Shown here in pieces: positions 1 to 64,000 of a stretch of 64,000 bases of DNA. Source of the DNA: Escherichia coli (GTDB lineage Bacteria > Pseudomonadota > Gammaproteobacteria > Enterobacterales > Enterobacteriaceae). The DNA lies in the NCBI RefSeq assembly GCF_013315695.1, contig NZ_CP054353.1. One strand, given 5' to 3'. The position numbers and the translations under genes were made by a program. The notes below the pieces were generated by a model. That model was not told the origin of the DNA and ran no database searches. It saw nothing but the letters and a program-made list of their open reading frames with translations. How positions within the stretch are numbered: the first letter of the stretch is position 1; every line of letters starts with the position of its first letter.

Positions 1-1
1 A

Positions 2-2632
2 GGTTCCGGCAGGGCGATGACATGCCGCATGGTTATTGTCATCAGCGATGTAAGCGCGGTGAAGGTGTCTGTGGACACCACGACGATTATGGCAACCCAG
101 GATTACGTTGATGATAAAATCGCTGAGCATGAGCAGTCGCGCCGACATCCCGATGCCACCCTGACCCAGAAAGGCTTCACCCAACTGGACAGCTCGGTAA
201 ACAGTAGCAGTGAGGCGAAAGCTGCAACACCAAAAGCAGTAAAAACACTGAACGATACAAAGGCCCCGCTGAACAGCCCTAAGCTGACCGGAACACCGAC
301 TGCCCCCACGGCAGCAAAAGGGGTCAACAACACCCAGATAGCGACAACCGCTTACGTGATGGCAGCAATCGCTAATTTAGTGGACTCATCACCGGACGCC
401 CTGAATACGCTGAACGAGCTGGCGCAGGCGCTGGGAGATGACCCAAACTTTTCTGCCACCATGACAAAGGCACTGGCCGGAAAGCAACCCCTTGACGCCA
501 CGCTGACAGCAATAGCAGCACTGGCTACAGCAGCTGATAAACTGCCTTACTTCACCGGAAGCGACAAGGCAGCACTGACAGCGCTGACGAAAGTTGGCCG
601 GGACATTCTCGGGAAGGCATCCGTCAGTGAGGTCATTACATACCTGGGCCTCACTAACACCATCACGCAGGCATCGGGCGCACTTCAGAAAGCACAGAAC
701 GGTAAAGACATCCCGAATAAAGCAACTTTTCTGACGAACATTGGCGTTACCAGCCAGACATTCATGAAGCACAACGGAGAACTGCCCGAAGATGCGGACC
801 TGAATACCTATGGCCCGGTTGCGGCAACACTGGGAACATGGGGAAAAGCCTCATCAACCAATGCAACGATCGCTAAAAATTTCCCGGAAGAGAGCGCTGT
901 GGGGATACTGGAAGTCCTTACTGGCGGATCATTTAACGGAACGCAAAGGTACACCTGCCGCAGCGGGAATATTTATGTTCGGACCCTGACCGCCAGATGG
1001 AACGGTACAAACGGACCATGGGGAGTGTGGCGAAACGTACAGATGGCGACCAGGCCACTTAGCACAACCATTGATCTGAATACCCTGGGGAATGCAGGTG
1101 ATATCGGCATATGGAGGAACAGTAACGCCAGTATTGCTTCATTCACCAGAAACTACCCCGAAGAAGGCAATAATGCCCAGGGGATTCTCGAGCTTATGGA
1201 AGGGGGTGCGTATGGGCGAACCCAGCGCTACACGACCATTCTCGGGAACGTGTATATTCGCACCCTTACAACAACATGGGACGCGTCCGCGCCGAAATGG
1301 GGAGGGTGGCACAGAGTCGGACATCAGTCTGACGGGGCATATCGTGATGATGACCTGAACACCATGAAAACGCCGGGCATTTACAGTGTGACCAACAAGG
1401 CAAAAAACGGCCCCATGAAGAGCGGAAATGAAAATTTGCTGGGGATCCTTGAAGTCATAAGGCGACTGGATGGCAGAACCTTTGTGCAGCGTTACACCAC
1501 AGCCGGAACGGCGACACTGACCCGGGGGCGATCTTTTGAAAGAACCTTCAGCGGTGACGCCTGGACAGAATGGCGGGAAATCTATAACTCATTCAGTCTT
1601 GCCCAGAGTCTGGGGATGGGTCGTGCGGTAGCAAGACTATCCAGCCTGGACTGGCAGACCTACGACTTTGTACCTGGCAGTTTGATCACCGTTCGGCTGG
1701 ATGACATGACCAACATTCCTGACAGCATGGACTGGGGGGTTATCGATGGCAACATAATAAATATTGCCGTTGGCCCGAGTGAGGATTCAGGTTCTGGCAG
1801 GTCAGTAATGGTATGGCGCGGTACAGTAAGTAAAGCGAACTACCGTTTCTTTATGGCACGAATTGCCGGGAATCCGGGAAATCGCACGATCACAACAAGA
1901 CGAGTACCAATTATTGATGAAGCCCAGACGTGGGGGGCAAAACAGATATTCAGTTCTGGCCTTTCAGGTGAGTTATCCGGCAACGCATCAACTGCAACAA
2001 AACTTAAAACCGCTCGCAAGATTAACGGCGTTGCGTTTGATGGTTCGGCAAATATTGAAGCGTTTCCCCCCGGCGTTCCACTGCCGTGGCCATCAGATAC
2101 ACCACCTGCTGGCTATGCCATTATGCAGGGGCAAACCTTCGACAAGGCAAAATACCCGAAACTTGCCATTGCCTACCCGTCAGGAAAGCTTCCTGATATG
2201 CGGGGATGGACAATCAAGGGGAAACCCGCCAGCGGTCGGGCGGTATTATCGCAGGAGCAGGACGGTATTAAATCGCATACCCATACGGCCAGCGTGTCAA
2301 AGACCGATCTGGGTTCGAAAACGACCAGTTCATTTAATTATGGAACCAAAACAACCAGCACAGGCGGGAGACACGAGCATGATGTTCCGCTCAAGTATCA
2401 GAACGGTGGCGGTGTAAACTTTGACTGGCTGGACGGAGCATCAAACAGTGGTGTTATTGCATACGGTAAAGTACCTGCCGCCGGTGAACACACCCACACC
2501 GTGGCAATCGGGGAGCACACTCATACCGTCCCATTGGGATCACACGGGCACGGCGTGACCGTTAACGCCACAGGCAACACGGAAAACACCGTGAAAAACA
2601 TTGCGTTTAACTACATCGTGAGGCTTGCATAA
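2..2632 (+). CDS. phage tail fibre protein, P2 gpH-like (5' end cut by window edge)
   Basis: 871-aa ORF in frame from window start; collinear with remembered P2 gpH ([42 protein letters not shown] motifs); His-rich fibre C-terminus. Confidence 0.85.
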
Positions 2633-3378
2633 TGACCTTTACAATGGAAGACGAAGCCAGAATGCTTCACGTATTTCATATTCACCCGGAAACCAGCGAA
2701 CTGACTGGAGAAAGCGACGTATATATCCCACCGTATACCGGGTTGCCCGCAGGCTGTACGACGACCGAGCCGCCACATATCCCGGAAGGGTTCGTGGCGC
2801 TTTTTGATGACGTGCGCCAGCGCTGGGAGCTTGCAGAAGATCACCGGGGAAAAGTGGTGTGGAATACGGCATCCGGGGATGAGATCGCAATTACGGAAAT
2901 CGGACCGCTACCTGAAAATACAACAACGGCAGCCCCGTCAACAGCCGCAGACAAGTTTATTGATGGCGAGTGGAGAGAAGATCGCAGTCTGGCAATCAGC
3001 ATAAAAAATAACGAGATAAACGAATGGCGAAGCACCATGGAAGCCGCGAATTACGTTTTCACGTTCAATGGTCGTAGCTGGGATTACGGAAAAGAAACCC
3101 AGTCCCGGCTGGATCCATCAGTGACAGCCGCAAAGTCCGGGTTATTACCGGAGGGATTTTTCTGGACGGATGCCGATAACAACGATATCCCGGTTACCGC
3201 AGATGAATTGATCGCACTGAGCAATGCTGCATCTGCTGCAATGTTTACCAAGGGAATGGAAATACATATCCGGCAACGGGAAATGAAAAAAGCCATAGAG
3301 GAATTACAGGACCCCGGCGAAATCATGGCATACCCGGTGGGATGGAAAACAGATACCGGAGACGGTGCCGGTGAGTGA
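2632..3378 (+). CDS. tail fibre assembly protein (gpG-like)
   Basis: 248-aa ORF whose ATG overlaps the fibre stop (TAATG); position after the fibre gene as in P2 H-G. Confidence 0.6.
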   Translation: MTFTMEDEARMLHVFHIHPETSELTGESDVYIPPYTGLPAGCTTTEPPHIPEGFVALFDDVRQRWELAEDHRGKVVWNTASGDEIAITEIGPLPENTTTAAPSTAADKFIDGEWREDRSLAISIKNNEINEWRSTMEAANYVFTFNGRSWDYGKETQSRLDPSVTAAKSGLLPEGFFWTDADNNDIPVTADELIALSNAASAAMFTKGMEIHIRQREMKKAIEELQDPGEIMAYPVGWKTDTGDGAGE

Positions 3379-3383
3379 AAGTT

Positions 3384-3408
3384 AAAACGCCCGACTGACG
3401 GGCGTTTT
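3384..3408. terminator. bidirectional rho-independent terminator between convergent G and U
   Basis: hairpin AAAACGCCCG-ACTGA-CGGGCGTTTT with A/T runs on both sides. Confidence 0.5.
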
Positions 3409-3410
3409 AA

Positions 3411-3887
3411 TTATCTTACCAGCGCCAGCGCAGAACTGATGCCGGACTTAATATTATTTGTCAGATCTCCCAGAGATGAAGACTGAAGACGTTCGCGGAG
3501 ATCTTCATTCACACGCTGAAAGGTCACCGTAAACTCAATCTTCCGCGCCTTGCCATAGCGATCAAGCTCTGAACGCGTGGTATTCAGAGCGGTAATAACG
3601 TACATACCGTAAATCTGCCCGACACCATCAATCAGCGGCCATGGACGTCCAGCATACGCCTGAGTTGTCAGCGCGGTAAGTGAGACTTCACCGCCTGTAA
3701 TTTCCGGGTAGAGAAGACCGGAAAGCGTGATGGTATCGTCACCCGCGCCGATATACTGCCAGCTGGCCGAGCGATTGATTCGCTCATTCTTCACGTGGCG
3801 CCAGTTACGGGACTGCTGTATTTGTTGGTGTGGCAGCGTGCTTAACTGAAAAACAAACATGCCGTAAATCATCATCATAATCACCAC
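3411..3887 (-). CDS. phage tail protein, P2 gpU-like
   Basis: 158 aa; resembles remembered gpU (FVFQLSTLPHQ, LYPEITGG, WPLIDG, IYGMYVI); directly downstream of tape measure. Confidence 0.75.
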   Translation of the reverse strand: MVIMMMIYGMFVFQLSTLPHQQIQQSRNWRHVKNERINRSASWQYIGAGDDTITLSGLLYPEITGGEVSLTALTTQAYAGRPWPLIDGVGQIYGMYVITALNTTRSELDRYGKARKIEFTVTFQRVNEDLRERLQSSSLGDLTNNIKSGISSALALVR

Positions 3888-3889
3888 TC

Positions 3890-6748
3890 CTAATCACGAT
3901 CGCGGAAGCTGTTCATCCCGGCGGATTGTCTGCGAATTTCTTCCCGTACAGCCTCCCCCACCATTCTGGCAAGGTCGCGCGGGTTCTGCGTCGCCACGTT
4001 GTGAAGATGAACGTGGATTTCCCCACCGAACACAGACGACGGTTCAGGAGAGCGCGAAGCCTCCCGGGTAGCCGGGGAGACTGGCGCCCACTGCTTAACC
4101 TCCACGGAACGGGAAGCATCCCGGGAGACCTCCGGAGGCACAGGCGAAACCGGAGGCATAACCGGTAGTCCTGGCGCAACAGTCGGCTCATTCCACTGCC
4201 CGCGAACAGCCAGCGCACGGGGGAGGTTTTTAAACACGATATCGCCGGGACCGATACGCTTGCGGGCTTCATGAAGCATGCCCGACGTATTACCCTCGAT
4301 ACCTTTAAGCCTGCGAAGAACGGCGCTGTTACCGCTGGTTATGCCGGGGGGATTGCTGGTTTTACCGTCATTCTGTGGATTACCATTCCCGTTGTTATTA
4401 TTGCTGACAGGAGCGGCCGGAGTGGGTACCCAGGACTTCTGAACCATTTTTTTCTGAACAGGGTCCCACTCCCACATAACCGGAGCCTTTGCAACTGCCT
4501 CAGCACGATTTTTCGCCCGCTCAACTTCAGAAGGGAGCACGCCGAGTTTTTCCAGCACCCATGCCAGGCCGTCCATCAACGCCTGAAGAGGAGTAAGCGC
4601 AAGCGATATCGCCCCGCTGAGCACGCGACCAAAAGTTTCCCCGACCGAGGCACACCGTTCAAGAGATTCATGGCTGGTCTGAACAGGTGTGAGTAACCGC
4701 CTGAACCAGTCATACACCGTGGACACCGCACCCGATACCAGATCAAACAGCGGCGCAAACTGAGCAACACCTTCACGAACAGGCGCAAGGCCAGCCCACA
4801 GCGCCCGGAATGTTCCGAGCATAAAAGCCTTAACCTGTTCCCAGTGACGCCATATGAGCAGCGCTCCACCGGCAAGGGCAGCAACCACGAGACCAACAGG
4901 ACTGAGAAGACCGGCAAGCGCCCCGCCCAGCACTGAAACCGCACCGGATACCATCCCCCACAGTGCCGGAAGGCCAGACAGGCGAAGGGCAAGACCACCA
5001 ACGCCAGTTGCAACAGAGGAAAACCCGCCACCAAGAAGCGCAGAGCCAAGCTGAAGTTTTGCAAAAATACCGGTCAGCACCCCGGAGGTCAGGGACAACG
5101 CCCCAAGGGCTGTCGTGGCCGCAAGAACACCACCGGCAACAATCGCCAGAGTACGCACCAGTTGCGGATTATCCTGAACCCATCCTCTGAGCCGTTCACC
5201 CCATGATACCGCTACCTGAACAAGTTCGCGGAGGTCATCGGTGACAAGGGCAACGACATCACTGCGTATACCGGAGAAGACACCAGACAGGCGATCGGCA
5301 TCACCGCCAAGGTTATCCCGCAGAACATCACCCATACGCCGGGCGGTTCCCTGCACCTGCCCCATACGGTCAGACACCGTTGCCAGCGAGCGGAGAAAAT
5401 CCGGGATCTGATCAACGGCCAGATCTTCGATGGGTGTGCCGAACAGCGCTATCGCCGCATTGGCTCGTTCCGCAGGATCCTGAATCTTCAGCAGCCCGGC
5501 AGCCGTTCGCTGCATTGCCTCGCGAGCAGCCGCGCCTCCGCTGGCAATCGCTGACAACATTTTTTCCGCATTAAGGCCAATCAGCCCATAAGCCTCAACG
5601 CTTGCTTTGGACATATCCGAGCCACGAATACTGAATTCCTTGACGGCATCGCCGGTTTTATCCAGGGCGAATTTCCCCTGCTGCGCCATGCTGACAAGCA
5701 GCGTCATGGTTTCAGAGCCGGAGAGCCCCATATTGCGGAAATGCGTGGAATACTCATGCAGAATTTCAGGAAGTTCGCCGCGCATTTCGGCGGACATTTT
5801 CTGCATGCCTGCCGCCATCAGGTCCACGGCCTCACCTGCATTTGCAGCGAGACCGTTTTTCAGCATGATGCCGGCCGCCTGAACCTGTTCAGCCACATTA
5901 CCGCCGGTGACCTGAGCAAGATCGATTGCCTGCCGTGTCACCCTCTCTAGTTCTTCAGTCCCTACAGTACCCAGTGCGCCAAGCGTGCTTTGCGCCGCAG
6001 CTGCCGCTTCGGAAATCATCGCGATATCCGTAGCCGCACCTGACGCACGGATGTTCTGAATCATACGGCTGTAGCGCTGGCCGTCTTCTGCGCTGCCTCC
6101 ACTCTGTGCCGCAATGAGCGCACCCTGCCGTTGCTCTTCAACAACAGGTGCAACCGCACGTCCGGCGGCGTACAGACCAGCACTGCCCGCTGCCATGGCA
6201 AGCGCACCGCGCTGGCTGAGTTTACCGGCGATATCCTGAACACGATCGTAACGTTGTTGTGCCTGCGTGACGCGCGCAAGCTGAGCCTGCTGGCGCTCAA
6301 GCTGATCGTTGTATTCCTGCGTTCGCCTGATTGCTTCTTCAGTGGTGCGGTTACTTCCGTCCGCCCGTATACCGTGAGACTCCAGCTCACGACCGGCTTC
6401 CCGTAGCCGGGACTGGTGAAGGGCGTAAACGGTATTAAGACGCTCAATCTTTGCAGTCAGTGAGCGGATAGCTTCCTGCTGTTTTTCCGTCAGTGTCGTG
6501 CCAGTACGCTGGACCTCCAGGAGGCGCTGAAGTCGCCCACGCGCCTCGTTCAGGCTGTTTTCAGTCGAGGCAACCTGCTGACGGGCACGGGAAAACGCAT
6601 CACTGCTTCGCTGGAGTGACTTAAGAGCGTTCTGCGTGGAGGAAAGAGATTCGGAAAGCGCGCCGGTCATTTCCCGGGCGCGCCTGACGGGTTGGGTGAG
6701 ACGGTCGACCGCAGTGAGGGCTACACGTATCTGGAGATTATTACTCAT
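3890..6748 (-). CDS. phage tail tape measure protein, P2 gpT-like
   Basis: long helical/Gly-rich ORF; track ORF starts at GTG 6802, ATG start (MSNNLQ) at 6748 overlaps the E' stop. Confidence 0.85.
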   Translation of the reverse strand: MSNNLQIRVALTAVDRLTQPVRRAREMTGALSESLSSTQNALKSLQRSSDAFSRARQQVASTENSLNEARGRLQRLLEVQRTGTTLTEKQQEAIRSLTAKIERLNTVYALHQSRLREAGRELESHGIRADGSNRTTEEAIRRTQEYNDQLERQQAQLARVTQAQQRYDRVQDIAGKLSQRGALAMAAGSAGLYAAGRAVAPVVEEQRQGALIAAQSGGSAEDGQRYSRMIQNIRASGAATDIAMISEAAAAAQSTLGALGTVGTEELERVTRQAIDLAQVTGGNVAEQVQAAGIMLKNGLAANAGEAVDLMAAGMQKMSAEMRGELPEILHEYSTHFRNMGLSGSETMTLLVSMAQQGKFALDKTGDAVKEFSIRGSDMSKASVEAYGLIGLNAEKMLSAIASGGAAAREAMQRTAAGLLKIQDPAERANAAIALFGTPIEDLAVDQIPDFLRSLATVSDRMGQVQGTARRMGDVLRDNLGGDADRLSGVFSGIRSDVVALVTDDLRELVQVAVSWGERLRGWVQDNPQLVRTLAIVAGGVLAATTALGALSLTSGVLTGIFAKLQLGSALLGGGFSSVATGVGGLALRLSGLPALWGMVSGAVSVLGGALAGLLSPVGLVVAALAGGALLIWRHWEQVKAFMLGTFRALWAGLAPVREGVAQFAPLFDLVSGAVSTVYDWFRRLLTPVQTSHESLERCASVGETFGRVLSGAISLALTPLQALMDGLAWVLEKLGVLPSEVERAKNRAEAVAKAPVMWEWDPVQKKMVQKSWVPTPAAPVSNNNNGNGNPQNDGKTSNPPGITSGNSAVLRRLKGIEGNTSGMLHEARKRIGPGDIVFKNLPRALAVRGQWNEPTVAPGLPVMPPVSPVPPEVSRDASRSVEVKQWAPVSPATREASRSPEPSSVFGGEIHVHLHNVATQNPRDLARMVGEAVREEIRRQSAGMNSFRDRD

Positions 6749-6895
6749 CGTTATGATTCCCGGATCTGGCAGCCGCCCGCTCTCGCCAGGCAACAACCTC
6801 ACCAGGACTCATACCGAATATCTCTGCGGGCGACCAGTTAAAGACAACAGCGATATCAGCGACAAGCTCTTCGATATCGTCAAACAGGAGACGAA

Positions 6896-7288
6896 TTACA
6901 TCACACCTGTATTCGTCTTTTTCTTGCCGGGCAAGGCCTTCGGCGAGAAAAAATACGTTGCCGCCGTGGAAAGCGCCCCGAAATCCTCCGTGCGCATGGT
7001 CGACAGTTCCGCTTCAGTAAGGCGGGGCTCTGTAACACGGCTGAGATAAACGCACATCGCGTTAAAGTTCAGGCTGTACAGGTGAGCCAGAGACAGACCA
7101 CGCAGTGAACCACTCTGACGGGCACGTTCGCCAATCTTCACATGTGTAATAACCTGTTCACCACGGACAACCGGAACGGTTAACTCAATGGGCTCACCGT
7201 TATAGGCAACCTCATTACCATCAGCAACATCAAAGTTGTCGACGTTATCAGCACCGGCAACCAGTACTTCGTTTTGTTTTTTTGACAT
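6896..7288 (-). CDS. tail assembly chaperone gpE-like (zero frame); E+E' product predicted by -1 frameshift ending at 6741
   Basis: ATG with AGGAG SD; slippery heptamer T_TTT_TTC at 6947-6953; -1 frame stays open for 68 codons to a TAA overlapping the tape-measure ATG. Confidence 0.7.
   Translation of the reverse strand: MSKKQNEVLVAGADNVDNFDVADGNEVAYNGEPIELTVPVVRGEQVITHVKIGERARQSGSLRGLSLAHLYSLNFNAMCVYLSRVTEPRLTEAELSTMRTEDFGALSTAATYFFSPKALPGKKKTNTGVM
6947..6953 (-). other. programmed -1 ribosomal frameshift slippery site (T TTT TTC) for E/E'
   Basis: X_XXY_YYZ heptamer in frame with the E codons TAT-TTT-TTC; downstream -1 frame is open. Confidence 0.6.
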
Positions 7289-7333
7289 TGTGAAATTCTC
7301 CTGGCGGCCACACGACCGCCGTCAGTCAGTTAA

Positions 7334-7846
7334 TCAGCCAAGTCCCAGCATGGAGCGGGTGCGATCAGGCAGCACATCCTTGCCATCAACGCGCCAGATG
7401 AAGTTCAGCACGTCGATTTCAATAACATCGCTGTTATCAACGCTGAGCTTGTACCAGGTGCATTTCATCGCGTAGGTGTGTTCGGTATCTTCACCCTGTT
7501 TGGCCTCGCCCTTGTCGATTTCGACAATGCGACCACGGGCTTCAATATCGACGTACTCAATCCCTTCTTCGGAATAGTATTCACCCGAGAAGCGCACGCG
7601 TACCGCATCAATGCCAGCGGCATATTTGGCAAAGATGTGACGATCCATACCGCCAACCGCAAAGGAGAGATCCAGCGCACCATCATCAAGACCGAGATCC
7701 ACCGCCGCAGAGCCTGGCATACCCGCACCACGATATGCTTCCGTCTTGCGGGTCAGTTTCGGTGGGGTGAAGGAGGTCACCTTACCCAGTTTGTTGTCAC
7801 CGTCCACAAAGACGGTAAACACACGAAGTTTTTTTGGTACGGCCAT
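7334..7846 (-). CDS. phage tail tube protein, P2 gpFII-like
   Basis: 170 aa; resembles remembered P2 FII (PKLTRK..YRGAGM motif). Confidence 0.85.
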   Translation of the reverse strand: MAVPKKLRVFTVFVDGDNKLGKVTSFTPPKLTRKTEAYRGAGMPGSAAVDLGLDDGALDLSFAVGGMDRHIFAKYAAGIDAVRVRFSGEYYSEEGIEYVDIEARGRIVEIDKGEAKQGEDTEHTYAMKCTWYKLSVDNSDVIEIDVLNFIWRVDGKDVLPDRTRSMLGLG

Positions 7847-9051
7847 CAGCTACCTCCCAGAGATGCAAAAGCAGAGCCAAAGAACTCGTCGGTAAACGTC
7901 TGATAGAGTTCCATGCATTCCATCGGTGGTACGGGCGTGTATTTGTAGCGAATGCGCACAATGCCCTGACGAAGACTGGTCGTGTTGTTGTCGACAATAT
8001 CGAACCAGCATTCCGCCCCAATGAGTTTTCCGGCCGTGACCAGGGAATCCAGTTTCGCCTTGATGGCACTTACTGCATCTTTCGCATTGGAAGGTGTCAG
8101 AGGCGAATCCACCACCTGAAGCTGCGCCTCTGCGATACTGTCAGCCAGTTGTTGCGCCGTGCGGGTGTACACCTCAAAGATATACTCCGCTGTTTCCGGC
8201 GTACGGTTCCCCCAGAAACGGAAGGAGCCGTCACCCTGGTGAATAATCGTGGTCACCTCACTGCTGTTCAGCGTGTTGGCATCGCTGTTTTCATCCTGAA
8301 GCGACCAGGAAACCGACGCAGAGATCCCGAGAACATTCTTCACAGGGATGTTTGAAAGAGAGCGATGCCAGCCCTGTTCGTGGTCGATTCGGGCACGAAG
8401 ACCGCACGCATACGCCGCAGCCGGGAAAGTTTCACTTTTACCGGACACGGGGTTGAACGCCGTGAAATCAGGCCACAGGAGCATGATTTCACGCCCGGAA
8501 ATCTTTTTGCGGAATGCAATGGCATCGGACGGTTTTGTGCATGCCGGACAGCCGGAATACGCAAAAGCTCGCATTTTGCCCGCAATCGTCACCAGTGCCG
8601 CCGTAACGGCATCGGACTCAAGACCGGGCGCTGCCAGGATACGCGGACGACAGCCAATCCCCTCCATCTGTTCAGCGACCAGAAGGGCCTGCATCCCCGT
8701 GTAACTGCCATCAGACTCCACAGTACCAATAACAAGCTGGTCCTGTGTCTTCTGGTCTTCCGCCTCCTTCGCTTCGGCAACACGCACGACGATAACGCGC
8801 GTGCTGACCTGATCGGAGATAGCCTTAAGGGATTTGTAGAGCGTCCCCTTTGTGCCAGCCTTACCCAGAACATTATTGACTCGTGTTAACAGCACCGGCG
8901 TGTCAAGCGGGAACTGCTCTTCGTCAGCATCATCTGCAACAGCAATAAGCCCAATGACGCTGGAATCAACGTCATTAATTGCCGTCACCAGATCGGTGTT
9001 TTCCCTGACGCGCACACCGTGAAATCGTGTTTCAGCCATACGATTCACCAT
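7846..9051 (-). CDS. phage tail sheath protein, P2 gpFI-like
   Basis: 401 aa; strong similarity to remembered P2 FI (LRAFAY, EQGWH..LSN, FWGNRT, YKYTPVPP motifs); start 9051 or 9039. Confidence 0.9.
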   Translation of the reverse strand: MVNRMAETRFHGVRVRENTDLVTAINDVDSSVIGLIAVADDADEEQFPLDTPVLLTRVNNVLGKAGTKGTLYKSLKAISDQVSTRVIVVRVAEAKEAEDQKTQDQLVIGTVESDGSYTGMQALLVAEQMEGIGCRPRILAAPGLESDAVTAALVTIAGKMRAFAYSGCPACTKPSDAIAFRKKISGREIMLLWPDFTAFNPVSGKSETFPAAAYACGLRARIDHEQGWHRSLSNIPVKNVLGISASVSWSLQDENSDANTLNSSEVTTIIHQGDGSFRFWGNRTPETAEYIFEVYTRTAQQLADSIAEAQLQVVDSPLTPSNAKDAVSAIKAKLDSLVTAGKLIGAECWFDIVDNNTTSLRQGIVRIRYKYTPVPPMECMELYQTFTDEFFGSAFASLGGS

Positions 9052-9191
9052 CAGTTGTGTTTATGTTCGCCGGAATCATCCATGACTGGCGCGCAGATCT
9101 CACGCGTTGGGGGGTGTGAGGGGGTTCTTACAACAGAACCGAACGGAAACGACCGGAACTGCGTGGGATGATACGTATACGGGAGGGCTGC

Positions 9192-10337
9192 ATGAACATC
9201 ACTGAATCACTGACACTTCACATCAACAGTGCACTGGATACCGCAGAAGACACAGTGCGGGTACCGGATTTCAGTATCACACTGGAAGGGCGGGATGCCA
9301 GCCTGAAAAACATCACGCAGCGCATCATGCGTCTCACCATGACAGACAACAGGGGATTTGAGGCCGACAGGGTGACACTGGAAATCGACGACGCTGACGG
9401 TGAGGTGGTTCTTCCGGAACGCGGCACCCGATTATCGCTGACCATGGGATGGAAAGGGGGAAGCCTGACAAACAAAGGGACGTTTGTTGTGGATGAAGTG
9501 GCGCACGACGGACCACCGGATAAGCTCACCATCTCCGCGAACAGCGCGGATTTTCGCGAAGAGTTTAACGTGAAACGCGAAGTCTCCTGGCATGACGTGA
9601 CGGTGGAGCGCGTGGTGTCTGCCATTGCCCACCGTTACGGACTGAAGGCACAAATCAGCGAGATGTTGATGGATATTGAAATCGACCATGCAGACCAGAC
9701 AGAGGAAAGTGATATGTCATTCCTCACTCGCATGGCCGACATGCTGGGTGCAATAGCCACCGTAAAAAACGGGTGTCTGCTGTTCATTCTGCCGGGAGGC
9801 GGCGTCACCGCCAGCGGTCGCGCCCTCCCCTCATTCGCCCTGACCCGCTCTGACGGAGACGGCCACCGCTTTCGCATTGCTGACAGAAACGCCTATACCG
9901 GAGTGAAGGCCCACTGGCTGGATTTAAAGTTCGGTCAGAAGAAGGCCGTGAACGTGAAAAAGCGAAACGCGCAAACCACGAAGAAGCCGGAGAAAAGCAG
10001 TGCGCGGGAAGGTGGTTACATGGAAGGCGCAGAGGGTAACGTGTATGTACTGAGAAAAACCTACCCGAACGAAGAAGCCGCGCGTCGTGCAGCTGCCGCA
10101 CGCTGGCAGCAACTTCAGCGGGGCGCAGCGGAATTCAGTATCACGCTGGCGCGCGGACGTGCTGACCTGTATCCGGAGATGCACGGCACGGTATCCGGAT
10201 TCAAGAGCGACATTGACAACCAGGACTGGATTATTTCGCGCATTGAGCACGTCATCGACGACAGCGGCTTCACCACCAGACTGGAGCTGGAAGCAAAAAT
10301 CGCAGACTGGATAGCAGAGAGTAACACGACTGGCTAG
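9192..10337 (+). CDS. phage late control/tail protein gpD-like
   Basis: ATG at 9192 with GGGAGGG SD; length and position before ogr as in P2. Confidence 0.8.
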   Translation: MNITESLTLHINSALDTAEDTVRVPDFSITLEGRDASLKNITQRIMRLTMTDNRGFEADRVTLEIDDADGEVVLPERGTRLSLTMGWKGGSLTNKGTFVVDEVAHDGPPDKLTISANSADFREEFNVKREVSWHDVTVERVVSAIAHRYGLKAQISEMLMDIEIDHADQTEESDMSFLTRMADMLGAIATVKNGCLLFILPGGGVTASGRALPSFALTRSDGDGHRFRIADRNAYTGVKAHWLDLKFGQKKAVNVKKRNAQTTKKPEKSSAREGGYMEGAEGNVYVLRKTYPNEEAARRAAAARWQQLQRGAAEFSITLARGRADLYPEMHGTVSGFKSDIDNQDWIISRIEHVIDDSGFTTRLELEAKIADWIAESNTTG

Positions 10338-10378
10338 AATGAGCGCGAGCCCACCCCGTTTCAGCCAGGGGGACCATC

Positions 10379-10681
10379 ATGCATCCTTGCCCATACTGCG
10401 GAGCAAGCACCCGCACCAGAACAAGCCGCAACGCCAACGACACAGGAACAATCAGGGAGAAATACTATCAGTGCAACAACATTGAATGCAGCGCAACCTT
10501 TGTGACGCACGAGTTTGTCGTGAGAACCGTATGCCGTCCGCAACCCACCGAAGAACGGGGAATCATCCCCACAGACGCTTTCAAATCATGCCACCGGGGA
10601 AGGGAACAACTCAGCCTCCCCCTGGGCGATTGCTCCTCCCAGTCAAAAACTGTACATTACGCGCGGGTGCCTTTCGGCTGA
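10379..10681 (+). CDS. ogr: Ogr/Delta-family zinc-finger late-gene activator
   Basis: N-terminal CPYCG..RTSR...YYQCNNIECSATF zinc-finger pattern typical of P2 Ogr; ORF is longer than the 72 aa of P2 Ogr. Confidence 0.75.
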   Translation: MHPCPYCGASTRTRTSRNANDTGTIREKYYQCNNIECSATFVTHEFVVRTVCRPQPTEERGIIPTDAFKSCHRGREQLSLPLGDCSSQSKTVHYARVPFG

Positions 10682-11193
10682 CGGCTGGAAGGATTACCTG
10701 AAGGCCGGATGTGGAAAGGCCCCGAGTCAAACATATTGTTTAACCCGAGGCCCTAACCATCCAACCGTGACAAGTGGAAGGTTAGCGCCTCTTTGAAAAA
10801 GGAGCAAGCGCTATGCCGCAAAAAACGATCATCGTGAGCATTTTATGCTTAACCATGTTGTTGACCGTCTGGATGATACACCGTTCGCCGTGTGAATTCA
10901 GACTTAACATCATGTGGTCAGAATTTGCGGCGTTCTTGCAGTGTAAACCGTAAGAAACCGCAGCGGGGGTGAAAGCCCCCGCTATCCGGTTGTTAAAGGT
11001 TCAGTCGAAAGTCGCACCCTTGCATGCAAGTCACAAAGAAAAAACAAAGCCCGTAGCGTAAAAACTGCGGGCTTTTTTGTTTCAAAGATGGACGTTATAT
11101 GGACACCTGAAAATAAATTCCTTTTATTTTCAATTAATTAACATAATGCAAAAAGCGCCCGCAGGCGCTTTTTAGATTCAGAAAAATTGGGTA

Positions 11194-12507
<1,314 letters not shown>

Positions 12508-12576
12508 TTAAATGGGAGATGTGGCCACAGCCTGCGACCACAGGGATACAGTAACAACATTACCGCAACGATAACA

Positions 12577-13920
12577 TTAACGGTAGCGTTTTATGGGGCT
12601 ATTTTGATCCTGTTCAGCCAGCCAGGCGAGCTTTTCGCCAATCTTGCCTTCAAGGCCCCTGTTTGTCGGGAAATAATAGCGTGTTTGTGCTATTTCCGGC
12701 GGGAAATAAACCTCACCGGCAGCATAAGCGTTTGCTTCATCATGAGCGTAACGATATTCCTGCCCGTAGCCCATTTCCTTCATTAATTTCGTCGGCGCAT
12801 TACGCAAATGAACCGGCACGTCATAATCCGGACGTTCGCGAGCATCGGCCAGCGCGGCTTTAAACGCGGTGTAGACAGCGTTGCTTTTTGGCGCGCAGGC
12901 GAGGTAAACAATCGCCTGAGCAATGGCGCGTTCACCTTCCGCCGGGCCAACGCGAGTAAAGCAATCCCAGGCCGCAATTGCCACCTGCATCGCTCGTGGA
13001 TCAGCATTACCCACATCTTCCGACGCTATCGCCAGACAGCGACGCGCGACATATAACGGATCGCCTCCGGCAGTAATAATTCGCGCATACCAGTACAGCG
13101 CCGCATCGGGTGCGCTACCACGTACCGACTTATGCAGTGCGGAAATGAGATCGTAAAAGCGATCGCCTTTGTTATCAAAGCGGGCGCTACGTTCACCGGC
13201 GATTTCGGTCAGTAATTCAGGTTTCAGGACCCGCTTACCGCTATCATCGACTTCGGCCATATCCGCCATCATTTCCAGCGTATTTAACGCCCGGCGCGCG
13301 TCGCCATTCACCAGTTCAGCAATGGCGCGTCGTGTTTCATCTGGCAGAACAATATCCTGACCACCATAGCCACGGGTCTTGTCTTCCATCGCCTGAGTTA
13401 GTACTTGCTCAATATCCTTTGTACTGAGGGATTTCAGCAGATAGACACGGGCACGGGAAAGCAGTGCCGAATTAAGCTCAAATGACGGGTTTTCAGTGGT
13501 TGCGCCAATAAAAGTGATGGTGCCGTCTTCAATATGTGGCAGAAATGCATCCTGCTGGCTTTTGTTGAAACGGTGAACTTCGTCAACAAAAAGAATAGTG
13601 CGGCGACCTGCATTGCGGTTTTGCCGAGCGCGCTCAATCGCCTCGCGAATCTCTTTCACGCCAGAGGTGACAGCAGAAATACGTTCCACATCAGCGTTCG
13701 CATAGCGGGCAATCACTTCAGCGAGGGTTGTTTTGCCGGTACCCGGTGGCCCCCAGAGGATCATAGAATGCAAATGCCCGGCTTCGATAGCGCGCGGCAA
13801 CGGCTTCCCCGCAGCCAGCAAATGTTGCTGGCCGATATACTGTGCTAAATTTTCTGGCCGCATACGCGCGGCCAGAGGTTGAAAAGTATTATCCGAAAAA
13901 TCGAGCGACAGATTGCTCAC
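12577..13920 (-). CDS. rarA: replication-associated recombination protein A (AAA+ ATPase)
   Basis: 447 aa, Walker [10 protein letters not shown]; synteny serS-rarA-lolA. Confidence 0.95.
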
Positions 13921-13930
13921 TCAGGTGCCT

Positions 13931-14542
13931 CTACTTACGTTGATCATCTACCGTGACGCCTTGCGGCGGGGTGAAGGTAAATTTCGCTGCATCCACAGCC
14001 CCATTTTGCTGGGATTTCAGCTGATAACTGCTGCGCTGATCGTCCTGCTCCACCGCGCTAAACTGATGGATTGTGCCATCACGTCCCACGTTAATGGTGA
14101 ACTGCTTCAGATTGCCATTGCTGGCTTTCGGCGTCAGGACAAAGTCATCGCCATTCTGTTTGATATTGTACTGCTGCCAGTCGCTGGACTGGTTGCGGGC
14201 AATCAGCATAAACGGCGTATTACCGGTGGCATCTTTCAGCCAGGTTGCCGTAGCTTGCTCAACGAACGGGTTATAGAACCACAGTGTTTTACCGTCAGAA
14301 ACCAGAATGCTTTCGTCAGGTTGAGTCATATGCCAGTTGAATAAGTTTGGACGTTTCACCCACAGATCGCCCTGACCTTCCTGCACCGCCGCGCCGCTAC
14401 CGTCAGTCACTTTTTGTGTGAAGCTGGCGTGGAAGCTGCTGACTTTATCCAGGCGGCTTTTCAGATCGCTTGCGGCATCAGCCCAAACGCTGCTTGCTAC
14501 TAAGCTTGAGAGTAATGCACAGGTGATAGCAATTTTTTTCAT
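13931..14542 (-). CDS. lolA: outer-membrane lipoprotein carrier protein LolA
   Basis: matches E. coli LolA with signal peptide [21 protein letters not shown]. Confidence 0.95.
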
Positions 14543-14700
14543 CATTATTCCTCAAATTACGTCACTCCCGACCGGGAGCTCCCTCTACTCTCTATTCCAG
14601 GCTAATAATCAGCTTGAGGAAAGAAGAAAATACTGAATTTTCAGTTGATAGAGTGCCGGATGCGACGCTACCGCGCCTTTTCCGGCATACGATGCATTAA

Positions 14701-17700
14701 TTAGTCAAACGGCGGTGGGGCCAGCACTTCACGATTACCGTTGTGCCCCTGTTCGCTGACAATCCCCTGCGCTTCCATCTGTTCGATAATACGCGCTGCA
14801 CGGTTATAACCAATGCGGAACTGACGCTGTACGCCAGAAATTGATGCTTTGCGTTTTTCAGTGACAAACTGCACCGCCTGATCGAACAACGGATCCAGTT
14901 CTTCAGCGCCATCGAAACCGCCCGCGCCACCTTCGCTTTCACTGTCGGAGGTGATGCCATCAACATACTGTGGGCGGCCACGCGCTTTCCAGTCCTGCAC
15001 CACGGCATGAACTTCCTGATCGCGAACAAAAGCACCATGAACACGTACCGGCAACGTGGAGTTCGGCCCAGAGTAAAGCATATCCCCCATACCCAGCAGT
15101 GATTCCGCGCCAGCCTGATCAAGAATGGTACGTGAGTCAATCTTACTGGATACGGTAAAGGCGATACGGGTCGGAATATTCGCTTTAATCAGACCAGTAA
15201 TAACATCAACCGATGGACGCTGCGTTGCCAGTACGAGGTGGATACCCGCGGCACGGGCTTTTTGCGCCAGACGTGCTATCAGCTCTTCCACTTTTTTACC
15301 TACCGTCATCATCAGGTCGGCAAATTCGTCCACCAACACCACAATGTACGGTTCTTTTTTCAGCACCGGATGCTGGGCATCCATACTGTCACCCGGCTTC
15401 CAGTACGGGTCTGGAATCGGACGCATCATCCTATCGGCTTCAGCAATTTTTTCGTTATAACCCGCCAGATTACGCACACCCAGCGCAGACATCAGTTTAT
15501 AACGACGCTCCATCTCGTTAACACACCAGCGCAGCGCGTTGGCGGCATCTTTCATATCAGTAACGACTTCCGTTAACAGATGCGGAATGCCTTCATAAAC
15601 CGAAAGCTCCAGCATTTTCGGGTCGATCATGATGAAACGAACATCTTCTGGCTGTGCTTTATAAAGCATGCTCAGGATCATCGCGTTCACACCGACAGAC
15701 TTACCGGAACCGGTAGTCCCCGCAACCAACAAGTGCGGCATTTTTGCCAGATCGGCAACCACCGGCTCACCGGCGATATCTTTACCCAGCACCACGGTTA
15801 ATGGCGACGGATTATCGCGGAATTTGGCGTTATCCAAAACTTCGCGCAGATAAACGGTTTGTCGTTTTTTATTCGGTAACTCCAGACCTACATAGGGTTT
15901 GCCAGGAATAACTTCAACGACACGCACCGCCACCGTCGAAAGTGAACGGGCAAGGTCCCGTGACAAGTTAGAAATGCGCGCCGCTTTTACGCCAGGTGCC
16001 AGGTTAAGTTCAAAGCGAGTGATAACTGGCCCCGGAGAGTAATTGACGACATCGGCTTTAATACGGAAATCAGCCAGACGCGCTTCCACCAGACGCGCCA
16101 TTTGTTCAAGCGCAAAGGTATCTACCGGCTCCACTTCGCTCGGCGGAGGTGTCAACAAATCCAGAGAAGGCAGCGGCGTCGTCGGTTTATGCAACGGACG
16201 GCTGTCGCCATTACGCATCAACAGCGGATGAAGCAGGGTATCCTGCGGCTGTGGCGCAACTGGCTGTTGTGGCTGCTGATACTGCGGCTGCGGCGCAACT
16301 GGCTGTTGTGGCTGCTGATATTGCTGCTGCGGCGCAACCGGTTGTTGTGGCTGCTGATACTGCGGCTGCGGCGCAACTGGCTGTTGCGGCTGCTGATATT
16401 GCGGCTGTGGTGCAACCGGCTGTTGCGGCTGCTGATATTGCTGCTGCGGTGCAACCGGCTGTTGCGGCTGCTGATATTGCTGCTGCGGTGCAACCGGCTG
16501 TTGCGGCTGCTGATACTGCGGCTGCGGCGCAACTGGTTGCTGCGGCTGCTGATACTGTTGCTGCGGTGCAATCGGTTGTTGCGGCTGCTGTACAGGTTCA
16601 ACAATTGGCGTAAACAGCGGTTCGTGTGGACCATCATCCAGCAATGCTTTCATTGGCGAAAATTCAAAATCATCCAGAGTGAACGGATTCGCCCCAGCCG
16701 GTTGTTCGCCGGAATAACGTTGTTGTTGAGTTTGAGCAAACTGACGAGCCAGTTCAGCCTCTGCCGCAGCATCTGCATCTTCTGCGTTCACGGGCACATC
16801 ATGTTGATACTGTTCGCCGTAGCGTTGCTGCTGTGTCTGGGCGAATTGACGCGCCAGTTCATCCTGCTGCATCGCATCGATTTCATCATCGTTATACTGA
16901 TCGCCAGAATCATACTGATTGCGCTGGGCTTCACGGGCTTTTTCTTCTGCCGCACGCTGTGAGGGCAGCTTAATACCGTAAGACGCCAGTTCACGACGAG
17001 TTGGCACGCGGATGCGTTTCGGTCGTGGCAACTGGGGGCCAATCCCCTCTTTGACCTGTGGACGCGGTCCACCGCTATTTGCCAGACTGAAGACTGGCGC
17101 GGCAACGGTTGCGGCAGCCCCCGTCGCCAGTGTCGCTTTTTTCACGCCAGATGCCAGCGGAGAAACGGCGGCAGCGGCTTCCACTGGAGGTACTGCTGCA
17201 ACAGAAGGTGCTTTTAGCGAAGATTTGATCGGTTCTGGTTCTTTAACAGGTTCTGGAATCGGTTGATACCAGGCCGCAAGTTGTTCACGTTCACGGGCAC
17301 GCTTCTCTTCCACTTCTTCAAAATAGTAAAGCGGCGGACGCGCGGGTTTTGTCTCTTCTACAACGGGTTCAGGCTCCACAACAGGCTGCTGTTCAACGGG
17401 TTGCGGCTGTTGGTACAACGGCTCCTGAGCGGCTGGCTGCTGATAAGTTTGCTCCGTCTGGTATGTAGACTGTGGAGCAAAAGTGGATTGCTGCTCTTCG
17501 GCTTGCCAGGCGTTACCTGCCACCGATTGTTCTGGCGCAGGGGCGTAATACGGCTGTTGCGCAGACTGTTCCGGCGCAGGAGCGTAGTAAGGTTGTTGCG
17601 CAGATTGTTCAGCTGCAGGTGCATAATACGGCTGCTGTGGCTGTACTGGTTGTTGCAGCGGCTCATTATATTGCACTGCAGGCTGCGCATATTGTGGCTG

Positions 17701-18849
17701 CTGTGGGTAACCTTCCGGTGCAGGAGCAATAACCGGCTCTCCCGTTTGTGGCCCCGGTACAGGCTGCCAGGCTACTGTAGGTTGTGCAGGTGGAACATCA
17801 ACAGAGGCAACAGGCGGCGTCTGAGTCACAGGTTCAACCGGCGCAGCCCAGCTTTGTGTCGCCGTGGTAGCAGCAGCTGCTACAGCAACAGGTTCGGTAA
17901 TTGGCGCACCGTTTAATAATGGATCGTACTCGTCATATTCTGGCTGCGTTGCACGATTGCCCGAAAAGAGGACGTCGTCAGGGTCGGCAGCCACACCGCG
18001 TGCAGTGTAGGTAATCTCTTCGTCATCATCCATCCGCTTACCGGAGAACAACGCAGCGTCTGTTTGCCGCCCCATCGGATTAATGAATTTTTCCGCCAAC
18101 CGTTTACGACGCGCTAGCGCGCCGCGAAGAATACGGGCACGGCGTGATTCATGCTGTTTGCCGTGACTTTCATCTTCTTCATATTCTTCGTCGTCTTCAT
18201 ACTCATCTTCATCGACCCAGGTATCATCGCGACGGGTACGATTACTGGCGAAGGTAAGAATATTTAAAATCCAGCCGCCGAGTTTTTCAGCAATGGTCAC
18301 CCATGACCAACCGGTGAACAGCGTCAGGCCCGCTGCCCAAACGCAGAGCAGTGCAATAGTTCCCCCGCTACTGTGTAGCAGTGGTTGTAGCGTAGTGCTC
18401 AGTAAGCTGCCAATGACGCCACCGGAGGCAAAATACCAGATATCGTCAGCGTTGATTGCCGCCAGACCACAGGAGGTAAGGATGAGCGCCAAAACGCCAA
18501 TGATGCGTAGCGAAACGGCAAAATAATCAATGTATTCGTCGCTGGACTGATGACGCCAGGCAAACCAACAACCGCCGACAATAATGACGGGAATGGTGTA
18601 AGCCATCACGCCAAAAATAAAGAACAGCGTATCTGCCAGCCATGCACCGGGCATCCCACCTAAATTATGGATAGGTTCATGCCAGGCCGTTTGCGACCAG
18701 CTGGGGTCCGAAGGGTTAAAGCTTAGTAAGGCAGCCATCAACCAGACGGCAAACAGGACAATAAGGATCAGCAACGCCTCCAGAAGGCGGCGGCCGCTAC
18801 TTAACTTTGTCAATGTGACTTCTTTGTCTTCAGTGTATTCCTGGCTCAA
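14701..18849 (-). CDS. ftsK: DNA translocase FtsK
   Basis: 1382 aa; N-terminal membrane domain, long PQ-rich linker, C-terminal motor and gamma domain. Confidence 0.95.
16240..16600. repeat. in-frame tandem 39-nt repeats in the ftsK linker (PQQPVAPQ(P/Q)QYQQ x ~9)
   Basis: repeated CTGTTGTGGCTGCTGATACTGCGGCTGCGGCGCAACTGG units on the + strand. Confidence 0.8.
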
Positions 18850-18983
18850 GAAAGGCTCTCCAGGTTACAGGCTTTTCCTGCCCGATGCTAAAACGGACAA
18901 CAGTACCAGGTTACCCCAGTACTGTTGCTGTATGGATTAACAGGAGTGTAATCAAAATACGCCGATTTTGCACCTGTTCCGTG

Positions 18984-19478
18984 TTAGCGCGTCTTAATAA
19001 CCAGACGATTACTCTGCTTGACTTCTTCCATAACAACGTATGTCCGTGTGTCATTGACGCCAGGCAGACGCAGCAGGGTTTCCCCCAGCAACTTACGGTA
19101 AGCTGACATATCCGGCACGCGTGTTTTCAACAGGTAGTCGAAATCACCGGACACTAAATGACACTCCTGAATTTCTTCAAGTTTTTGTACAGCGGTATTG
19201 AATTGTTCAAACACATCCGGTGCGCCACGATTCAGAGTAATCTCAACGAATACCAGAAGTGATGCATCCAGATAATGGGGGTTCAGCAGCGCCGTATAGC
19301 CCTGAATAAACCCTTGTCTTTCCAGCCGACGCACACGCTCAAGGCACGGCGTTGGGGAAAGTCCCACACGTTTAGAAAGCTCGACGTTAGAAATACGCCC
19401 ATCCTTTTGCAACTCATTAAGAATGTTACGATCGATACGGTCGAGATCTTTGCCAGGGCGCTTCTTGCTATCTACCAT
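18984..19478 (-). CDS. lrp: leucine-responsive regulatory protein
   Basis: 164 aa from ATG 19478 (MVDSKKRPGKDLDRIDRNILNELQKDGRISN); track ORF starts upstream. Confidence 0.95.
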   Translation of the reverse strand: MVDSKKRPGKDLDRIDRNILNELQKDGRISNVELSKRVGLSPTPCLERVRRLERQGFIQGYTALLNPHYLDASLLVFVEITLNRGAPDVFEQFNTAVQKLEEIQECHLVSGDFDYLLKTRVPDMSAYRKLLGETLLRLPGVNDTRTYVVMEEVKQSNRLVIKTR

Positions 19479-19905
19479 TATTATTGTCTCTCTGTATTCC
19501 TTCCCTACTCCTGTCTGACCCTGAAACATCACTGTTCAGAGTCGCTACCCGTCACGATAGACCGAAATCATGAAGATTCACGGCGCGCAATGCCTGGGTC
19601 TACGGTGAGAAGACCGTTGCCTTGTGGCAGCTATCGACATCACGAATGGCGTCTGTCCACGCCATACGTAGATTTCACTAGCACGGTAAACATGGTATTT
19701 ACATGCATGATTATGCGCATATAAGAATACTGTTTTTTTTCTTCCTAGAATGTTTTCGCAAAACACCAGGGGATTGTCAAAGCAAAACATCGATTTTTAG
19801 TACAACATGCCAGATATTCATTAACAGGGGCGTTTATTCATCATTTAATCGGCTTATAAAGCGGGAAATTTAAGTAGCAGAGGTGATAATGACGGGAGAA
19901 TTTGA

Positions 19906-20988
<1,083 letters not shown>

Positions 20989-21110
20989 TTTTACAAATCA
21001 GTAACAAAAGTAAAGAAGGCGACACCATGCGACTATGGGTCGCCTTTATTTTTTCCTCGTTGTAACATTGCTCTGCAAATAATTCTGATAACTCACCTGC
21101 TAAGCGTGCA

Positions 21111-22877
21111 ATGAATAAATCCCGTCAAAAAGAGTTAACCCGCTGGTTAAAACAGCAAAGCGTCATCTCCCAACGTTGGCTGAATATTTCTCGTCTGCTG
21201 GGCTTTGTGAGCGGCATATTGATCATTGCCCAGGCCTGGTTCATGGCGCGAATTCTGCAACATATGATTATGGAGAATATTCCCCGTGAAGCCCTGCTGC
21301 TTCCCTTTACGTTACTGGTTCTGACCTTTGTACTGCGCGCATGGGTGGTCTGGTTACGCGAACGGGTGGGTTATCACGCCGGGCAGCATATCCGCTTTGC
21401 CATCCGCCGTCAGGTTCTCGACCGTCTGCAACAAGCAGGGCCAGCGTGGATTCAGGGTAAACCGGCGGGGAGCTGGGCGACGCTGGTACTCGAGCAAATT
21501 GACGATATGCATGATTACTATGCACGCTACCTGCCGCAAATGGCGCTGGCAGTGTCGGTGCCGTTGCTGATTGTGGTGGCTATCTTCCCCTCTAACTGGG
21601 CTGCGGCGCTCATTCTGCTGGGCACTGCTCCGTTAATTCCGTTGTTTATGGCGCTGGTTGGAATGGGGGCTGCCGATGCTAACCGACGTAACTTTCTCGC
21701 TCTTGCTCGCTTAAGTGGGCATTTTCTCGATCGCCTGCGCGGCATGGAAACATTGCGTATTTTTGGTCGTGGTGAAGCTGAAATTGAAAGTATTCGTTCT
21801 GCTTCGGAAGATTTCCGCCAACGGACAATGGAAGTGCTACGGCTGGCGTTTTTATCCTCCGGCATTCTCGAATTTTTTACCTCGCTGTCAATTGCTCTGG
21901 TGGCGGTCTACTTTGGTTTTTCCTACCTCGGCGAGCTGGATTTTGGTCACTACGATACTGGCGTGACGCTGGCTGCGGGTTTTCTGGCCCTGATCCTTGC
22001 GCCAGAGTTTTTCCAGCCATTACGCGATCTCGGTACGTTTTATCATGCTAAAGCCCAGGCTGTTGGTGCAGCTGACAGTTTGAAAACGTTTATGGAAACC
22101 CCGCTCGCCCATCCGCAGCGCGGTGAGGCGGAATTAGCATCGACCGAGCCGGTGACCATTGAAGCCGAGGATCTGTTTATCACGTCGCCGGAAGGTAAAA
22201 CGCTGGCCGGACCGCTGAATTTTACTTTGCCAGCAGGCCAACGAGCAGTGTTGGTTGGTCGCAGCGGTTCAGGTAAAAGTTCACTGTTGAACGCGCTTTC
22301 TGGTTTTCTCTCATATCAGGGATCGCTACGAATCAACGGGATAGAATTACGCGATTTATCACCGGAATCATGGCGTAAGCATCTCTCCTGGGTTGGGCAA
22401 AACCCACAATTACCGGCAGCAACACTACGGGATAACGTACTACTGGCACGACCTGATGCCAGCGAACACGAGTTACAAACAGCGCTGGATAACGCTTGGG
22501 TCAGTGAGTTTCTACCGCTCCTGCCACAAGGCGTTGATACGCCTGTTGGCGACCAGGCTGCCCGCCTTTCCGTGGGGCAGGCACAGCGCGTGGCGGTGGC
22601 CCGTGCGTTACTAAATCCCTGTTCGCTATTACTGTTGGATGAACCCGCTGCCAGCCTTGATGCTCACAGTGAACAGCGCGTAATGGAGGCGCTGAATGCC
22701 GCCTCTCTGCGCCAGACAACGTTAATGGTCACCCACCAGTTAGAAGATCTTGCTGACTGGGATGTCATTTGGGTAATGCAGGATGGTCAGATTATTGAGC
22801 AAGGACGTTACGCGGAATTAAGCGTGGCTGGTGGTCCTTTCGCCACATTGCTGGCCCATCGTCAGGAGGAGATTTAA
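21111..22877 (+). CDS. cydD: cysteine/glutathione ABC exporter subunit CydD
   Basis: 588 aa matching E. coli CydD. Confidence 0.95.
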   Translation: MNKSRQKELTRWLKQQSVISQRWLNISRLLGFVSGILIIAQAWFMARILQHMIMENIPREALLLPFTLLVLTFVLRAWVVWLRERVGYHAGQHIRFAIRRQVLDRLQQAGPAWIQGKPAGSWATLVLEQIDDMHDYYARYLPQMALAVSVPLLIVVAIFPSNWAAALILLGTAPLIPLFMALVGMGAADANRRNFLALARLSGHFLDRLRGMETLRIFGRGEAEIESIRSASEDFRQRTMEVLRLAFLSSGILEFFTSLSIALVAVYFGFSYLGELDFGHYDTGVTLAAGFLALILAPEFFQPLRDLGTFYHAKAQAVGAADSLKTFMETPLAHPQRGEAELASTEPVTIEAEDLFITSPEGKTLAGPLNFTLPAGQRAVLVGRSGSGKSSLLNALSGFLSYQGSLRINGIELRDLSPESWRKHLSWVGQNPQLPAATLRDNVLLARPDASEHELQTALDNAWVSEFLPLLPQGVDTPVGDQAARLSVGQAQRVAVARALLNPCSLLLLDEPAASLDAHSEQRVMEALNAASLRQTTLMVTHQLEDLADWDVIWVMQDGQIIEQGRYAELSVAGGPFATLLAHRQEEI

Positions 22878-24599
22878 ATGCGCGCTTTGCTACCCTATCT
22901 GGCACTGTATAAACGTCATAAATGGATGTTAAGTCTTGGTATTGTGCTGGCAATTGTCACGCTGCTCGCCAGTATCGGTCTGTTGACACTTTCCGGCTGG
23001 TTCCTCTCCGCCTCAGCGGTAGCGGGGGTTGCCGGACTGTACAGCTTCAACTATATGCTACCCGCTGCGGGCGTGCGTGGCGCAGCAATCACCCGTACTG
23101 CCGGGCGCTATTTTGAACGTCTGGTAAGTCACGACGCGACTTTCCGCGTGTTGCAGCATCTGCGCATTTATACCTTCAGCAAATTGCTGCCCCTCTCCCC
23201 TGCCGGACTGGCGCGCTATCGTCAGGGCGAATTGCTCAACCGCGTGGTGGCGGATGTTGATACGCTCGATCATCTTTACCTGCGCGTTATCTCGCCGCTG
23301 GTGGGCGCTTTTGTGGTGATTATGGTGGTGACAATCGGGTTAAGTTTCCTTGATTTCACCCTCGCCTTTACGCTGGGCGGCATTATGTTACTGACGCTTT
23401 TCCTTATGCCACCACTGTTTTATCGTGCGGGAAAAAGCACCGGGCAAAATCTGACTCATCTTCGCGGGCAGTATCGCCAACAACTGACGGCCTGGCTGCA
23501 AGGGCAAGCTGAGCTGACCATTTTTGGTGCCAGCGATCGTTATCGCACGCAGTTAGAGAATACCGAAATTCAGTGGCTGGAAGCGCAACGTCGTCAATCT
23601 GAACTCACCGCATTGTCGCAAGCGATAATGCTGCTCATTGGCGCGTTAGCGGTGATCCTGATGCTGTGGATGGCGTCTGGCGGCGTTGGCGGCAATGCTC
23701 AACCCGGCGCGTTAATTGCCCTGTTTGTCTTCTGCGCGTTAGCCGCGTTTGAAGCACTGGCACCAGTAACGGGTGCATTTCAGCATCTGGGGCAAGTCAT
23801 TGCCTCTGCCGTACGGATCACTGACTTAACGGATCAAAAACCGGAGGTCACCTTCCCTGATACCCAAACTCGTGTTGCCGATCGCGTTTCGCTGACGTTA
23901 CGGGATGTTCAGTTCACTTATCCGGAGCAATCCCAACAGGCACTTGAAGGGATTTCTCTTCAGGTAAACGCCGGAGAACATATAGCGATTCTCGGGCGAA
24001 CCGGATGCGGCAAATCAACATTGTTACAACTGCTGACCCGCGCATGGGACCCGCAACAGGGCGAGATTTTGCTTAACGATAGCCCCATAGCCAGCCTGAA
24101 TGAAGCGACTCTACGACAGACCATCAGCGTTGTGCCACAGCGAGTGCATCTGTTTAGCGCCACGCTGCGTGATAATCTGTTACTCGCCTCACCTGGCAGT
24201 AGTGATGAGGCTCTGGCGGAGATCTTACGTCGCGTTGGTCTGGAGAAGCTGCTCGAGGATGCAGGTCTCAACAGTTGGTTAGGTGAAGGCGGACGCCAGC
24301 TCTCCGGTGGTGAACTGCGCCGTCTGGCTATCGCCCGTGCGCTGTTACATGATGCGCCGCTGGTATTGCTGGATGAACCTACAGAAGGCTTAGATGCCAC
24401 AACCGAAAGTCAGATCCTTGAATTGCTTGCAGAAATGATGTGCGAGAAAACGGTGTTAATGGTCACCCATCGACTTCGCGGACTCTCTCGTTTCCAACAA
24501 ATAATAGTGATGGACAACGGGCAAATTATTGAGCAAGGTACTCACGCAGAACTGCTTGCCAGACAGGGGCGTTATTACCAGTTTAAGCAGGGTTTGTAA
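22878..24599 (+). CDS. cydC: cysteine/glutathione ABC exporter subunit CydC
   Basis: 573 aa; adjacent to cydD; ABC motifs. Confidence 0.95.
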   Translation: MRALLPYLALYKRHKWMLSLGIVLAIVTLLASIGLLTLSGWFLSASAVAGVAGLYSFNYMLPAAGVRGAAITRTAGRYFERLVSHDATFRVLQHLRIYTFSKLLPLSPAGLARYRQGELLNRVVADVDTLDHLYLRVISPLVGAFVVIMVVTIGLSFLDFTLAFTLGGIMLLTLFLMPPLFYRAGKSTGQNLTHLRGQYRQQLTAWLQGQAELTIFGASDRYRTQLENTEIQWLEAQRRQSELTALSQAIMLLIGALAVILMLWMASGGVGGNAQPGALIALFVFCALAAFEALAPVTGAFQHLGQVIASAVRITDLTDQKPEVTFPDTQTRVADRVSLTLRDVQFTYPEQSQQALEGISLQVNAGEHIAILGRTGCGKSTLLQLLTRAWDPQQGEILLNDSPIASLNEATLRQTISVVPQRVHLFSATLRDNLLLASPGSSDEALAEILRRVGLEKLLEDAGLNSWLGEGGRQLSGGELRRLAIARALLHDAPLVLLDEPTEGLDATTESQILELLAEMMCEKTVLMVTHRLRGLSRFQQIIVMDNGQIIEQGTHAELLARQGRYYQFKQGL

Positions 24600-24640
24600 G
24601 CTATTATTGAACGATCCGACTTGCGTGGAGTTTTGCGGTC

Positions 24641-25345
24641 ATGCGCCTGGTTCAGCTTTCTCGCCATTCAATAGCCTTCCCTTCCCCGGAAGGCGCATTA
24701 CGTGAGCCTAACGGCCTGCTGGCACTGGGGGGCGATCTTAGCCCTGCGCGCCTGTTAATGGCTTATCAGCGTGGTATTTTCCCGTGGTTTTCTCCAGGCG
24801 ACCCCATCCTCTGGTGGTCGCCCGATCCTCGCGCGGTACTATGGCCTGAATCATTGCATATCAGCCGTAGTATGAAACGATTTCATAAACGCTCGCCCTA
24901 TCGTGTCACGATGAATTACGCCTTTGGTCAGGTCATTGAAGGCTGTGCCAGCGATCGCGAAGAAGGAACCTGGATCACGCGTGGCGTGGTCGAAGCCTAC
25001 CATCGTCTTCACGAACTCGGTCATGCCCACTCCATCGAAGTCTGGTGTGAAGATGAGCTTGTTGGCGGTATGTACGGTGTGGCCCAGGGAACACTATTTT
25101 GTGGCGAGTCCATGTTCAGCCGGATGGAAAATGCGTCTAAAACGGCGCTTCTGGTATTCTGTGAGGAATTTATCGGTCATGGCGGTAAACTTATCGACTG
25201 CCAGGTCCTTAACGATCACACAGCGTCGCTTGGTGCCTGCGAAATTCCCCGCCGGGATTACCTCAATTATCTCAATCAAATGCGCCTCGGACGATTGCCG
25301 AATAATTTCTGGGTACCACGGTGCTTGTTTTCACCACAAGAATGA
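24641..25345 (+). CDS. aat: leucyl/phenylalanyl-tRNA--protein transferase
   Basis: 234 aa; synteny cydC-aat-infA. Confidence 0.9.
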
Positions 25346-25625
25346 ATGTTTTCGGCACATTTCTCCCCAGAGTGTTATAATTGCGGTCGCAGAGTTGGTT
25401 ACGCTCATTACCCCGCTGCCGATAAGGAATTTTCGCGTCAGGTAACGCCTATCGTTTATCTCACCGCTCCCTTATACGTTGCGCTTTTGGTGCGGCTTAG
25501 CCGTGTGTTTTCGGAGTAATGTGCCGAACCTGTTTGTTGCGATTTAGCGCGCAAATCTTTACTTATTTACAGAACTTCGGCATTATCTTGCCGGTTCAAA
25601 TTACGGTAGTGATACCCCAGAGGAT

Positions 25626-25847
<222 letters not shown>

Positions 25848-26100
25848 TTGTTTTACCGCCTGATGGGCGAAGAGAAAGAACGAGTAAAAGGTCGGTTTAA
25901 CCGGCCTTTTTATTTTGTGATATGTAGGAAGTACTTTGGAAGTATAAGTCCATAACTTGTCTCGATGTAGATATACTGCACAACTTGTTTACAGTATGAG
26001 CAAACAATAATTATCATTAAAATTCTTCTTGACCGTTTTACTCCAACTCCCTATAGTAGCGCCCCGTTGCCCCCCATGAGGTCAGGCAGCAAAACAATTT

Positions 26101-26188
26101 GGTGAGGTGTCCGAGTGGCTGAAGGAGCACGCCTGGAAAGTGTGTATACGGCAACGTATCGGGGGTTCGAATCCCCCCCTCACCGCCA
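26101..26188 (+). tRNA. serW: tRNA-Ser (anticodon GGA)
   Basis: GGTGAGGTGTCCGAGTGG...long variable arm...GGTTCGAATCC...CACCGCCA; anticodon loop CTGGAAA. Confidence 0.9.
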
Positions 26189-26199
26189 TATTCAAAGAA

Positions 26200-26228
26200 G
26201 AGCTCGTACGAAAGTACGAGTTTTTTTT
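26200..26228 (+). terminator. rho-independent terminator after serW
   Basis: AGCTCGTACG-AAA-GTACGAG followed by T8. Confidence 0.6.
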
Positions 26229-26529
26229 CGCATTTTATCTGCCTGTACGGCAGTGAACGGTATAAAAATCGAGTTTTTCTTTCGGTTGGCTTTCTAAGCT
26301 GCCTGTACGGCAGTGAACTCAAATACTACACGTTTAGCTCGTTGTTGATAAAGAAAAATCATCTCATTTTCCTGCCGCACCCTTTTTTATTCTTACCTTC
26401 CAGCACCATTAATTATCAACAACTTACCTTCACATCCAAAAATAGGGTTTTCACCGTTCCACCCTACAAACAAAAAGTCCGTAACCTCTTTCGAGATTAC
26501 GGACTTCACCAACCTACCTAACAATTAGA

Positions 26530-28806
26530 TTAATGCGCTGCTTCCGCCTTGTGCTTTTGTGCACTCTGGAATCCGTAAGTCAGCTCATTTTTCTCTTTAT
26601 CCAGCGCAACCGTCACCTGACCGCCGTCCACCAGCGAACCAAACAACAGTTCGTTGGCGAGCGGTTTTTTCAGGTTGTCCTGGATGACACGCGCCATCGG
26701 ACGTGCGCCCATTGCCCGGTCGTAACCTTTCTCGGCCAGCCAGTTACGCGCTTCCTGGCTCACTTCCAGAGAAACACCTTTCTGATCCAGCTGAACCTGC
26801 AACTCGACGATGAATTTATCCACTACCTGATGGATCACGTCGGTGGAGAGATGATCGAACCAGATAATGTTGTCGAGACGGTTACGAAACTCCGGCGTAA
26901 AGATCTTCTTGATCTCTTCCATCGCATCGGTGCTGTTGTCCTGGTGGATAAGACCAATCGATTTACGCTCAGTTTCTCGTACCCCAGCGTTGGTGGTCAT
27001 CACCAATACCACGTTACGGAAGTCCGCTTTGCGTCCGTTGTTATCGGTCAGCGTACCGTTGTCCATCACCTGCAACAGAATATTGAACACGTCCGGATGC
27101 GCTTTCTCGATTTCGTCCAGCAGCAGTACCGCGTGCGGATGCTTGATTACCGCATCGGTCAGCAGCCCCCCCTGATCAAAACCAACGTATCCCGGAGGCG
27201 CACCAATCAGACGGCTGACGGTATGGCGTTCCATATACTCGGACATATCAAAGCGCAGAAGCTCAATGCCCAAAGCTTTCGAAAGCTGTACCGTCACCTC
27301 TGTTTTCCCGACCCCGGTAGGGCCGGCAAACAGGAACGAACCGACCGGTTTATGTTCGTGACCTAAACCTGCACGCGCCATCTTAATGGCTTCAGTCAGC
27401 GCCTCAATGGCTTTATCCTGACCGAAGACCAGCATTTTCAGGCGATCGCCGAGGTTTTTCAGGGTATCGCGGTCACTCTGAGAAACACTCTTCTCTGGAA
27501 TGCGTGCAATACGGGCCACCACGGACTCAATATCCGCCACATTAACGGTTTTCTTGCGTTTGCTGACCGGCATCAGACGCGCGCGAGCGCCCGCTTCGTC
27601 GATAACATCAATCGCTTTATCCGGCAGATGACGATCGTTAATGTATTTCACCGCCAACTCTACCGCCGCACGCACCGCTTTTGCGGTATAACGCACGTCG
27701 TGGTGCGCTTCATACTTCGGTTTCAGGCCATTGATGATTTGAACAGTTTCTTCGATCGACGGTTCAGTAATATCAATTTTCTGGAAGCGACGCGCCAGAG
27801 CACGGTCTTTCTCGAAAATGTTGCTGAACTCCTGATAGGTTGTCGAACCAATTACGCGAATTTTACCGCTGGAGAGCAGCGGTTTGATCAGGTTAGCCGC
27901 ATCGACCTGGCCACCAGACGCTGCACCCGCACCGATAATGGTGTGGATCTCATCAATAAACAGGATGCTGTTAGTGTCCTGCTCCAGCTGCTTGAGCAAC
28001 GCTTTAAAACGTTTTTCAAAGTCGCCGCGATATTTTGTGCCCGCTAACAGAGAACCGATATCGAGAGAGTAAATCGTACAGTCAGCCATCACTTCCGGCA
28101 CATCGCCCTGAACAATTCGCCAGGCAAGACCTTCCGCAATCGCGGTTTTACCGACACCAGACTCCCCCACCAGCAGCGGGTTGTTTTTACGGCGACGGCA
28201 GAGAACCTGAATAGCACGCTCCAGCTCCTTCTCACGACCAATCAGTGGGTCGATTCCGCCCACTCGCGCAAGCTGATTCAGGTTCGTCGTGAAATTCTCC
28301 ATACGTTCCTCCCCACCAGCTTGTTCTTCGCTGTTTGGCTGGCTGCCAGGATCAGAAGACTGTGTCGGCTCGTCTTTACGCGTGCCATGAGAGATAAAGT
28401 TCACCACATCGAGACGGCTGACTTCATGTTTACGCAACAGATATGCCGCCTGCGACTCCTGTTCGCTAAAGATAGCGACCAGAACGTTTGCACCGGTAAC
28501 CTCATTGCGACCGGAGGACTGGACATGGAAGACCGCACGTTGCAGTACACGCTGAAAACTCAGCGTCGGCTGTGTGTCGCGCTCCTCTTCACTGGCAGGC
28601 AGAACGGGTGTGGTTTGTTCAATAAAGGCTTCCAGTTCCTGACGGAGCGCAACCAAATCCACAGAACACGCTTCCAGCGCCTCCCGGGCAGATGGGTTAC
28701 TGAGCAGCGCCAGTAACAAGTGCTCGACGGTCATAAACTCATGACGGTGCTCGCGCGCTCTGGCGAAAGCCATATTTAAACTGAGTTCCAGTTCTTGATT
28801 GAGCAT
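26530..28806 (-). CDS. clpA: ATP-dependent Clp protease ATP-binding subunit ClpA
   Basis: 758 aa from ATG 28806 ([24 protein letters not shown]). Confidence 0.95.
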
Positions 28807-28836
28807 AGGCACCTCCCCCAATTTTTATGCCTGCAT

Positions 28837-29157
28837 TCAGGCTTTTTCTAGCGTACACAGCAATGGATGCTCATTCTCCCTCGCGTACTTGTTCACCATC
28901 GCCACTTTGGTTTCTGCAACCTCGGCGGTAAAGACTCCGCAAATGGCCTTCCCCTGGTAGTGAACAGCGAGCATCAATTGCGTTGCACGTTCTACATCAT
29001 AAGAAAAGAATTTTTGTAACACGTCAATAACAAACTCCATCGGAGTGTAATCATCATTGACTAATATCACTTTATACATAGATGGCGGTTTTAGCGCGTC
29101 GCGAACTTTTTCTTCCGCCAGTTGATCAAAGTCCAGCCAGTCGTTCGTTTTACCCAT
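28837..29157 (-). CDS. clpS: Clp protease adaptor ClpS
   Basis: 106 aa [42 protein letters not shown]. Confidence 0.95.
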
Positions 29158-29328
29158 TGTCAGTTATCATCTTCGGTTACGGTTATCGGCAGAACGCCCT
29201 GCCGCTGACAAGAGCTTATTTGCCTGACCAATCTACTCCACATGATAGATAACTATCATTTATAACATCTCATTGATTAGTCTTTATTTTTCATTGTGTT
29301 ACAAATAACAGCTCTGTCAAAAACAGCG

Positions 29329-29355
29329 AAATTAACTACACCATTAACTACACCG
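29329..29355. repeat. 27-bp direct repeat AAATTAACTACACCATT(A/G)ACTACACCG, left copy (right copy 40368-40394); candidate integrase binding or att sequence
   Basis: two copies, one mismatch, each followed by clustered CGAACAA motifs (29356-29395 and 40400-40510). Confidence 0.5.
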
Positions 29356-30293
29356 TTTCACGAACAATATCGAACAACCACGAACAAAGATCAACACGCT
29401 TTAACCGTTATCATTTTCCGGCTATCCGTTATGAAGCTGGTGGATGTTCCCCGATATGGGGATCCCCACCTACCGGAATTTTTGCCAGGTTAAATGTTAA
29501 CCTCTGCCCTGTTAACATTTTTACCAAAAAGGTAGTTAACATTTTTTGCACGCAACCAGATGAATCATAAAGAAAAAATCAACAACAACGCTTCATCAGG
29601 CAGTTAACATGTTAACTACTACGAAACGGTAATTTTTTCTCTGCGTGAGAGGGGGCGCGGTGTCCAGCTTATTCGTTGTTCGTGGCTAACCACTCCCCCC
29701 CCATGCCGGATTTTTTTTCCGGTTAACTGTTAATCAGGCTGGTGGGTTTTACATACCCTTGATCACCGTAATGATGATCCAGATCTGCACATTTCCACCA
29801 ATGGTGGAAAAGCCCACAGCAGGCCGCCCAGCCTCCACCAATGGGGTAAAAGCATCAACCGTAACGAAAGTCGTTATGGTTGCCACCGATACCCCAAATT
29901 TGGGTATCACGAGTAAGCCCCAAAATCTGGGTGTTACTCTTACCACCCAAACTACGGGTAGTTTCCGTAGTTTCATGGTCGAGTTGCAGATCTGCAACTC
30001 CCCCATTAACCACAGGCGAATTTCCGCCTTCGGTCATTCCTTAATCATCTGCGTAATCATAATGATTATTCAGCAAGCGCAATTTTGCGCTTTGCTTAAA
30101 GTTCAGCGAGTTACCGCGCCGACTTCCTCAAATTGAGGTTTCCGAAAATATCAGCGGGTTAGCGATTAAGCTGATCATTAATTAAACTGCGAAAATTTCG
30201 TAGTTTGTGACTGTCTTTCAGGCAGCTTGTTAACAGTCCTCAGAAGCGAGGGATGTAGCCACCCATTTTTGGTCCGTCGGGAATATCAACCAG

Positions 30294-30575
30294 TTACCGC
30301 CGCAACCGCTCCGGCTTCTTCCAGTGGTACGTTATTTTCTCCTTCTCCCGATACATCTCCACGCGGCGACGGTAGGCCAGCAACTCAAGAACTCTGGTTC
30401 GTATGTTGCGCATATCCACGCCATTAAGTTCTATACCATCACGGCGCATCACCTCCGCAACAACACGCGCATAATTTTCAGCGGTCACGCTGTCCGGCTG
30501 CGTGGCCTGTTCGTCAACCTGCTGGCTGATTCCGGCAACGCGGCGGATTAATCCCAGTATTTCGGCTTCTGTCAT
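30294..30575 (-). CDS. hypothetical protein (93 aa) next to the left cos site
   Basis: ATG with G-rich SD; no family recognised. Confidence 0.45.
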   Translation of the reverse strand: MTEAEILGLIRRVAGISQQVDEQATQPDSVTAENYARVVAEVMRRDGIELNGVDMRNIRTRVLELLAYRRRVEMYREKEKITYHWKKPERLRR

Positions 30576-30610
30576 TGTGCCCCCATCGTTCTGATAGTCT
30601 GGTGTCGTCG

Positions 30611-30840
30611 GGTCCTTCCTGGAATTATGGCCCGTTACGGGGCGGCGACCTCGCGGTTTTTCGCTATTTATGAGATTTTTTGAGGGGGTGGTTGTTGTTT
30701 AATTGTTTGGTATATCTAATTGATAAGTAAGGTAAAAATAAAATAAATACAACAACCTTACGATGTATTTTGATGTCATTAATGTGAAAAAATTCAATGA
30801 TATCAAATGGTTTTGTAAAAACACATGGTTGTTGTATCGC
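30611..30840 (+). other. lambda-type cos site, copy 1 (cosQ-like, cosN GGGCGGCGACCT at 30640-30651, cosB-like region pointing rightward)
   Basis: GGGTCCTTCC..GTTACG-GGGCGGCGACCT-CGCGGTTTTTCGCTATTTATGAG closely matches remembered lambda cos; three GGTTGTTGT repeats (30690, 30749 inverted, 30828) as candidate TerS sites. Confidence 0.6.
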
Positions 30841-31008
30841 GTATTTGATGGCGTAACAGAAAGTGATTTTTAACTTTACCGCTCTGTAACTACGGATTAT
30901 TCCATGCTGGCACGGAGAACGGCTACGGCATGACGCCACCCAGCCTATACAGCACAGTAAAGCCGATAAATTGTTAATCACGCGCAGCAATGCGTGTGAT
31001 TTTTGCAC

Positions 31009-31206
31009 ACTTCCGGTTAACGGGTACGATGTCCGGTTTTAGTGTCTGTTTTTTGCGCATGTCCGGTTCATAGAAAGCATGTTTTTATATTTTTCATATG
31101 GTTAACTTGCAGAGAAACCGGACATGGATCCCGGAAAATTTTCATAAATAGTGAAAACGCGCGAGGTCGCCGCCCCGTAACGGGTCCATATGCCGGAAAG
31201 GACCCG
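31009..31206 (-). other. lambda-type cos site, copy 2, inverted (cosN on the minus strand at 31164-31175, cosB-like region pointing leftward)
   Basis: minus strand reads GGGTCCTTTCCGG..CCCGTTACG-GGGCGGCGACCT-CGCGCGTTTTCACTATTTATGAAAATTTTCCGG, near-identical to remembered lambda cosQ-cosN-R3; three ATGTCCGGTT repeats (31029, 31059, 31116 inverted). Confidence 0.65.
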
Positions 31207-31208
31207 TA

Positions 31209-31233
31209 AAAAAAAGCCGGATTTCTCCGGCCT
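31209..31233 (-). terminator. rho-independent terminator ending the island capsid operon
   Basis: minus strand GGCCGGAGAAATCCGGC followed by T8, directly after the 137-aa gene stop. Confidence 0.55.
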
Positions 31234-31237
31234 TGTC

Positions 31238-31651
31238 TCAGATGGTTTTCAGTATGCGATCGATGTCGCCGTCATCGCCCTGGTTTCTGCCATCGTACGC
31301 CATGCCAGCTGATACGGCTTGCGGGCTGTGCATGTCCATAAAGTTTTCAAAGGCTGCGGTAAGCTCTGGTGCAACCTTTGGGCGCTCCTGCTCTATGGTC
31401 ATGTTCAGGATTTCACGAGCATTATCGACGCTAATACATGGCACGTTTGCCATTGCACGTAACAGCGGCTGATAGTCGTTATGTTCATGAAGCGCCATAA
31501 TCGCATCAGCGCGCGGCTTGTCCTGTTCTTCCAGTTTGTTGAGTTGATATACGGCCTCGTAGGTTGATAAACCTCTGTCAGCCATTGCCCGCGCTTCTGC
31601 TTTAAATTTACTCGCCAGCGGTAGCGCCATGATGCTTTCATTCGTTGCCAT
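31238..31651 (-). CDS. hypothetical protein (137 aa), last gene of the capsid operon
   Basis: ATG with AGGGGAA SD; no family recognised; candidate packaging-redirection factor by position only. Confidence 0.5.
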   Translation of the reverse strand: MATNESIMALPLASKFKAEARAMADRGLSTYEAVYQLNKLEEQDKPRADAIMALHEHNDYQPLLRAMANVPCISVDNAREILNMTIEQERPKVAPELTAAFENFMDMHSPQAVSAGMAYDGRNQGDDGDIDRILKTI

Positions 31652-31663
31652 CGTTTCCCCTGC

Positions 31664-31999
31664 TTATCGCGCCAGCGGCTGAACGGATACGCCAGAACCC
31701 GCAAAGGCGGCGCATTTTTTCGCGTCAGTGTCGGCGCTCTCAGGCCAGTTTACGGCGGCGATATTAAATATCCCCGTCTTGTAACACTGTGCTGATTTCT
31801 GCTTTGACGTGTCCACGGGGTACGAAGTCAGATAAACAGCCTTGCCAGATTCCTGACCATCCCACGGCTTAAACTCGCCATTGTCCGCCAGCATCAGCGG
31901 GGTAAATTCCTGAATAACGCCAGCATCAGCGGCAAAATGTACCAGCGTCGTGGATACCTGCTGACTGCCTGCAAATAACTCAATGTATGGAGTGTCCAT
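31664..31999 (-). CDS. head decoration protein, lambda gpD-like
   Basis: 111 aa; shares TPLMLD, WDG, YK(S/T)G.F, WPE, AFAG motifs with remembered lambda gpD (110 aa). Confidence 0.65.
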   Translation of the reverse strand: MDTPYIELFAGSQQVSTTLVHFAADAGVIQEFTPLMLADNGEFKPWDGQESGKAVYLTSYPVDTSKQKSAQCYKTGIFNIAAVNWPESADTDAKKCAAFAGSGVSVQPLAR

Positions 32000-32011
32000 A
32001 GAATCCCCCCG

Positions 32012-33067
32012 TTAACCAATTTTGACGGTAACAAATTTGCGAATATCTGCCGGAACCGGCTGCGGTGCGCTGTGCGTCTGCACGTACTCAATCGCCGGAT
32101 CGCCGTCCTCAATCCAGTTTTTCGGGTAAAACATGTTTTGCGTTGCGCCCGTTCTTACCGCTTCCTGTTCCAGGATCGCACCATAGGCCACCAGCCCTTT
32201 ATTGTTGGTGTTGCCCAGGACCAGCAAATCAGGCTCAAGGAAATATTTTTCTGTGCCGTCGCTGTCAGTGTATTTGCCGGAATAGACGATAAGGGCCAGA
32301 TCACCAAGATAGCCTTTAAAGCTCACCACTTCGCCCAGGTTTTTACATGCCAGCTCTGCGGCGGATTCTGAACCACGGGAGAGATCGTACAGTTCACGGA
32401 ATTTTTTAAAGCTGCGTAACATGCGCCATACATCAACGCCCATAATCATGACGTTTGCGGGGCAACCTGCCTGATCTGCGTATAGCTCAATGTCATAGAT
32501 TGGGTCGTGTATGTCTTTGTCCTGCTCTGACCATTTTTTACCGTCGGCCTGCTCTATGATGTTTTTTTCCGGTATCTTCCAGTCGATTTCATAGCGCTCT
32601 ATGCCTTCGCCCTCAATGATGTTTTTTCCGGTCGTTACCGCATTTACCGCCAGCCATTCCACGCGCGCTTTAATGGCGTTTATCTGGCGGCGCATGTTGC
32701 CAGTAATCAGGCGCATACGGCGGTAGGTAGGGTCGTTAAGCTGTGCTGGATCTTCTCCAGCCATGCGCATTATTGTTTTTAATGGATCGATTTCGTGTTT
32801 TGGCTTCATGTAGCCAGGGCGAATAATGCTTGTTTCGTACCCTTTATCGCGCTGAACCTGGCTACCCACCATAGGCGAACAAAACGCCGACATAGTGACT
32901 TCTTCAATATCCAGGTTATCTAACATGATGTCCTGTGTGTTGAATGTCGCCACGTTCGGGAAAAACAGCGCGGTAAACAGCGGACTGAATTTAAATTCCG
33001 CAATATCCTCGCGATTCAGGTACGCAAAAAGCTGGTTAGTGTTAAGTGCTATTGCTTTTACTGTCAT
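32012..33067 (-). CDS. major capsid protein, lambda gpE family
   Basis: 351 aa; collinear similarity to remembered lambda gpE (FKF.PLF..LFF, PGY(V/M)KPKHE, DP.YRR.R, YPKNW..GDPA, SAP); start overlaps the upstream stop (TAATG). Confidence 0.85.
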   Translation of the reverse strand: MTVKAIALNTNQLFAYLNREDIAEFKFSPLFTALFFPNVATFNTQDIMLDNLDIEEVTMSAFCSPMVGSQVQRDKGYETSIIRPGYMKPKHEIDPLKTIMRMAGEDPAQLNDPTYRRMRLITGNMRRQINAIKARVEWLAVNAVTTGKNIIEGEGIERYEIDWKIPEKNIIEQADGKKWSEQDKDIHDPIYDIELYADQAGCPANVMIMGVDVWRMLRSFKKFRELYDLSRGSESAAELACKNLGEVVSFKGYLGDLALIVYSGKYTDSDGTEKYFLEPDLLVLGNTNNKGLVAYGAILEQEAVRTGATQNMFYPKNWIEDGDPAIEYVQTHSAPQPVPADIRKFVTVKIG

Positions 33068-33273
33068 TATTCACCCCCGTGAACCTGATTCATACCCAGC
33101 GCCGCGCGTAAATAGGCGCGTACCTGCCAGCCTGTTGACGGCTCAACCATCGCCAGCGGATCAAGTCCTGCCGCAATGCCTGCTTTTACGTTCTGCTGGT
33201 GGCGTTCCTTGAGCGCCTTCACGATGTCGGGGCTTATGTACACCGAAACACCGCCTTTTTTCTCTTCAGCCAT
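33067..33273 (-). CDS. hypothetical protein (68 aa), first gene of the capsid operon
   Basis: ATG with AAGAGG SD; translationally coupled to the capsid gene. Confidence 0.5.
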   Translation of the reverse strand: MAEEKKGGVSVYISPDIVKALKERHQQNVKAGIAAGLDPLAMVEPSTGWQVRAYLRAALGMNQVHGGE

Positions 33274-33302
33274 AGTAAGAAATTCCTCTTTGACTTAAAA
33301 AA

Positions 33303-33357
33303 TCATAACTGGATGTTCATCCAGTTATGATTATAATCATGATTGCATTTTGTGCAA
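33303..33357 (-). promoter_or_regulatory. promoter of the island capsid operon with a 28-bp palindromic operator
   Basis: minus strand TTGCAC-N16-TATAAT immediately followed by perfect palindrome TCATAACTGGATGAACATCCAGTTATGA. Confidence 0.5.
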
Positions 33358-33527
33358 TGATATTGAGTTGCGTTGCAAATTATGAAATTATTATCCCGAT
33401 CATGTGTGTCAGTGCACCAAAAAACCTCATATGCAAAAGCCCGATAAGCCACCTCTGACCTTATCGGGCTTTTTTTGGGCGCAAAAAAGCCGGATTGCTC
33501 CGGCTGTGTGGTGTGGTTCTGGTATTC

Positions 33528-33776
33528 CTACTCTGCTAATTTGCTCAGCCCCATGTCTGCGTAAGTGCGATTTACTGCATTTCTCAGGTCTGCATAGTTC
33601 TCCGTTGGCGGCTCCGGTGGCCTCTGTGCCTTCCTGGAACATTCCAGCCGTCGCATCGTGATGTGATGCCGTTCCTTGTCTGTCTCCACCAGCATCATGA
33701 CTTCACCCCATCGCGCCGCCGCCCTCCGGTAAAATCCTTTCGCTTCGAGTTCTTCCGCTATGCGGTCATGTACCAT
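33528..33776 (-). CDS. small regulator, possibly PerC/Pch-family transcriptional activator
   Basis: 83 aa from ATG 33776 with GAGGGGG SD; LEAKGFYRRAAARWGEV resembles the PerC-family core as remembered; weak call. Confidence 0.35.
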   Translation of the reverse strand: MVHDRIAEELEAKGFYRRAAARWGEVMMLVETDKERHHITMRRLECSRKAQRPPEPPTENYADLRNAVNRTYADMGLSKLAE

Positions 33777-33786
33777 CGTCACCCCC

Positions 33787-34197
33787 TCAGAACGGAATAT
33801 CATCACCGTAAGGGTCATCGCCTCCCGCTGGTGGCTGATTACCCTGTGCGCCTGTGGTTTTGCGTCTGTTCCCGCCAGGACGTGCCGCACGGGCACTGAT
33901 TACGCTGTCTGCAATAACCTGATAACCCTGACGCGTCTCCCCGTTCTGTCCGGTCCACTGGCTTACCTGCATCGTGCCGGATACGCTGGCAACGTCGCCT
34001 TTTTGATGTTTAGCCAGGAAGTCGGCCTGCTTACCAAATGCGATGACCGATAGCCATAACGTCGCCTGTCCGTCCTGTGCCTGACTGCATGGCAGTGATA
34101 CCGCCATACGCGCCAGCGTCATCGGTGTGCCCTTGCTGGTCTGTTTTACCTGCGGGTCGTCCACCAGCCGACCGTAAGCCGCTATCTGTGCTGTCAT
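33787..34197 (-). CDS. single-stranded DNA-binding protein (SSB-like)
   Basis: 136 aa; OB-fold pattern (W..V.AFGK.A, KGD.V.V.G, W....G..R) and C-terminal acidic tail ...DDPYGDDIPF typical of SSB. Confidence 0.65.
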   Translation of the reverse strand: MTAQIAAYGRLVDDPQVKQTSKGTPMTLARMAVSLPCSQAQDGQATLWLSVIAFGKQADFLAKHQKGDVASVSGTMQVSQWTGQNGETRQGYQVIADSVISARAARPGGNRRKTTGAQGNQPPAGGDDPYGDDIPF

Positions 34198-34445
34198 GAT
34201 TCCACCTCTCCGGTTTTAACGTTGATGGTTGTTACCTGTTCCGCTTCGGCAATCTCCCGTTCTGTCAGCGTGGCAAAGTTTGCCGCCGCCGTGGTCATGA
34301 ATGCGCTTATCAGGTCGGGATGTTCCTTCGCGTATCCTTCCCGCGTGTGGCGGTCTATCGTTCTGATTGCCACCTTTAAGGTGTGCTCAGTCATGTCTAA
34401 CGCTTTATATTTTGGCTCTGTTCTGTCTCTGCGTGTTCTGGTCAT
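34194..34445 (-). CDS. hypothetical protein (83 aa)
   Basis: ATG 34445 with GAGGTGG SD; stop overlaps the SSB start (ATGA). Confidence 0.4.
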   Translation of the reverse strand: MTRTRRDRTEPKYKALDMTEHTLKVAIRTIDRHTREGYAKEHPDLISAFMTTAAANFATLTEREIAEAEQVTTINVKTGEVES

Positions 34446-34469
34446 TTGCCACCTCAATTTATATATATA

Positions 34470-34805
34470 GAAACATGTGCGGGTTATGCGGGTTATTGGG
34501 TTATCTTAGCGTGCTAACCATTTTTTATCCTTTTATATCAGTATTTTGCAAAACACCCTGTTTATTATTTGCCCACCACGTAACCCGCAAAACGCTCAAA
34601 ATAACCCGCAAACGGGGTTTTTTCTGCGGGTTACGCATGACTGTCCGGTGTTACTTCAGTTATTCGCCTGCGGGTTATAATCGTGCTTTTGCGGGTTATA
34701 AATGCCCTTTTGCGGGTTACGTGCGGGTTATTGGTTTCCTTTATATTCATGCACTTAATACACTTATACACAGGATAACCCGCATAACCCGCAATTTTTT
34801 TCCTC
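34470..34805. repeat. iteron array, candidate replication origin of the island
   Basis: at least 12 copies of GCGGGTTAT / ATAACCCGC in both orientations within ~330 bp of AT-rich DNA, directly downstream of the primase-replicase gene. Confidence 0.65.
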
Positions 34806-34815
34806 ACACAGGGGA

Positions 34816-36939
34816 TTAATCTTCATCATCAGGCTGGAACATCAGCACGTAAAAAACATGCTGCTTACCCCCAATCTTGCCCAGCGCCTTTTTTTTGTAT
34901 CGGCGATCGCTTCCCTTCTCCAGCATTCCGGCAGCATCCAGGGCACGCGCAAAATGCGCCGGATTAAATCCCTTCGCTATCTCACTCTCAAACACGTGCG
35001 GGAACGTGTAATAGCGCATCTCGTCATCTTCGTTGCGAATGCTCCCTTTTCTGTATCCGGCAAGCTCTTTAATCGGTAAATCACGCTCATCTGTATTGGG
35101 GTACGGAAGGTAGCGGCTAAACCCAAACGACGACAAAAACGCCTCAGCCTGTTCAACCATCTGTTTAAATTCCCTGTTACCCGTGCCGAACTCCTTCACC
35201 CAGGCATTAAAGTTATGCTGTATCGCGTCGCGGCATTCCTGCACGACCCAGCCAGTTACATGACCGGAAAGCACAAGCGCGGCCTCCAGTATGGCGAAAC
35301 GTTCACCCACGCGGTGGACCTGCTCGCCGTAGCTCTCCGGTATCAGGTTGCGCCACCGTTCGCGGCATTCCCTTACCGTATCCTTTGCCTCCTGCTGGTG
35401 GCCTGCCAGCCATTTAACCCACTCACGACCCGCCGCCCCGTGATTTGCTGTCCAGGCATCCTTTAACGCGTCAGCATGTTCCTTACCGTTGCTGTATTCG
35501 TGAAATTTCGTGGCTTTTTCCATCGGAACGTTAAGCAGTCGGACAAGCTGCCCCGCCTTAACTTTTATCCCCTCACTTTTGAGGAATGTCTCAACGTCCA
35601 TTTCTCCGGTGCTGATTGCCACCGTTCGCCAGTGTTTGATCTCCCTGTTGCCGCCATCCTTCGCCCCCTGCAATTTCCCTGAACCGTTAAACAGCGTATA
35701 AGCAGACGTTGACACTTCCCGCGCATTTCCGGCCTGGCCTATCTCATCCAGTGGTAAAAGCCCGTCATTATGGGCCTCGGCCTCATTGGCAATACCTAAC
35801 GCCGTGCCGTACCAGGTCAGCCGCTGCGCGTCCGGCTCTCCCCATAAACTTGATGCGATGTTCTGCGTGGTGGTCTTACCTGCCGATGACTGTTCGAAAA
35901 GATGCACCCCGAAGCCGTCAGCACCCACAAGGCCAATTAAAGGCGCTGCCAGTGACGTTGCCACACCCAGCATCATTGAGGCATTACCGCCAGCCAGCCG
36001 CGCCACACTCTCGCGCCAGCCCTCCGCCGTACCCGCCACGGAATAACCGTTAATCGCGGCGCTTTTTCCGGTAAACAGGATCGGTTTTTCAGAATCACCA
36101 ATGATCGAACCGTCCGGCATGATGTACGCGCCAAAATGCCAGCCCGTTGTTGTGCTTAACTGCCATTCCTCATGGCTTCCGCTTAACTGCATCCAGTCCG
36201 CCAGGATTGCCCTGTATTTGCCGTTGGTTGTCACGTTCAGCCCGTGATCTTTAAGTAACCGCCAGCCGTCACGGTCGCCGATACCACCACACGGGATCGC
36301 CATTGTGATGACTTCATGATTTGCTAATTTTTTCCAGCGCATGACGCGGTAATGCTCTTTACCGATCGTCCCCGTTCCCAGTAGTTCAAGCGGAGAACAT
36401 AACCACGTCTCAGGCCGGATAATTTCGCCTGACTGCTTATCCACTTTGGGCGTTACCCAGAAAACACCATCGGCGCGACTTTCAACGCGTGGCTTTAATT
36501 CGTCATCGCTATGGCTTCCGGTATCTTTTTTCTTTACCGGAAACTCAATAACCAGACCATCAGAAAGATTCTGCCGCTCACGGGCCAGATATTCGCGCCA
36601 GTTCTCCACCTCCTGACCGTGCATTCCATCAGGGTAAAAATTTGCATCCTGTACGCCTGCCGCCGCCAGCTTCTGACCAATCGCCTTGATCATTACTGGC
36701 TCAAGATGTCCGGCCCTGAATATGCGTACTGATTTTCGGCCTTCCGGCACAATTTGCAGCTTATCCAGTTCGGCAAGTTGTTGCTCTCCAAGCCAGACAG
36801 GAGGCACGTTATCGCCAGCCAGTCGCCCGTCCTGTTCCTGCCACTGTTTCGCATGTGCCCAGGCATCACTACCCGCAAAAATGATGACTTCCGTCATTTT
36901 GTCACGTGGCTGGTGTTTTAAATTTGGCGCTTTTTTCAT
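34816..36939 (-). CDS. primase/replicase (P4 alpha-like or PICI Pri-Rep-like)
   Basis: ~707 aa from ATG 36939; Walker A-like SSAGKTT; position next to the iteron ori; ATG overlaps the upstream stop. Confidence 0.75.
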   Translation of the reverse strand: MKKAPNLKHQPRDKMTEVIIFAGSDAWAHAKQWQEQDGRLAGDNVPPVWLGEQQLAELDKLQIVPEGRKSVRIFRAGHLEPVMIKAIGQKLAAAGVQDANFYPDGMHGQEVENWREYLARERQNLSDGLVIEFPVKKKDTGSHSDDELKPRVESRADGVFWVTPKVDKQSGEIIRPETWLCSPLELLGTGTIGKEHYRVMRWKKLANHEVITMAIPCGGIGDRDGWRLLKDHGLNVTTNGKYRAILADWMQLSGSHEEWQLSTTTGWHFGAYIMPDGSIIGDSEKPILFTGKSAAINGYSVAGTAEGWRESVARLAGGNASMMLGVATSLAAPLIGLVGADGFGVHLFEQSSAGKTTTQNIASSLWGEPDAQRLTWYGTALGIANEAEAHNDGLLPLDEIGQAGNAREVSTSAYTLFNGSGKLQGAKDGGNREIKHWRTVAISTGEMDVETFLKSEGIKVKAGQLVRLLNVPMEKATKFHEYSNGKEHADALKDAWTANHGAAGREWVKWLAGHQQEAKDTVRECRERWRNLIPESYGEQVHRVGERFAILEAALVLSGHVTGWVVQECRDAIQHNFNAWVKEFGTGNREFKQMVEQAEAFLSSFGFSRYLPYPNTDERDLPIKELAGYRKGSIRNEDDEMRYYTFPHVFESEIAKGFNPAHFARALDAAGMLEKGSDRRYKKKALGKIGGKQHVFYVLMFQPDDED

Positions 36940-37235
36940 TTCTGCTCTCTCCACGCGGCAATCATGTTTTTCAGTTCCTGTAGTTTTTTATCCACATCCA
37001 CACGTGACACATGGTTATTTCTGGAAGTCGGGATTTCCCGCCTGAATCTGCTAATAAAGATCTCCACGTTCAGCGAACTATGAAATGAATAGCCATCACG
37101 AATAAAATACACACGGTCAAACATCAGTTCTTTTACCGTTACTCTGTTGCCGTTCTTATCCAGATAAATAGCGCCGGGGATAATTTTGGGGTGTGCATAA
37201 CCGCTGGCAGTCAAGCCAGATAAATATGTTCTCAT
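36936..37235 (-). CDS. hypothetical protein (99 aa)
   Basis: ATG start; coupled to the primase. Confidence 0.45.
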   Translation of the reverse strand: MRTYLSGLTASGYAHPKIIPGAIYLDKNGNRVTVKELMFDRVYFIRDGYSFHSSLNVEIFISRFRREIPTSRNNHVSRVDVDKKLQELKNMIAAWREQK

Positions 37236-37241
37236 GATTAT

Positions 37242-37562
37242 TTATCCCCGATTTGAATCAGTATTCGCTTTCTTTATAGCATTTAATGCATTTGTGGCAT
37301 TTTCAATGGTGCACCGTAACGAAATATCAAACTGCCCAAGCATTGCCAGTAACAAACCGATATTACCCATATCAATGCGCATGGCCTTTTCGTCATATTC
37401 CTCATTTTCTGACGCATACCACATCAGGCTACCAATTGACGCAATACCCATTGATATATTGTCAGTAGCCCCATCCGCAGCGGAATAAACTTTTTTAGCA
37501 ATATCATGCTCACAGTTAAAATGCGGATTAATCAGGTACTGGTAATTGGTCATGTCAGGCAT
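37242..37562 (-). CDS. hypothetical protein (106 aa)
   Basis: ATG start; first gene of the leftward operon. Confidence 0.45.
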   Translation of the reverse strand: MPDMTNYQYLINPHFNCEHDIAKKVYSAADGATDNISMGIASIGSLMWYASENEEYDEKAMRIDMGNIGLLLAMLGQFDISLRCTIENATNALNAIKKANTDSNRG

Positions 37563-37839
37563 GGCACACCCCCTGACGAATACGGGCGGCGAATACCATC
37601 ACGCAGCCAGCCGGGGATTGCTGGCGTGCTTCCTGTTCGCTGCTGGCCTCAATGGTAATCACGCGCGGTTGTGCCGTGCTCAGGGCGATAAAACGCCAGA
37701 TGTATTTATTCAGGTTGTGCGAGTCCCGCCCTTGCGGGTGTGTGGTATGATTTAACATAGCTACCTCGATACTGTTGCTATCGTTGGTTGTTAGACGCCC
37801 TGCATGTGTTGCGAGCACTGCGGGGCGTTGCTCTTTCAG

Positions 37840-37885
37840 GTGTATTTCACCTTTGCTTTTTAATTTACTCACTGGTGAAATACAC
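37840..37885. promoter_or_regulatory. operator-like perfect 12-bp inverted repeat GTGTATTTCACC-N22-GGTGAAATACAC in a divergent promoter region
   Basis: lies between the divergent 106-aa gene and the small + strand gene. Confidence 0.45.
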
Positions 37886-37951
37886 TTCAAGCCTTTTTTT
37901 ATCATTTTTTTTGCGTATACTGACATACACCAATTTTTAGGAGATCCAGAA

Positions 37952-38131
37952 ATGGCAACTGGTGCAAAGAACGCAAAATCACAAATGACAACTGTCAGAA
38001 TCCCACATGAAGTAATGGATGATATTGAGCAACTTAAAGAACCTGGCGAAAGTACCGCTGGTTTTTTAGTTACTGCCGCAAAAGGCGAGATCAAACGCCG
38101 CCAGCGCCGCAAGGCCAAAGAATCAGAATAA
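37952..38131 (+). CDS. small DNA-binding protein, possibly ribbon-helix-helix (59 aa)
   Basis: ATG with AGGAGA SD; TTVRIPHEVMDDIEQL resembles an RHH beta-strand/helix; basic C-terminus. Confidence 0.4.
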   Translation: MATGAKNAKSQMTTVRIPHEVMDDIEQLKEPGESTAGFLVTAAKGEIKRRQRRKAKESE

Positions 38132-38188
38132 TCACTATCAGCGCCGTGGCGTGAGGTACTCCGGCGCATTGCTTTACAGGTCAGTACT

Positions 38189-38398
38189 ATGAGCAAAAAA
38201 CACCGATCAGCAGATGAGATTTTTGCAGAACAACGAAGATTGCTTTTGCAAAGTATCATTTCACGCCAGCAAGAGAAGGCGCGAGCTAAACAAATGCCAC
38301 CAAATACAGAACCAGCGCCTACAAGATTTGCGCTTGATGATTTTCTCGATAAACACCCCAGGGTAATGAAAGCAAACAAAAACCGCCCACCAGCCTGA
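38189..38398 (+). CDS. hypothetical protein (69 aa)
   Basis: ATG start; followed by a terminator at ~38441-38468. Confidence 0.35.
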   Translation: MSKKHRSADEIFAEQRRLLLQSIISRQQEKARAKQMPPNTEPAPTRFALDDFLDKHPRVMKANKNRPPA

Positions 38399-38440
38399 TA
38401 GCGGCTATCATCCCCGTGCTTATGTTTAGTGTTTCCAAAC

Positions 38441-38468
38441 TGGCGACCTCCCAAGGTCGCCTTTTTTT
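38441..38468 (+). terminator. rho-independent terminator after the rightward small-gene pair
   Basis: GGCGACCTCCCAAGGTCGCC followed by T8. Confidence 0.55.
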
Positions 38469-38488
38469 TATGTGCCATTGTCACCACC

Positions 38489-38698
38489 TCAAGCGGCCTT
38501 GCCTGAATTAATGCGTTCGCGGTTTTTGACCCACGCCACAACCTCAGACTTAACCCAGCCAACAGAACGACCGCCGAGACTGATACGGGAGGGGAAGCGG
38601 CCCTGCTTTTCCATCTCGTAACGAGTTGTGCGGCAAACGCCTGTTAGCTCTCTGCATTCTTTTTCGCGGATTACGCGATCTTCATTTATTTCACGCAT
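38489..38698 (-). CDS. alpA: AlpA-family transcriptional regulator / excisionase-like
   Basis: 69 aa from ATG 38698; helix-turn-helix pattern (CRELTGVCRTTRYEMEKQGRFP...GGRSVGWVKSEVVAWV) and position next to int. Confidence 0.65.
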   Translation of the reverse strand: MREINEDRVIREKECRELTGVCRTTRYEMEKQGRFPSRISLGGRSVGWVKSEVVAWVKNRERINSGKAA

Positions 38699-39107
38699 AC
38701 AAAAACCTACATAAAAATTACGTATATAAACTTTTCTCTTAGCTGTAGATATATGAGATCGGATATTACTTAGATTCTTTTTCACCTCTTAAATTAAAAA
38801 CACAACCATGCTAAAGGCTTTGTTCGCTAAGGTTCGTAGAAGCTCGTTAGTGTTTAAAATCGTGTCACGAGTTTTTAAGCGACGCAACAAAAAATGTCGT
38901 TATTTGGCATGACACCTGAATTACCTCATTAAAAACAAATAGATAAACCATCAGGTGTTGGAACAATCAAGAAACAGAGAATAAGAACTAAGAAGAAGAC
39001 ATTTCAAATTTTTTCAATACTTGACACATATAAATCGTCGATATTTGCCGATATTCGACGATTTATTTTAGAGGGCCATTTTTCGCAAGAAAAACAGCCG
39101 TAATTTG

Positions 39108-40346
39108 TCAAGAATTTTGGGAGTAAATTCGCGGGGTCATAACAACGATTTTTTCATCATTGTTCTGGAGAAGCTCGAGACGCTCAACCCATAGATTAAG
39201 AGCGTCACGTTTTGCATCGAGATAACGGGAGTGATTATAGACTCGTTGCATTCCTGGCAACTGGTGCGCGGTTAGCTGCTCCACTACATGAGGATCCACG
39301 CCTAAATCGTTCAGCATCGTTGTAAACGTGTGCCGGATGTCGTGCAACGTCCAGGGGGCTTGATTAATGCGTCTGTGTGCCGTTCTTCCGTACTCTGATA
39401 CAGATGATTGCCCTTTCAGTTCTCCGAGTAATAAGCCCGTGTGTCGGTTCTGCTCCACCAGCTTCGTTACGAACGGCAAGATCGCTTCCGGTATTGGCCT
39501 GAATATTGCTACCTTCGTTTTGCTGTGTTCTTTCGGCACAGTCCAGAGCATTTCTTTAAAATCCCATTCCTGGACCTCAGAGCGTCTTAGCTCAGTGGTA
39601 CGGCATCCGAAGACAATCAGGAGGCGAATCAGGGCGCTGTAGTACGGTGTGTAAATTTTTTCATCCAGGGCGCGTAGTAATTCCCCAAGCTCCTTGTTTG
39701 TTAGTACGCGCTCGCTTATTTCTGCTTTTTTCCCAACATCACCTACAACCATATCATCTAGAACGTTGGTAATTGCGTAGCGTCGTTTGCGGCAGTACTT
39801 AAGCGCCTGCTTGCATACCTGTAACAAAAATCCTGCTGATACCGGATTACGCATAGCAAGCTGATCAAAACAGGTCAGCCAGTGGCGTAGCTCGCATTTT
39901 TCCAGCGGCATAGCACCAATATGGCTGATTATGTGTGTATTGATCCGGCTTTTCAGAGATTCGTAATCTGTGCGCTTTTCCTTCGCGTACGATTCAAGCC
40001 AGTAAGTGAGCGCTTCCTTAACCGTAACAGGTGATAACGCTTCCTGTACGGTGTGATTAAGCTCATGGCGTGGATTTTTACCCTCAGCAAGCCAGGCGCG
40101 ACACTGCGACGCTTTTTCCCTGGCTGCTTTCAGGCTCAAATCTGGATAATTTCCCAGCCTCAGACGTTCAGGGGCTACCTTCCTGCCTGTTCCGGCCCTG
40201 TAAGTGAAATACCAGGTTAACAGGCCATTGGTTGAATGCCTTACGCTAAGGTTGCCACCATCATTAAAAAAGGTGTTTTTTGTGGTTGGTGATCCGCTTA
40301 ATTTTCGTAAAAGAGTGTCGCTAAGTCTATGAATTGCCCTGCTCAT
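39108..40346 (-). CDS. tyrosine site-specific integrase (P4-type)
   Basis: 412 aa; C-terminal catalytic motifs (R..TELRRSE, HDIRHTF, Y near the C-terminus); at the island edge. Confidence 0.9.
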   Translation of the reverse strand: MSRAIHRLSDTLLRKLSGSPTTKNTFFNDGGNLSVRHSTNGLLTWYFTYRAGTGRKVAPERLRLGNYPDLSLKAAREKASQCRAWLAEGKNPRHELNHTVQEALSPVTVKEALTYWLESYAKEKRTDYESLKSRINTHIISHIGAMPLEKCELRHWLTCFDQLAMRNPVSAGFLLQVCKQALKYCRKRRYAITNVLDDMVVGDVGKKAEISERVLTNKELGELLRALDEKIYTPYYSALIRLLIVFGCRTTELRRSEVQEWDFKEMLWTVPKEHSKTKVAIFRPIPEAILPFVTKLVEQNRHTGLLLGELKGQSSVSEYGRTAHRRINQAPWTLHDIRHTFTTMLNDLGVDPHVVEQLTAHQLPGMQRVYNHSRYLDAKRDALNLWVERLELLQNNDEKIVVMTPRIYSQNS

Positions 40347-40750
40347 GTTTCGAATTTCCGGTCATCAAAATTAACTACACCATTGACTACACCGAGCATC
40401 GTACAAGGGCGAACTGTGACGAACAAGGGCGAACAAGAAAAACGAAATTATCCTTTATAATCATAGAAATAAATGAGATACCTACACCATGACGAACACC
40501 CACGAACACTAACTGATAAATAACTATCATCTATCGTTGGCATCAGCGACATCTGTCACATTCCTGTCAATAGCGTTAACTGCTTCAAATTTTTGATTCA
40601 TACCTGCCCCCTGGCCCCTGTCAAATGCTTGACGGCTCGCCCTAATTCTCTAAATTGTATTTCTAGAGTTGGCGAGGTTTTGAACAGCCCCCTCTCTGAC
40701 CCCGGTTTATTCCATCTTACTTGTATAAGATTTGCGAAGGATGTCGAAGC

Positions 40751-40975
40751 ATGGAAAAGGGTACTGTTAAGTGGTTCAACAATGCCAAAGGGTTTGGTTT
40801 CATCTGCCCTGAAGGCGGCGGCGAAGATATTTTCGCTCATTATTCCACCATTCAGATGGATGGTTACAGAACGCTAAAAGCTGGACAATCCGTTCAGTTT
40901 GATGTCCACCAGGGGCCAAAAGGCAATCACGCCAGTGTTATTGTGCCCGTCGAAGTAGAAGCGGCAGTCGCATAG
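40751..40975 (+). CDS. cspD: cold-shock-like protein CspD
   Basis: 74 aa MEKGTVKWFNNAKGFGFICPEGGGEDIFAHYSTIQMDGYRTLKAGQSVQFDVHQGPKGNHASVIVPVEVEAAVA. Confidence 0.95.
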   Translation: MEKGTVKWFNNAKGFGFICPEGGGEDIFAHYSTIQMDGYRTLKAGQSVQFDVHQGPKGNHASVIVPVEVEAAVA

Positions 40976-41047
40976 CTCTTCTGTCTCATTGTGTACATCC
41001 TAAAGGCAAAATGCCAGCCCGATCGGCTGGCATTTTTATCTCAAAAA

Positions 41048-42994
41048 TTACTCTCGTGCCAGAGCATCTACTGGATCCAGTCGTGCCGCATTTCGTGCGG
41101 GTAACCAGCCAAATAAAATCCCGGTGACCGTCGAGCAGAGAAATGCCAGCAGCAGCGCCAACGGTGAAAAACCGATCTCCCAGCCGGGTAAGAAAAGCTG
41201 CAAGGTGAAAGCAATTAACAGTGACAGTGTTATTCCCAACGCGCCACCGACCAGGCAAACCAGTACGGCTTCGATCAGGAACTGTTGCAAAACATCACTT
41301 GCTCGCGCACCTACAGCCATGCGAATGCCAATTTCCCGCGTCCGCTCGGTCACTGACACCAGCATAATATTCATTACACCAATACCGCCCACCACCAGCG
41401 AAATCACCGCCACCAGCGTCAGAAACAGTTGTAAAGTACGTGTGGTCTTTTCAACGGTTTTCAAGACGCCGTCCATGTTCCAGGTAAAGAAATCCTTCTT
41501 ACCGTGGCGCAGTGAAAGTAAACGCGTGAGTTGCTGTTCCGCCTCGGCGCTGTCAAATCCTTCTTTCACCCTGACAGTAATGGAGTTCAGCCACGACTGG
41601 CCCATAACTCGCCCGGACATCGTGCTGTAAGGTAGCCAGACACGCAGCACTTTACTGCTACCAAACATCGACTGTTTTTCTTCCGCCACACCAATGACTC
41701 TGGCGGGCATATTGCCGACCAGAATTACCTCACCAACCACATCTGCTTTATGGGGGAAAAGCTGGCGGCGAGTATTACTGTCGAGAACCACGACCTGCGC
41801 ACGACCGTTCAGCTGCTCCTGATTAAAGGTGTTCCCTTCACTGAAGGTCATGCCATAGACATTAAAATAATCGCCGCTCACGCCATTGGCACTGGCAGCC
41901 ACATCAACATTGTTATAACGCAGGTGCAGGTTTTGCGAGACGGCAGGTGTGGCTGAGGCGACCCACGGTTGTTTTTGGATGGCGATTAAGTCATCGTACT
42001 TCAGCGCCTGCTGATATTGCGGATCGTCATCGCCAAAATCTTTCCCGGGATAGACATCAATAGTATTCGTACCAATAGAACGAATATCCGCCAGCACCAT
42101 TTGTTTGGCGGCGTCGCCCACCACGACAATGGAAACCACCGACGCAATACCGATAATAATCCCCAGCATGGTCAGTAAAGTACGCATTTTATTCGCTGCC
42201 AGCGCCCGCCATGCCATCGTCAGCGCTTCGTTAAAACCGCTGACAAATTGCCGCCAGCCAGAGGCCGTGTTGACAACAGGTTCCGTCCCGCCAGCAACAT
42301 TCACTTTTTCAATGGCGGGAGGATTGCGCACAATTTCACCGTCACGAATTTCGATCACCCGCTCGGCCTGAGCAGCGACCTGCGGATCGTGGGTAACGAT
42401 AATCACCGTATGCCCGCGATCGCGCAGCTGATGCAGGATCGCCATCACCTCTTCGCCAGAATGGCTGTCCAGTGCGCCGGTTGGTTCATCGGCAAGAATT
42501 ACCTGACCGCCGTTCATCAATGCCCGCGCGATGCTGACACGCTGTTGCTGACCACCCGAAAGCTGTGCCGGATAATACTCTGTACGGTCTTCCAGCCCCA
42601 GTCGTTGCAGCAACTCCTGGGCGCGAAGCAGCCGCTGTTTCCGCTCAAGACCAGCATAGACAGCGGGTACTTCAACGTTCTGCTCGGCGGTTAAATGCGA
42701 AAGCAAATGGTAACGCTGGAAAATAAAGCCGAAATGCTCGCGGCGCAGTTGCGCCAGCGCATCGGCGTCCAGCGTGGCAACATCCTGACCGGCGACGCGA
42801 TAGGTGCCGCTGGTGGCCTTATCCAGGCAGCCGAGAATATTCATCAGGGTCGATTTACCGGAACCCGAAGCGCCAACAATCGCTACCATCTCACCGGCAT
42901 AAATATCGAGGCTGATGCCCTTCAGCACCTCAACCTGCTCATCACCGGCAGGATAGCTGCGACGAATATCCTTTAATTCGAGCAAGGGCGTCAT
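41048..42994 (-). CDS. macB: macrolide ABC exporter ATPase/permease MacB
   Basis: 648 aa; N-terminal ABC ATPase plus C-terminal FtsX-like permease. Confidence 0.95.
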
Positions 42995-44106
42995 TGTGCA
43001 GCTCCTGGTTTGTCCTCACCAATCACCACTTCATCGCCCGCTTCCAGCCCTTTGACAATCTCAACATCGGTATCGTTACGTGCGCCAATCGTCACTTCAC
43101 GCTCCCGTGTTTCACCATTACGCAACAATTTGACTTTATAACGATTATCGCCAACCGGATCGCCTAACGCCGACAGAGGGATCGTCAGCACATTTTTCAC
43201 ATCGGTGAGCTGAATATGCACTTGCGCGGTCATATCCAGCCGCAGCAAACCATTGGGGTTGGGTACTTCAAAACGGGCGTAATAGAAAATAGCGTCGTTA
43301 ACCTTTTCCGGCGTCGGTAGCACATCCTTGATTTGCCCCTCGTAGCGCGTCAGTGGATCGCCAAGCACCGTAAACCAGGCTTTTTGCCCCGGCTTCAGGT
43401 GGATTACATCCGCTTCAGAAACCTGCGCTTTTACCAGCATGGTGCTCATATCTGCCAGCGTCAGAATGTTCGGTGCTTGTTGTGCGGCAATCACCGTCTG
43501 GCCTTGCAGAGTGGTGATTTGCGTGACTTCCCCGGCCATCGGAGCAACGATGCGGGTGTAATCGAGATTGGTTTTAGCCGTATCGAGAGAGGCCTGATTG
43601 CGCTTGATTTGCGCGTCAATGGTGCCAATTTGCGCCTGTTTCACAGCCATCTCCGTCGCGGCGGTATCGAGATCCTGCTGTGAAACCGCTTGCGTTTGTG
43701 CAAGACGTTGCTGACGGGAATACGTCACCCGCGCCAGTTTCAGCTCCGCTTCCGCCTGCTGCCGCTGCGCGCGTAGCTCCATCAGCGTTGCTTCCACCTC
43801 CTTAATCTGGTTTTCAGCCTGTTCAGGATCAATAACCCCTAAAAGCTGGTCTTTTTTTACTTTATCGCCAATCGCCACCGACAGCGTTTTCAACTGACCG
43901 CTGACCTGCGCGCCCACGTCAACCTTACGCAGCGCGTCCAGCTTTCCGGTCGCCAGCACGCTTTGCTGTAAATCACCGGGGCGCACAATCAGCGTCTGAT
44001 AAGTCGGCTCGGGTGCGTTAAGAATTCTCCATAACGTAATCAGTCCGGCGATGACTATCACCAGCGCAATAACGTAACGCTTCTTCACGGTTTTCCGCTT
44101 TTTCAT
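42991..44106 (-). CDS. macA: macrolide exporter periplasmic adaptor MacA
   Basis: 371 aa from ATG 44106 ([18 protein letters not shown]...). Confidence 0.95.
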
Positions 44107-44220
44107 AAATATTCTGAATACTCCATATGCCAATCCGGGTCATTAACTTCAACGAAATATCAACAAAACCCTAAAATTTACGTTAGTAATCACACTATTG
44201 ATGTTTGGTTAAGATACGCA

Positions 44221-45213
44221 ATGGTGAAATCGACGTCATGTATAATCATTGATTTCATGAATATGTCGCAGCTAACTGAACGGACCTTTACGCCATCTGA
44301 ATCTCTCAGCAGCCTGTCACTTTTTCTTAGTCTGGCACGTGGACAGTGTCGGCCGGGTAAATTCTGGCATCGCCGTAGTTTTCGCCAGAAATTTTTGCTG
44401 CGCTCGTTGATTATGCCGCGTTTAAGCGTTGAGTGGATGAACGAACTTTCCCACTGGCCCAATCTCAATGTGTTGTTAACGCGCCAGCCGCGACTGCCTG
44501 TGCGTCTGCATCGCCCTTACCTTGCGGCGAATCTTAGCCGTAAGCAATTGCTGGAGGCGTTACGTTACCATTATGCGTTACTCCGCGGGTGTATGTCGGC
44601 GGAAGAATTCAGCTTATATTTGAATACCCCCGGGCTGCAACTGGCGAAGCTGGAAGGCAAAAACGGCGAGCAGTTCACGCTTGAGCTGACCATGATGATC
44701 TCAATGGATAAAGAAGGTGACAGCACAATCCTGTTCCGCAACAGCGAAGGTATTCCTCTGGCAGAGATCACGTTTACTCTGTGTGAATATCAGGGGAAAA
44801 GAACAATGTTTATTGGCGGACTGCAAGGCGCAAAATGGGAAATTCCACATCAGGAAATCCAGAATGCGACGAAAGCCTGCCACGGGCTATTTCCCAAACG
44901 CCTTGTGATGGAAGCGGCCTGTCTGTTTGCCCAACGTTTGCAGGTAGAGCAGATTATTGCCGTCAGCAATGAAACGCATATTTACCGCAGCCTGCGTTAT
45001 CGCGATAAAGAAGGCAAGATCCACGCTGATTACAACGCTTTCTGGGAATCGGTTGGCGGCGTATGTGATGCTGAACGCCATTACCGCCTTCCAGCACAGA
45101 TAGCACGAAAAGAGATTGCCGAAATCGCCAGTAAAAAACGGGCTGAATACCGTCGGCGCTATGAGATGCTCGACGCTATTCAGCCACAAATGGCCACAAT
45201 GTTTCGCGGTTAA
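44221..45213 (+). CDS. ybjX: VirK/YbjX-family protein
   Basis: assigned mainly by position between macA and ybjD; start uncertain (possibly MSQLTERTF). Confidence 0.7.
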   Translation: MVKSTSCIIIDFMNMSQLTERTFTPSESLSSLSLFLSLARGQCRPGKFWHRRSFRQKFLLRSLIMPRLSVEWMNELSHWPNLNVLLTRQPRLPVRLHRPYLAANLSRKQLLEALRYHYALLRGCMSAEEFSLYLNTPGLQLAKLEGKNGEQFTLELTMMISMDKEGDSTILFRNSEGIPLAEITFTLCEYQGKRTMFIGGLQGAKWEIPHQEIQNATKACHGLFPKRLVMEAACLFAQRLQVEQIIAVSNETHIYRSLRYRDKEGKIHADYNAFWESVGGVCDAERHYRLPAQIARKEIAEIASKKRAEYRRRYEMLDAIQPQMATMFRG

Positions 45214-56780: not shown

Positions 56781-56874
56781 TGTGCTGAACTGGGCGCTCG
56801 CCCGAGGTTACGTCCCTAAAATTCAACTATGCTGAGAATTCTTAATGTGATCGGTAGCACGTTTTACGAATTAA

Positions 56875-58001
<1,127 letters not shown>

Positions 58002-58130
58002 AATTTGCGATGCGTCGCGCATTTTTGATGTAAGTTTCACGCGTTGCATAATTAATGAGATTCAGATCACATATAAAGCCATAACGGGTTCGTAAACTGT
58101 TATCCCATTACATGATTATGAGGCAACGCC

Positions 58131-60126
<1,996 letters not shown>

Positions 60127-60319
60127 TATTTTCCCTTTTCTGTTAATTATTGAGAATAATTATTACTTCACTTAATAAGCTGCGGATATAACATTCTGAA
60201 CCGCAGCTATTTGTGAATCCTTTCACAGTTTAAATTTCCCCACGCGCATAGCCTTAATATCAGCACGCAATATTTATTTAGCGTTCGCCTTAATTACTCA
60301 TAGCATTAAGGAAGATCAC

Positions 60320-61558
60320 ATGCCGCAACAAAATTATCTGGATGAACTCACTCCGGCTTTTACGCCTTTACTGGCGATTAAAGAAGCCTCTCGCTGTTTA
60401 TTATGTCATGACGCTCCCTGTAGTCAGGCTTGCCCGGCACAGACCGATCCGGGGAAATTTATTCGCTCAATCTACTTTCGTAATTTTAAAGGTGCTGCCG
60501 AGACAATTCGCGAAAATAATGCCCTCGGTGCCGTTTGTGCCAGAGTGTGCCCGACGGAGAAATTATGCCAAAGCGGTTGTACACGTGCCGGTGTTGATAC
60601 TCCCATTGATATCGGTCGCTTACAGCGTTTTGTTACTGATTTTGAACAACAAACTGGGATGGAAATTTATCAGCCCGGTACTAAAACGCTCGGCAAAGTC
60701 GCGATTATTGGCGCGGGTCCTGCCGGATTGCAGGCCAGTGTGACACTGACAAACCAGGGTTATGACGTCACGATCTATGAGAAAGAAGCACAACCCGGTG
60801 GCTGGTTGCGTAACGGCATTCCGCAATTCCGGTTACCGCAATCAGTACTGGATGCAGAAATCGCCCGTATTGAAAAAATGGGCGTGACCATTAAATGCAA
60901 TAACGAAATCGGTAACACACTCACCCTGGAGCAGCTGAAAGCGGAAAACCGCGCGGTACTGGTCACAGTGGGGTTATCGAGCGGTTCGGGGCTACCACTG
61001 TTTGAGCATAGCAACGTTGAGATTGCCGTCGACTTCTTGCAACGTGCACGACAGGCGCAAGGCGATATCAGCATTCCACAAAGCGCATTAATTATCGGCG
61101 GCGGTGATGTCACGATGGACGTAGCCAGCACGCTGAAAGTTCTCGGCTGTCAGGCAGTAACTTGCGTAGCGCGTGAAGAGTTAGATGAGTTTCCGGCAAG
61201 CGAAAAAGAGTTTGCCAGCGCCCGGGAGCTGGGCGTTTCGATCATTGATGGATTCACGCCAGTAGCCGTGGAAGGCAATAAAGTCACGTTTAAGCATGTA
61301 CGGTTACCGGGCGAACTGACGATGGCGGCAGATAAAATTATTCTCGCCGTCGGTCAGCATGCCAGACTGGATGCCTTTGCGGAGTTAGAGCCGCAGCGTA
61401 ACACCATCAAAACACAAAATTATCAGACCCGCGATCCGCAAGTCTTTGCTGCTGGCGATATTGTTGAGGGTGACAAAACCGTGGTCTATGCCGTGAAAAC
61501 CGGGAAAGAAGCCGCCGAGGCGATTCATCACTATTTAGAGGGAGCTTGCTCATGTTAA
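60320..61558 (+). CDS. preT: NAD-dependent dihydropyrimidine dehydrogenase subunit PreT
   Basis: 412 aa; Cys-rich Fe-S motifs and GAGPAG dinucleotide-binding site. Confidence 0.9.
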
Positions 61559-62787
61559 CGAAAGATCTTTCGATTACTTTTTGCGGCGTGAAGTTTCCCA
61601 ACCCGTTCTGCCTCTCTTCTTCGCCTGTAGGCAACTGCTATGAGATGTGTGCCAAAGCCTACGACACAGGCTGGGGCGGCGTGGTGTTTAAAACGATCGG
61701 CTTTTTTATCGCCAACGAAGTCTCGCCGCGTTTTGATCATCTGGTGAAAGAAGATACCGGTTTTATCGGCTTCAAAAATATGGAGCAGATTGCTGAACAT
61801 CCGTTGGAAGATAATCTGGCCGCCCTGCGTCGGCTGAAAGAAGATTATCCGGACAAAGTATTGATCGCTTCAATCATGGGCGAAAATGAGCAGCAATGGG
61901 AAGAGCTGGCGCGTCTGGTGCAAGAAGCTGGCGCGGATATGATCGAGTGTAACTTCTCCTGTCCGCAAATGACTTCTCATGCGATGGGTAGCGATGTCGG
62001 GCAAAGCCCGGAGCTGGTAGAAAAATATTGTCGGGCAGTAAAACGTGGTTCCACGCTGCCAATGCTGGCGAAGATGACGCCGAATATCGGTGATATGTGC
62101 GAAGTGGCGCTGGCGGCGAAGCGCGGCGGCGCAGATGGCATTGCGGCGATTAACACCGTTAAATCCATCACCAATATCGATCTTAATCAGAAAATCGGTA
62201 TGCCGATCGTTAACGGTAAATCGAGTATTTCCGGATATTCCGGTAAAGCGGTAAAACCGATCGCCCTGCGCTTCATTCAGCAAATGCGTACCCATCCAGA
62301 GCTGCGCGATTTCCCGATCAGCGGTATCGGCGGTATTGAAACCTGGGAAGATGCGGCAGAGTTTTTATTGCTCGGTGCAGCGACGTTGCAGGTGACCACC
62401 GGCATTATGCAGTACGGGTATCGGATAGTGGAAGATATGGCGAGCGGGTTGTCGCATTATCTCGCCGATCAAGGGTTTGATTCGTTGCAGGAGATGGTAG
62501 GTCTGGCGAATAACAATATTGTCCCGGCGGAAGATTTAGACCGCAGTTATATTGTCTATCCCCATATCAATCTTGATAAATGTGTTGGCTGTGGACGCTG
62601 TTATATTTCCTGTTACGACGGCGGTCACCAGGCGATGGAATGGAGCGAGAAAACCCGTACACCGCATTGTAATACCGAGAAATGTGTGGGTTGCCTGCTT
62701 TGTGGTCACGTCTGCCCGGTGGGTTGTATTGATCTCGGAGAAGTGAAGTTTAAGAAGGGAGAGAAAGAACACCCGGTAACGTTGTAA
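61552..62787 (+). CDS. preA: NAD-dependent dihydropyrimidine dehydrogenase subunit PreA
   Basis: from ATG 61552 ([19 protein letters not shown]...); C-terminal ferredoxin-like Cys clusters. Confidence 0.9.
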
Positions 62788-62857
62788 AATCAGAGACGCA
62801 TCCGGCATTTGGCACCGATTGCCGGATGCAGCGCATCCGGCAATACCCACATTCACA

Positions 62858-63868
62858 TCATTTCTTACGCGCGTATTTCAGTGAATCCAGCGCTACGGCG
62901 AAGATAATAATCGCCCCTTTGATGATGTACTGCCAGTATGGGTTTACGCCGATATACGTCAGGCCATAGTTGATGACGGTAAAAATAATTACCCCGGTCA
63001 CCACGCCAATCACCGTCCCCACACCGCCGCTGAACGATACGCCGCCCACCACGCACGCCGCGATAGCATCCAGTTCATACATAAAGCCGAGGTTGTTGGT
63101 GGCAGAGCCGATACGTCCGGCTTCTAACATCCCGCCGAAGGCATAGAACACACCAGACAACGCGTAGATCATCAGCAGGTTCAGGCCGACGTTGACACCA
63201 GATACTTTCGCCGCTTCCGGGTTACCGCCAATGGCAAAAATGTTCTTACCGAAGCGGGTTTTGTTCCACAACACCCAGACGAACGCCACCGCAATCAACG
63301 CGTAGAAGGTGATGTAAGAGAGACGGAAACTCCCCAGCGCGACAAAGCCCTGAGCAAAGGTAGAGAAGCCACTGTCAAAACCAGAAATTGGCGACGCCCC
63401 GACAAAGTCGTAATAGAGCGAGTTGATGCCATAGACGATGATCATCGTGCCGAGCGTGGTAATGAACGGCGTCACGTTGAGATAGGCGATAATCAGACCG
63501 TTGATCAAACCGATCACCGCACCAATGGCACAGACAATCAGAATAACCAGCGCAATCGGCATCGTCGCCATTTCCGGGAACACTTTGTTAGCGTTATCCA
63601 TGGACTGCAATAACGTCGCTGCCACCACTGCCGCCAGCCCCACCTGGCGACCTGCAGAAAGGTCGGTCCCCTGGGTGACAATTAACCCTGCCACACCGAG
63701 CGCGATAATAATACGCACCGATGACTGGGTGAGAATATTACTTAAGTTCAACAGACTTAAAAATGTTGGGTCCTGGAAAATAATAATCGCCAGCAAAACT
63801 AAAAGAACGACGTAAATACCGCCCTCTTTCAGGTAAGTAAGAAAACTTTTCTTATTTAACGCACTCAT
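62858..63868 (-). CDS. mglC: galactose/methyl-galactoside ABC transporter permease MglC
   Basis: 336 aa MSALNKKSFLTYLKEGGIYVVLLVLL... Confidence 0.95.
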   Translation of the reverse strand: MSALNKKSFLTYLKEGGIYVVLLVLLAIIIFQDPTFLSLLNLSNILTQSSVRIIIALGVAGLIVTQGTDLSAGRQVGLAAVVAATLLQSMDNANKVFPEMATMPIALVILIVCAIGAVIGLINGLIIAYLNVTPFITTLGTMIIVYGINSLYYDFVGASPISGFDSGFSTFAQGFVALGSFRLSYITFYALIAVAFVWVLWNKTRFGKNIFAIGGNPEAAKVSGVNVGLNLLMIYALSGVFYAFGGMLEAGRIGSATNNLGFMYELDAIAACVVGGVSFSGGVGTVIGVVTGVIIFTVINYGLTYIGVNPYWQYIIKGAIIIFAVALDSLKYARKK

Positions 63869-63886
63869 GGGAAGCCCCTAATCTTA

Positions 63887-64000
63887 AAGGTGCAAAGACG
63901 CAAGACGCAGAATTTCGTTTTGCGTTGTTGTTTTTGTATCGACAATTCCGGAAACGAGACCATTGCTCATGACCAGAATACGGTCTGTTATCCCTAACAA
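63887..64000 (-). CDS. mglA: galactose ABC transporter ATPase MglA (3' end only, cut by window edge)
   Basis: minus-strand translation ...[37 protein letters not shown] directly upstream of mglC. Confidence 0.85.

Follow-up and report, generated by a model that had tools for sequence, protein, structure and literature searches.

The tail gene block of a P2-like prophage in Escherichia coli (contig NZ_CP054353.1) raises the question of whether the DNA between the tail tube and tape-measure genes specifies one tail assembly chaperone or two, made from a common start by ribosomal frameshifting. We examined this locus within a stretch of 64,000 nucleotides (here referred to as the window; Table 1), for which a preliminary description had proposed an intact E/E' frameshift signal. 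On the basis of its sequence, we estimate with a probability of about 90% that the region encodes the tail assembly chaperone pair of the P2 family (i.e., E and E+E') by means of a programmed −1 ribosomal frameshift. We regard the site as real but ordinary, since frameshift sites of this kind are well known in P2-like phages.

Table 1. Features of the E/E' locus and its surroundings (positions in the window)
Feature	Position	Strand	Description
Gene U, tail protein	3411..3878	minus	Last gene of the inverted FI-FII-E-E'-T-U block; Pfam Phage_P2_GpU, E = 7.8e-41; RefSeq bounds
Gene T, tape measure protein (952 aa)	3890..6748	minus	Pfam PhageMin_Tail, E = 6.3e-17; RefSeq CDS with the same bounds
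E' reading frame (−1)	6741..6953	minus	FF + 68 sense codons (70 open); TAA 6743-6741
Dual-read zone, heptamer to E stop (stop included)	6896..6946	minus	0-frame E tail SPKALPGKKKTNTGVM, then stop; −1 frame LAEGLARQEKDEYRCDV
Gene E, putative tail assembly chaperone	6896..7288	minus	130-codon ORF; ATG 7288, TAA 6898-6896
Slippery heptamer T_TTT_TTC	6947..6953	minus	Read TA-T TTT TTC in the 0 frame; X_XXY_YYZ phase
Gene FII, tail tube	7334..7846	minus	Immediately upstream of E; Pfam Phage_tube, E = 3.1e-49
Gene FI, tail sheath	7846..9039	minus	First gene of the E/E' operon; Pfam Phage_sheath_1 and C-terminal domains; RefSeq bounds
TGT-N12-ACA dyad	9115..9132		Divergent FI/D intergenic region

Overlapping reading frames of E and E'

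The genes FII, E, E', and T follow one another on the minus strand, which places E/E' between the tube gene and the tape-measure gene. An AGGAG motif is located 9 nt upstream of the E ATG. Counting from this ATG along the minus strand (7288 − 6953 = 335), the first T of the heptamer falls on a third codon position; T_TTT_TTC is therefore in the correct phase, as had been claimed, and the E stop follows after 18 codons. The P-site and A-site tRNAs at the heptamer are both tRNA-Phe, and re-pairing on TTT TTT is possible after a −1 slip. An early stop in the −1 frame, which the preliminary description had named as the observation that would count against the signal, is absent, and the TAA that closes the frame overlaps the tape-measure ATG (6748 to 6746) as ATGAGTAA. 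The predicted E+E' fusion is 182 aa long (residues 1 to 112 in the 0 frame, followed by 70 residues read from C6947). Its junction is Y-F-F-L-A-E (the sequence expected from a slip at the heptamer is ...ATYFFLAEGLAR), and its tryptic junction peptide is TEDFGALSTAATYFFLAEGLAR.

Both parts of the fusion have recognizable relatives. The 0-frame product E matched PHROG 103 (“tail protein”; E = 1.6e-29), and the BLASTP alignment of the fusion with P2 E+E' spans P2 residues 7 to 142, including the entire gpE part. E alone had no match above threshold in Pfam or NCBIfam, while PF10109 (Phage_TAC_7; tail assembly chaperones E, 41, and 14) aligned with residues 35 to 114 of the fusion at 16.7 bits (E = 0.0074), which is below the 25-bit gathering threshold. 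The homology of E was therefore settled through PHROGs and the direct comparison with P2. The E' frame matched Pfam PF06528 (Phage_P2_GpE; residues 143 to 178; E = 2.4e-14; 53 bits against a cutoff of 23 bits) and PHROG 1756 (residues 113 to 182; E = 1.1e-23), the latter match beginning exactly at the junction. A local BLASTP alignment of the fused product with P2 E+E', which is annotated as a joined product in the reference record (NC_001895), passes through the junction without a break (38% identity; E = 4e-31), and the slippery FF/FL codons of the window, P2, and P88 share one column of the multiple alignment. The comparison with P2 that had been proposed as a check thus places the slip site at the homologous codon; together with the synteny, the phase, and the GpE homology, it bears out the description of the signal as intact.

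As a control, we collected the 66 in-phase X_XXY_YYZ heptamers found in the 52 non-overlapping long ORFs of the window. The −1 frame after these heptamers remained open for a median of 11.5 codons, and it extended for at least 60 codons in only two cases and beyond the 0-frame stop in only four. The second of the two long runs lies in an ORF without a family match. The E/E' heptamer and its open −1 frame exceed chance expectation, and the −1 product, unlike a randomly open ORF, has significant family matches.

The pattern of substitutions also distinguishes the E' frame. Across the conserved 35-codon E' block, the window and P88 show 6, 5, and 17 differences at codon positions 1, 2, and 3, respectively. 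When read in the E' frame, the block contains 14 synonymous and 5 non-synonymous codon changes, compared with 3 and 19 or 1 and 20 in the other two frames. These counts show that the −1 frame is coding and has been under purifying selection.

Prophage context and persistence of the signal

The tail module had been described as being still under selection despite an inversion. The synonymous bias in the E' frame agrees with the first part of this statement, but the inversion is no lesion: the order FI-FII-E-E'-T-U opposite H-G and D is common to the isolated phage P88 and about 15 other E. coli prophages. Judging from these gene orders, the P88-like branch of P2-like phages normally has its FI-U block on the opposite strand, which corrects the idea of a rearranged tail module.

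Between the genome of E. coli MSB1_4I and the window, there are 5 mismatches in 29 kb of matching sequence. The MSB1_4I element is a prophage of ~38 kb with integrase at one end and ogr/hok at the other; it carries genes for replication, head, lysis, baseplate, and fibres, and the only flagged pseudogene is one embedded lysC. In the window, the tail-operon ORFs are all intact, with full-length family matches. The prophage looks complete in terms of its gene content. A tailocin or defective remnant, considered in view of the tail genes abutting serS, was rejected on account of the adjoining 27 kb in MSB1_4I, which contain head, lysis, replication, and integrase genes.

These data bear on the possibility that the prophage is non-functional and that the heptamer and the open frame persist for want of decay time. 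Of 5426 complete E. coli genomes searched by megablast, a single one contains the exact allele of the 548-bp E/E' region, and the purifying selection detected between lineages would reflect history rather than present function, both of which are compatible with such a relic. However, the intact tail operon, the gene content of the MSB1_4I element, and the gene order shared with an isolated phage make an inert relic very unlikely.

Within the prophage part of the window, a TGT-N12-ACA dyad occurs only once, in the FI/D intergenic region (Table 1). We take TGT-N12-ACA to be the P2 late-promoter consensus, and this copy might thereby serve the FI-U operon as an Ogr-type late activator site. The motif is not enriched across the window (9 found versus 15 expected), and the FI/D intergenic region of P88 contains no perfect copy.

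Slip site, its spellings, and its surroundings

T_TTT_TTC is present at the same position in all four lineage relatives among the IMG/VR contigs (L004 to L007). One of the four is identical over the E/E' region, and the flanking codons differ in L006. Conservation within the lineage rests on these four contigs, because megablast returned a single complete genome and other modules carry a different allele (i.e., the 88%-identical E. coli tail modules have a different E allele with T_TTT_TTG). A −1-competent heptamer occurs at the homologous codon in every related lineage examined, with spellings that vary among T_TTT_TTG (P2), A_AAT_TTT_TTG (P88), A_AAT_TTT (some contigs), and T_TTT_TTC (this lineage). 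Three relatives (L008, L010, and L011) carry A_AAT_TTT_A at the site, which keeps −1 access with a longest run of T4. T_TTT_TTC is one more spelling tolerated at a conserved slip position, a small point that leaves the known picture of tail-chaperone frameshifting unchanged.

The dual-read zone also contains an in-phase A_AAG tetramer (6920 to 6917, within AAG AAA AAG), which is specific to this lineage and is possibly a second, minor slip site. If some or most of the shifting occurred there and not at T_TTT_TTC, the junction would lie 11 codons later. The tetramer A_AA.G is the most shift-prone one in E. coli (PMC4066793), and here it lies in phase within an already open stretch of the −1 frame. 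However, tetramers barely exceed the background when no stimulator is present (PMC4066793), neither P2 nor P88 nor the H17-type allele carries this one, and PHROG 1756 homology along the −1 frame starts from the heptamer rather than the tetramer. We thus give little credence to this relocation of the shift.

A slip of RNA polymerase would lead to the same junction if one U were added in the T6 run and the transcript were translated normally. Sequence alone cannot separate the two kinds of slip, because an extra U gives exactly the same protein. Appreciable slippage by E. coli RNA polymerase generally needs runs of more than six, and T6 is shorter than such runs. The site is nevertheless a homopolymer of six T (A3T6 in P88), and U7/A7 runs are avoided in genes, possibly on account of transcriptional slippage (Sharma et al.). 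The T4 run of the three A_AAT_TTT_A relatives is easier to reconcile with re-pairing of tRNAs than with stuttering of the polymerase, and the P2 site is described as a translational frameshift, at least in the account of Christie 2002 that is cited in PMC3091744. Transcriptional slippage is accordingly a highly improbable source of the fusion.

An independent small E' gene translated without frameshifting, which is how RefSeq/PGAP (a separate CDS at 6896 to 6741 for a 51-aa “GpE family phage tail protein,” WP_032149167.1) and many phage records present it, can almost be dismissed, since the annotated CDS starts at ATT and shares one base with the E stop, the −1 frame has no ATG, GTG, or TTG from the heptamer until ATG 6812, this only canonical start falls within the conserved domain (the conserved block has already begun there), the PHROG 1756 homology reaches upstream of the annotated start and back to the heptamer, and the P2 record has a joined product. 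In RefSeq, E is a “hypothetical protein” (WP_016236124.1) and is kept separate from E'. The 182-aa E+E' is missing from the RefSeq protein set because E' was given an artificial ATT start and no ribosomal-slippage join was annotated. The practical value of our analysis therefore lies in the annotation of E, E', and E+E'.

We looked for the elements of a stimulator cassette, defined as a hairpin or pseudoknot 5 to 9 nt after the heptamer or a Shine-Dalgarno (SD)-like element ~10 nt upstream. The 90 nt downstream of the heptamer fold at −23.9 kcal/mol (z = −1.33; 27 of 200 shuffles were at least as stable), while the P2 counterpart has a z value of −1.98. A single stable local stem is present; it begins 28 nt past the heptamer and loses a pair without compensation in L006. 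A downstream stimulatory RNA structure was rejected on the basis of this z value and of the stem not being maintained in L006, in agreement with the literature on P2-like phages (PMC3091744). Upstream, purine/G-rich stretches are located 4 nt (P2), 7 nt (H17-type allele), 7 nt (window), and 10 nt (P88) from the heptamer. We claim no SD-like stimulator because this spacing is inconsistent, and the site does not resemble a stimulator-dependent cassette of the dnaX, IS911, or IS3 type.

Given the lack of a significant downstream structure and of a consistent SD-like element, the efficiency of the E/E' frameshift could be low. In an E. coli reporter, the frameshift-prone U_UU.U_UU.C, which is among the heptamers used by IS elements, yielded 0.12% on its own, a value that rose to 0.89% when the IS911 stimulators were present and to 7.6% when the IS3 pseudoknot was; the corresponding values for U_UUU_UUG in the same three contexts were 0.12, 0.25, and 0.77% (PMC4066793). 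No stimulator has been reported for P2 (PMC3091744), and the efficiency of P2-type frameshifting is reportedly 2 to 3 times lambda's few per cent (PMC5009743). Since bare heptamers reach only ~0.12%, P2-type sites might rely on an unrecognised context stimulator; since U_UUU_UUC answers stimulators ~10-fold better than U_UUU_UUG, the G-to-C change observed here could then set a different E:E+E' ratio. We consider this proposal speculative and rather unlikely to be correct. If it is true, the natural TTC, TTG, and A_AAT_TTT alleles at one homologous codon would provide a ready comparison set.

Proposed expression of E and E+E' and comparison with known systems

According to the programmed-frameshift reading, the FI-FII-E-T-U late transcript would be translated from the E start, and most ribosomes would stop at the E TAA and release the 130-aa E. 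A minority would slip back by 1 nt with TTT and TTC of the heptamer in the P and A sites, both tRNA-Phe molecules would re-pair on TTT TTT, and the −1 frame would be read for 68 more codons up to its TAA. The resulting 182-aa product would combine the N-terminus of E with the conserved C-terminus of the GpE family. By analogy with gpG/gpGT of lambda and E/E+E' of P2, the two proteins may coat the tape measure T at a fixed ratio, recruit tube subunits, and be absent from the virion. We infer both the occurrence of the slippage and the chaperone role of E/E+E'.

The site would share with dnaX, IS911, and IS3 the tandem tRNA slippage on an X_XXY_YYZ heptamer, but those systems need an SD-like element upstream, a hairpin or pseudoknot downstream, or both, and none of these was detected at E/E'. 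In its proposed mode of working, it matches G/GT of lambda (G_GGA_AAG) and other long-tailed phages, in which a low-level −1 slip immediately before the tape measure gene yields two proteins with a common N-terminus in a fixed ratio, and a stimulatory structure is not required (PMC5009743; PMC3091744). It differs from lambda in its heptamer and in that the virus is a contractile-tailed myovirus. Xu, Hendrix and Duda reportedly described in 2004 the tail-chaperone frameshift that is conserved among long-tailed phages, and Christie et al. 2002 (J Bacteriol 184:6522) are said to have placed the P2 −1 frameshift at T_TTT_TTG.

As in P2, the E/E' pair is located between FII and T, the slippery run has the same phase at the homologous codon, and the −1 ORF lacks its own start, encodes a C-terminus of the GpE family (PF06528), and ends in the identical ATGAGTAA over the T start. 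The heptamer ends in C here and in G in P2, and the A-site codon is therefore Phe (TTC) and not Leu (TTG). E has 130 aa here and 91 aa in P2, the difference being due to ~30 additional residues at the N-terminus; past the slip site, the 0-frame tail has 18 codons compared with 6, and the −1 extension, counted from the start of the heptamer in both cases, has 70 codons compared with 59. Additionally, the FI-U block lies on the strand opposite to H-G and D, whereas all of these genes have the same direction in P2.

The closest deposited phage homologue is that of P88 (~45% identity over residues 9 to 182). In P88, the heptamers overlap (A_AAT_TTT_TTG), E' stops at a TGA located 11 nt into T and not in ATGAGTAA, and a DNA invertase and alternative fibre segments lie next to U, while the window is without these. 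However, the E' DNA is 76% identical, E likewise has an N-terminal extension, and P88 and other members of the genus Xuanwuvirus (Peduoviridae) have the same arrangement of FI-FII-E-E'-T-U opposite D and the fibre genes, with hok beside D.

E/E' anatomy and the coding status of the -1 frame

The preliminary description placed an in-frame slippery heptamer (T_TTT_TTC) in E, followed by a -1 frame open for 68 codons up to a TAA overlapping the tape-measure ATG, and each point was borne out by translation. Since 7288 - 6953 = 335, the first T is at a third codon position; the resulting 0-frame reading (TA-T TTT TTC) has the X_XXY_YYZ phase that tandem -1 slippage requires. From 6953, the -1 frame translates to FFLAEGLARQEKDEYRCDVIRLLFDDIEELVADIAVVFNWSPAEIFGMSPGEVVAWRERAAARSGNHNDE and then a stop (i.e., 2 slippery codons and 68 further sense codons). 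No early stop follows the heptamer, and the frame remains open to the TAA at 6743-6741, which overlaps the start of the tape measure gene T (ATG, 6748-6746) as ATGAGTAA. The predicted fusion (E+E') is 182 aa long.

Coordinates of the E/E' signal, neighboring tail genes, and genes of the segment at 29260-41000
Feature	Position	Strand	Remarks
E ORF	ATG 7288 to TAA 6898-6896	minus	130 codons; minus-strand reading of 6600-7500
Slippery run TTTTTTC	6953-6947	minus	0 frame TA-T TTT TTC
Tail sheath (FI)	7846-9051	minus, as E	Pfam
Tail tube (FII)	7334-7846	minus, as E	Pfam
Tape measure (T)	3890-6748	minus, as E	Pfam
GpU	3411-3887	minus, as E	Pfam
Fibre protein, DUF4376 protein, GpD		opposite to E	Pfam
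Phage_cap_E major capsid protein	32012-33067		E = 3e-49; in 29260-41000
SSB	33787-34197		in 29260-41000
DUF927 primase/helicase-like protein	34816-36954		712 aa; in 29260-41000
Integrase	39108-40346		in 29260-41000

The fusion matched Pfam PF06528 (Phage_P2_GpE) at residues 143 to 178 (53 bits; cutoff, 23; E = 2.4e-14) and PHROG 1756 at residues 113 to 182, beginning exactly at the junction (E = 1.1e-23), while its 0-frame part matched PHROG 103 (E = 1.6e-29). In a conserved E' block of 35 codons, the window and the P2-like phage P88 differ at 6, 5, and 17 sites in codon positions 1, 2, and 3, respectively. Read in the E' frame, these differences amount to 14 synonymous and 5 nonsynonymous codon changes; read in the remaining two frames, they amount to 3/19 and 1/20. 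This synonymous bias, confined to one frame, indicates purifying selection on E'. The window showed the same pattern against P2 and against a second E. coli allele. Before the heptamer, stops are frequent in the -1 frame, which opens only 20 codons ahead of the FF codons. On this sequence evidence, the -1 frame is a genuine coding frame accessible only via E.

Such an arrangement is rare in the window. Its 52 non-overlapping long ORFs (18,339 codons) contain 66 in-phase X_XXY_YYZ heptamers with a median following -1 run of 11.5 codons; only 2 are followed by a run of at least 60 codons, and only 4 by a run extending beyond the 0-frame stop. The sole other long run (94 codons) follows TTTTTTT at 34795-34801 (plus strand). 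The 150-codon ORF holding it (34367-34819; TTG start) had no Pfam or family match and is probably a chance ORF adjoining the DUF927 gene.

Prophage setting and annotation

The first 29,259 bases differ from E. coli MSB1_4I (NZ_LR898874.1) by five mismatches (4644, 5208, 5556, 6452, and 10606), four of them inside T and none in E/E'. In MSB1_4I, the tail genes form the right end of a ca. 38-kb P2-like prophage inserted beside serS, which carries an integrase, an HTH regulator, a replication endonuclease, head genes (portal, terminase, scaffold, and P2-family capsid), lysis genes, baseplate V-W-J-I, and fibre genes, and ends with U-T-E'-E-FII-FI on the opposite strand, then D, ogr, and hok. The window's hok/gef-family toxin gene (10813-10953) lies at the prophage end beside ogr, as in P88. 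RefSeq names E a "hypothetical protein" and lists E' separately as a 51-aa "GpE family phage tail protein" (6896-6741) starting at an ATT codon; this public annotation without a slippage join is the main practical point.

FI (ATG 9039, minus) and D (ATG 9192, plus) diverge from a 152-bp interval that contains a single perfect TGT-N12-ACA dyad (9115-9132), ca. 85 bp ahead of the FI start codon; the dyad resembles the Ogr activator site of P2 late promoters. We propose it only tentatively as a candidate Ogr site, because the motif is not enriched across the window; the equivalent P88 region has no perfect copy. Placed here, a single symmetric site could activate late promoters on either side.

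The match to MSB1_4I ends at 29259, followed by divergence. About 11 kb (29260-41000) ahead of a macB-sized ORF (41048-42994) is absent from MSB1_4I here, and resembles a small capsid-encoding phage satellite (PICI type) integrated in the genome that also holds the P2-like prophage.

Proposed slippage and its alternatives

Beyond the anatomy, homology, and selection demonstrated above, we infer slippage at T_TTT_TTC and a chaperone role for the products. Most ribosomes would produce the 130-aa E, while a minority would slip by -1 as both tRNA-Phe re-pair to TTT TTT, and continue to the 182-aa E+E'. If lambda G/GT (PMC5009743) is a guide, the N-terminal part common to both products would bind the tape measure, and recruitment of tube subunits would fall to the E' part.

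In a systematic E. coli study, H_HH.U_UU.Y was among the most efficient heptamer classes and U_UU.C was the second-best tetramer (PMC4066793). Frameshift frequencies without a stimulator, with IS911 stimulators, and with the IS3 pseudoknot were 0.121%, 0.893%, and 7.58% for UUUUUUC and 0.118%, 0.247%, and 0.765% for UUUUUUG (PMC4066793, supplementary table). Since UUUUUUC equals or exceeds UUUUUUG in all three contexts, the window heptamer should be at least as competent as that of P2. No stimulator was found at this site. The 90 nt after the heptamer are no more stably folded than shuffled sequences (z = -1.33; P2 counterpart, z = -1.98), and no stimulator has been reported for P2-like phages (PMC3091744). 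According to a review, P2-type sites shift 2 to 3 times as efficiently as lambda (PMC5009743).

Four alternatives were considered, none of them favored. The in-phase A_AAG (6920-6917) could host a secondary slip, but this tetramer is lineage specific and not conserved. Transcriptional slippage would yield a protein identical to the ribosomal product, but is not favored given that A_AAT_TTT_A variants among relatives have no long run. Neither is an inert relic, as the ORFs are intact and the prophage looks complete. E' is unlikely to be translated on its own, since its frame lacks a start codon (the first ATG/GTG/TTG, at 6812, is within the conserved block) and homology reaches back to the heptamer.

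Comparison with P2, P88, and other relatives

An IMG/VR scan returned 80 loci. In each of the four closest (84 to 94% identity over the best tblastn segment), TTTTTTC is found where the window has it. One is identical in DNA across the 548-bp region; another (L006) has changed flanking codons (TAT to CAT and TCG to GCG) around an unchanged heptamer. The P88-like majority carries A_AAT_TTT_TTG. Three P88-like loci (L008, L010, and L011) read GTA AAT TTT ATG. Because these lack the T6G run, A_AAT_TTT, still a valid heptamer (A_AAT_TTT_A), is the only one opening their conserved E' frame. Since spellings differ among relatives at one position, slip position and -1 access are conserved while spelling drifts, the pattern expected of a functional recoding site; T_TTT_TTC is specific to the window's lineage.

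Another E allele, mosaic and with the spelling GGT TTT TTG, occurs in E. coli prophages with tail modules 88% identical to the window's. The operon is otherwise conserved, and its chaperone gene is a hotspot of mosaicism. In one of these prophages, that of UCPROB-002 (L084, 3553-4087), the 126-aa E allele with T_TTT_TTG looks unrelated to window 6741-7288, and RefSeq annotates E' only as a 23-aa "hypothetical protein"; prophages of this type match the window almost exactly at the E' end and T start. The window allele occurs in 1 of 5,426 complete E. coli genomes, and a DNA-level search of deposited phage genomes found none carrying it.

The preliminary description regarded the tail module as retained despite an inversion. 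In P2, H-G, FI-FII-E-T-U, and D all run in the same direction, whereas the window has the FI-U block on the opposite strand; however, P88, an isolated phage, has exactly the window's layout, as do the 88%-identical prophages. Judged from these genomes, the arrangement is thus lineage typical rather than a disruptive rearrangement.

The P88 slip site (A_AAT_TTT_TTG, versus T_TTT_TTC in the window) may be redundant, with overlapping A_AAT_TTT and T_TTT_TTG. P2, whose record annotates the frameshift, has GGT TTT TTG in the same phase and the same ATGAGTAA junction to T. Its E+E' aligns with the window fusion in a single continuous BLASTP alignment spanning the junction (38% identity; E = 4e-31), and the slippery FF/FL codons of window, P2, and P88 share one alignment column. 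Phase, open frame, family matches, and this alignment confirm the proposed P2-type signal, which represents an ordinary, previously uncharacterized case of the P2 E/E+E' family and carries a minor variant of the heptamer.

Follow-up and report, generated by a model that had tools for sequence, protein, structure and literature searches.

What does the short open reading frame (ORF) between the prophage gene ogr and serS encode, how would it be controlled, and why does it stand there? The question arises in a window of 64,000 nucleotides (the whole stretch of Escherichia coli DNA that was analysed; contig NZ_CP054353.1 of assembly GCF_013315695.1), where 512 bp separate the ogr stop (10681) from the serS stop (11194), in keeping with the gap of about 500 bp given by the sequence-only reading. 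The ORF occupies 10813–10953 on the plus strand, starts with ATG and encodes the 46-aa peptide MPQKTIIVSILCLTMLLTVWMIHRSPCEFRLNIMWSEFAAFLQCKP, as that reading had described. The AGGAG ribosome site it had reported is present (10800–10804), but the spacing to the ATG measures 8 nt rather than 7. Length alone carries no significance here, because 61 ORFs of at least 20 aa are listed within 3.3 kb. Residues 5–22 have a mean Kyte–Doolittle hydropathy of 2.45, which agrees with the proposal of a small membrane-protein gene. The suggestions that the ORF is unannotated and was missed by length cut-offs did not hold: NCBI's PGAP annotates it, and in RefSeq the identical ORF is the 'Hok/Gef family protein' WP_001135720.1 in E. 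coli MSB1_4I and other strains. This kind of gene is already known and already named in databases, and in that respect the finding is ordinary.

Family membership is well defined at the level of the profile. Pfam HOK_GEF (PF01848) matches with 27.8 bits (E=1.9e-6), above its curated gathering cut-off of 22, and aligns peptide residues 9–44 with profile positions 7–42 of 42; PHROG 251 ('MokW-like host killing') matches with E=4.6e-19. The best NCBIfam match is HokA (NF007290), whose 37.9 bits fall far under the equivalog cut-off of 89, so the peptide is a member of the Hok family by sequence and not a HokA orthologue. Likewise, the Hok subfamily model NF007279 scores 27.3 bits, below its cut-off of 73, and membership is claimed at family level only. 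HokA of E. coli K-12, a chromosomal protein of 50 aa, shares 43% identity, the MPQK start and the AAFL.CK end with the window peptide. A search of PDB sequences gave no match to the peptide.

Hok peptides have been described as ~50 aa long with a single N-terminal transmembrane helix and with C16, T18, L30, C31, E32 and E41 (logo numbering) as family traits (bioRxiv 10.1101/2025.08.07.668861). The family residues C12, T14, C27, E28 and E37 are all present in the window peptide, and its conserved C12, T14, C27, E28 and C44 align with Hok R1, HokA and HokW. The sole exception is the leucine before the first conserved cysteine, nearly invariant in Hok, which is Pro26 here (SPCE) and P, H or L within the lineage. 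On this sequence evidence the ORF is very probably the toxin gene of a type I hok/sok toxin–antitoxin module.

The position of the module was resolved by comparison with E. coli MSB1_4I (NZ_LR898874.1), which is 100% identical over 10682–11193 and in which the neighbouring ORFs are late control gene D, ogr, serS, rarA and lolA. In the window, ogr (10379–10681, plus strand; 100 aa) is RefSeq-annotated and matches Pfam Ogr_Delta (E=5e-16 on residues 4–51), and serS (11194–12486, minus strand) is the right-hand neighbour of the module. A 16-bp sequence, AAAAAGCGCCCGCAGG, is common to the attR and attL sides of the MSB1_4I prophage as the joint sequence of both junctions and forms the left half of the serS terminator; the attR core lies within that terminator at 11150–11165, and attL is ~38 kb away in MSB1_4I, between the phage integrase gene and dmsA. 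In prophage-free K-12 and ~4,400 other genomes, homology starts at 11150 and extends rightwards only. The hok module follows ogr and stands ~65 nt in from the attR core; read rightwards, the series is D, ogr, hok and the 16-bp core, and both att copies could be identified. The earlier idea of prophage 'moron cargo' near attR is borne out by the module's place on the prophage side of the core. Judged by sequence, the prophage is ~38 kb long, belongs to the P2 family (Peduoviridae) and is closest to phage P88 (Xuanwuvirus). We are accordingly confident that a P88-like prophage, integrated in the serS terminator, carries the module at its right end as accessory cargo. For annotation, the serS–ogr gap should carry a Hok/Gef coding sequence, an antisense Sok RNA and the attR core.

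Phage P88 (hok gene SF19_gp52) and phage Chuche carry a 46-aa hok in the same place, in the order D, ogr, hok, att, with a homologous terminator. The D–ogr–hok arrangement was found in 15 of 80 phage contigs in addition to P88, and the Lom–hok–orf30 arrangement typical of Stx phages in 43 of the 80. A preprint by Escalera-Maurer et al. (bioRxiv 10.1101/2025.08.07.668861, 2026) catalogues 1264 Hok peptides and reports that hok is enriched in prophages; the window peptide was not found in its supplementary files. The lineage of the window is represented there by 82_1289 (MPQKTIIVGMLC...CKP, 46 aa; 80% identity), which is the O157 copy, and the entries of cluster 72 are of the P88 and Stx-phage type. 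The P88 module belongs to the cluster 72 type and has ~74% DNA and 48% protein identity to the window module, whereas the latter is of the cluster 82 type and is closer (~84% DNA identity) to Stx2-phage modules, for example that of phage 86. This implies that the module is exchanged between phage families. Our literature search on hok in P2-like phages or phage P88 returned nothing specific.

At its left boundary the module overlaps ogr, whose last codons coincide with the putative hok promoter and with 17 nt at the start of the hok mRNA. Ogr is 100 aa long here, whereas the NCBIfam Ogr model has 72 aa and P88 Ogr has 86 aa; P88 Ogr stops short of the module, and the last ~18 codons of the window ogr cross the hok promoter, as if the module had recombined into the ogr end. 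Read-through transcription from ogr would yield a 5'-extended hok RNA. On the other side, the stretch that separates the hok terminator from the att core contains a direct repeat, ATGGACGTTATATGGACAC (11089–11107), and a similar sequence, ATGGACAGTTTATGGACAC, lies on the integrase side of attL in MSB1_4I (L008, about 27965–28050); the two are probably arm-type integrase binding sites.

The surroundings of the ORF follow the layout of hok/sok (parB) of plasmid R1. The region 10640–11100 aligns with the R1-type hok/sok locus across leader, coding sequence and 3' UTR, and with phage hok loci. As in R1, the order is a weak hok promoter, tac, a ucb-like box, Sok antisense to the leader, hok, a 3' hairpin, fbi and a terminator. 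The proteins belong to one family, with 35% identity between the window Hok and Hok R1. The window Hok has 46 rather than 52 aa, the end of the N-terminal helix and the C-terminal tail both being shorter. The window leader is also ~25 nt shorter and lacks a mok frame, and the module is borne by a prophage instead of a plasmid. Another related system is the likewise prophage-borne hokW-sokW of the Stx2 prophage Sp5 (E. coli O157 Sakai; Takada et al. 2021, PMC8621323), which has the same leader layout (GGTTAGC..CTC..AAGGAG) and the same Sok −10 hexamer, TAACCT. HokW differs in its length of 51 aa, with 28% identity, and its host phage is lambdoid as opposed to P2-like.

Rfam RF01794 matches 10665–10823 on the plus strand over model positions 1–157 of 157 with E=1.5e-9 and 50.6 bits, short of the gathering score of 59; a gathering-threshold Rfam scan of the whole window accordingly reported no hok/sok family. 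The RF01794 model is named 'sok antitoxin', but its consensus begins like the 5' end of the R1 hok mRNA and matches the hok-sense strand, so the match marks the hok leader and not the antitoxin strand. Rfam matches to Thr_leader, STnc130 and Atu_C9 were dismissed as merely the two terminators.

The full-length hok mRNA would extend from 10665 to 11082 on the plus strand and comprise the leader, the hok coding sequence, a 3' UTR with fbi and the terminator. The putative hok promoter (10630–10658, plus strand) was placed by its offset from the conserved mRNA 5' end GGGTGCC and consists of a −35 TTGCTC (10630–10635), a 17-nt spacer and a −10 TACATT (10653–10658). A TAnAnT hexamer occurs at the −10 offset in 67 of 68 related loci containing the GGGTGCC landmark, and TTGCnn or TTGTCC at the −35 offset in ~60 of 72. 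A simple sigma-70 consensus scan of 10300–11300 called neither the hok nor the Sok promoter, and both assignments therefore rest on homology and conservation. The intrinsic terminator (11046–11082, plus strand), an 11-bp stem followed by a T run, is homologous to the one at the same place in P88.

Folding of the predicted mRNA (10663–11082) gave a minimum free energy (MFE) of −176 kcal/mol (z=−9.9 relative to shuffles) with the 5' and 3' ends paired. The tac-like 5' element GGGTGCCTTTCGGCTGA (10665–10681, plus strand) is invariant in 10 aligned loci; its partner is fbi when the full-length RNA is folded and 10714–10723 when the truncated RNA is folded. The fbi-like element (11001–11019, plus strand) thereby engages the first 19 nt of the folded mRNA in a helix of 17 pairs; 95% of cells are paired across the 10 loci, as against 35–52% when the partner is slid by 1–3 columns. 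Changes in this helix are one-sided G-C/G-U exchanges only, and two-sided covariation is missing because the 5' side is invariant. The alternative partner of tac after fbi removal, the ucb-like box GAAAGGCCCC (10714–10723, plus strand), forms with tac the hairpin of the RNAalifold consensus (alignment columns 8–19 with 58–68), which is unchanged in 10/10 loci. In the predicted folds, tac/fbi and tac/ucb are a mutually exclusive structure pair as in hok mRNAs.

Two further elements are shared among the aligned loci. The dcb-like box TTTGCGGCGT (10924–10933, plus strand) pairs with the hok start region (10813–10822), with the same partners in the full-length and truncated folds; ten consecutive pairs (columns 160–169 with 271–280) are kept in 10/10 loci, eight of them unchanged, one altered from C-G to U-G in three sequences and one broken in a single sequence. 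In the 3' UTR hairpin GCAGCGGGGG tgaaag CCCCCGCT (10961–10984, plus strand), both sides of four pairs have changed in a compensatory way. A scan had called 10961–10984 as a terminator-like site of the minus strand, but a place within the hok mRNA accounts for the stretch better.

On the opposite strand, the sequence carries what an antisense sok gene with its own promoter, overlapping the hok leader, would be predicted to have. The putative Sok promoter (10779–10807, minus strand) combines a −35 TTGCTC (10807→10802), a 17-nt spacer and a −10 TAACCT (10784→10779). It overlaps the hok Shine–Dalgarno (SD) sequence, the Sok −35 lying over the SD as in R1. The motif AGGTTAGCGCC was found in 69 of 72 related loci with the TAACCT hexamer kept. 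A promoter-less sokW construct (primers YO-421/422) destroyed TAACCT at the homologous place and lost antitoxin activity (PMC8621323). The predicted Sok RNA itself (~58 nt, 10715–10772, minus strand) would have a 5' tail, a long hairpin and a UUU end. The minus strand from 10776 to 10695, which is homologous to the R1 Sok region by alignment, folds with −46.8 kcal/mol (z=−7.4).

Its presumed target is a hairpin in the leader, CTAACC...GGTTAG (10754–10784, plus strand), which occupies the position of the mok start in R1 and hokW. The stem of this hairpin is conserved and its loop is variable. Predicted accessibility of the loop rises on 3' truncation, from 0.16 to 0.64 in one estimate and from 0.27 to 0.63 in another. 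A YUNR motif, which 36 of 44 distinct relatives carry in this loop, is missing from the window copy.

Following the homology to R1 hok/sok and hokW-sokW, we take the R1 scheme as a working model, in which the full-length mRNA is inert, 3' trimming activates it, the unstable Sok represses it and Hok damages the membrane (PMC9841398). In the window, a weak promoter would give rise to a stable hok mRNA of ~418 nt (10665–11082) that stays translationally inert while tac is held by fbi and both the SD and the AUG of hok are sequestered in base pairs. Slow trimming of the 3' end would remove fbi, whereupon the 5' end would refold onto 10714–10723 and expose the Sok target and the ribosome-binding site. 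Short-lived Sok (minus strand, about 10772→10715) would then bind the leader and either block expression or trigger decay. Once Sok synthesis stops, which could follow loss of the element or a transcription shut-off by an infecting phage or on prophage induction, the accumulated hok mRNA would be translated, and the single-helix Hok peptide would insert in the inner membrane and kill or lyse the cell.

The most likely benefit of such a module would be retention of the prophage end (addiction), possibly with phage exclusion or help in lysis. Type I toxin–antitoxin modules at prophage ends can stabilise the element, affect lysis and exclude other phages, and the present hok/sok adds one more prophage end to those that carry one. 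A working hok/sok might instead serve mainly in abortive-infection defence against other (lytic) phages and not in stabilising the prophage, which we regard as a serious but unlikely alternative. P2-family prophages are known carriers of anti-phage cargo, and a shut-off of host transcription would deplete Sok. R1 hok/sok on a high-copy plasmid lowers the plating of T4 (as cited in PMC8621323). On the other hand, no PADLOC model matched, and the sequence discriminates between none of these roles.

Less likely again is a module that acts for the phage at induction, when loss of Sok would let Hok damage the membrane and cause more or earlier phage release. P2-type prophages are generally not SOS-inducible, a point that weighs against this role. 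Its appeal comes from hokW-sokW, the deletion of which halved the number of released Sp5 phage, and from HokW, which is made after mitomycin C in a RecA-dependent manner (PMC8621323); the ~84% identity of the window module to Stx-phage modules points the same way. Nevertheless, hokW-sokW represents a different Hok cluster (51 aa, mok-type start) and is carried by a lambdoid, SOS-inducible phage.

How Sok could control hok in this lineage is less straightforward, and the absence of mok across the lineage is the sole point that merits specialist attention. In R1, hok is not translated unless the mok leader ORF is translated as far as the hok SD. We searched all frames for a start codon 4–14 nt after the leader GAGG that opens an ORF reaching the hok SD. 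Such a mok-type start occurs in none of the 65 distinct loci of the 46-aa lineage; among the controls, it is present in 45 of 48 distinct hokW-type loci, as well as in the R1-type locus. In 35 of the 65 lineage loci, no leader ORF reaches the SD in any frame. The window leader contains solely a non-conserved 9-codon GTG ORF (10767–10796). Directly after GAGGCC, ~30 of 34 listed variants have CTAA, CTGA, TGA or TAA. The stretch compared is 10745–10800 of the window, with loci L015–L094 set against the hokW-type loci L097–L176.

A related observation concerns mok itself. Both the R1-type locus that was fetched (L007, plasmid pMTY1886_IncFII, 390–610) and the majority of hokW-type loci have the 'mok' ATG 57 nt ahead of the hok ATG, in frame and without an intervening stop; RefSeq annotates the gene of L007 from the internal start (508–609). 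In these loci an in-frame 'Mok' would be an N-terminally extended Hok, not an overlapping out-of-frame product.

The predicted structures offer a way in which Sok might act in the absence of mok. In the MFE fold, an anti-SD/SD helix (10789–10804, plus strand) pairs 10789–10794 with the hok SD AAGGAG (10799–10804). The probability that the SD of the window locus is unpaired is 0.01 in the full-length mRNA, 0.25 after truncation at 10990 and 0.48 after truncation at 10960, and returns to 0.01 with the Sok target blocked; as a thermodynamic prediction for 45 loci, mean SD accessibility runs from 0.01 through 0.15 back to 0.01. We tentatively propose, giving it slightly less than an even chance, that the 46-aa lineage (clusters 72 and 82) is a working mok-free hok/sok in which Sok acts through an RNA structural switch. 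Under such a mechanism, hok would be translated directly from its own strong Shine–Dalgarno sequence, and the anti-SD/SD helix would be closed in the full-length mRNA, partly open after 3' trimming and reclosed by Sok binding upstream. Provided that these loci are active, a large phage-borne group of hok genes does not obey the textbook rule by which Sok reaches hok only via mok.

The same absence could mean that the locus is an evolutionary relic, related to hok but unable to express the toxin, as are several chromosomal K-12 hok loci. We consider this improbable. Apart from the missing mok start at the place where R1-type and hokW-type loci have one, and given that R1 requires mok translation, it would account for the change from Leu to Pro in the conserved LCE motif, the sub-threshold Rfam and NCBIfam scores and the non-consensus promoters. 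Mok, however, is absent lineage-wide (0/65) and not by a lesion of the window copy, and the promoters, the tac/fbi pairing and the 3' hairpin with its compensatory changes have all been kept. Substitution of alanine for the conserved Leu of Hok R1 did not abolish toxicity (bioRxiv 10.1101/2025.08.07.668861). The same preprint tested 45 representatives and found three unrelated peptides to be non-toxic; clusters 82 and 72 are of high abundance, their representatives were tested, and they are absent from those three. Since the coding sequences were tested behind a constant SD, these data are silent on native expression, and mok, Sok and the mRNA elements were explicitly outside that analysis.

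Constraint on the coding frame also weighs against decay. All 14 related ORFs first collected encode 46 aa, as do 88 of the 89 ORF copies in 80 IMG/VR phage contigs, the remaining one encoding 45 aa. The 89 copies comprise 23 distinct peptides, and although the motif used to search for relatives admitted ~37–59 aa, every intact relative has 45–46 aa. Pairwise dN/dS is 0.14–0.5, typically ~0.2–0.3, in pairs differing at ≥12% of ORF positions, and reaches 0.69 in near-identical pairs. Conservation of the frame in related strains, which had been named beforehand as a check on the ORF, was thus found in related loci and phage contigs alike, and the sequences show the 46-aa frame to be under purifying selection. 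A small probability that the window copy or the lineage is poorly expressed remains, because there is no mok, no YUNR in the target loop and a Pro in LCE, but it is outweighed by the coding and structural constraint.

The Pfam and PHROG matches, the kept length and a dN/dS below 1 together identify the ORF as a real gene. That it is a chance open frame, or that the real gene is a 43-aa ORF on the opposite strand (10913→10782), has a negligible probability and was rejected: many short ORFs do arise by chance and the antisense frame is open in relatives too, yet the latter has neither a conserved start codon nor a family match, the Pfam and PHROG matches are specific to the plus-strand frame, and dN/dS in that frame is well below 1.

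Besides the single module of the window, tandem 46-aa hok loci (two or three copies, sometimes of both peptide types) stand beside serS in other E. coli strains (L004, 2160–2771; L011, 1159–1771; L012, 436–1774; L010, 910–1772). Two strains have the tandem hok genes behind a different prophage of myovirus type (with DUF2586/DUF2590 genes) and not behind a D–ogr end. This arrangement suggests successive integrations or recombination at the att site, rather than simple duplication alone. Hok islets of 2–6 hok genes have already been described (bioRxiv 10.1101/2025.08.07.668861).

Outside the window, the MSB1_4I prophage (L008) has further cargo candidates at 22989–23195 and 4847–6784. A ParE family toxin-like gene adjoins a DNA adenine methylase gene, and between the lysis and tail genes there is a DUF6645 gene of 1.9 kb; these are probable additional cargo of this prophage. 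Elsewhere in the window, tRNA-Ser(GGA) at 26101–26188 is followed by two CRISPR repeat copies (region 26101–26318) whose shared part, CTGCCTGTACGGCAGTGAAC, occurs at 26239–26258 and 26299–26318 with a spacing of 60 nt (Rfam CRISPR-DR4, 50.1 bits). This one-spacer orphan array resembles the type I-F remnant, lacking cas genes, that is known from E. coli near clpA/infA.

Follow-up and report, generated by a model that had tools for sequence, protein, structure and literature searches.

The ftsK gene of this Escherichia coli strain carries two in-frame arrays of 39-bp repeats, and both are VNTR loci already published for strain typing. Together they form a long allele combination, but one that has been described before and is already known. 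We analyzed a 64,000-nucleotide stretch of DNA, called the window here, in which ftsK encodes a protein of 1382 amino acids, 53 more than the 1329 of K-12 FtsK. Very probably, the arrays are two coding minisatellites in the FtsK linker that gain and lose whole units and thereby lengthen a tether in a nearly neutral manner.

The ftsK gene and its two repeat arrays

The open reading frame (ORF) at 14701 to 18849 on the minus strand begins with TTG, as does K-12 ftsK. It stands in the order lrp-ftsK-lolA, with lrp upstream and lolA downstream, as evidenced by the ORFs of the window and by the annotation of an identical locus (L002), which agrees. Over its 4149 nt, the gene is 100% identical to the one annotated as WP_016234723.1 in NZ_OZ547117.1 and NZ_LR898874.1. 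Pfam places FtsK_4TM (PF13491; E = 5e-42), the membrane and divisome domain that anchors the linker at its N terminus, at residues 20 to 191 (18277 to 18792, minus strand). The C-terminal DNA pump spans 14719 to 16173 on the minus strand, as evidenced by Pfam and by PDB entries 2IUS, 2IUT, and 2J5P, and consists of FtsK_alpha (residues 893 to 993), the FtsK_SpoIIIE motor (residues 1001 to 1214), and FtsK_gamma, which is the KOPS/XerD domain (residues 1317 to 1377). Moreover, the crystallized E. coli FtsK C-terminal construct 2IUS aligns with residues 871 to 1382 (E = 0). With the 4TM domain, the alpha, motor, and gamma domains, and the lrp-ftsK-lolA context all present, the gene is the E. coli ortholog of FtsK, a DNA translocase of the FtsK/SpoIIIE type.

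Between these ends lies a linker of roughly residues 192 to 870, and residues 180 to 870 are 17% Gln, 15% Pro, and 13% Ala. Both arrays fall inside it, between the end of the 4TM domain at residue 191 and the start of the alpha domain at residue 893. Array 1 (16240 to 16590, minus strand; residues 754 to 870) consists of nine in-register 39-nt units that encode QQPQQP[V/I]APQ[P/Q]Q[Y/D], as established by TRF and a unit table. TRF reports it at 16243 to 16590 with a period of 39, 8.9 copies, 90% matches, 0% indels, and a score of 507. The array makes up the final 117 residues of the linker, and its end abuts the start of the 2IUS motor construct at residue 871. Array 2 (17521 to 17637, minus strand; residues 405 to 443) has three 39-nt units that encode QQPYYAPA[A/P]EQS[A/V], again by TRF and a unit table; TRF reports it at 17528 to 17634 with a 39-nt period, 2.7 copies, and 79% matches. 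These two arrays aside, TRF detected no tandem repeat with a score of at least 80 in the entire 64-kb window.

The units of each array differ from one another mainly at synonymous sites. Eleven columns of the 39-nt unit vary in array 1, of which 8 are third codon positions (Fisher P = 0.002); for array 2, the corresponding figure is 10 of 12 (P = 2e-5). This pattern indicates that the peptide sequence of the unit is conserved and that the units are old enough to have diverged. Pairwise differences between the units of array 1 single out units 3 and 4 (16435 to 16512, minus strand) as the sole pair that is identical in nucleotide sequence.

A global alignment with K-12 FtsK accounts for all 53 extra residues: array 1 contributes 39 of them (nine units versus six in K-12), array 2 contributes 13 (three units versus two), and a single Glu makes up the rest. 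The Glu codon corresponds to an alignment gap at approximately 18178 to 18180, within an acidic run of short GAA/GAT/GAC-type repeats (18145 to 18237, minus strand) that was recognized from its sequence and alignment gaps and in which TRF finds periods of 6 and 9 at 18169 to 18213. The same alignment contains eight amino acid substitutions. An initial annotation, made from the sequence alone, had identified the ORF as an ftsK of 1382 residues as opposed to 1329 in K-12, and the ORF list, Pfam, and the alignment bear this out. It had also assigned the whole of the extra length to two in-frame 39-nt arrays in the linker, which is correct for 52 of the 53 residues but not for the Glu in the acidic run. 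Its count of about nine copies, as well as its coordinates and motifs for both arrays, agrees with TRF and the unit table. Its description of the repeats as perfect, by contrast, holds for period and frame but not for sequence, given the 90% and 79% matches and the single identical pair of units.

Both arrays are also overlaid by ORFs in other frames. Over array 1 lie antisense ORFs at 16102 to 16962 (plus strand; 286 aa), which encodes a Leu/Arg-rich periodic peptide, and at 16149 to 16613 (plus strand; 154 aa), together with an off-frame ORF at 16218 to 16637 (minus strand; 139 aa). Over array 2 lie an antisense ORF at 17263 to 17916 (plus strand; 217 aa), an ORF at 17472 to 17732 (plus strand; 86 aa), and an off-frame ORF at 17358 to 17729 (minus strand; 123 aa). 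The peptides encoded by all six are periodic and of low complexity, and each ORF is wholly contained in the conserved ftsK frame. Three of the six were searched against Pfam (those at 16102 to 16962, 16149 to 16613, and 17263 to 17916, all on the plus strand), and none of these three matched a family. The initial annotation had anticipated spurious antisense ORFs, and they are indeed present over both arrays. Periodic DNA that is rich in CAG/CCG and free of stop codons gives rise to these overlapping and antisense ORFs as by-products; the ORF at 16102 to 16962, for instance, owes its open frame to array 1.

Published typing loci and copy number across E. coli

Array 1 is the locus known as CVN001 in the generic E. 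coli MLVA scheme of Lindstedt and as ms07 in the Shigella MLVA paper of Gorge et al., who equate the two names. A published table enters the locus as "CNV001 (ftsK)" together with primers, which map in the window to 16685 to 16705 with no mismatches and to 16151 to 16172 with one mismatch. The original CVN001 primers, given in PMC8143711 along with the formula by which the allele number equals (product − 250)/39, map to 16685 to 16703 with no mismatches and to 16142 to 16161 with two mismatches. The resulting in silico amplicon (16142 to 16703) is 562 bp long, and (562 − 250)/39 is exactly 8, which makes the window CVN001 MLVA allele 8. The difference between the nine units counted and the MLVA number of 8 is a one-unit shift that comes from the offset convention. 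The ms07 primers also bracket array 1 in the window. Altogether, three published primer pairs place uniquely around 16240 to 16590, each primer with 0 to 2 mismatches, and shuffles gave no chance matches. CVN001/ms07 and array 1 share the 39-bp unit, the gene, the allele range, and the allele frequencies, and we see no essential difference between them.

Array 2 likewise corresponds to a published locus. A second 39-bp locus of Gorge et al., ms06, has reported alleles 2, 3, and 4. Its two primers have exact matches in the window at 17728 to 17747 (minus strand) and 17408 to 17427 (plus strand); they flank array 2 and define an in silico amplicon of 340 bp (17408 to 17747). The placement of ms06 inside ftsK comes from this mapping of its primers in the window. 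The published alleles are the same as the copy numbers in complete genomes, and here too there is no essential difference. We had entertained the idea that array 2 was a VNTR new to the literature, notable for the striking distribution of its three alleles, and we dropped it in view of the exact ms06 primer matches on both sides. A 39-bp match encountered in a review of E. coli typing proved to be the JUMPstart element rather than ftsK.

When 5,426 complete E. coli genomes were searched, the full-length ftsK matches measured between 3990 and 4149 nt, with most lengths separated by 39-nt steps. Copy number was examined in a rank-spaced sample of 60 of these genomes, with array 1 and its flanks as the query. 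In this search, genomes with six units already reached 100% coverage, so the rank of joined BLAST pieces does not discriminate copy number. Thirteen loci were read directly, and rows without a direct reading were placed according to the span of their alignment or by comparison with verified neighbors of the same alignment pattern (about a third of the rows by such analogy). On these terms, array 1 has six units in approximately 22 of the 60 genomes, seven in approximately 24, eight in 5, nine in approximately 2 (one of which is the exact match itself), and five in 1, while 6 are irregular or shorter. Array 2 has one, two, three, and four copies in 1, 18, 21, and 20 genomes, respectively. In the loci that were fetched, array 1 spans 5.5 to 9 units, and the alignment span of one further genome fits approximately 3 units. 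Irregular alleles, whose differences are not whole units, number 6 in the sample of 60, which indicates that events beyond clean unit slippage also occur.

These counts reproduce the published CVN001 frequencies after the one-unit shift. A Swedish survey reported allele 5 at 40%, allele 6 at 40%, allele 7 at 13%, allele 8 at 5%, and allele 4 at 1%, and the published allele ranges for CVN001/ms07 are 4 to 8 and 2 to 8. This puts array 1 of the window at the upper limit of the known E. coli range, though not beyond it, with CVN001 allele 8 being the top survey class, and array 2 with three copies is an ordinary, common allele (21 of 60). The initial annotation had called the repeats expanded and had proposed that linker length be compared across strains. 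Linker length does vary (5.5 to 9 units for array 1 and 1 to 4 for array 2), and "expanded" is apt relative to K-12; within E. coli at large, only array 1 is at the top of the range.

How copy number changes

The alleles nearest to that of the window are those of MS 21-1, with 2 substitutions in 4.1 kb, and SMS-3-5, with 11 substitutions, and each of them aligns to it with one 39-nt gap. Both hold a single CAGCAGCCGCAACAGCCGGTTGCACCGCAGCAGCAATAT unit in place of the two identical neighboring copies of the window (16435 to 16512). Because these alleles lack exactly one of the identical units 3 and 4, the ninth unit is best read as a recent single-unit duplication on an eight-unit background. 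The next-closest group, which is ST648-like and differs by 49 substitutions, has seven units. The second unit of the ST648 allele is a hybrid that joins the 5′ part of unit 2 of the window to the 3′ part of unit 3/4, and it marks a misaligned exchange inside units. That neighboring alleles differ by whole 39-nt units also agrees with the expectation in the initial annotation that such repeats expand and contract.

We propose the following mechanism. A low-complexity linker rich in Pro, Gln, and Ala tethers the membrane-anchored divisome domain to the C-terminal hexameric DNA pump. Entire units of 39 nt (13 residues) would be gained or lost within it, via replication slippage or via unequal recombination between units, and since the steps are whole units, the reading frame would always be kept. 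Slippage and RecA-dependent unequal exchange would leave products that sequence alone does not distinguish. Each unit would add 13 more residues of flexible tether, and the variation in copy number is most likely near neutral. According to the literature, the E. coli FtsK linker is about 650 aa long, Pro/Gln-rich, and unstructured, and its length varies between species. [quoted passage not shown]

Two readings would place the origin of the ninth unit elsewhere. One is that the nine-unit array is an assembly artifact, with a spurious second copy of one unit. In its favor, the additional unit exactly matches the neighboring one, a duplication that an assembler could in principle produce, and the exact nine-unit array occurs in only 4 of the 5,426 complete genomes. 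However, the gene recurs without a single difference over its 4149 nt in four complete genomes that were deposited separately, two of which come, by their source records, from the United Kingdom (blood culture) and Australia (rectal swab), and the exact 1382-aa protein is found on 388 contigs. Moreover, the longest exact repeat inside array 1 is 68 nt, so ordinary reads of at least 100 nt span the ambiguity. Nine units, arranged in a different order, also occur in a second, unrelated lineage (L003). Independent evidence comes from MLVA with PCR fragment sizing, which found allele class 8 in 5% of isolates. Assembly collapse or expansion, which the initial annotation had raised, is thus unlikely, and to a spuriously duplicated unit in this array we assign almost no probability. 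The other reading is that the long allele was not made in situ but was imported as a block from another lineage by homologous recombination. E. coli core genes do recombine, and the 85 substitutions across the gene between the window and K-12 indicate that most of the differences reflect old allelic divergence rather than recent slippage. The step from eight to nine units, however, carries the signature of a local duplication, in that the closest allele differs by 2 substitutions and by a gap of exactly one unit at the identical pair. The L003 lineage, with its different unit order and only 93.6% identity over the region, is not the donor. We therefore regard block import as highly improbable.

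A different question is whether copy number serves as a functional tuning knob, with selection maintaining different linker lengths because the tether would determine how far the DNA pump reaches, or when it acts, with respect to the closing septum. The alleles of array 2 are nearly equal in frequency (18, 21, and 20 of 60), the unit peptide is conserved despite synonymous divergence, and published work links linker deletions to filamentation and describes contacts of the linker with FtsQ, FtsL, FtsI, and FtsZ. Against this, the length differences between alleles amount to only some 2 to 8% of a linker of approximately 690 aa, and copy number mostly tracks lineage, with ST131 reported to be monomorphic at CVN001 and the alleles nearest in sequence to that of the window having nine, eight, or seven units. 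In addition, in S. Enteritidis a published swap of ftsK alleles that differ in two of nine repeats left the one phenotype tested unchanged. Taken together, these observations make a tuning function improbable, and we favor nearly neutral gain and loss of whole units. A related idea is that balancing or lineage-specific selection acts on linker length, for which the alleles of arrays 1 and 2 together span approximately 100 residues, through the reach of the pump from the closing septum. We consider it very improbable; if it were true, the nearly equal frequencies of two, three, and four copies at array 2 would be signs of selection, as would the strong divergence of the units at synonymous sites only.

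Related loci and implications

Repeats of this kind are not confined to E. coli ftsK. In Salmonella enterica, the homologous locus STTR7/SENTR2 is described as a 39-bp repeat that, like array 1, lies in frame in the Pro/Gln-rich linker of FtsK. It is an MLVA marker in Salmonella ftsK, with 9.3 copies in S. Enteritidis, and indels between strains drop entire repeats. However, it belongs to another species, and a reported indel of 84 bp is not a multiple of 39, so the boundaries or the length of its units may differ from those of array 1. Other E. coli envelope and division proteins also contain in-frame VNTRs, one example being CVN004 in tolA, which is likewise described as a coding repeat in the extended linker of a membrane-anchored protein and is used as an MLVA marker like the ftsK arrays, although it lies in another gene and its unit is 15 bp.

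For genome annotation, ORFs in other frames that overlap the arrays should not be annotated as genes. For typing, the strain can be assigned in silico from its genome sequence, as CVN001 allele 8 with three copies at ms06. Finally, the difference in length between FtsK of K-12 (1329 aa) and that of the window (1382 aa) comes from two VNTR loci that were already known, together with an indel of one codon, and differences in FtsK length between strains should not be taken as frameshifts, misassemblies, or new domains.

Periodicity and length variation within ftsK

Array 1, the run of nine 39-nt units in the ftsK linker, was scored by Tandem Repeats Finder at two periods over 16243-16590 on the minus strand. 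The 117-nt period, equivalent to three units, slightly outscored the 39-nt period (563 versus 507), and thus the sequence hints at a higher-order repeat structure. Along the array, the units carry proline (P) or glutamine (Q) at their P/Q position in the order Q P Q Q P P Q P P; three-periodicity is not strict.

The same program detected periods of 6 and 9 nt in an acidic run of short GAA/GAT/GAC repeats at about 18169-18213. Between the window and K-12, this run displays a length polymorphism of one Glu codon, and 3-nt offsets among ftsK lengths (e.g., 4146 versus 4149 nt) are explained by this polymorphism.

ftsK matches and neighboring genes in complete genomes

Across four megablast searches of 5,426 complete E. 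coli genomes, an ftsK match was absent from a single genome. ftsK is an essential gene, and the genome in question is probably mislabelled or highly divergent. Depending on the search, 8 to 17 matches in these genomes fell on records labelled as plasmids. They may represent pieces of chromosome deposited under a plasmid label or, alternatively, plasmid-borne FtsK-like genes. The 88,440-bp record NZ_CP134387.1 from strain TUM11352 holds a full ftsK array-2 region (the second block of 39-nt linker units), with four copies of the unit, at 55837-56276.

In NZ_OZ547117.1, from a complete E. coli genome whose ftsK is identical to that of the window, the RefSeq annotation describes the genes downstream of the ftsK region (34167-44149). 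In this annotation, ycaM is frameshifted and is followed by a gene pair with EAL-domain and GGDEF-domain products and then by a cellulose synthase cluster. The cluster is decayed, with an internal stop in bcsA and a bcsB gene split by an IS1A element.

A palindrome upstream of ftsK

The lrp-ftsK intergenic region contains a LexA-box-like palindrome, CTGTATGGATTAACAG, at 18928-18943. This perfect CTGT-N8-ACAG element precedes the TTG start codon of ftsK by 79-94 nt and is the only match to that pattern across the 64-kb window, for which shuffled sequences give a chance expectation of 0.7 matches. The palindrome would fit with dinH, an SOS-inducible promoter that has been described for ftsK.

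A duplicated motif in the linker

The ftsK linker also encodes two copies of a 14-amino-acid motif on the minus strand, at 16714-16755 (residues 699-712) and 16819-16860 (residues 664-677). The copies are spaced 35 residues apart, and alignment with K-12 FtsK indicated that the motif is present there too. Their peptides are identical despite nucleotide differences at 10 of 42 positions, every one of them synonymous, which suggests that this conserved, duplicated motif of the FtsK linker is under purifying selection.

Follow-up and report, generated by a model that had tools for sequence, protein, structure and literature searches.

What kind of mobile element separates clpS from cspD in this Escherichia coli genome, and does it travel in a shell of its own making? 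A sequence-only reading of the 64-kb stretch of DNA analysed here (the window) had described an ~11.3-kb satellite-like element with direct repeats at this locus, mobilised by a lambdoid helper while supplying its own, smaller capsid. An insert of 11,271 bp is indeed present between the two genes, with a 17-bp direct repeat at both ends (TGATA[G/A]ATAACTATCAT; copies at 29243-29259 and 40514-40530), in agreement with the coordinates given by that reading. Deletion of 29260-40530 from the window yields the empty site of E. coli MSB1_4I, with six mismatches in 30,300 bp (the two are otherwise 99.98% identical), and the cspD-clpS site is also empty in K-12; the insertion is therefore precise. The ends carry the following features.

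29243-29259: attL core TGATAGATAACTATCAT; direct repeat with attR, one mismatch; junction exact against the K-12 and MSB1_4I empty sites
29324-29396: left-arm repeats, CGAACA-type motifs at ~10-nt spacing, TTAACTACACC twice; repeat families D1 and D2, common to the right end of the island
40363-40508: right-arm repeats, CGAACA-type motifs; repeat families D1 and D2, counterpart of 29324-29396
40514-40530: attR core TGATAAATAACTATCAT; direct repeat, overlapping the stop codon of yljB, a small gene

From their position and the Arm-DNA-bind_3 domain of Int, the left-arm repeats are probably integrase arm-type or accessory-protein binding sites. The attL copy contains, as reverse complement, the core ATGATAGTTAT listed for phage-inducible chromosomal islands (PICIs) at cspD-clpS, an attachment site already recorded for EcCIIHE3034 and EcCI18098 (Fillol-Salom 2018, Table S1). 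The element is very probably a Gram-negative PICI of the cos-packaged EcCICFT073 family, inserted at this known cspD-clpS (yljB 3'-end) site. It has an int-alpA-pri-ori backbone, with genes mainly on the minus strand and one divergent pair.

39108-40346, minus strand: P4-type tyrosine integrase (Pfam Arm-DNA-bind_3 and Phage_integrase)
38489-38698, minus strand: alpA, excisionase/regulator (phrog_2790 and phrog_66)
37952-38398, plus strand: a divergent pair of small genes, one for a YlcI/YnfO-family protein (37952-38131; NF041551, 61.7 bits, cut-off 30) and one for a 69-aa hypothetical protein (38189-38398)
37242-37758, minus strand: two small proteins, one of 106 aa (phrog_15327) and an Icd-like one of 67 aa (37555-37758); PHROG matches and PGAP name in the CEA601S island
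36936-37235, minus strand: DUF4222 protein (phrog_285; PGAP name in relatives)
34816-36939, minus strand: primase/replicase with shared N-terminal domain, DUF927 and Cch-type HTH (phrog_1139 DNA primase, E 1e-189; Pfam DUF927, E 8e-48)
34471-34800: replication origin, AT-rich DNA with 12 TGCGGGTTAT iterons placed around it in both orientations (repeat matches)
34194-34457, minus strand: 87-aa conserved hypothetical protein (phrog_1231)
33787-34197, minus strand: single-stranded DNA-binding protein, SSB (TIGR00621, 58 bits, cut-off 53.95; phrog_44)
33528-33776, minus strand: PerC-family transcriptional regulator (PHROG transcriptional-activator families; PGAP name in the CEA601S island)
30294-30575, minus strand: 93-aa conserved PICI protein, h93 (phrog_1561)
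29397-30290: left accessory region in which no gene is recognisable, including a 60-aa Gly-rich ORF (29855-30037, minus strand)

These domain and PHROG matches bear out the satellite core that had been claimed (P4-type integrase, AlpA, primase-replicase with iterons, SSB). The integrase shares 92.5% identity with that of EcCIIHE3034, an island inserted at this very site, and 77% with that of EcCICFT073; the corresponding values for AlpA are 81% and 57%. The primase/replicase resembles EcCICFT073 Pri over about the first 150 aa only. Twelve of the 18 matches to TGCGGGTTAT in the window lie within 34478-34793, directly 3' of pri, and none of 100 shuffles reached 18 matches; the layout is the same as that described for Gram-negative PICI origins. 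In both EcCICFT073 and EcCIIHE3034 the last gene encodes a counterpart of h93, with 85% identity in the former and 88% in the latter (dN/dS 0.32). The left accessory region gave no hits in PHROG, NCBIfam and PADLOC searches and displays patchy similarity to both of these islands. Strain CEA601S carries a 98%-identical island.

Between the replication genes and the cos sites lies a capsid module.

33067-33273, minus strand: 68-aa protein, h68, equivalent to c1498 (ATGA overlap with the capsid gene start; phrog_3255)
32012-33067, minus strand: major capsid protein (MCP), gpE family, equivalent to c1499 (Pfam Phage_cap_E, E 3e-49)
31664-31999, minus strand: head decoration protein (D), gpD family, equivalent to c1500 (Pfam HDPD, E 1e-17)
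31238-31651, minus strand: 137-aa Nu3-like scaffold fragment, h137, equivalent to c1501 (phrog_1999, E 4e-64)
31213-31234, minus strand: terminator-like hairpin at the end of the capsid operon (9-bp stem, then a T run)

The gpE and gpD homologues noted in the sequence-only reading are thus confirmed: the major capsid protein is 43% identical to lambda gpE (95% to c1499; dN/dS 0.14) and the decoration protein 37% identical to lambda gpD (97% to c1500; dN/dS 0.10). That reading had listed terminase, portal, protease, scaffold and tail as missing. The absence of terminase, portal and tail genes stands; a scaffold homologue, however, is encoded. The 137-aa ORF, which had no match in Pfam, is identified as Nu3-like by its membership of phrog_1999, a family that lambda Nu3 itself matches (residues 117-200, E 2.7e-26). 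It also matches the phrog_53 head maturation protease's C-terminal part (E 7e-10) and is 32% identical to P0041, a 195-aa Nu3-like scaffold, and 93% to c1501 of CFT073. The gene for the 68-aa protein shares 99.5% nucleotide identity with CFT073. With dN/dS values of 0.10-0.23 for the capsid genes, the h68-gpE-gpD-Nu3C operon is intact and under purifying selection; the E and D homologues, which might have been pseudogenes, are intact (0.10-0.14).

Sequences related to cos, E, D and Nu3 are features of a lambdoid head region, and could in principle be what is left of a degraded prophage that kept these and part of C/Nu3 and lost the remainder. We regard such an origin as effectively refuted by the precise insertion of 11,271 bp between core genes, the gene order and the PICI-conserved module. 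The order is E-D-Nu3C-cos, against cos-Nu1-A-W-B-C/Nu3-D-E in phages, and the backbone is int-alpA-pri-ori. The module is 91-98% conserved across PICIs at different attachment sites, whereas the best match of the major capsid protein among 50,697 phage records reaches at most 48% identity. According to PHROG matches and the lambda-protein homology search, the island lacks terminase, portal, tail and lysis genes as well as cI/cro. Nor are such genes found beside it, as would be expected of a prophage remnant: across the 64-kb window, lambda Nu1, A, W, B, C, FI and FII have no homologue at E <= 0.01, and neither has PICI or prophage TerS.

The capsid-family genes also recall the capsid-forming cf-PICIs (Alqurainy et al., 2023), which combine them with a PICI backbone. 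Those islands, however, bring a complete set of head and packaging genes (portal, protease, adaptors, TerS, TerL), and tails are all that they steal, whereas the island is limited to the major capsid protein, the decoration protein and a scaffold fragment; of portal, protease, head-tail adaptor, connector, TerS, TerL and HNH it has none. A P4-like satellite is brought to mind by the P4-type integrase, AlpA, primase and Icd-like gene, together with a P2-like prophage 18 kb from the island, the only prophage visible in the window. Yet no homologue of Sid, Psu or Delta occurs among the PHROG matches of the island, no P2/P4-type cos was found within 3 mismatches, and the cos sites are of lambda type. 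Membership of either group is hardly credible.

The element is genuine but unremarkable, one more representative of an E. coli phage satellite family that has been studied in depth, with the architecture of the published archetype. The latter, EcCICFT073, is the model Gram-negative PICI with two lambda-type cos sites (Fillol-Salom et al., 2018 ISME J and 2019 Mol Cell). Both islands have the order int-alpA-...-DUF4222-pri-ori-ssb-perC-h68-MCP-D-h137-cos-cos-h93, two inverted lambda-type cosN sites and capsid module proteins that are 93-97% identical; the ~3.2 kb from ssb to the h137-proximal cos (cos B) share 95% DNA identity. They differ in attachment site (near phoQ in EcCICFT073), in the integrase (only 77% identical) and in the replicase's C-terminal part, which is of a primase family there and DUF927 here. 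EcCIIHE3034 shares with the island the cspD-clpS site and its core, as does EcCI18098, as well as the integrase (92.5%) and the capsid module (MCP 91%, D 98%, h137 92%). In contrast, its primase is CFT073-type, a 180-aa Nu1-like terS lies between its cos sites, and only ~60% of the island aligns with it at the DNA level. The island is a mosaic close relative of both. The combination of E and D with cos and int-alpA-pri, which had been thought possibly novel, is already catalogued: a search with the gpE- and gpD-like proteins leads to c1499 and c1500 (95% and 97% identity), and this architecture was described and tested in 2018, with the attachment site listed too.

Does the island build its own shell? 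In that case, gpE, gpD and the Nu3-like protein would form a smaller lambda-type head for a single 11.3-kb genome, with portal, protease, terminase and tail borrowed. In favour of this, the module is intact, has a translationally compact layout, is under constraint (dN/dS 0.10-0.23) and has a scaffold-like protein besides the other two, and its major capsid protein belongs to a PICI-specific lineage (at most 48% identity to any phage protein). In the published work, EcCICFT073 was marked by c1501::tetA or c1499::cat, so capsid size was perhaps assayed with the module disrupted. Moreover, satellite capsid homologues have been linked to small capsids before, in SaPIbov5 (Ccm) and PmCI172. We nevertheless consider a self-made shell improbable. 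Deletion of c1499 or c1500 leaves transfer and interference of EcCICFT073 unchanged, and its packaged DNA is phage-sized, with no band of PICI monomer (PMC6092414). The c1498-c1501 block can be replaced with cas9 and the island is still delivered; transfer was better if the marker left the island size unaltered, as expected for multimers in full heads. Four 11,271-bp units amount to 45.1 kb, 93% of lambda, and fit a lambda head, so a small shell is not required. SaPIbov5, a cos-packaged SaPI, likewise has its helper's cos site and a homologue (Ccm) of the helper major capsid protein, but is Gram-positive with an unrelated backbone, and Ccm drives small-capsid formation and interference, a phenotype that the gpE homologue of the EcCICFT073 family did not show. 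Of 29 reference Gram-negative PICIs, 21 have a capsid gene, and SatelliteFinder counts such a gene among the core PICI components. By analogy with EcCICFT073, the capsid operon would be dispensable for transfer.

Returning to the helper-packaged PICI, mobilisation by a lambdoid cos helper, as the sequence-only reading proposed, is supported by experiments in which lambda and phi80, as well as a resident lambdoid prophage, packaged EcCICFT073 via cos (PMC6092414). The window itself contains no lambdoid helper. The lambda-type cos sites are also real. The lambda cosN GGGCGGCGACCT has only two exact matches in the window, both within a 72-nt inverted repeat.

30598-30850, plus strand: cos site A, with a cosQ-like stretch, exact cosN (30640-30651), complete phage-type cosB and three GTTGTTGT motifs
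30879-30944, minus strand: rppA remnant, last 22 codons only (tblastn with EcCICFT073 RppA: residues 123-144 only, 73% identity, E 9e-5; also visible by alignment)
31019-31206, minus strand: cos site B, with a cosQ-like stretch, exact cosN (31164-31175), complete phage-type cosB and three CCGGACAT motifs

In its cosN and cosB, site A is all but identical to the cos that a lambdoid prophage of E. coli O103:H2 12009 carries just upstream of its terS. For site B there are two such near-identical counterparts: the cos that a lambdoid prophage of E. coli O55:H7 CB9615 has upstream of its terS, and the h93-proximal cos of EcCICFT073 (presumably cos2), with which site B has the CCGGACAT-type cosB in common. 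The TerS proteins of the two prophage types differ in their N-terminal parts, and their DNA-binding domains are unrelated. In the archetype, Rpp retargets helper TerS to a PICI-specific cosB. Its rppA lies between the cos sites, and the adjoining cos (presumably cos1) has the Rpp-specific cosB, whereas here rppA is a 22-codon remnant and the corresponding cos carries an O103-prophage-type cosB. The island has lost rpp, and the inter-cos segment is visibly rearranged.

Helper-dependent induction, cos packaging and dispensability of the capsid genes have been demonstrated in the literature for close relatives, and the life cycle of this copy can be modelled on them. Following the characterised archetype, lytic growth of a lambdoid helper would turn on the alpA-led leftward operon, Int plus AlpA would excise an 11,271-bp circle, and the DUF927 primase/replicase would fire the iteron origin just downstream of its own gene and generate concatemers. 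Helper terminase would recognise an island cos and package the DNA into helper-made lambda-type heads and tails; since a single unit falls short of filling a full-size head, each head probably takes about four (45.1 kb). In place of rpp, the island has a convergent pair of complete cosQ-cosN-cosB sites, each copied from a different lambdoid prophage type. Because these types have unrelated TerS DNA-binding domains, two helper terminase classes should recognise the island directly, minus Rpp-based helper interference. If this copy is active, both sites would be expected to serve. A comparable case is 11capE, an HE-PICI (Mageeney et al. 2023, NAR Genom Bioinform) that is likewise Gram-negative, has a gpE-family capsid gene, lacks terS and carries a helper-type cos directly, on a 258-bp stretch that it shares at 90% identity with its lambdoid helper. 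It sits inside the capsid gene of its helper, whereas the island is chromosomal and has two cos of different specificity.

The convergent cos sites lie ~520 bp from one another and could get in each other's way; lambda-mediated transfer of EcCICFT073 rose on cos2 deletion (PMC6092414). Without Rpp or TerS, the island may transfer poorly or be partly decayed, and EcCIIHE3034, at the same site, shows very poor transfer from its native strain. The exact arrangement seen here occurs in only 13 of 5,426 complete E. coli genomes.

The island is a minus-strand gene block located in the ORF map between clpS (28837-29157) and cspD (40721-40975). It is bounded by a 17-bp direct repeat, TGATA[G/A]ATAACTATCAT, at 29243-29259 and 40514-40530, in exact agreement with the element limits of the sequence-only reading. 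The repeat core and the stop codon of yljB, a small gene, overlap, and the same site is uninterrupted in K-12. After removal of 29260-40530, 6 of 30,300 bp differ between the window and the chromosome of strain MSB1_4I (NZ_LR898874.1); the island is, therefore, a precise insertion of 11,271 bp. Its flanks are 99.98-100% identical to those of MSB1_4I, where the attachment site is empty. This presence/absence polymorphism relative to a 99.98%-identical strain implies that the island was gained or lost very recently in the host lineage.

Two published phage-inducible chromosomal islands (PICIs), EcCIIHE3034 and EcCI18098, are inserted at cspD-clpS with the core ATGATAGTTAT (Fillol-Salom et al., 2018, Table S1; PMC6092414). 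This core is the reverse complement of part of the repeat core found at the island ends. Small size (about 10-20 kb; here a unit of 11,271 bp), att repeats, and a PICI-specific chromosomal site, all characteristic of PICIs, are present. None of the complete RefSeq E. coli genomes contains the island at 100% identity, the best match being 98.1% identical and covering 90% of it. Of the 5,426 complete E. coli genomes, 2 have copies that are nearly full-length (80% or more of the query), and 2,781 contain fragments.

The backbone of the island includes the following features:

29324-29396 and 40363-40508, clusters of CGAACA-type repeats and tandem TTAACTACACC motifs with ~10-nt spacing, matching at both ends
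34478-34793, 12 TGCGGGTTAT iterons, immediately 3' of the primase/replicase gene
38489-38698, minus strand, alpA, AlpA-type regulator/excisionase
39108-40346, minus strand, int, integrase with Arm-DNA-bind_3 and Phage_integrase domains
primase/replicase gene, product of 707 aa matching phrog_1139 and DUF927
ssb, single-strand-binding protein (SSB) scoring above the TIGR00621 cut-off
gene for a PerC-family regulator

The end clusters are probably the arm-type binding sites of attP for Int and accessory proteins. The calls made from the sequence for int, alpA, the primase/replicase, the iterons, and ssb, as well as for the gpE-like major capsid protein (MCP) and the gpD-like decoration protein (D), were all upheld. 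As in other PICIs, int is followed by alpA, and all main genes have one direction (minus). The putative origin, i.e., the iterons placed immediately 3' of the primase/replicase gene, also corresponds to PICI organization; the observed window total of iteron matches was reached in 0 of 100 shuffles. The left accessory region contains a 60-aa Gly-rich ORF (29855-30037, minus strand), which is overlapped by long ORFs in two other frames. Strain CEA601S has a 98%-identical island, in which this ORF is listed as a hypothetical gene; no PHROG or PADLOC match was obtained for it. PADLOC also revealed no defence cargo in the island.

The island is a mosaic and closely related to EcCICFT073 (NC_004431.1, 1377930-1388654), the model Gram-negative PICI, with which it shares the gene order. 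The protein identities are as follows: 95% (MCP, c1499); 97% (D, c1500); 93% (h137, an island protein of 137 aa, c1501); 85% (h93, a protein of 93 aa); 77% (integrase); and 57% (AlpA). The primases are alike over the N-terminal ~150 residues only. At the DNA level, identity is 95% over ~3.2 kb, from ssb to the cos adjoining the h137 gene. In EcCIIHE3034, the integrase is 92.5% identical to that of the island and the capsid genes 91-98%.

EcCICFT073 has two cosN like those of lambda and phi80, both of its cos are functional, and both phages transfer it (Fillol-Salom et al., 2018; PMC6092414). In the same study, c1499 and c1500 were named 'putative capsid protein' and 'head decoration protein', deletion of either left interference and transfer unchanged, and the packaged EcCICFT073 DNA was all phage-sized. 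A paper from 2020 reported that the island was still delivered after c1498-c1501 had been swapped for cas9. A major capsid gene is present in 21 of 29 reference Gram-negative PICIs (Mageeney et al., 2023), and 'capsid morphogenesis' is one of the five PICI core components in SatelliteFinder. Therefore, the combination of gpE-like and gpD-like genes, cos, and int-alpA-pri is the canonical description of these elements and not an exception. The possible novelty of this architecture, raised in the sequence-only reading, is not sustained, since it has been published for EcCICFT073 and is already catalogued with c1499 and c1500 as 95-97% identical counterparts. A literature search for PICIs together with gpE gave no result; the relevant papers use 'capsid protein' and 'head decoration protein'. 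Thus, the feature is real, its annotation is largely correct, and it is already explained: the island is a new, mosaic member of a known satellite family that has been characterised by experiment, and its attachment site is known as well. The discovery value is small, as this textbook Gram-negative PICI architecture has been dissected genetically and structurally before. What is new is modest: the Nu3-like identity of the c1501 family, and a design that lacks rpp and combines two cos specificities.

Searches for phage functions agree with this assignment. Lambda Nu1, A, W, B, C, FI, and FII and three TerS variants had no tblastn match anywhere in the window, and PHROG scans of all island ORFs revealed no lysis, tail, portal, or large-terminase genes, as is the case in PICIs. 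The previously noted absence of terminase, portal, protease, and tail genes is thereby borne out. The locus as a degraded lambdoid prophage is excluded by its core-gene flanks and precise insertion, by a non-phage gene order (E-D-Nu3C) with no other head-gene homologues, and by a PICI backbone and conservation across PICIs. Identities as a cf-PICI or a P4-like element fail on the defining features of these groups. Namely, no own portal, protease, head-tail adaptor/connector, TerS, or TerL was detected in the island, and neither PHROG matches to psu-delta-sid nor a P2-type cos within 3 mismatches were found. A P2/P4 connection of the island was rejected on the latter result.

The capsid-family genes, whose presence is common for PICIs, belong to a block with the order h68-E-D-Nu3C-cos, which differs from the phage order (h68 is a protein of 68 aa). 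MCP belongs to Phage_cap_E and is 43% identical to lambda gpE; D has an HDPD domain and is 37% identical to lambda gpD. The best identity of MCP among the MCPs of 50,697 phage records is at most 48%; therefore, MCP represents a PICI lineage of long standing and was not captured recently. The dN/dS values calculated against CFT073 are 0.14 (MCP), 0.10 (D), and 0.23 (h137). These ratios indicate that the capsid genes are not pseudogenes; the inactivation of the E and D homologues, which would have spoken against the sequence-only reading, was not seen.

The h137 gene (31238-31651) belongs to phrog_1999 and additionally matches the C-terminal end of phrog_53, a head maturation protease. Residues 117-200 of lambda Nu3 match phrog_1999 (E 2.7e-26), and P0041, a Nu3-like scaffold of 195 aa, is 32% identical to h137. 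In a lambdoid record, the stretch homologous to h137 forms the C-terminus of the protein whose gene directly precedes D and E. No significant BLASTP match was obtained between h137 and lambda Nu3, and a Pfam search of h137 gave no match, so that the Nu3 link is at the profile level only. At this level, h137 and the c1501 family are identified as a Nu3-type scaffold fragment, and the earlier statement that the island has no scaffold gene needs correction. The PICI lineage of the EcCICFT073 type thus carries a trio of MCP, decoration protein, and putative scaffold under purifying selection. The h137 family is narrow: word-indexed and exhaustive HMMER searches returned almost only E. coli PICI copies. 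Some homologues are named 'phage head-tail connector protein' by NCBI, a name at odds with the profile link to Nu3 scaffold. In the standard marked EcCICFT073, tetA is inserted into the counterpart c1501 (15084-15497 of the EcCICFT073 stretch).

Lambda packaging tolerates roughly 78-105% of genome length. Four island units (45,084 bp) correspond to 93% of the lambda genome and lie inside this range. Together with the phage-sized EcCICFT073 DNA, this means that no smaller shell is needed, contrary to what had been deduced from the length of the island. The model of an own small shell, built from the capsid proteins of the island, is not supported by the published EcCICFT073 deletions and DNA sizing. 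The marked EcCICFT073 islands were c1501::tetA or c1499::cat, and the intact three-gene module was possibly never assayed for capsid size; nevertheless, we regard this model as improbable. The view of the h68-MCP-D-h137 block as a working capsid-remodelling or capsid-decoy device is likewise unlikely. Its phenotype may have been missed so far, because c1501 was interrupted or c1499 replaced in the published constructs and the helpers tried were limited to lambda, phi80, and one resident prophage. If such a device exists, the intact module with the right helper could give chimeric or smaller heads, or the block could poison the heads of non-helper phages.

Lambda cosN (GGGCGGCGACCT) has only two exact copies in the window, at 30640-30651 (plus strand) and 31164-31175 (minus strand), both inside a 72-nt inverted repeat. 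These copies confirm the lambda-type cos sites in the island and, with their cosQ-like and cosB parts, represent the helper-type cos characteristic of PICIs. The first site, cos A, consists of cosN and about 195 nt with three GTTGTTGT motifs; a nearly identical cos directly precedes terS in a lambdoid prophage of O103:H2 12009. The second site, cos B, which has three CCGGACAT motifs, matches two other cos: the one that precedes terS in an O55:H7 CB9615 prophage, and the EcCICFT073 cos adjoining the h93 gene, which we infer to be cos2. Judged by these matches, cos A and cos B are both complete phage-type sites. The TerS proteins of the O103 and O55 prophages have common C-terminal halves and unrelated N-terminal parts; therefore, one island combines two different cosB specificities. 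Exactly this two-cos arrangement occurs in 13 of 5,426 genomes. No phage cosB was recognisable in EcCICFT073 according to the 2018 paper (PMC6092414). We observed that the cosB of its h93-proximal cos (16100-16370 of the EcCICFT073 stretch) has a nearly identical counterpart before terS in the lambdoid CB9615 prophage (4001-4143 of the prophage stretch); a phage with matching specificity therefore exists.

RppA binds TerS of the helper and retargets this protein to the cosB at cos1 of the island (2019 Mol Cell; PMC6739421). In the island studied here, rppA is reduced to its last 22 codons (30944-30879) and no TerS homologue was found; Rpp (or TerS), which redirects helper packaging and interferes with the helper, is thus missing. 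These proteins are also absent from some published PICIs and, accordingly, define a subtype and not the family. As a first guess, h93 or h137 was considered as Rpp and rejected, since PDB searches of both gave no match. The CFT073 gene of 144 aa between the cos sites matched RppC (6hlk) in PDB, which, together with the CFT073 annotation, places rppA between the two EcCICFT073 cos sites. The inter-cos segment of the island is rearranged relative to CFT073. Region 30652-31163 is a mosaic with a palindromic junction, and the region downstream of rppA appears inverted, next to an rppA 3' remnant in forward orientation. The orientation of this remnant is not explained by one simple inversion between the cos repeats.

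In the cycle proposed by homology with EcCICFT073, a lambdoid helper would induce the island, Int and AlpA would excise it, and the replicase would fire the iteron origin. The helper terminase would then cut at an island cos and package the DNA into helper heads and tails. An island without Rpp should depend on direct TerS recognition of phage-type cosB and should lack Rpp-type interference. As indirect support for activity of this copy, there is only its presence/absence polymorphism against the 99.98%-identical strain. The two complete cos, copied from lambdoid prophages of two types that differ in TerS specificity, would represent an Rpp-independent packaging solution, a point relevant to the ways in which satellites extend their helper range. 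In a more speculative and unlikely reading, the rpp-less island with its two cos would serve as a 'two-helper' packaging design.

Beside serS, at window positions 1-10950, a P2-like prophage is represented by its tail and late-control end, including genes for tape measure, sheath, tube, gpD-like late control, ogr/delta, and hok/gef; its capsid and terminase genes fall outside the window. This prophage is unrelated to the island, given the ~18 kb of core genes between them and the lack of a P2-type cos in the window. No RNA genes were revealed within the island by Rfam. The sole match, a sub-threshold cspA thermoregulator (40646-41039, plus strand; 41.6 bits vs a gathering score of 78), spans the cspD leader and gene just outside attR. 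Between aqpZ and lysO, K-12 lacks the segment at window positions 48230-64000. Genomes with 100% identity to this region have it annotated with 3-hydroxybenzoate/gentisate catabolism (mhbT, 3-hydroxybenzoate 6-monooxygenase, and gtdA) and preT/preA.

Follow-up and report, generated by a model that had tools for sequence, protein, structure and literature searches.

Nested direct repeats at the ends of an Escherichia coli phage-inducible chromosomal island probably form a P4-type attachment site with separate integrase and AlpA sites

The nested direct repeats that bound the clpS-cspD insertion in the 64,000-nucleotide stretch of Escherichia coli DNA analysed here (the window) are very probably the attL and attR ends of a phage-inducible chromosomal island (PICI) with a heterobivalent tyrosine integrase (Int) and an attP of the P4 type, in which tandem 12-mers would serve as arm sites of Int and phased 7-mers as sites of AlpA. 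A sequence-only reading of the window had taken the outer repeat as the att core duplication and the inner repeat as a pair of arm-type integrase sites, and both assignments were borne out. The outer 17-mer is the duplicated core, as supported by empty chromosomal sites, nine occupied sites, a contig with the attP junction and a published core; for the inner repeat, the geometry of P4, the covariation with the Int N-terminus and the Pfam domain Arm-DNA-bind_3 point to the proposed role by analogy. The layout is an ordinary P4-phage-like attP, of the textbook P4-lambda type, in a known type of island. What we infer beyond this concerns three points: the make-up of the core base by base, the division of the two repeat classes between two proteins, and the recognition of some published "att cores" as arm repeats. 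The coordinates of the features are collected in Table 1.

Table 1. Positions of the island, its attachment-site elements and the flanking genes in the window.
Feature	Position	Strand	Description
clpA	26530-28821	minus	left flank of insert
clpS	28837-29157	minus	left flank of insert
attL core (B-O-P')	29243-29259		TGATAGAT 29243-29250, overlap AACTATC 29251-29257, AT
PICI body	29260-40513	minus	11,254 bp, between clpS and cspD
P' pair, putative arm-type sites	29331-29354	+	ATTAACTACACC twice; centred +89 from overlap centre; invariant in 9 loci
P' array, three 10-bp-phased CGAACAA 7-mers	29361-29387	+	putative AlpA sites; invariant in 9 loci; tracks AlpA class
alpA, 69 aa	38489-38698	minus	AlpA/Vis-family winged-HTH; PF05930, E 7e-16; putative excisionase and activator
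Phased pair CGAACC-N4-CGAACAA	38820-38836	minus	~125-140 bp upstream of alpA start; putative AlpA auto-activation site
int, 412-aa heterobivalent tyrosine integrase	39108-40346	minus	Pfam Arm-DNA-bind_3 (residues 8-95) and Phage_integrase (residues 214-375); PHROG 1
P pair, putative arm-type sites	40370-40393	+	ATTAACTACACC and ATTGACTACACC; centred -143 from overlap centre; 24 bp from int ATG
P-distal array, four 7-mers	40400-40436	+	CGTACAA, CGAACTG, CGAACAA, CGAACAA; second copy varies between loci; putative AlpA sites
P-proximal pair CGAACAC-N3-CGAACAC	40493-40509	+	ends 4 bp before core half-site; invariant in 9 loci
attR core (P-O-B')	40514-40530		TGATAAAT 40514-40521, overlap AACTATC 40522-40528, AT
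yljB small ORF, 24 codons	40527-40601	minus	RefSeq annotation of homologous loci mapped onto window

The segment between the two cores is an E. coli PICI of a known kind at a published integration site. Its length fits the PICI size of ~10-15 kb, and int, alpA and a pri-rep gene are all present. In full, the insert carries int, alpA, an icd-like gene, a DUF4222 gene, a DUF927 pri-rep gene, iterons, ssb, a major-capsid-like gene, a head-decoration gene and two lambda-type cos-like sequences; it has no phage lysis or tail genes, the content being otherwise limited to int, alpA, the DUF927 primase, ssb and genes of the capsid-remodelling type. The gene order is the one described for E. coli PICIs by Fillol-Salom et al. 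2018 (PMC6092414), and the clpS-cspD site is listed there as the PICI attC (Table S1). All the occupied clpS-cspD sites that were inspected hold PICI-type islands, and no Int more than 47% identical to that of the window was found among 50,697 phage genomes (best 47%); this agrees with a dedicated att site that prophages do not use, as is typical of PICIs. The cos-like sequences, which carry the lambda cohesive-end GGGCGGCGACCT, lie at 30609-30680 and 31135-31206 and form a 72-nt inverted repeat with 83% complementarity, that is, two cos-like sites in opposite orientation. They would be indirect evidence that a helper phage can induce, package and transfer the island. A small-terminase-like gene, present in the islands L005, L002 and L214, is absent from the window island. 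To the right of the insert, the order of genes is yljB, cspD and macB.

Two further features of the island were observed. Direct and inverted TGCGGGTTAT iterons surround an AT-rich centre at 34470-34800, just downstream of the DUF927 pri-rep gene (34816-36954), and this region is probably the replication origin of the island. A block of ~45 bp, CCGTTATCATTTTCCGGCTATCCGTTATGAAGCTGGTGGATG (~29395-29445), recurs in conserved form at the end away from int in all the E. coli PICIs that were inspected, even in those with unrelated integrases, namely L010, L007, L217 and, in part, L216.

The outer 17-mer reads TGATAGATAACTATCAT at the left end, with G at position 6, and TGATAAATAACTATCAT at the right end, with A at this position, and these are the only plus-strand matches in the 64 kb, against 0 expected. 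The right copy had been located exactly in the earlier reading, while the left copy had been placed one base off. Each copy is composed of a core-type half-site, TGATARAT, the 7-bp overlap AACTATC and two further bases, which belong to the other half-site. Strict identity gives a core of 11 bp, ATAACTATCAT; the G/A mismatch does not fall in the 7-bp overlap but in the core-type half-site. It was reported that islands EcCIIHE3034 and EcCI18098 have the core ATGATAGTTAT at cspD-clpS (PMC6092414 Table S1); this is the reverse complement of the block shared by the two copies in the window, and the coordinates of EcCIIHE3034 end at the same bases as the island ends in the window.

A comparison with island-free strains at clpS-cspD had been proposed as the way to define attB, and repeats that are native to the chromosome as the finding that would speak against an att duplication. 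An artificial attB, in which a single G copy joins the two flanks, was searched against 5426 complete E. coli genomes. It is matched at 100%, and the site is uninterrupted in 5057 of the 5426 genomes (5424 with a match) and interrupted in ~7%; a 77-bp version of the artificial empty site gave the same outcome. The empty sites carry the G copy of the 17-mer, which defines attB, and the inner repeats are absent from them. Thus, the inner repeats are island DNA, only the 17-mer with G is native, and native chromosomal repeats are ruled out as an explanation.

The distribution of the mismatch agrees with this assignment of the copies. G is found at attL and A at attR in 9/9 occupied loci examined, the int genes of which have diverged down to 89% DNA identity, as would result from strand exchange inside the overlap, to the right of the mismatch. 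The junction of the other partner is found in the metagenome contig L155 (IMGVR_UViG_3300019373_000108), which holds clpS, attL, the whole island and then the core leading into the left arm of the island again: its right end runs across TGATAAATAACTATCAT directly into the left arm, which is the attP junction with the A variant. This re-entry into the left arm indicates circular, concatemeric or tandem PICI copies in that sample.

Based on these junctions, attP was reconstructed as TGATAAAT-AACTATC-ATTTATAA and attB as TGATAGAT-AACTATC-ATCTATCG. Both are inverted repeats of the form 8-7-8 with 7/8 matches, and the related CFT073-type attP, TGATAAAA-TATGTCC-TTTTATCA, is a perfect one with 8/8 matches; the smrA-abgR site, where the left-hand match is by chance, is left out of this comparison. 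The symmetry suggests that two core-type half-sites flank the 7-bp overlap. The core also covers the stop codon of yljB (TCA at 40527-40529, TGA on the minus strand), which is preserved after insertion, so that the target is the 3' terminus of a small gene and is not purely intergenic. The earlier view that an intergenic target is unusual does not hold for this kind of element, as most published att sites of E. coli PICIs flank protein genes (PMC6092414 Table S1).

The inner 27-mers lie at 29329-29355 and 40368-40394, precisely as first read, and 22 bp do separate the right one from the ATG of int at 40346. Each consists of two tandem 12-mers, ATTRACTACACC, on its arm. The pattern ACTACACC-N4-ACTACACC occurs only at the two inner-repeat positions, against 0 expected, and a repeat search extends the pair to a direct repeat of 73 nt with 73% identity (29324-29396 and 40363-40435). 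Outside this locus, the ACTACACC tandem is also found at roxA-phoQ, smrA-abgR and tqsA, where the cores are different. The spacers between arm and core are AT-rich and contain a conserved TTTATAATCA; inspection of the att arms by eye found no match to the IHF consensus WATCAANNNNTTR.

The 12-mers covary with the N-terminal hairpin of Int. The 12-mer TTAACTACACC goes with the hairpin ..SVRHST.GLLTWYF.. (RHST..LL), GTGACTACACC with ..SVKYLTSGKLTWYF.. (KYLT..KL), a natural chimera included, and CTGACCACAC with ..EIKHSKGGKLTWYF.. (L010), and the distant integrases of L216 and L217 have unrelated tandems. The chimera is the Int of L184 (3312-4520 and the upstream arm), in which residues 1-45 are of the tqsA type and the rest is of the roxA-phoQ type. 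This island is integrated at roxA-phoQ yet has tqsA-type GTGACTACACC arms, which suggests that arm and core specificity may be exchangeable as modules. The rule for 12-mer and Int, together with the rule for 7-mer and AlpA described below, holds without exception in 34 further IMG/VR arms, which come from samples that are not independent, and both rest on few independent lineages, with 3-5 Int classes and 3 AlpA classes; most IMG/VR loci begin exactly at int and have no P arm, and those with upstream DNA were used. The covariation of the 12-mers could be mimicked by linkage, because both arms lie within ~200 bp of the 5' end of int in the circular form. From this covariation and the analogy with P4, the inner 12-mer pairs would be arm-type sites bound by the N-terminal domain of Int.

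The sequence-only reading had also remarked on clustered CGAACAA motifs and on inverted copies at ~29672-29690. The clustering is one of phase and not of number: the phased pattern CGAAC-N5-CGAAC is enriched in the window (6 found vs 0.17 expected), while the bare 7-mer is not (14 found vs 11.7 expected). All six phased pairs are in the island, two in the left arm, three in the right arm and one upstream of alpA, and the 7-mer arrays of the att arms all have the same orientation, a spacing of 10 bp and 2-4 copies each. The inverted copies did not fare as well. One exact copy is present on the minus strand (29676-29682), with a copy of one mismatch 7 bp away instead of 10; the segment is shared only by the window, L001 and L211, and six further islands that have the same Int lack it. 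As the segment varies among islands with the same Int, the inverted copies are no more than chance, and a functional site at 29676 is ruled out.

Across the nine cspD-clpS islands, the motif columns are invariant at 64/66 positions in the P arm and 45/45 in the P' arm, against 72/101 and 110/145 for the other arm columns (Fisher p ~1e-5 and 4e-5). Among the islands compared, the sequence of the 7-mer follows the class of AlpA: CGAACAA is found with class A (window, L002, L003, L010), GRAACAA with class B (L005, L007, L008, L009; AlpA 56% identical) and TCACCGG with class C (L216). The class B arrays contain some CGAACAA copies, so that the AlpA classes overlap in motif. A phased array also lies upstream of alpA in every AlpA class, with four copies just after the int stop in class B and a phased pair 25-35 bp before alpA in L216. 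A scan of viral contigs for CGAACAA-N3-CGAACAA gave mostly chance matches; a tblastn filter kept 7 loci with Int and/or AlpA matches, and five of these (L053, L054, L071, L084, L128) revealed that class B islands have the array in front of alpA. The yicC-dinD island L217 has the arm pairs and no obvious 7-mer arrays, and no relevant match to the motif strings was found in the searched literature. Two cases separate the partners: in L010, Int is the most divergent (62% identity at the N-terminus), yet CGAACAA and a class A AlpA are present, and L005 and L007 have the 12-mer of the window but GRAACAA 7-mers. The arrays thus track AlpA and not Int and are probably excisionase/activator sites rather than integrase sites; most likely, they are sites of AlpA, a protein like the excisionase/activator Vis of P4.

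AlpA, the gene of which lies 410 bp downstream of int, has features of recombination directionality factors (RDFs): it is a small PF05930 winged-HTH protein encoded beside int, and direct repeats one helix turn apart are present within att. It was reported that AlpA of EcCICFT073 activates its own promoter PalpA (PMC6092414). An improbable alternative is that AlpA is a transcription activator only. The 7-mers of the att arms would then serve Int or a host factor, or be copies inherited passively that play no part in directionality. In its favour, AlpA is called an activator and no excisionase is named for E. coli PICIs in PMC6092414, and an alpA paralogue fails to promote the excision of its own island (PMC11773190). 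However, overexpression of AlpA in EcCICFT073 resulted in Int-dependent excision and replication with Pint unchanged (PMC6092414), and the excisionase of CP4So is an AlpA homologue (PMC5148205). The AlpA of the window is 42% identical to P4 Vis/ORF88, and the P4 record annotates Vis as excisionase and transcriptional regulator. In addition, direct repeats phased at 10 bp, one helix turn, are the usual layout of RDF sites (PMC7498355), and the arrays, unlike the spacers, do not vary on either arm. In the reading that we prefer, AlpA would act at the 7-mers both as activator and as directionality factor.

A second alternative, which we rate a shade lower again, exchanges the roles: the phased CGAACAA 7-mers would be the arm-type sites of Int, and the tandem 12-mers would bind AlpA or another island protein. 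Arm-type sites of lambda are likewise short direct repeats on both arms, and the 7-mers are present on both arms and beside the core. The separated cases described above argue against the exchange, as the divergent Int of L010 goes with the same CGAACAA and class A AlpA, and L005 and L007 combine the 12-mer of the window with other 7-mers and an AlpA of only 56% identity. Moreover, 7-mer arrays are also found upstream of alpA, the promoter published as AlpA-activated, and the annotated arm repeats of P4 are tandem 12-mers in equivalent positions.

In the published list of PICI sites (PMC6092414), which gives cores only, several entries are arm sites. The "att core" of EcCIDI14, CGGTGTAGTTAATGGTGTAGTTAATT, and that of the yejM-luxR islands, TTTGTAGTTATACGTTTGTAGTTATACGG, consist of tandem arm repeats, and their true junctions need to be mapped again (compare L216 920-1140); the yejM island abuts the 3' end of a tRNA-Pro gene. 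Two elements, nested or in tandem and each with its own att duplication, would be expected to leave two concentric pairs of direct repeats, and the listing of the inner tandem as a core for EcCIDI14 fits such a history, but it is hardly credible here, since the 86-bp and 120-bp stretches between the inner and outer repeats stay joined across the core in the attP contig L155 and are absent from empty sites, which makes them island DNA, four other places in chromosomes have this inner repeat around different cores, and there is one integrase only.

The elements of the attachment site would work together as follows. Helper phage would induce alpA, and AlpA would then activate its own promoter. 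The N-terminal domain of Int would bind the tandem ATTRACTACACC pairs at -143 and +89, and AlpA would bind the 10-bp-phased arrays, which comprise four 7-mers at the P-distal position, two directly beside the core and three on P', as well as a pair in front of alpA. With the arms coated and bent by AlpA, Int could assemble the excisive complex, and strand exchange would take place within AACTATC, flanked by the core-type half-sites.

Int of the window has both domains of a heterobivalent integrase (PF13356, E 3.5e-16; PF00589, E 2.5e-18). Pattern scans of genome contigs with Int, based on the single protein and then on an alignment, gave no confirmed relative, the peptide patterns being too specific. 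The minus strand of the P arm was scanned for the int promoter, and no sigma-70 consensus promoter was found in it. Because 24 bp separate the P-arm 12-mers from the start codon of int, transcription of int has to begin within these sites or further out, and occupancy of the P arm by Int or AlpA could damp the expression of int that is transcribed through or from it. Autoregulation of int through the P arm, which was suggested earlier from the short distance, is geometrically plausible, and IntS of KplE1 and Int of P4 are precedents for negative autoregulation in such a geometry (PMC2951348).

As a separate observation, a promoter-like element, TTGACA-16-CACAAT, is present on the minus strand of the P' arm (29293-29320) and points outward across attL toward clpS, the ATG of which is 86 bp from the core. 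Its TTGAC and the A2/T6 positions of its -10 element are kept in all 9 islands, in contrast to the drifting bases around them. Transcription from it would cross the core and enter int in the circular form; possibly, it drives int in this form only, and its target in the integrated island is clpS.

A tentative wider reading, which we rate slightly less likely than not, is that AlpA links the sensing of the helper phage to excision, as the same class-specific phased arrays are found at its own promoter, on both arms and against the core. If this is true, AlpA classes would be excision-specificity groups that reassort independently of the arm and core specificity of the integrase, and L184 and L010 point in this direction. 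The covariation rule predicts which protein reads which repeat. The base-level map of half-sites, overlap, arm sites and probable RDF sites could be used by island finders, and the builders of PICI-based delivery vectors could choose a minimal int-attP cassette from it.

The att layout of the window has its closest parallel in satellite phage P4. The original description of P4 attP is reportedly that of Pierson and Kahn in 1987. In the P4 record (NC_001609), int reads away from the att site, as in the window island, and tandem pairs of a 12-bp "attP arm sequence repeat" are annotated at -134 and +75 from the core, compared with -143 and +89 in the window. The P pair is 16 bp from the int start in P4, and the corresponding 12-mer pair is 24 bp away in the window. 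Both systems have an Int with Arm-DNA-bind_3 and an RDF of the Vis/AlpA family (42% identical). The Int proteins have the same domain set and a distant relationship, being only 23% identical over 430 columns (E 9e-17) although the att layout is alike, and the repeat sequences are unrelated (ATGCCCCCAATT in P4, ATTAACTACACC in the window). In P4 the core is 20 bp long and lies in a tRNA-Leu gene, whereas in the window it consists of 11 identical bp at the stop codon of yljB. Integrases of the P4-like clade typically, though not by definition, target tRNA genes at the 3' end, and a different target is used at clpS-cspD. The three strongly phased 7-mer arrays of the window are far more regular than in P4.

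Among the published PICIs, EcCIIHE3034 (PMC6092414) has the same att site, 11-bp core and gene order as the window island. The CFT073-type islands (EcCICFT073 at ycfD(roxA)-phoQ) have the arm 12-mers in common with the window, and their Int is 77% identical. The window island has a DUF927 pri-rep gene and, unlike L005, is without the small-terminase-like gene. The searched text of PMC6092414 contains no description of the layout of arm and AlpA sites.

In KplE1 (intS/TorI) and P4, the int promoter region overlaps an att arm, and both Int and the RDF can down-regulate int (PMC2951348); in EcCICFT073, in contrast to KplE1, the activity of Pint is unchanged by AlpA. The RDFs Apl of 186, Cox of P2 and Vis of P4 are small DNA-binding proteins that recognize direct repeats one helix turn apart, as found in the window, and their sites are located at att and at a promoter (PMC7498355), as proposed here for AlpA. 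Apl and Cox repress promoters, whereas AlpA of EcCICFT073 activates its own. The arrays in the window occupy both arms and abut the core, which is not the usual layout of the lambda RDF, and the layout proposed for AlpA would be more extensive and more symmetric than those in lambda, P2 or KplE1.

Follow-up and report, generated by a model that had tools for sequence, protein, structure and literature searches.

A putative captured phage cos site and a mosaic of palindromic modules at the non-coding end of an Escherichia coli phage-inducible chromosomal island

Results

Organization of the island

The window that we analysed is a stretch of 64,000 nucleotides of Escherichia coli DNA. It contains, inserted between clpS and cspD, an 11.3-kb phage-inducible chromosomal island (PICI) of the EcCICFT073 type at positions 29243-40530. 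The island ends were assigned because the att repeats could be compared with the empty K-12 cspD-clpS site, from which the att junctions were read. The initial annotation, which had placed the region under study at the left end of an island, was thus right in this respect. The features that frame this left end are as follows.

29243-29259, no strand: attL core TGATAGATAACTATCAT, a direct repeat with its second copy at 40514-40530
29324-29396, plus strand: probable integrase arm-type sites, two copies of ATTAACTACACC and CGAACA repeats, mirrored at 40363-40435 beside int
30294-30575, minus strand: ORF93, the last late gene (phrog_1561)
30609-30680, plus strand: lambda-type cos A, with cosN GGGCGGCGACCT at 30640-30651
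31029-31212, minus strand: lambda-type cos B, convergent with cos A, with cosN at 31164-31175
31116-31125 (minus), 31059-31068 (plus) and 31029-31038 (plus): three ATGTCCGGTT repeats in cos B

The island encodes int, alpA, a DUF927 primase-helicase, capsid genes of the lambda E/D type and ORF93, and carries an iteron ori in which we counted twelve iterons. Pfam matches were obtained for AlpA, an integrase with an arm-binding domain (Arm-DNA-bind_3), DUF927, PerC, SSB, capsid E and decoration D. The segments 29324-29396 and 40363-40435 form a 73-nt direct repeat with 73% identity and may serve as the arm-type sites of this integrase. The island has the traits of a Gram-negative PICI: its integrase is of the tyrosine type, att repeats flank it, AlpA is encoded, an iteron ori follows the primase-helicase, the length falls within 10-20 kb and the genes run in a single direction. 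The annotation of a near-identical island agrees with this identity. PICIs also carry cos sites of the helper type, and here we find two exact copies of the lambda cosN and, in addition, the HNH-type block described below. An rpp gene next to cos, whose product would redirect the TerS of the helper, was not found: the 500 bp between the lambda-type cos sites hold one ORF of 114 aa without a family match. In related islands a TerS-annotated gene lies at this place. The cos B region is 94% identical over 184 nt to phages of the PhiR12 type.

The non-coding end of PICIs and capsid-forming PICIs (cf-PICIs) has ORF93 as a conserved neighbour. Its homologues (1027 matches) are all annotated as hypothetical, and the protein has no recognisable DNA-binding domain or annotation. 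The initial annotation had seen no credible ORF in the region to the left of it, and this holds over 29260-30293, where no Pfam or PHROG match was obtained. In the hairpin region the 125-, 85- and 60-aa ORFs match no Pfam or PHROG family; a protein-coding reading was rejected, as homologous islands differ by 1-nt indels and the substitutions are spread evenly over the codon positions (4/4/4 and 3/8/5). We also considered a decayed HNH gene in the hairpin region, and dropped it after tblastn with six HNH and neighbouring proteins gave nothing significant.

The GTTAAC cluster resembles a phage cos region

The palindromes and hairpins reported earlier for this region are all present where they had been placed and far exceed chance. 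The arrangement AAATGTTAAC-N9-GTTAACATTT lies at 29492-29520 and AGTTAACATGTTAACT at 29602-29617. The half-site GTTAACAT occurs seven times in the 64-kb window, five of these inside 29494-29616, whereas shuffled sequences contain on average 1.9 and at most 5 occurrences and none of 100 shuffles reaches seven. The features of this part are given below; the lambda-type cos pair is positioned 0.9-1.5 kb inward of it.

29436-29443, plus strand: Chi site GCTGGTGG, within the left copy of an imperfect duplication flanking the cos block
29492-29703, minus strand: putative captured cos region of HNH-dependent lambdoid phages with a Terminase_2-type TerS (BP-4795/Stx1a/Stx2c type); phage-forward is the window minus strand
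29494-29501 (minus), 29511-29518 (plus), 29535-29542 (plus), 29603-29610 (plus) and 29609-29616 (minus): five GTTAACAT half-sites, putative TerS-binding (cosB-like) repeats
29631-29665, minus strand: invariant G-rich 35-bp block AATTTTTTCTCTGCGTGAGAGGGGGCGCGGTGTCC, with a putative cosN at about 29651-29660 and an adjoining A-tract
29695-29702, no strand: C8 run that all the phages conserve; it is the inverted partner to the G-rich block and marks where phage homology ends
29715-29750, plus strand: right copy of the flanking duplication, TTTTCCGGTTAACTGTTAATCAGGCTGGTGGGTTTT; a Chi site lies inside it at 29738-29745

With blastn the block is about 80% identical over 175-210 nt to 93 phage records (E 2e-34). 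In BP-4795, vB_EcoS-705R7 and FSL SP-016 the homologous sequence sits between the HNH (PF01844) and terS genes, the place of cos in phages of the HK97/phiP27 type, and the whole HNH-terS intergenic region is present in 92 of 94 phage records. These helper-type phages have a TerS of the Terminase_2 family, an HNH protein of PF01844 and TerL. The minus strand of the island shows a G-run, a G/C-rich core, the A-tract and then the five half-sites, and the phages have the same order from the HNH stop codon to terS. In the alignment, the 10-nt stretch that is annotated as cos-site in phiP27 falls on the 35-bp core, and from this we infer a putative nick site at about 29651-29660, with the half-sites on its terS side. 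In the Salmonella phage FSL SP-016 the same block is found 25-60 nt upstream of terS. HK97 is cut 50 nt upstream of terS, and the HK97 TerS has its binding site at a G plus A-tract spanning +15 to +29 (PMC11331095). The 109 IMG/VR loci and the 94 phage records are prophage-derived, and their contig ends are uninformative for mapping the nick site. Most likely, the GTTAAC block is a captured cos site copied from phages of the Shiga-toxin type and not an RNA gene; the cluster had initially been taken as a regulatory or structured-RNA locus.

The conservation pattern is informative in this respect. Between the island and BP-4795 the half-sites are identical in 38 of 38 positions, the 35-bp block in 34 of 35 and the C-run in 8 of 8, compared with 79 of 131 (60%) elsewhere (motif versus background, Fisher p = 1e-7 and 8e-6). 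Across 71 distinct sequences from phages and satellites, the footprint of conservation has the same pattern. The block appears to be under purifying selection in the satellite lineage because half-sites, core block and C-run stayed intact at about 20% divergence while the spacers drifted to 60% identity.

The same numbers bear on the possibility that the block is a dead recombination scar, that is, a piece of prophage acquired by illegitimate or homologous exchange and unused by the island. The block is bracketed by an imperfect duplication of 35-50 nt and is absent from most related islands, in which the sequence of 29715-29750 joins 29500-29452 directly. Among 5426 complete E. coli genomes, about 1240 have prophages with this phage cos type. 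The satellite allele is rare and occurs in only about 49 of the 5426. Moreover, two lambda-type cos sites are already present in the island, and in the closest genome, CEA601S, a second copy of the block is lacking, so that this genome has no resident helper of matching type. A scar would, however, hardly keep its motifs while the spacers decay, and in the island of E. coli 042 the GTTAAC-type block is the sole recognisable cos. We therefore regard a scar as improbable. Other satellites have a cos of the phiP27/ST64B type at the same left-end position.

We suggest that the five half-sites are TerS-binding, cosB-like repeats. As in lambda, repeats lie on the terS side of cosN, here as five conserved half-sites between the core and the phage terS. 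Unlike lambda cosB, the interval 29480-29720 has no match to the IHF consensus WATCAANNNNTTR at up to one mismatch. Alternatively, a regulator of terS transcription or translation could use the GTTAACAT repeats as operators, or the repeats could be relics of duplicated terS starts. In FSL SP-016 the terS ATG falls inside the equivalent palindrome, AACATGTTAAC (ATG TTA ACA, encoding MLT), the BP-4795 TerS starts with VLTTQKRK about 200 nt further on, so that the repeats resemble duplicated terS 5' ends, and in HK97 it is the A-tract beside the cut that TerS binds, so that the repeats might have another role. But the island has no terS to regulate, and yet all five half-sites are perfect. Furthermore, the standard cosB layout places repeats at the side of cosN that faces terS (PMC9026076), and this layout is seen in cos B of the island with its three ATGTCCGGTT repeats. 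We give operators or relics little credence and retain cosB-like repeats as the preferred reading.

Counting the putative HNH-type site together with the two lambda-type sites, a single island would carry three cos sites from two terminase families.

A mosaic of palindromic modules next to the cos block

Between the block and ORF93 lies a run of short hairpins. There are at least seven more than the five reported earlier.

29792-29810, 29856-29882, 29888-29908, 29911-29939, 29949-29973 and 29981-30000, no strand: first six of about twelve short perfect or near-perfect palindromes or hairpins
30009-30034, 30054-30068, 30072-30096, 30126-30138, 30158-30175 and 30183-30207, no strand: the remaining six
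29796-29808, 29888-29908 and 29949-29964: previously reported hairpins CCACCAATGGTGG, GATACCCCAAATTTGGGTATC and AAACTACGGGTAGTTT
29983-29998 and 30072-30096: previously reported hairpins GTTGCAGATCTGCAAC and AGCAAGCGCAATTTTGCGCTTTGCT
29883-30005, no strand: 123-nt module of four hairpins, which recurs in a capsid-forming PICI and in further PICIs of E. coli
30054-30068, minus strand: palindrome of a TGAAT-X5-N3-X5'-ACGCAGA module
30099, 30147 and 30282 (within 30099-30299), plus strand: three copies of A(A/T)NTYCARCNRGTTAVCG, resembling the IHF consensus and unchanged in islands with other ori iterons

Folding of 29780-30100 gives -123 kcal/mol for the plus strand and -141 for the minus strand, with shuffle means of -74 and -92, respectively (z about -10 on both strands). 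Modules of the array were found again in 1471 of the 5426 E. coli genomes and in 65 IMG/VR stretches. In E. coli PICIs and cf-PICIs the array is always positioned between the last late gene and cos/att. In both L008 and L009 the 123-nt module adjoins a cos of the phiP27 type; L009 has two copies, which flank a copy of the ori. Between islands the modules are shuffled, duplicated and inverted. The inversions fit roles at the DNA level or independent of the strand as well as they fit RNA. We conclude that, as judged from these comparisons, the array is a mosaic of palindromic modules, non-coding and conserved among PICIs and cf-PICIs.

The arms of the palindrome at 30054-30068 covary across islands (AATCA/TGATT, GGTCA/TGACC, GGTGA/TCACC), and compensatory changes in two modules preserve several stems. 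Two scans of genome contigs for a wider taxonomic range gave no matches, so this covariation is drawn from the low diversity within E. coli and from a small number of events. Complementarity had also served to pre-filter one of the test sets, so that selection on the self-complementarity of the array is mildly supported. The compensatory changes lend the same mild support to a possible structure-level function of the hairpin run, be it as RNA or as DNA. Asymmetries between G-U and A-C pairs conflict as to the strand, and both strands fold equally well. None of the hairpins is followed by a U-run, hence they are not canonical terminators. Our best guess is that the array forms the structured 3' end of the late transcript, which runs on the minus strand.

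The CI immunity RNA of P4 is a non-coding structured stretch in a small temperate-phage satellite, and an immunity RNA of this kind had been proposed for the present region. The covariance-model search that had been recommended was run with Rfam. Neither the scan of 25 kb at E<=1 nor that of 1.5 kb at E<=10 gave more than noise; no family was matched, those of phage antisense and immunity RNAs included. The island belongs to the AlpA/DUF927 PICIs and not to the P4-like elements, and the annotation of the near-identical island lists none of the P4 core genes sid, psu, delta and alpha. An inverted-repeat scan of the hairpins against the early region detected only Chi-containing 14-18-mers as complementary, which is different from the seqA/seqC-type complementarity of P4. 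Searching the literature on sRNAs of PICIs, we found nothing relevant.

More generally, the region could be a gene for a structured regulatory RNA, either a P4-like immunity RNA or an sRNA derived from a 3' end. The extremely strong folding speaks for it, as do the compensatory stem changes, a few intermediates of which are G-U on the late-sense strand, and a weak sigma-70-like site (29748-29775, plus strand) is directed into the hairpins. However, no Rfam family is matched even at E<=10, the two strands fold alike with wobble evidence in conflict, a terminator after any hairpin is absent, and complementarity to the early region is missing from an island that is not P4-like. A single RNA gene would hardly tolerate the shuffling, duplication and inversion of modules between islands, and the GTTAAC part is accounted for as cos. 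We consider such an RNA gene very unlikely. What may stand of the regulatory or structured-RNA reading is a structure-level function of the hairpin run; the GTTAAC block as cos and the P4 immunity RNA are to be taken out of it. The remark that the region is not junk but functional was justified.

The palindromes could also be DNA sites for proteins working together with cos or att, namely IHF-like benders, ORF93 or packaging-termination factors of the helper (cosQ side). In each of three different contexts of cos, the array always lies on the side that is packaged last, and its function appears to be independent of orientation. IHF-consensus-like repeats are present, the third copy of A(A/T)NTYCARCNRGTTAVCG being a perfect WATCAANNNNTTR which overlaps the ORF93 stop codon. 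In addition, the arms covary symmetrically around variable A/T-rich centres, as in operators. We note, however, that every palindrome differs in sequence, so no single protein explains them all, that ORF93 has no recognisable DNA-binding domain, and that helper phages have the HNH gene and not hairpins at this place. Protein sites therefore seem rather unlikely to us, though less so than an RNA gene, and we keep to the array as the structured end of the late transcript.

We also considered that the left end holds a second iteron cluster like crr of P4. This was rejected: the left-end motif does not covary with the ori iterons across islands. Only one copy of the ori iteron GCGGGTTA occurs at the left end, and in islands whose iterons are AAAGTGGG or TGTTCACC the left end retains the same motif and lacks those iterons.

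Discussion

Taken together, we think it probable that this region combines a captured cos site with a hairpin array as the structured non-coding end of a PICI. We suggest that packaging could proceed in the following way. A helper of the BP-4795 type, providing HNH, a Terminase_2-type TerS and TerL, would cut the captured cos at about 29651-29660. Concatemers of the island would then be packaged leftward from this site through attP. Given the lambda-type cosN copies at 30640 and 31164 besides the captured cos, the island could be mobilised by two unrelated terminase families. The hairpin array would be the last-packaged and first-injected DNA. Where the late minus-strand transcript ends, the array would most likely act as nucleic-acid structure, which might stabilise this transcript or insulate it from cos, attP and int.

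More tentatively, the left end as a whole may be a modular landing pad for cos sites, into which packaging sites from unrelated terminase families are swapped, so that several helper lineages including Shiga-toxin phages could be exploited. Two sites of the lambda Nu1/A type and one of the HNH/Terminase_2 type are found here and phiP27-type sites in sister islands. The hairpin modules and the correctly oriented Chi would then make up a satellite-specific structured element, not described before, for the last-packaged and first-injected end. This wider proposal is possible, but we hold it with clearly less confidence than the captured cos site and the structured end themselves.

Among known systems, clusters of palindromes with IHF sites occur at the 3' ends of E. 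coli operons as REP/BIME elements (RIB/RIP). The array shares with them the clustering of palindromes, some with an IHF-consensus motif, just downstream of the last gene. The similarity is one of resemblance only, as the array has no REP sequence similarity and its modules, found in satellites only, vary far more in their sequences.

That satellites carry cos sites of their helpers is already known (PMC6092414), and EcCICFT073 has two of them (PMC6739421). This element belongs to the same int-alpA-pri/ori-capsid family and has its helper cos sites, cos1 and cos2, near the end opposite int (PMC6092414, PMC6739421). These are two lambda-type cosQ/cosN copies, as our island has at 30640 and 31164. 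The GTTAAC block, in contrast, is not of the lambda type, is set off by about 1 kb beyond the last gene and has kept the phage repeat array; the island also differs in having no rpp gene between its lambda-type sites. SaPIbov5, as described in a paper citing the original work (Quiles-Puchalt et al. 2014, via 10.1101/2022.09.08.507074), is a PICI with a cos of helpers that need HNH, TerS and TerL. It resides in S. aureus and has, reportedly, a single cos type and an unrelated sequence.

The layout of the block can be compared with two further cos regions. In lambda cosB (R3-I1-R2-R1) short repeats lie between nick site and terS, as they do here, but lambda has three 16-bp R sites whereas the block has five 8-bp half-sites forming two palindromes. 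The annotated cos-site of phiP27 and the HK97 cut match the block in the succession of G/C-rich core, A-tract and terS start. The TerS families differ, being Terminase_2 in the phages of the block and Nu1 or Terminase_4 in lambda, HK97 and phiP27.

If our reading is true, an E. coli PICI with an HNH-dependent cos, a group which includes that of many Stx1a/Stx2c phages, would link the spread of PICIs to the induction of Shiga-toxin phages. Why some PICIs have more than one cos site is a question raised in the field (PMC6739421); helper breadth is the answer that we propose. The footprint of core block, A-tract and five half-sites provides a testable map for a phage cos type that is widespread and unstudied. 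The hairpin array is a conserved feature of PICIs and cf-PICIs that has apparently been described by nobody.

Finally, we considered whether the capsid type tracks the cos type. This was rejected, since in the E. coli 042 island the protease-capsid fusion is unrelated to ORF56 of BP-4795. Lambda-E capsids are present in four of the five satellites that carry the block.

Setting of the island

The island junctions were read by comparison with the empty cspD–clpS site of K-12. On this E. coli chromosome the gene order in the window is infA, tRNA-Ser, clpA, clpS, island, yljB and cspD. The island is about 11.3 kb long and almost all of its genes are on the minus strand. Its genes include an Icd-like gene and those for AlpA, for DUF4222 and for an integrase that has an arm-binding domain. 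A DUF927 primase–helicase gene is followed by an origin with 12 iterons. SSB and PerC are also encoded, as are a major capsid protein of the lambda E type, a decoration protein of the D type, a Nu3-like protein of 137 aa and the 93-aa product of the last gene. Gram-negative phage-inducible chromosomal islands (PICIs), with EcCICFT073 as type, carry the same set of genes (PMC6092414; 10.1101/2022.07.18.500453).

Features of the island
29243-29259 and 40514-40530: att core, 17 bp, TGATAGATAACTATCAT, at the junctions relative to the empty K-12 site
29324-29396 and 40363-40435: imperfect direct repeat of 73 nt (two ATTAACTACACC plus CGAACA repeats), just inside both island ends
29436 and 29738 (+): Chi sites at the left end; eight more within 29260-40530
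29492-29703 (-): GTTAAC block
29790-30210: hairpin run
30294-30575 (-): 93-aa last late gene
30640 (+): cos A, exact lambda cosN GGGCGGCGACCT; 72-nt inverted arm 30609-30680
31164 (-): cos B, exact lambda cosN GGGCGGCGACCT; 72-nt inverted arm 31135-31206
34470-34800: origin, an AT-rich core surrounded by 12 GCGGGTTA iterons that occur on both strands, just downstream of the primase–helicase gene

The 73-nt end repeats are probably arm-type sites of the integrase, which carries an Arm-DNA-bind_3 domain. In sister islands the origin iterons are AAAGTGGG or the P4-type TGTTCACC in place of GCGGGTTA. The 137-aa protein (31238-31651, minus strand) matches head-maturation-protease families in its C-terminal part only (phrog_53, positions 494-567 of 583). 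A Nu3-like scaffold is a possible role; taken with the capsid (E-type) and decoration (D-type) genes, the protein suggests that the island could shape its own heads. Outside the island, a minimal orphan CRISPR array of type I-F lies between tRNA-Ser and clpA; it consists of two repeats (Rfam CRISPR-DR4; 50 and 30 bits; 26231-26318, minus strand).

The GTTAAC block as a probable phage cos region

The region 29480-30250 falls within a 1034-bp non-coding stretch between attL and the 93-aa gene. All palindromes and hairpins named in the initial annotation are found in the sequence. The window holds seven GTTAACAT octamers, five of them within 29494-29616; shuffled sequences had 1.9 on average and never seven. 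The palindromes had been taken for part of a regulatory or structured-RNA locus. Instead, the block matches a phage cos region, and by sequence comparison it has the properties of the cos of HNH-dependent phages.

When the region was compared by blastn with 50,697 phage records, only 29492-29667 matched. The 93 lambdoid phages concerned are about 80% identical there; for the most part they are BP-4795 and phages converting for Stx1a, Stx2c or Stx2a. In BP-4795 and vB_EcoS-705R7 the match occupies the gap between terS and the HNH endonuclease gene, and the entire HNH–terS intergenic region is present in 92 of 94 phage records. The flanking phage proteins are a Terminase_2 TerS and a PF01844 HNH protein; TerL is also present. 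In HK97 cos lies in this gap, and the record begins at the cut with terS at nt 50; phiP27 has an annotated 10-nt cos-site in the same gap. Between the island and BP-4795 the five half-sites are identical (38/38), as is the C8 run (8/8), and a 35-bp block at 29631-29665 is nearly so (34/35), compared with 79/131 for the rest (Fisher p = 1e-7 and 8e-6). The same conservation footprint is seen across 71 distinct phage and satellite sequences.

We aligned the window with BP-4795, phiP27 and the Salmonella phage FSL SP-016. All share the same order from the HNH stop codon: a G-run, a G/C-rich core, a GAAAAAAT A-tract, about 20 nt and (G)TTAACATGTTAAC. The phiP27 cos-site aligns to 29651-29660. HK97 TerS recognises a G plus an A-tract 15-29 bp from the cut (PMC11331095), and an A-tract of this kind is present in the invariant 35-bp block. 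We suggest that 29631-29665 contains a putative cosN and a proximal TerS contact, and that the GTTAACAT repeats could serve as cosB-like accessory TerS sites. The general logic of lambda R3-I1-R2-R1 agrees with such a reading (PMC9026076), and a similar arrangement is seen in cos B of the same island, where three ATGTCCGGTT repeats follow cosN on its terS side. No IHF consensus was found in the GTTAAC block.

In FSL SP-016 (975-1005 of the retrieved sequence) the start codon of terS is part of the near-palindrome GTAAACATGTTAACA (ATG TTA ACA = MLT), only about 25 nt past the conserved cos core, so that TerS site and terS translation start overlap. The BP-4795 TerS starts with VLTTQKRK about 200 nt farther along. 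Together this points to the proximal palindrome as the mark of an ancestral terS start or TerS site, which would have been multiplied in the BP-4795 lineage.

The block as an optional cassette

In most of the sister islands, which were retrieved via the 93-aa last gene, the equivalent of 29752-29697 is joined straight to that of 29500-29452, and the block is absent. In the window it is flanked by an imperfect duplication with one Chi site per side. The block is present in 1286 of 5426 complete E. coli genomes, as a satellite allele (at least 90% identity) in about 49 and as a prophage allele (75-85%) in about 1240, with almost none between. Among 109 IMG/VR loci with the core, 105 are phages and four are satellites like the window island. 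In the island of E. coli 042, at the same att site, the block is the sole recognisable cos in the 6.6 kb examined, with the int-proximal part lying outside. We saw no correspondence between cos type and capsid-gene type.

Other cos sites at the left end

At the equivalent position a tRNA-Ile PICI (L008) and a capsid-forming PICI of E. coli CFSAN064036 (L009) have an 83-nt segment with 92-95% identity to the phiP27 cos-site and to the ends of the SfII, ST64B and SfI genomes. The left end is the place where these satellites keep cos sites. The lambda-type sites cos A and cos B are convergent and 512 bp apart; over 184 nt cos B shares 94% identity with PhiR12-type phages. The DNA between them is AT-rich with no credible gene and no TerS-annotated (Rpp-like) gene, which related islands do carry between two lambda-type sites. 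EcCICFT073 is already known to have two lambda-type cos sites (PMC6092414; PMC6739421). The GTTAAC block would have the same mode of action as the cos sites that EcCICFT073 and SaPIbov5 derive from their helpers. It would be a PICI-borne helper cos, present in addition to the two lambda-type sites, and E. coli PICIs have so far not been reported to carry one from this phage group. By simple arithmetic, four island units amount to 45.1 kb and five to 56.4 kb, versus a record length of 57.9 kb for BP-4795; these sizes would fit the packaging of concatemers that has been reported in Gram-negative PICIs (10.1101/2022.07.18.500453).

The hairpin run

The hairpin run had no match among the 50,697 phage records (blastn), matched no Rfam family and contains no HNH remnant. 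The proposed P4-like immunity RNA is not borne out: the GTTAAC block likewise belongs to no RNA family, and the comparison with P4 fails on its defining points. A role like that of P4 crr was rejected for the repeated motif beside three of the hairpins because that motif does not covary with the origin iterons. The absence of a credible ORF was confirmed: the overlapping ORFs match no family, homologous islands have 1-nt indels that disrupt them, and substitutions are even over codon positions. Compared with shuffled sequences, the stretch 29780-30100 folds more stably by about 50 kcal/mol on each strand (z about -10).

Parts of the run are found as separable modules in 1471 of the 5426 genomes, in other islands duplicated or inverted relative to their neighbours. 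A 123-nt module with four hairpins (29883-30005) occurs in 65 IMG/VR stretches and adjoins the phiP27-type cos in L008 and L009. In this module one C-G pair is changed to U-A in five sequences, and GATACCC/GGGTATC to GATCCCC/GGGGATC in one. The module TGAAT-X5-N3-X5'-ACGCAGA, in a set pre-filtered for at least 4/5 complementarity, has compensatory changes in three of six pairs and 98.8% of cells paired. Such changes argue that hairpin self-complementarity is under selection. In L009 (6566-7125) two direct copies of the 123-nt module flank a partial copy of a GCGGGTTA-iteron origin, with the phiP27/ST64B-type cos about 80 nt to the left; the arrangement suggests a cassette that was inserted through recombination between modules.

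The array is conserved. In every context it separates the last late gene from cos and is on the last-packaged side. Our best guess, of low confidence, is that it could give the late transcript a structured 3′ end or act as an insulator before cos, attP and int. None of the hairpins is followed by a U-run, and no strand can be assigned: G-U counts are 10 on the plus and 14 on the minus strand, and individual wobble cases disagree. The main rival is that the array consists of protein sites at the DNA level; beside three hairpins a repeated motif comes close to the IHF consensus and in one copy matches it perfectly.

Chi sites

There are 23 Chi sites in the window versus about two expected, 10 of them in the island. 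Those at 29436 and 29738 are oriented to be met by RecBCD entering from the lambda-type cos at 30640. Islands with the phiP27-type cos have a Chi site of opposite orientation after the 123-nt module, facing the free cos end (about 7115 in L008). The left end shares two inverted matches, both extending past the Chi octamer, with the alpA-proximal region and int: a perfect one of 14 nt (29733-29746 with 38386-38399) and a near-perfect one of 18 nt (29427-29444 with 39454-39471).

Follow-up and report, generated by a model that had tools for sequence, protein, structure and literature searches.

An Escherichia coli phage satellite that has lost rpp was found to carry two head-to-head lambda-type cos sites, each with a phage-native cosB of a different class, and we consider it probable, on sequence grounds, that the island uses the two sites to exploit two helper specificities. 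Together, the sites make up the packaging region of a cos PICI of the EcCICFT073 family, 11 kb long and located between clpS and cspD in the window, i.e. the whole 64,000-nucleotide stretch of DNA that was analysed.

The island measures 11,039 bp, taken as the start-to-start spacing of two 73-nt att direct repeats, one on the attL side between clpS and the island genes (29324..29396, core AAATTAACTACACCATTRACTACACCG) and its partner on the attR side (40363..40435). Open reading frames and the RefSeq annotation of a near-identical genome place a tyrosine integrase (39108..40346, minus strand) next to the latter, followed by an AlpA-family regulator (38489..38785, minus strand; Pfam Phage_AlpA, E=2e-15) and a replication module (34478..36954) in which a DUF927 primase/helicase gene (34816-36954, minus strand) adjoins TGCGGGTTAT iterons detected by repeat search (34478-34737, minus strand). 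Based on PHROG matches and the same RefSeq annotation, the capsid module (31664..33273, minus strand) consists of a 68-aa gene (33067-33273), a lambda E-like major capsid protein gene (32012-33067), and a head decoration protein gene (31664-31999); homologs in EcCICFT073 are the putative capsid c1499 and the head decoration protein c1500 (PMC6092414). Two small genes border the cos pair. A 137-aa gene (31238..31651, minus strand; phrog_1999), present in 590 of 5,426 genomes, encodes a protein that weakly resembles head maturation proteases in their C-terminal part, which is why it is possibly a Nu3-like scaffold. It is followed, directly upstream of the right cos, by an intrinsic terminator with a 9-bp stem and a T run (31213..31234, minus strand) that is present in CFT073 too. 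On the other side, a 93-aa gene (30294..30575, minus strand; phrog_1561, E=3e-57) adjoins the left cos and is the ortholog of the EcCICFT073 gene beside cos2. The gene order PerC, 68-aa gene, capsid, decoration, 137-aa gene, cos pair, 93-aa gene is the same in EcCICFT073. Features of this PICI family that the island displays are an integrase at one end with flanking att repeats, a length within the usual range of about 10-15 kb, an AlpA-family activator, a primase gene accompanied by iterons, EcCICFT073 synteny, and two lambda-like cos sites. Classification as a capsid-forming PICI (cf-PICI) was rejected because terL, terS, and portal genes are all absent from the island, its head genes being limited to the major capsid protein, the decoration protein, and possibly the scaffold-like 137-aa protein.

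The two cos sites share a perfect inverted repeat of exactly 25 bp: the left arm, CCCGTTACGGGGCGGCGACCTCGCG, is at 30631-30655 on the plus strand, and the right arm, at 31160-31184 on the minus strand, has the same sequence without a mismatch. The repeat is embedded in longer arms of 72 nt (30609-30680 and 31135-31206) with 83% complementarity. Each arm contains the 12-nt cosN sequence GGGCGGCGACCT, an exact match to lambda bases 1-12, at 30640..30651 on the plus strand and at 31164..31175 on the minus strand. These are the only two exact copies of the 12-mer in the window, a third site at 13598 having one mismatch. In shuffled windows, cosN matches with at most one mismatch averaged 0.34, and none of 100 shuffles had three; such shuffle statistics rule out a chance origin of the cosN sites and of the ATGTCCGGTT repeats described below. 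Packaging from the left cosN would go toward higher coordinates and from the right cosN toward lower coordinates.

Alignment of both copies to lambda (NC_001416) gave 12/12 identity at cosN, 27/33 for the left +13..+45 segment (30652..30684, plus strand), and 31/33 for the right one (31131..31163, minus strand). Beyond +46, identity to lambda falls to near chance (61/215 and 53/215 for the two copies). Outside cosN, the left cosQ-like element GGGTCCTTCCTGG (30610..30622, plus strand) aligns with lambda cosQ GGGTCCTTTCCGG, and its right counterpart (31193..31205, minus strand) is identical to the lambda cosQ core. The core GGGTCCTT(T)CC starts 31 nt upstream of cosN in the right copy, as in lambda, and 30 nt upstream in the left. 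The initial annotation had described two opposed lambda-type cos copies on a helper-dependent island, and its coordinates and sequences for the 25-bp repeat, cosN, and cosQ all hold. One label had to be corrected: the stretch that it named R3, GTTTTCACTATTTATGAAAATTTTCCGG, corresponds to lambda +17..+45, i.e. it lies between cosN and R3, the latter being AAGGCGTTTCCGTTCT from about +48 (PMC6092414 supplement; lambda sequence).

The true equivalents of the R elements are the two repeat triplets further inside, of which the first two members occupy the R3 and R2 positions of lambda. In lambda, the R cores are found at +53(+), +114(-), and +155(+). The repeats of the right cosB are located at +51(+), +108(-), and +138(-) from its cosN, and those of the left cosB at +51(+), +110(-), and +188(+). 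Positions and orientations thus agree with lambda for R3 and R2, with AT-rich spacers of 73-84% A+T between their equivalents, whereas the third repeat lies elsewhere than in lambda in both sites and, in the right cosB, is also oriented differently. In sequence, the island repeats are unrelated to the CGTTTCC cores of lambda, while both sites have almost the same cosQ, cosN, and +13..+45 sequence as lambda. The best matches to the IHF consensus WATCAANNNNTTR had one mismatch and were confined to the left cosB, with none in the right; the I1 site of lambda itself likewise has one mismatch.

The repeat sets of the two sites are indeed different, as had been noted from the sequence at the outset. 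The right cosB (31029..31125, minus strand; class A) contains three ATGTCCGGTT repeats at 31116-31125, 31059-31068, and 31029-31038. These are the only three copies in the window (starting at 31029, 31059, and, on the minus strand, 31116), where 0.12 would be expected. Over 178 bp this cosB is 95% identical to the sites of phages PhiR12_1 to _5 (PhiR12-type accessions PV340549-PV340554), where it is located between Rz and Nu1. The same ATGTCCGGTT repeats are present in EcCICFT073 cos2 and ahead of a class-A terS in a prophage of strain 2015C-3121.

In the left cosB (30690..30835, plus strand; class B), three GGTTGTTGT repeats are arranged in direct-inverted-direct order at 30690-30698(+), 30749-30757(-), and 30827-30835(+) with a spacer of 84% A+T; elsewhere in the window, the motif is found in one unrelated copy at 16340. 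Its sequence occurs in 298 of 5,426 complete genomes. A search of the phage database gave no counterpart of this cosB past +45, and its counterparts came instead from prophages in complete E. coli genomes: it is ~91-99% identical to sites of the O111:H- 11128 prophage type, and class-B cosB lies directly upstream of terS in prophages of O111 11128, SCU-171, FDAARGOS_1058, and UTAK-18. All three repeats are exact in 7 of 8 aligned loci, diverged ones included, and the eighth, the O111 prophage, differs by one base at the first repeat (AGTTGTTGT).

In lambda and phage 21, packaging specificity resides in cosB, whose R3-I1-R2-R1 elements are bound by the winged helix-turn-helix of TerS/Nu1 (reviewed in PMC9026076). 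Comparison of the TerS proteins encoded next to the two cosB types revealed that their C-terminal parts are near-identical, whereas their N-terminal 25 residues fail to align. Across the four class-B prophages, the N-terminal ~54 residues vary by one substitution even where the C-terminal part has diverged, and class-A TerS matches the Pfam Phage_Nu1 profile from residue 49 onward only. NCBIfam named neither of the two TerS classes and none of the small proteins of the island. By sequence, each cosB type therefore pairs with its own TerS DNA-binding domain. As in lambda and phage 21, a matched cosB and TerS N-terminal domain define the class, and the TerL-binding part is common to both. These data suggest that the second cos site carries an ordinary phage cosB, from a lambdoid lineage with a different TerS DNA-binding domain. 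The use of two helper specificities, an idea put forward in the initial annotation, is thus supported in silico, since each cosB appears native to a different lambdoid lineage and the TerS N-terminal DNA-binding domains differ.

Neither terS nor a full rpp, the gene of a protein that binds TerS and redirects packaging, was found in the window, the only trace recovered by tblastn being an rpp remnant of the last 22 codons (30879..30944, minus strand; RppA residues 123-144, 73%, E=9e-5), oriented like the island genes. Using blastn, 30945->30874 aligned to the 3' end of CFT073 rppA with 84.7% identity, and an illegitimate-looking junction is located at 30941-30945. The Rpp-type (cos1-type) cosB, GGTGACACCACCACCAC, is absent from the island as well. 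The 93-aa and 137-aa proteins were each considered as Rpp and rejected, as neither matched the RppC structures in the PDB; CFT073 RppA, by comparison, matches 6hlk at E=5e-31. A 114-aa ORF on the minus strand (30664-31008) was taken as spurious because it spans AT-rich cosB DNA and is without RefSeq annotation. An Rfam search of 29100-31400 at permissive thresholds yielded one sub-threshold chance match outside the cos region, and a promoter scan of the inter-cos spacer found none. Terminator-like matches include the terminator after the 137-aa gene and an rpp-derived hairpin.

The head-to-head layout itself, which the initial annotation implied to be new, had already been published: the cos1/cos2 pair of EcCICFT073 was described, deleted, and tested in 2018-2019 (Fillol-Salom et al.; PMC6092414, PMC6739421). 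Both of its sites function on plasmids and their double deletion abolishes transfer, while deletion of cos2 raised transfer by lambda and phi80 (PMC6092414), so an additional cos in the opposite direction can come at a cost when the helper is non-cognate. It is cos1 together with RppA that drives efficient transfer by these two phages (PMC6092414, PMC6739421). The helpers tried were lambda, phi80, and CFT073 phage 4, with no PhiR12-type helper among them. According to the published primer tables, cos1 is the site on the side of the 137-aa gene and cos2, on the side of the 93-aa gene, is the ATGTCCGGTT site (PMC6092414).

The layout of the EcCICFT073 pair (L006 2559, plus strand, and 3298, minus strand) matches that of the window, and the flanks and the cos2 block are 94-96% identical at the DNA level, including 96% for the 5' end of the 93-aa gene and the neighbouring cos arm (L006 3268-3420). 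Unlike EcCICFT073, the island is without rppA and without the Rpp-specific cosB of cos1. A cos2-type cosB (ATGTCCGGTT, 94% identical to that of EcCICFT073 cos2) occupies the cos1 position instead, co-oriented with the capsid genes, and at the other position there is a further phage-type cosB (GGTTGTTGT), which CFT073 lacks. The match to CFT073 extends beyond the repeats: window 31206->30941 corresponds to CFT073 L006 3340->3075 with 94% identity, inverted relative to the flanking genes, and the distal flank of the right cosB (30941..31028, plus strand) comprises the rpp stop region and terminator-like hairpin (30979-30996) that lie beside EcCICFT073 cos2, here inverted with respect to the island genes. 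The left cosQ flank is identical to the cosQ flank of EcCICFT073 cos2 and the right one is the same as that of cos1. Alignment to CFT073 and the published cos1/cos2 primers show the right cos to be a hybrid with a cos1-type cosQ flank outside and a cos2-type cosB inside, the switch falling within the 25-bp core. Both cosB regions of the island match phage sites, in contrast to EcCICFT073, in which no phage cosB was found according to both papers (PMC6092414, PMC6739421). What goes beyond the indexed literature that we searched is the loss of rpp, the phage-native origin of both cosB regions, and the repeated recombination of the inter-cos cassette.

The last of these became apparent from related islands. 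In the sampled islands, the ground plan of the family is two lambda-type cos sites facing each other, with cosQ-cosN outside and cosB inside. Between them, other sampled islands carry a TerS-like gene, which is a complete terS in O157:H7 islands and rpp in EcCICFT073; further islands contain fossils of terS or terS-rpp fusions. The cos architecture of this island is rare, being present in about 8 of 5,426 complete genomes. Its occurrences cover at least three different backbones, which are integrated at clpS/cspD, thiM, and yejO. The cassette is 97-98% identical across the three backbones, compared with about 90% for the flanking genes. In strain 135, the same cosN substitution is found in both arms, and independent lineages (L012 and L018) have swapped the Rpp-type cosB for the PhiR12-type. 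The cos1-rppA-cos2 cassette of EcCICFT073 exists in both orientations (68 versus 15 genomes), its inner 813 bp being 100% identical between flipped and unflipped genomes. The inter-cos cassette has thus recombined repeatedly.

It is conceivable, though rather doubtful, that the paired inverted cosN sites let terminase mobilise this cassette (cosB, terS or rpp, cosB), acting as a site-specific recombinase. Cutting at both sites would free a fragment with the same 5'-GGGCGGCGACCT overhang at each end. Each end would be complementary to both outer ends, permitting re-ligation in either orientation, and the fragment could swap between co-resident islands or with phage ends. Such a process would explain the flipped EcCICFT073 cassette and the hybrid sites with their changeover inside the 25-bp core, as well as a cassette conserved above its flanks in three backbones and the repeated capture of phage cos-terS ends.

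If the island does use two helper specificities, a helper of either class would use its TerS to bind the cosB of that class on concatemers of the replicating island. The bound TerS would place TerL on the neighbouring cosN, where packaging would start, proceeding to the left from the right site and to the right from the left one. When the head has been filled, packaging would stop at the following cosQ-cosN of like orientation, four units of 11.04 kb amounting to ~44 kb. Both sites would accordingly be cut and used, presumably by PhiR12-type and O111-prophage-type helpers, and the island would need no Rpp. The initial annotation had further proposed that opposed packaging starts would send the chromosomal flanks into capsids if cutting precedes excision. 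Maturation of the lambda type requires a second co-oriented cosN downstream, and since none is found downstream of either site within the window, transduction of the flanks is unsupported.

Given its rare architecture and the rpp deletion scar, the island could be a crippled derivative. On this account, which we regard as unlikely but to be taken seriously, the loss of rpp and of the Rpp-specific cosB left the cos pair over as part of a decaying relic with inefficient transfer. The rpp remnant with its illegitimate-looking junction, the occurrence in about 8 genomes, and the dependence of efficient EcCICFT073 transfer by lambda and phi80 on cos1 and RppA (PMC6092414, PMC6739421) are what such a relic would have in its favor. 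However, both cosN sites and all six repeats are intact, the two arms changed together in strain 135, the module is 97-98% identical in three backbones with differing integrases, replicons, and integration sites, and the replacement of the Rpp-type cosB by the PhiR12-type took place in independent lineages. A different role for the phage-native sites, as sinks that draw helper terminase away from phage DNA, would benefit the island through interference with the phage instead of a broader helper range, with the opposed layout being incidental. It draws on the interference of Rpp-carrying relatives with helper packaging (PMC6739421) and on the competition for TerS that a multicopy island with exact phage cosB should exert. 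Yet a complete cosQ-cosN-cosB that is bound and cut on a concatemer should lead to packaging of the island too, which makes this role overlap with the use of two helper specificities, and as the main function of the sites we find it improbable.

It is very unlikely that an additional factor in trans, an Rpp or TerS from a co-resident PICI, is needed in place of direct recognition by the helper TerS. Many genomes do contain several related islands (up to 5-12 places per genome), and the full TerS encoded by O157-type islands has a DNA-binding domain resembling class B. Against this, the Rpp-type cosB is missing from the island and both of its cosB regions match sites that adjoin terS in the phages themselves, which makes an additional factor unnecessary. 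Equally remote is a programmed switch in which the segment between the cos arms flips often, changing the packaging direction or expression. The initial annotation had suggested, as an alternative, that the ~500-bp segment is invertible, and over evolutionary time this is borne out by the two orientations of the EcCICFT073 cassette. A programmed switch has these two orientations in its favor, along with the identity of the inner part in both and the cos1/cos2 changeover inside the 25-bp core of the right site. A fast switch is another matter: the 15 flipped genomes show no difference among them over 1,201 bp, as expected from one inherited event, and with the flipped form being a single clonal, stably inherited group nothing points to rapid inversion. 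Moreover, the window-type cassette was observed in one orientation only, the integrase is the only recombinase of the island, and orientation should be irrelevant for whole-unit packaging on a circular or concatemeric substrate. The segment resembles Hin, Gin, and Fim-type invertible segments in its inverted repeats and in the presence of both orientations among genomes, but it differs from them in having no dedicated invertase, in its clonal and stable flipped state, and in repeats that are terminase recognition sites.

Reading the island as an rpp-less satellite with two helper specificities also sets it apart from other packaging systems. A lambda-type cos has its cognate terS right after cosB, which neither island site does, and lambda does not carry two opposed cos sites on one replicon. 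Likewise, the PhiR12 and O111 phages have a single cos between the lysis genes and terS-terL, whereas the island joins two phage-type sites back to back without terminase genes. The cos-type SaPIs (SaPIbov5, SaPIbov4) and P4 encode no terminase, carry the cos of their helper, and are packaged by the helper enzyme. We know of no evidence in these elements for two cosB classes or for head-to-head cos sites around a terS/rpp cassette, and their sequences and hosts are unrelated to those of the island. SaPIbov4 also has two putative cos sites (PMC6092414).

In this island and its relatives, Rpp appears dispensable, and two phage-native sites of different specificity remain. If confirmed, this would mean that satellites could broaden their helper range by gathering the packaging sites of helpers, besides reprogramming TerS, and that the cos region is a recombination hotspot for the exchange of specificity modules between satellites and helpers. 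Such a hotspot would bear on forecasting which islands, virulence-carrying ones included, are mobilised by which phages, and on the design of cos-based delivery vehicles.

Two exact copies of the lambda cosN 12-mer lie in the window in opposite orientations (0.34 expected by chance at ≤1 mismatch), at 30640-30651 (+), the left cos, and at 31164-31175 (-), the right cos. As the initial annotation had claimed, they are embedded in a perfect inverted repeat, CCCGTTACGGGGCGGCGACCTCGCG at 30631-30655 and its exact reverse complement at 31160-31184; the perfect part is exactly 25 bp, and the enclosing arms of 72 nt are 83% complementary. When compared with authentic lambda (NC_001416), both copies carry the cosQ core GGGTCCTT(T)CC at lambda-like spacing (one base closer in the left copy than in lambda) and match cosN at 12/12 positions each. 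From +13 to +45, counted from the cosN start in lambda numbering, identity is 27/33 for the left cos and 31/33 for the right cos, and from +46 onward the similarity of either copy to lambda is roughly at chance level. The stretch that had been named R3 was mislabelled, since it lies between cosN and R3; lambda R3 (AAGGCGTTTCCGTTCT) begins at about +48. The two repeat triplets described at the sites are real and local to the cos region, and at both sites their geometry is that of lambda cosB (R3-I1-R2-R1). Lambda R cores are found at +53 (+), +114 (-) and +155 (+), the left cos repeats at +51 (+), +110 (-) and +188 (+), and the right cos repeats at +51 (+), +108 (-) and +138 (-), with a spacer A+T content of 78%, 84% and 73%, respectively. 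What had been observed at this region is therefore confirmed by the sequence.

The sites lie inside an 11,039-bp island with clpS on one side, cspD on the other and att repeats at 29324 and 40363. It encodes a tyrosine integrase, an AlpA regulator, a DUF927 primase with iterons, SSB and PerC, as well as a lambda E-like capsid protein, a D-like decoration protein and products of a 137-aa and a 93-aa gene. Its architecture, gene order and head-to-head cosN pair are shared with EcCICFT073, the published cos PICI (a phage satellite) of strain CFT073, where cosN is found at 2559(+) and 3298(-) of the locus L006 with rppA (144 aa) in between; CFT073 RppA, a TerS-binding protein that redirects packaging, matches the RppC crystal structure with E=5e-31. 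The 137-aa protein, encoded upstream of the right cos at 31238-31651 (-), has weak similarity to head maturation proteases in their C-terminal part (phrog_53 positions 494-567), the region where the lambda Nu3 scaffold is encoded. Together with the E-like and D-like genes it may constitute a partial head-assembly module; deletion of the capsid and decoration homologs of EcCICFT073 left transfer and interference unaffected (PMC6092414). The terminator hairpin 3' of the 137-aa gene (31210-31236) has a second copy, 89% identical, at 33483-33509, some 210 bp 5' of the 68-aa/capsid genes, so that this element flanks the capsid operon on both sides. Clustered TGCGGGTTAT iterons at 34478-34737, adjoining the DUF927 primase gene 3' of its stop codon, probably mark the island's origin of replication. 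The genome CEA601S, otherwise 99.9% identical, differs from window 37235-38489 by indels of ~90-100 bp, as judged from coordinate offsets, in the regulatory region from the DUF4222 gene to alpA.

Two opposed cos sites in a PICI are not new (PMC6092414, PMC6739421), and the window feature is of this known kind, differing in form from the published example. Each of the two cos sites of EcCICFT073 is functional when cloned in a plasmid (Fillol-Salom et al. 2018, PMC6092414); in the same study, transfer by lambda and phi80 was lowered by deletion of cos1, raised by deletion of cos2 and abolished by deletion of both. An RppA-TerS heterocomplex recognises cosB of cos1, and according to the same 2019 work no phage cosB is identifiable in EcCICFT073 (PMC6739421). 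The analysis of Murialdo and Feiss (2022, PMC9026076) is limited to the Rpp-type site, described as a single R3, N15-like, and mentions neither cos2 nor inversion. From the published deletion primers, cos1 is the site after the 137-aa gene and before rppA, and cos2 is the one that adjoins the 93-aa gene and bears the ATGTCCGGTT repeats.

All that is left of rpp in the window island is a remnant covering RppA residues 123-144, at 30944-30879, and a tblastn search, the method that located it, found no TerS in any part of the 64-kb window. Neither of the proteins of 93 and 137 aa is Rpp. The right cos is 95% identical over 178 bp, all three ATGTCCGGTT repeats included, to phages PhiR12_1 to _5, where the matching site occupies the canonical cos position, flanked by Rz and Nu1; its cosB is that of EcCICFT073 cos2. 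The right cos is phage-native. Beyond +45 the left cos has no match in the phage database, and it is present in 298 of 5,426 complete E. coli genomes. Its type lies between the lysis genes and terS in lambdoid prophages of O111:H- 11128, SCU-171, FDAARGOS_1058 and UTAK-18, and strains 142 and STEC383 have it in their PICIs, at the cos2 position. Of eight aligned loci, seven have all three GGTTGTTGT repeats without mismatch, though the spacers diverge; in the eighth, the O111 prophage, a single base of the first repeat is changed. Judged by these comparisons, the left cos is phage-native as well. At ~860-900 of the UTAK-18 prophage (L016) and STEC383 PICI (L014) loci, the cosN region next to the GGTTGTTGT cosB is a different one (…CACCGGGGGTCGGTGGACGCG…), which indicates that cosB and cosN modules recombine independently and that a PICI, too, tracks this phage variant.

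We compared the TerS proteins of PhiR12-type phages (class A, right cosB) and O111-type prophages (class B, left cosB). Their C-terminal parts are almost identical, and the N-terminal 25 residues do not align. The N-terminal ~54 residues of class B show one substitution across four prophages, remaining near-constant even where a diverged C-terminal part brings overall identity to 72%, and the Pfam Phage_Nu1 match starts only at residue 49 in class A and runs along the whole length in class B. The two proteins form distinct TerS classes. This is the same type of specificity swap as in lambda/21, with pairs of cosB and TerS DNA-binding domain being interchangeable around a single cosN and TerL system.

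The window carries the cos2 block of EcCICFT073 at the cos1 position (31206->30941), inverted with respect to the genes on either side; next to it lies the 72-nt 3' rpp remnant in direct orientation, and the remaining part is the class-B cosB. The right cos is a hybrid of a cos1-type cosQ flank and a cos2-type cosB, whose switch point falls within the common 25-bp core. The rpp stop-codon region occurs twice, inverted, around the 22-codon remnant (30941-30965 vs 30874-30900), and this palindromic scar is the junction of two cos2-type blocks. The initial annotation had also raised the possibility of an invertible segment, which holds in part. In strain WP4-S17-ESBL-08, where EcCICFT073 likewise sits at phoQ and RppA is identical at the protein level, the whole cos1-rppA-cos2 cassette is flipped (L010, NZ_AP022049.1 2945575-2950823, at 2583-3395, vs 2528-3340 in L006), its inner 813 bp being 100% identical to unflipped relatives. 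Among complete genomes 68 have the CFT073-like orientation and 15 the flipped one, and the flipped genomes (15/15) do not differ from one another along 1,201 bp. An inversion between the cos arms thus took place, and the uniform flipped form argues for stable inheritance and against rapid switching.

The Rpp-less module is rare, with ~8 genomes counted by a single-piece match over at least 93% of the query; three were verified directly, and their backbones differ. One backbone, which has a DUF927 primase, occupies the clpS/cspD site (the window and CEA601S), one the thiM site in ST130, and one, which has a different integrase and a RepA-helicase replicon, the yejO site in strain 135. Across these backbones the cassette is 97.4-97.8% identical and the adjoining 93-aa gene 89.7-91.5%; the 137-aa gene of strain 135 is 90.1% identical. 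Strain 135 (L017 9873-10545) has an identical G-to-T change in both cosN copies (GGGCGTCGACCT), which points to concerted evolution of the two arms, via either gene conversion or selection for a helper with a variant cosN. Cassette conservation and the paired cosN change speak against simple decay and in favour of constraint, of recent exchange or of both, while not proving function.

Other islands vary the same theme. Strain 2012C-4221 (L018, NZ_CP027437.1) has captured the PhiR12 cos with its phage leader: just downstream of the PhiR12-type cos, a chimeric ORF (1792-2001) joins the first 9 PhiR12-type terS codons to the last ~60 rpp codons; the Rpp DNA-binding domain has been replaced and the dimerisation part retained. 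O121 strain 201805972 (L012, NZ_CP119441.1, 2600-2910) has a single cos with a mutated/disrupted cosN (GGGCGGGAGCGGCG...), followed by a PhiR12-type cosB and a 24-codon terS fossil from the 5' end of the phage gene. O157:H7 9234 (L019, 2214-3218), which represents the 90-95% identity band containing 517 of the 595 genomes with the 137-aa gene, has a head-to-head cos pair flanking a full-length 180-aa terS with a class B-like N-terminus; the cosB of its second (outer) site is of a third type and has three CAGATCC-like repeats. The variants sampled show a common ground plan, [cosQ.cosN -> cosB - terS/rpp - cosB <- cosN.cosQ], of which the window island is the form with nothing left inside the cos pair.

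Site anatomy, homologies, cosB-TerS domain pairing, rpp loss and module spread are shown by the sequences; the packaging steps we infer from established lambda biology, as summarised in PMC9026076. Helper TerS would bind its cognate cosB on island concatemers, and the adjacent cosN would then be nicked by TerL. Translocation would run from cosN to cosB, toward lower coordinates when it starts at the right site and toward higher ones when it starts at the left site, passing over the opposed cos, whose orientation is wrong for termination, and stopping at the next co-oriented cosQ-cosN when the head is full. Four 11.04-kb units would give 44.2 kb, ~91% of lambda, in agreement with the phage-sized DNA reported for EcCICFT073. 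With the two cosB types presumably recognised by the two TerS classes, two classes of helper would serve the island, with no need for Rpp. The initial interpretation is in this way partly supported; its proposal that chromosomal flanks are packaged in situ is not, with no co-oriented cosN downstream of either site in the window. Three points appear to go beyond the indexed literature: the phage-native nature of cos2-type sites, the repeated loss or replacement of Rpp, and a cassette capable of inversion. Taken together, they render directly testable a question raised in the literature, namely why two cos sites exist.
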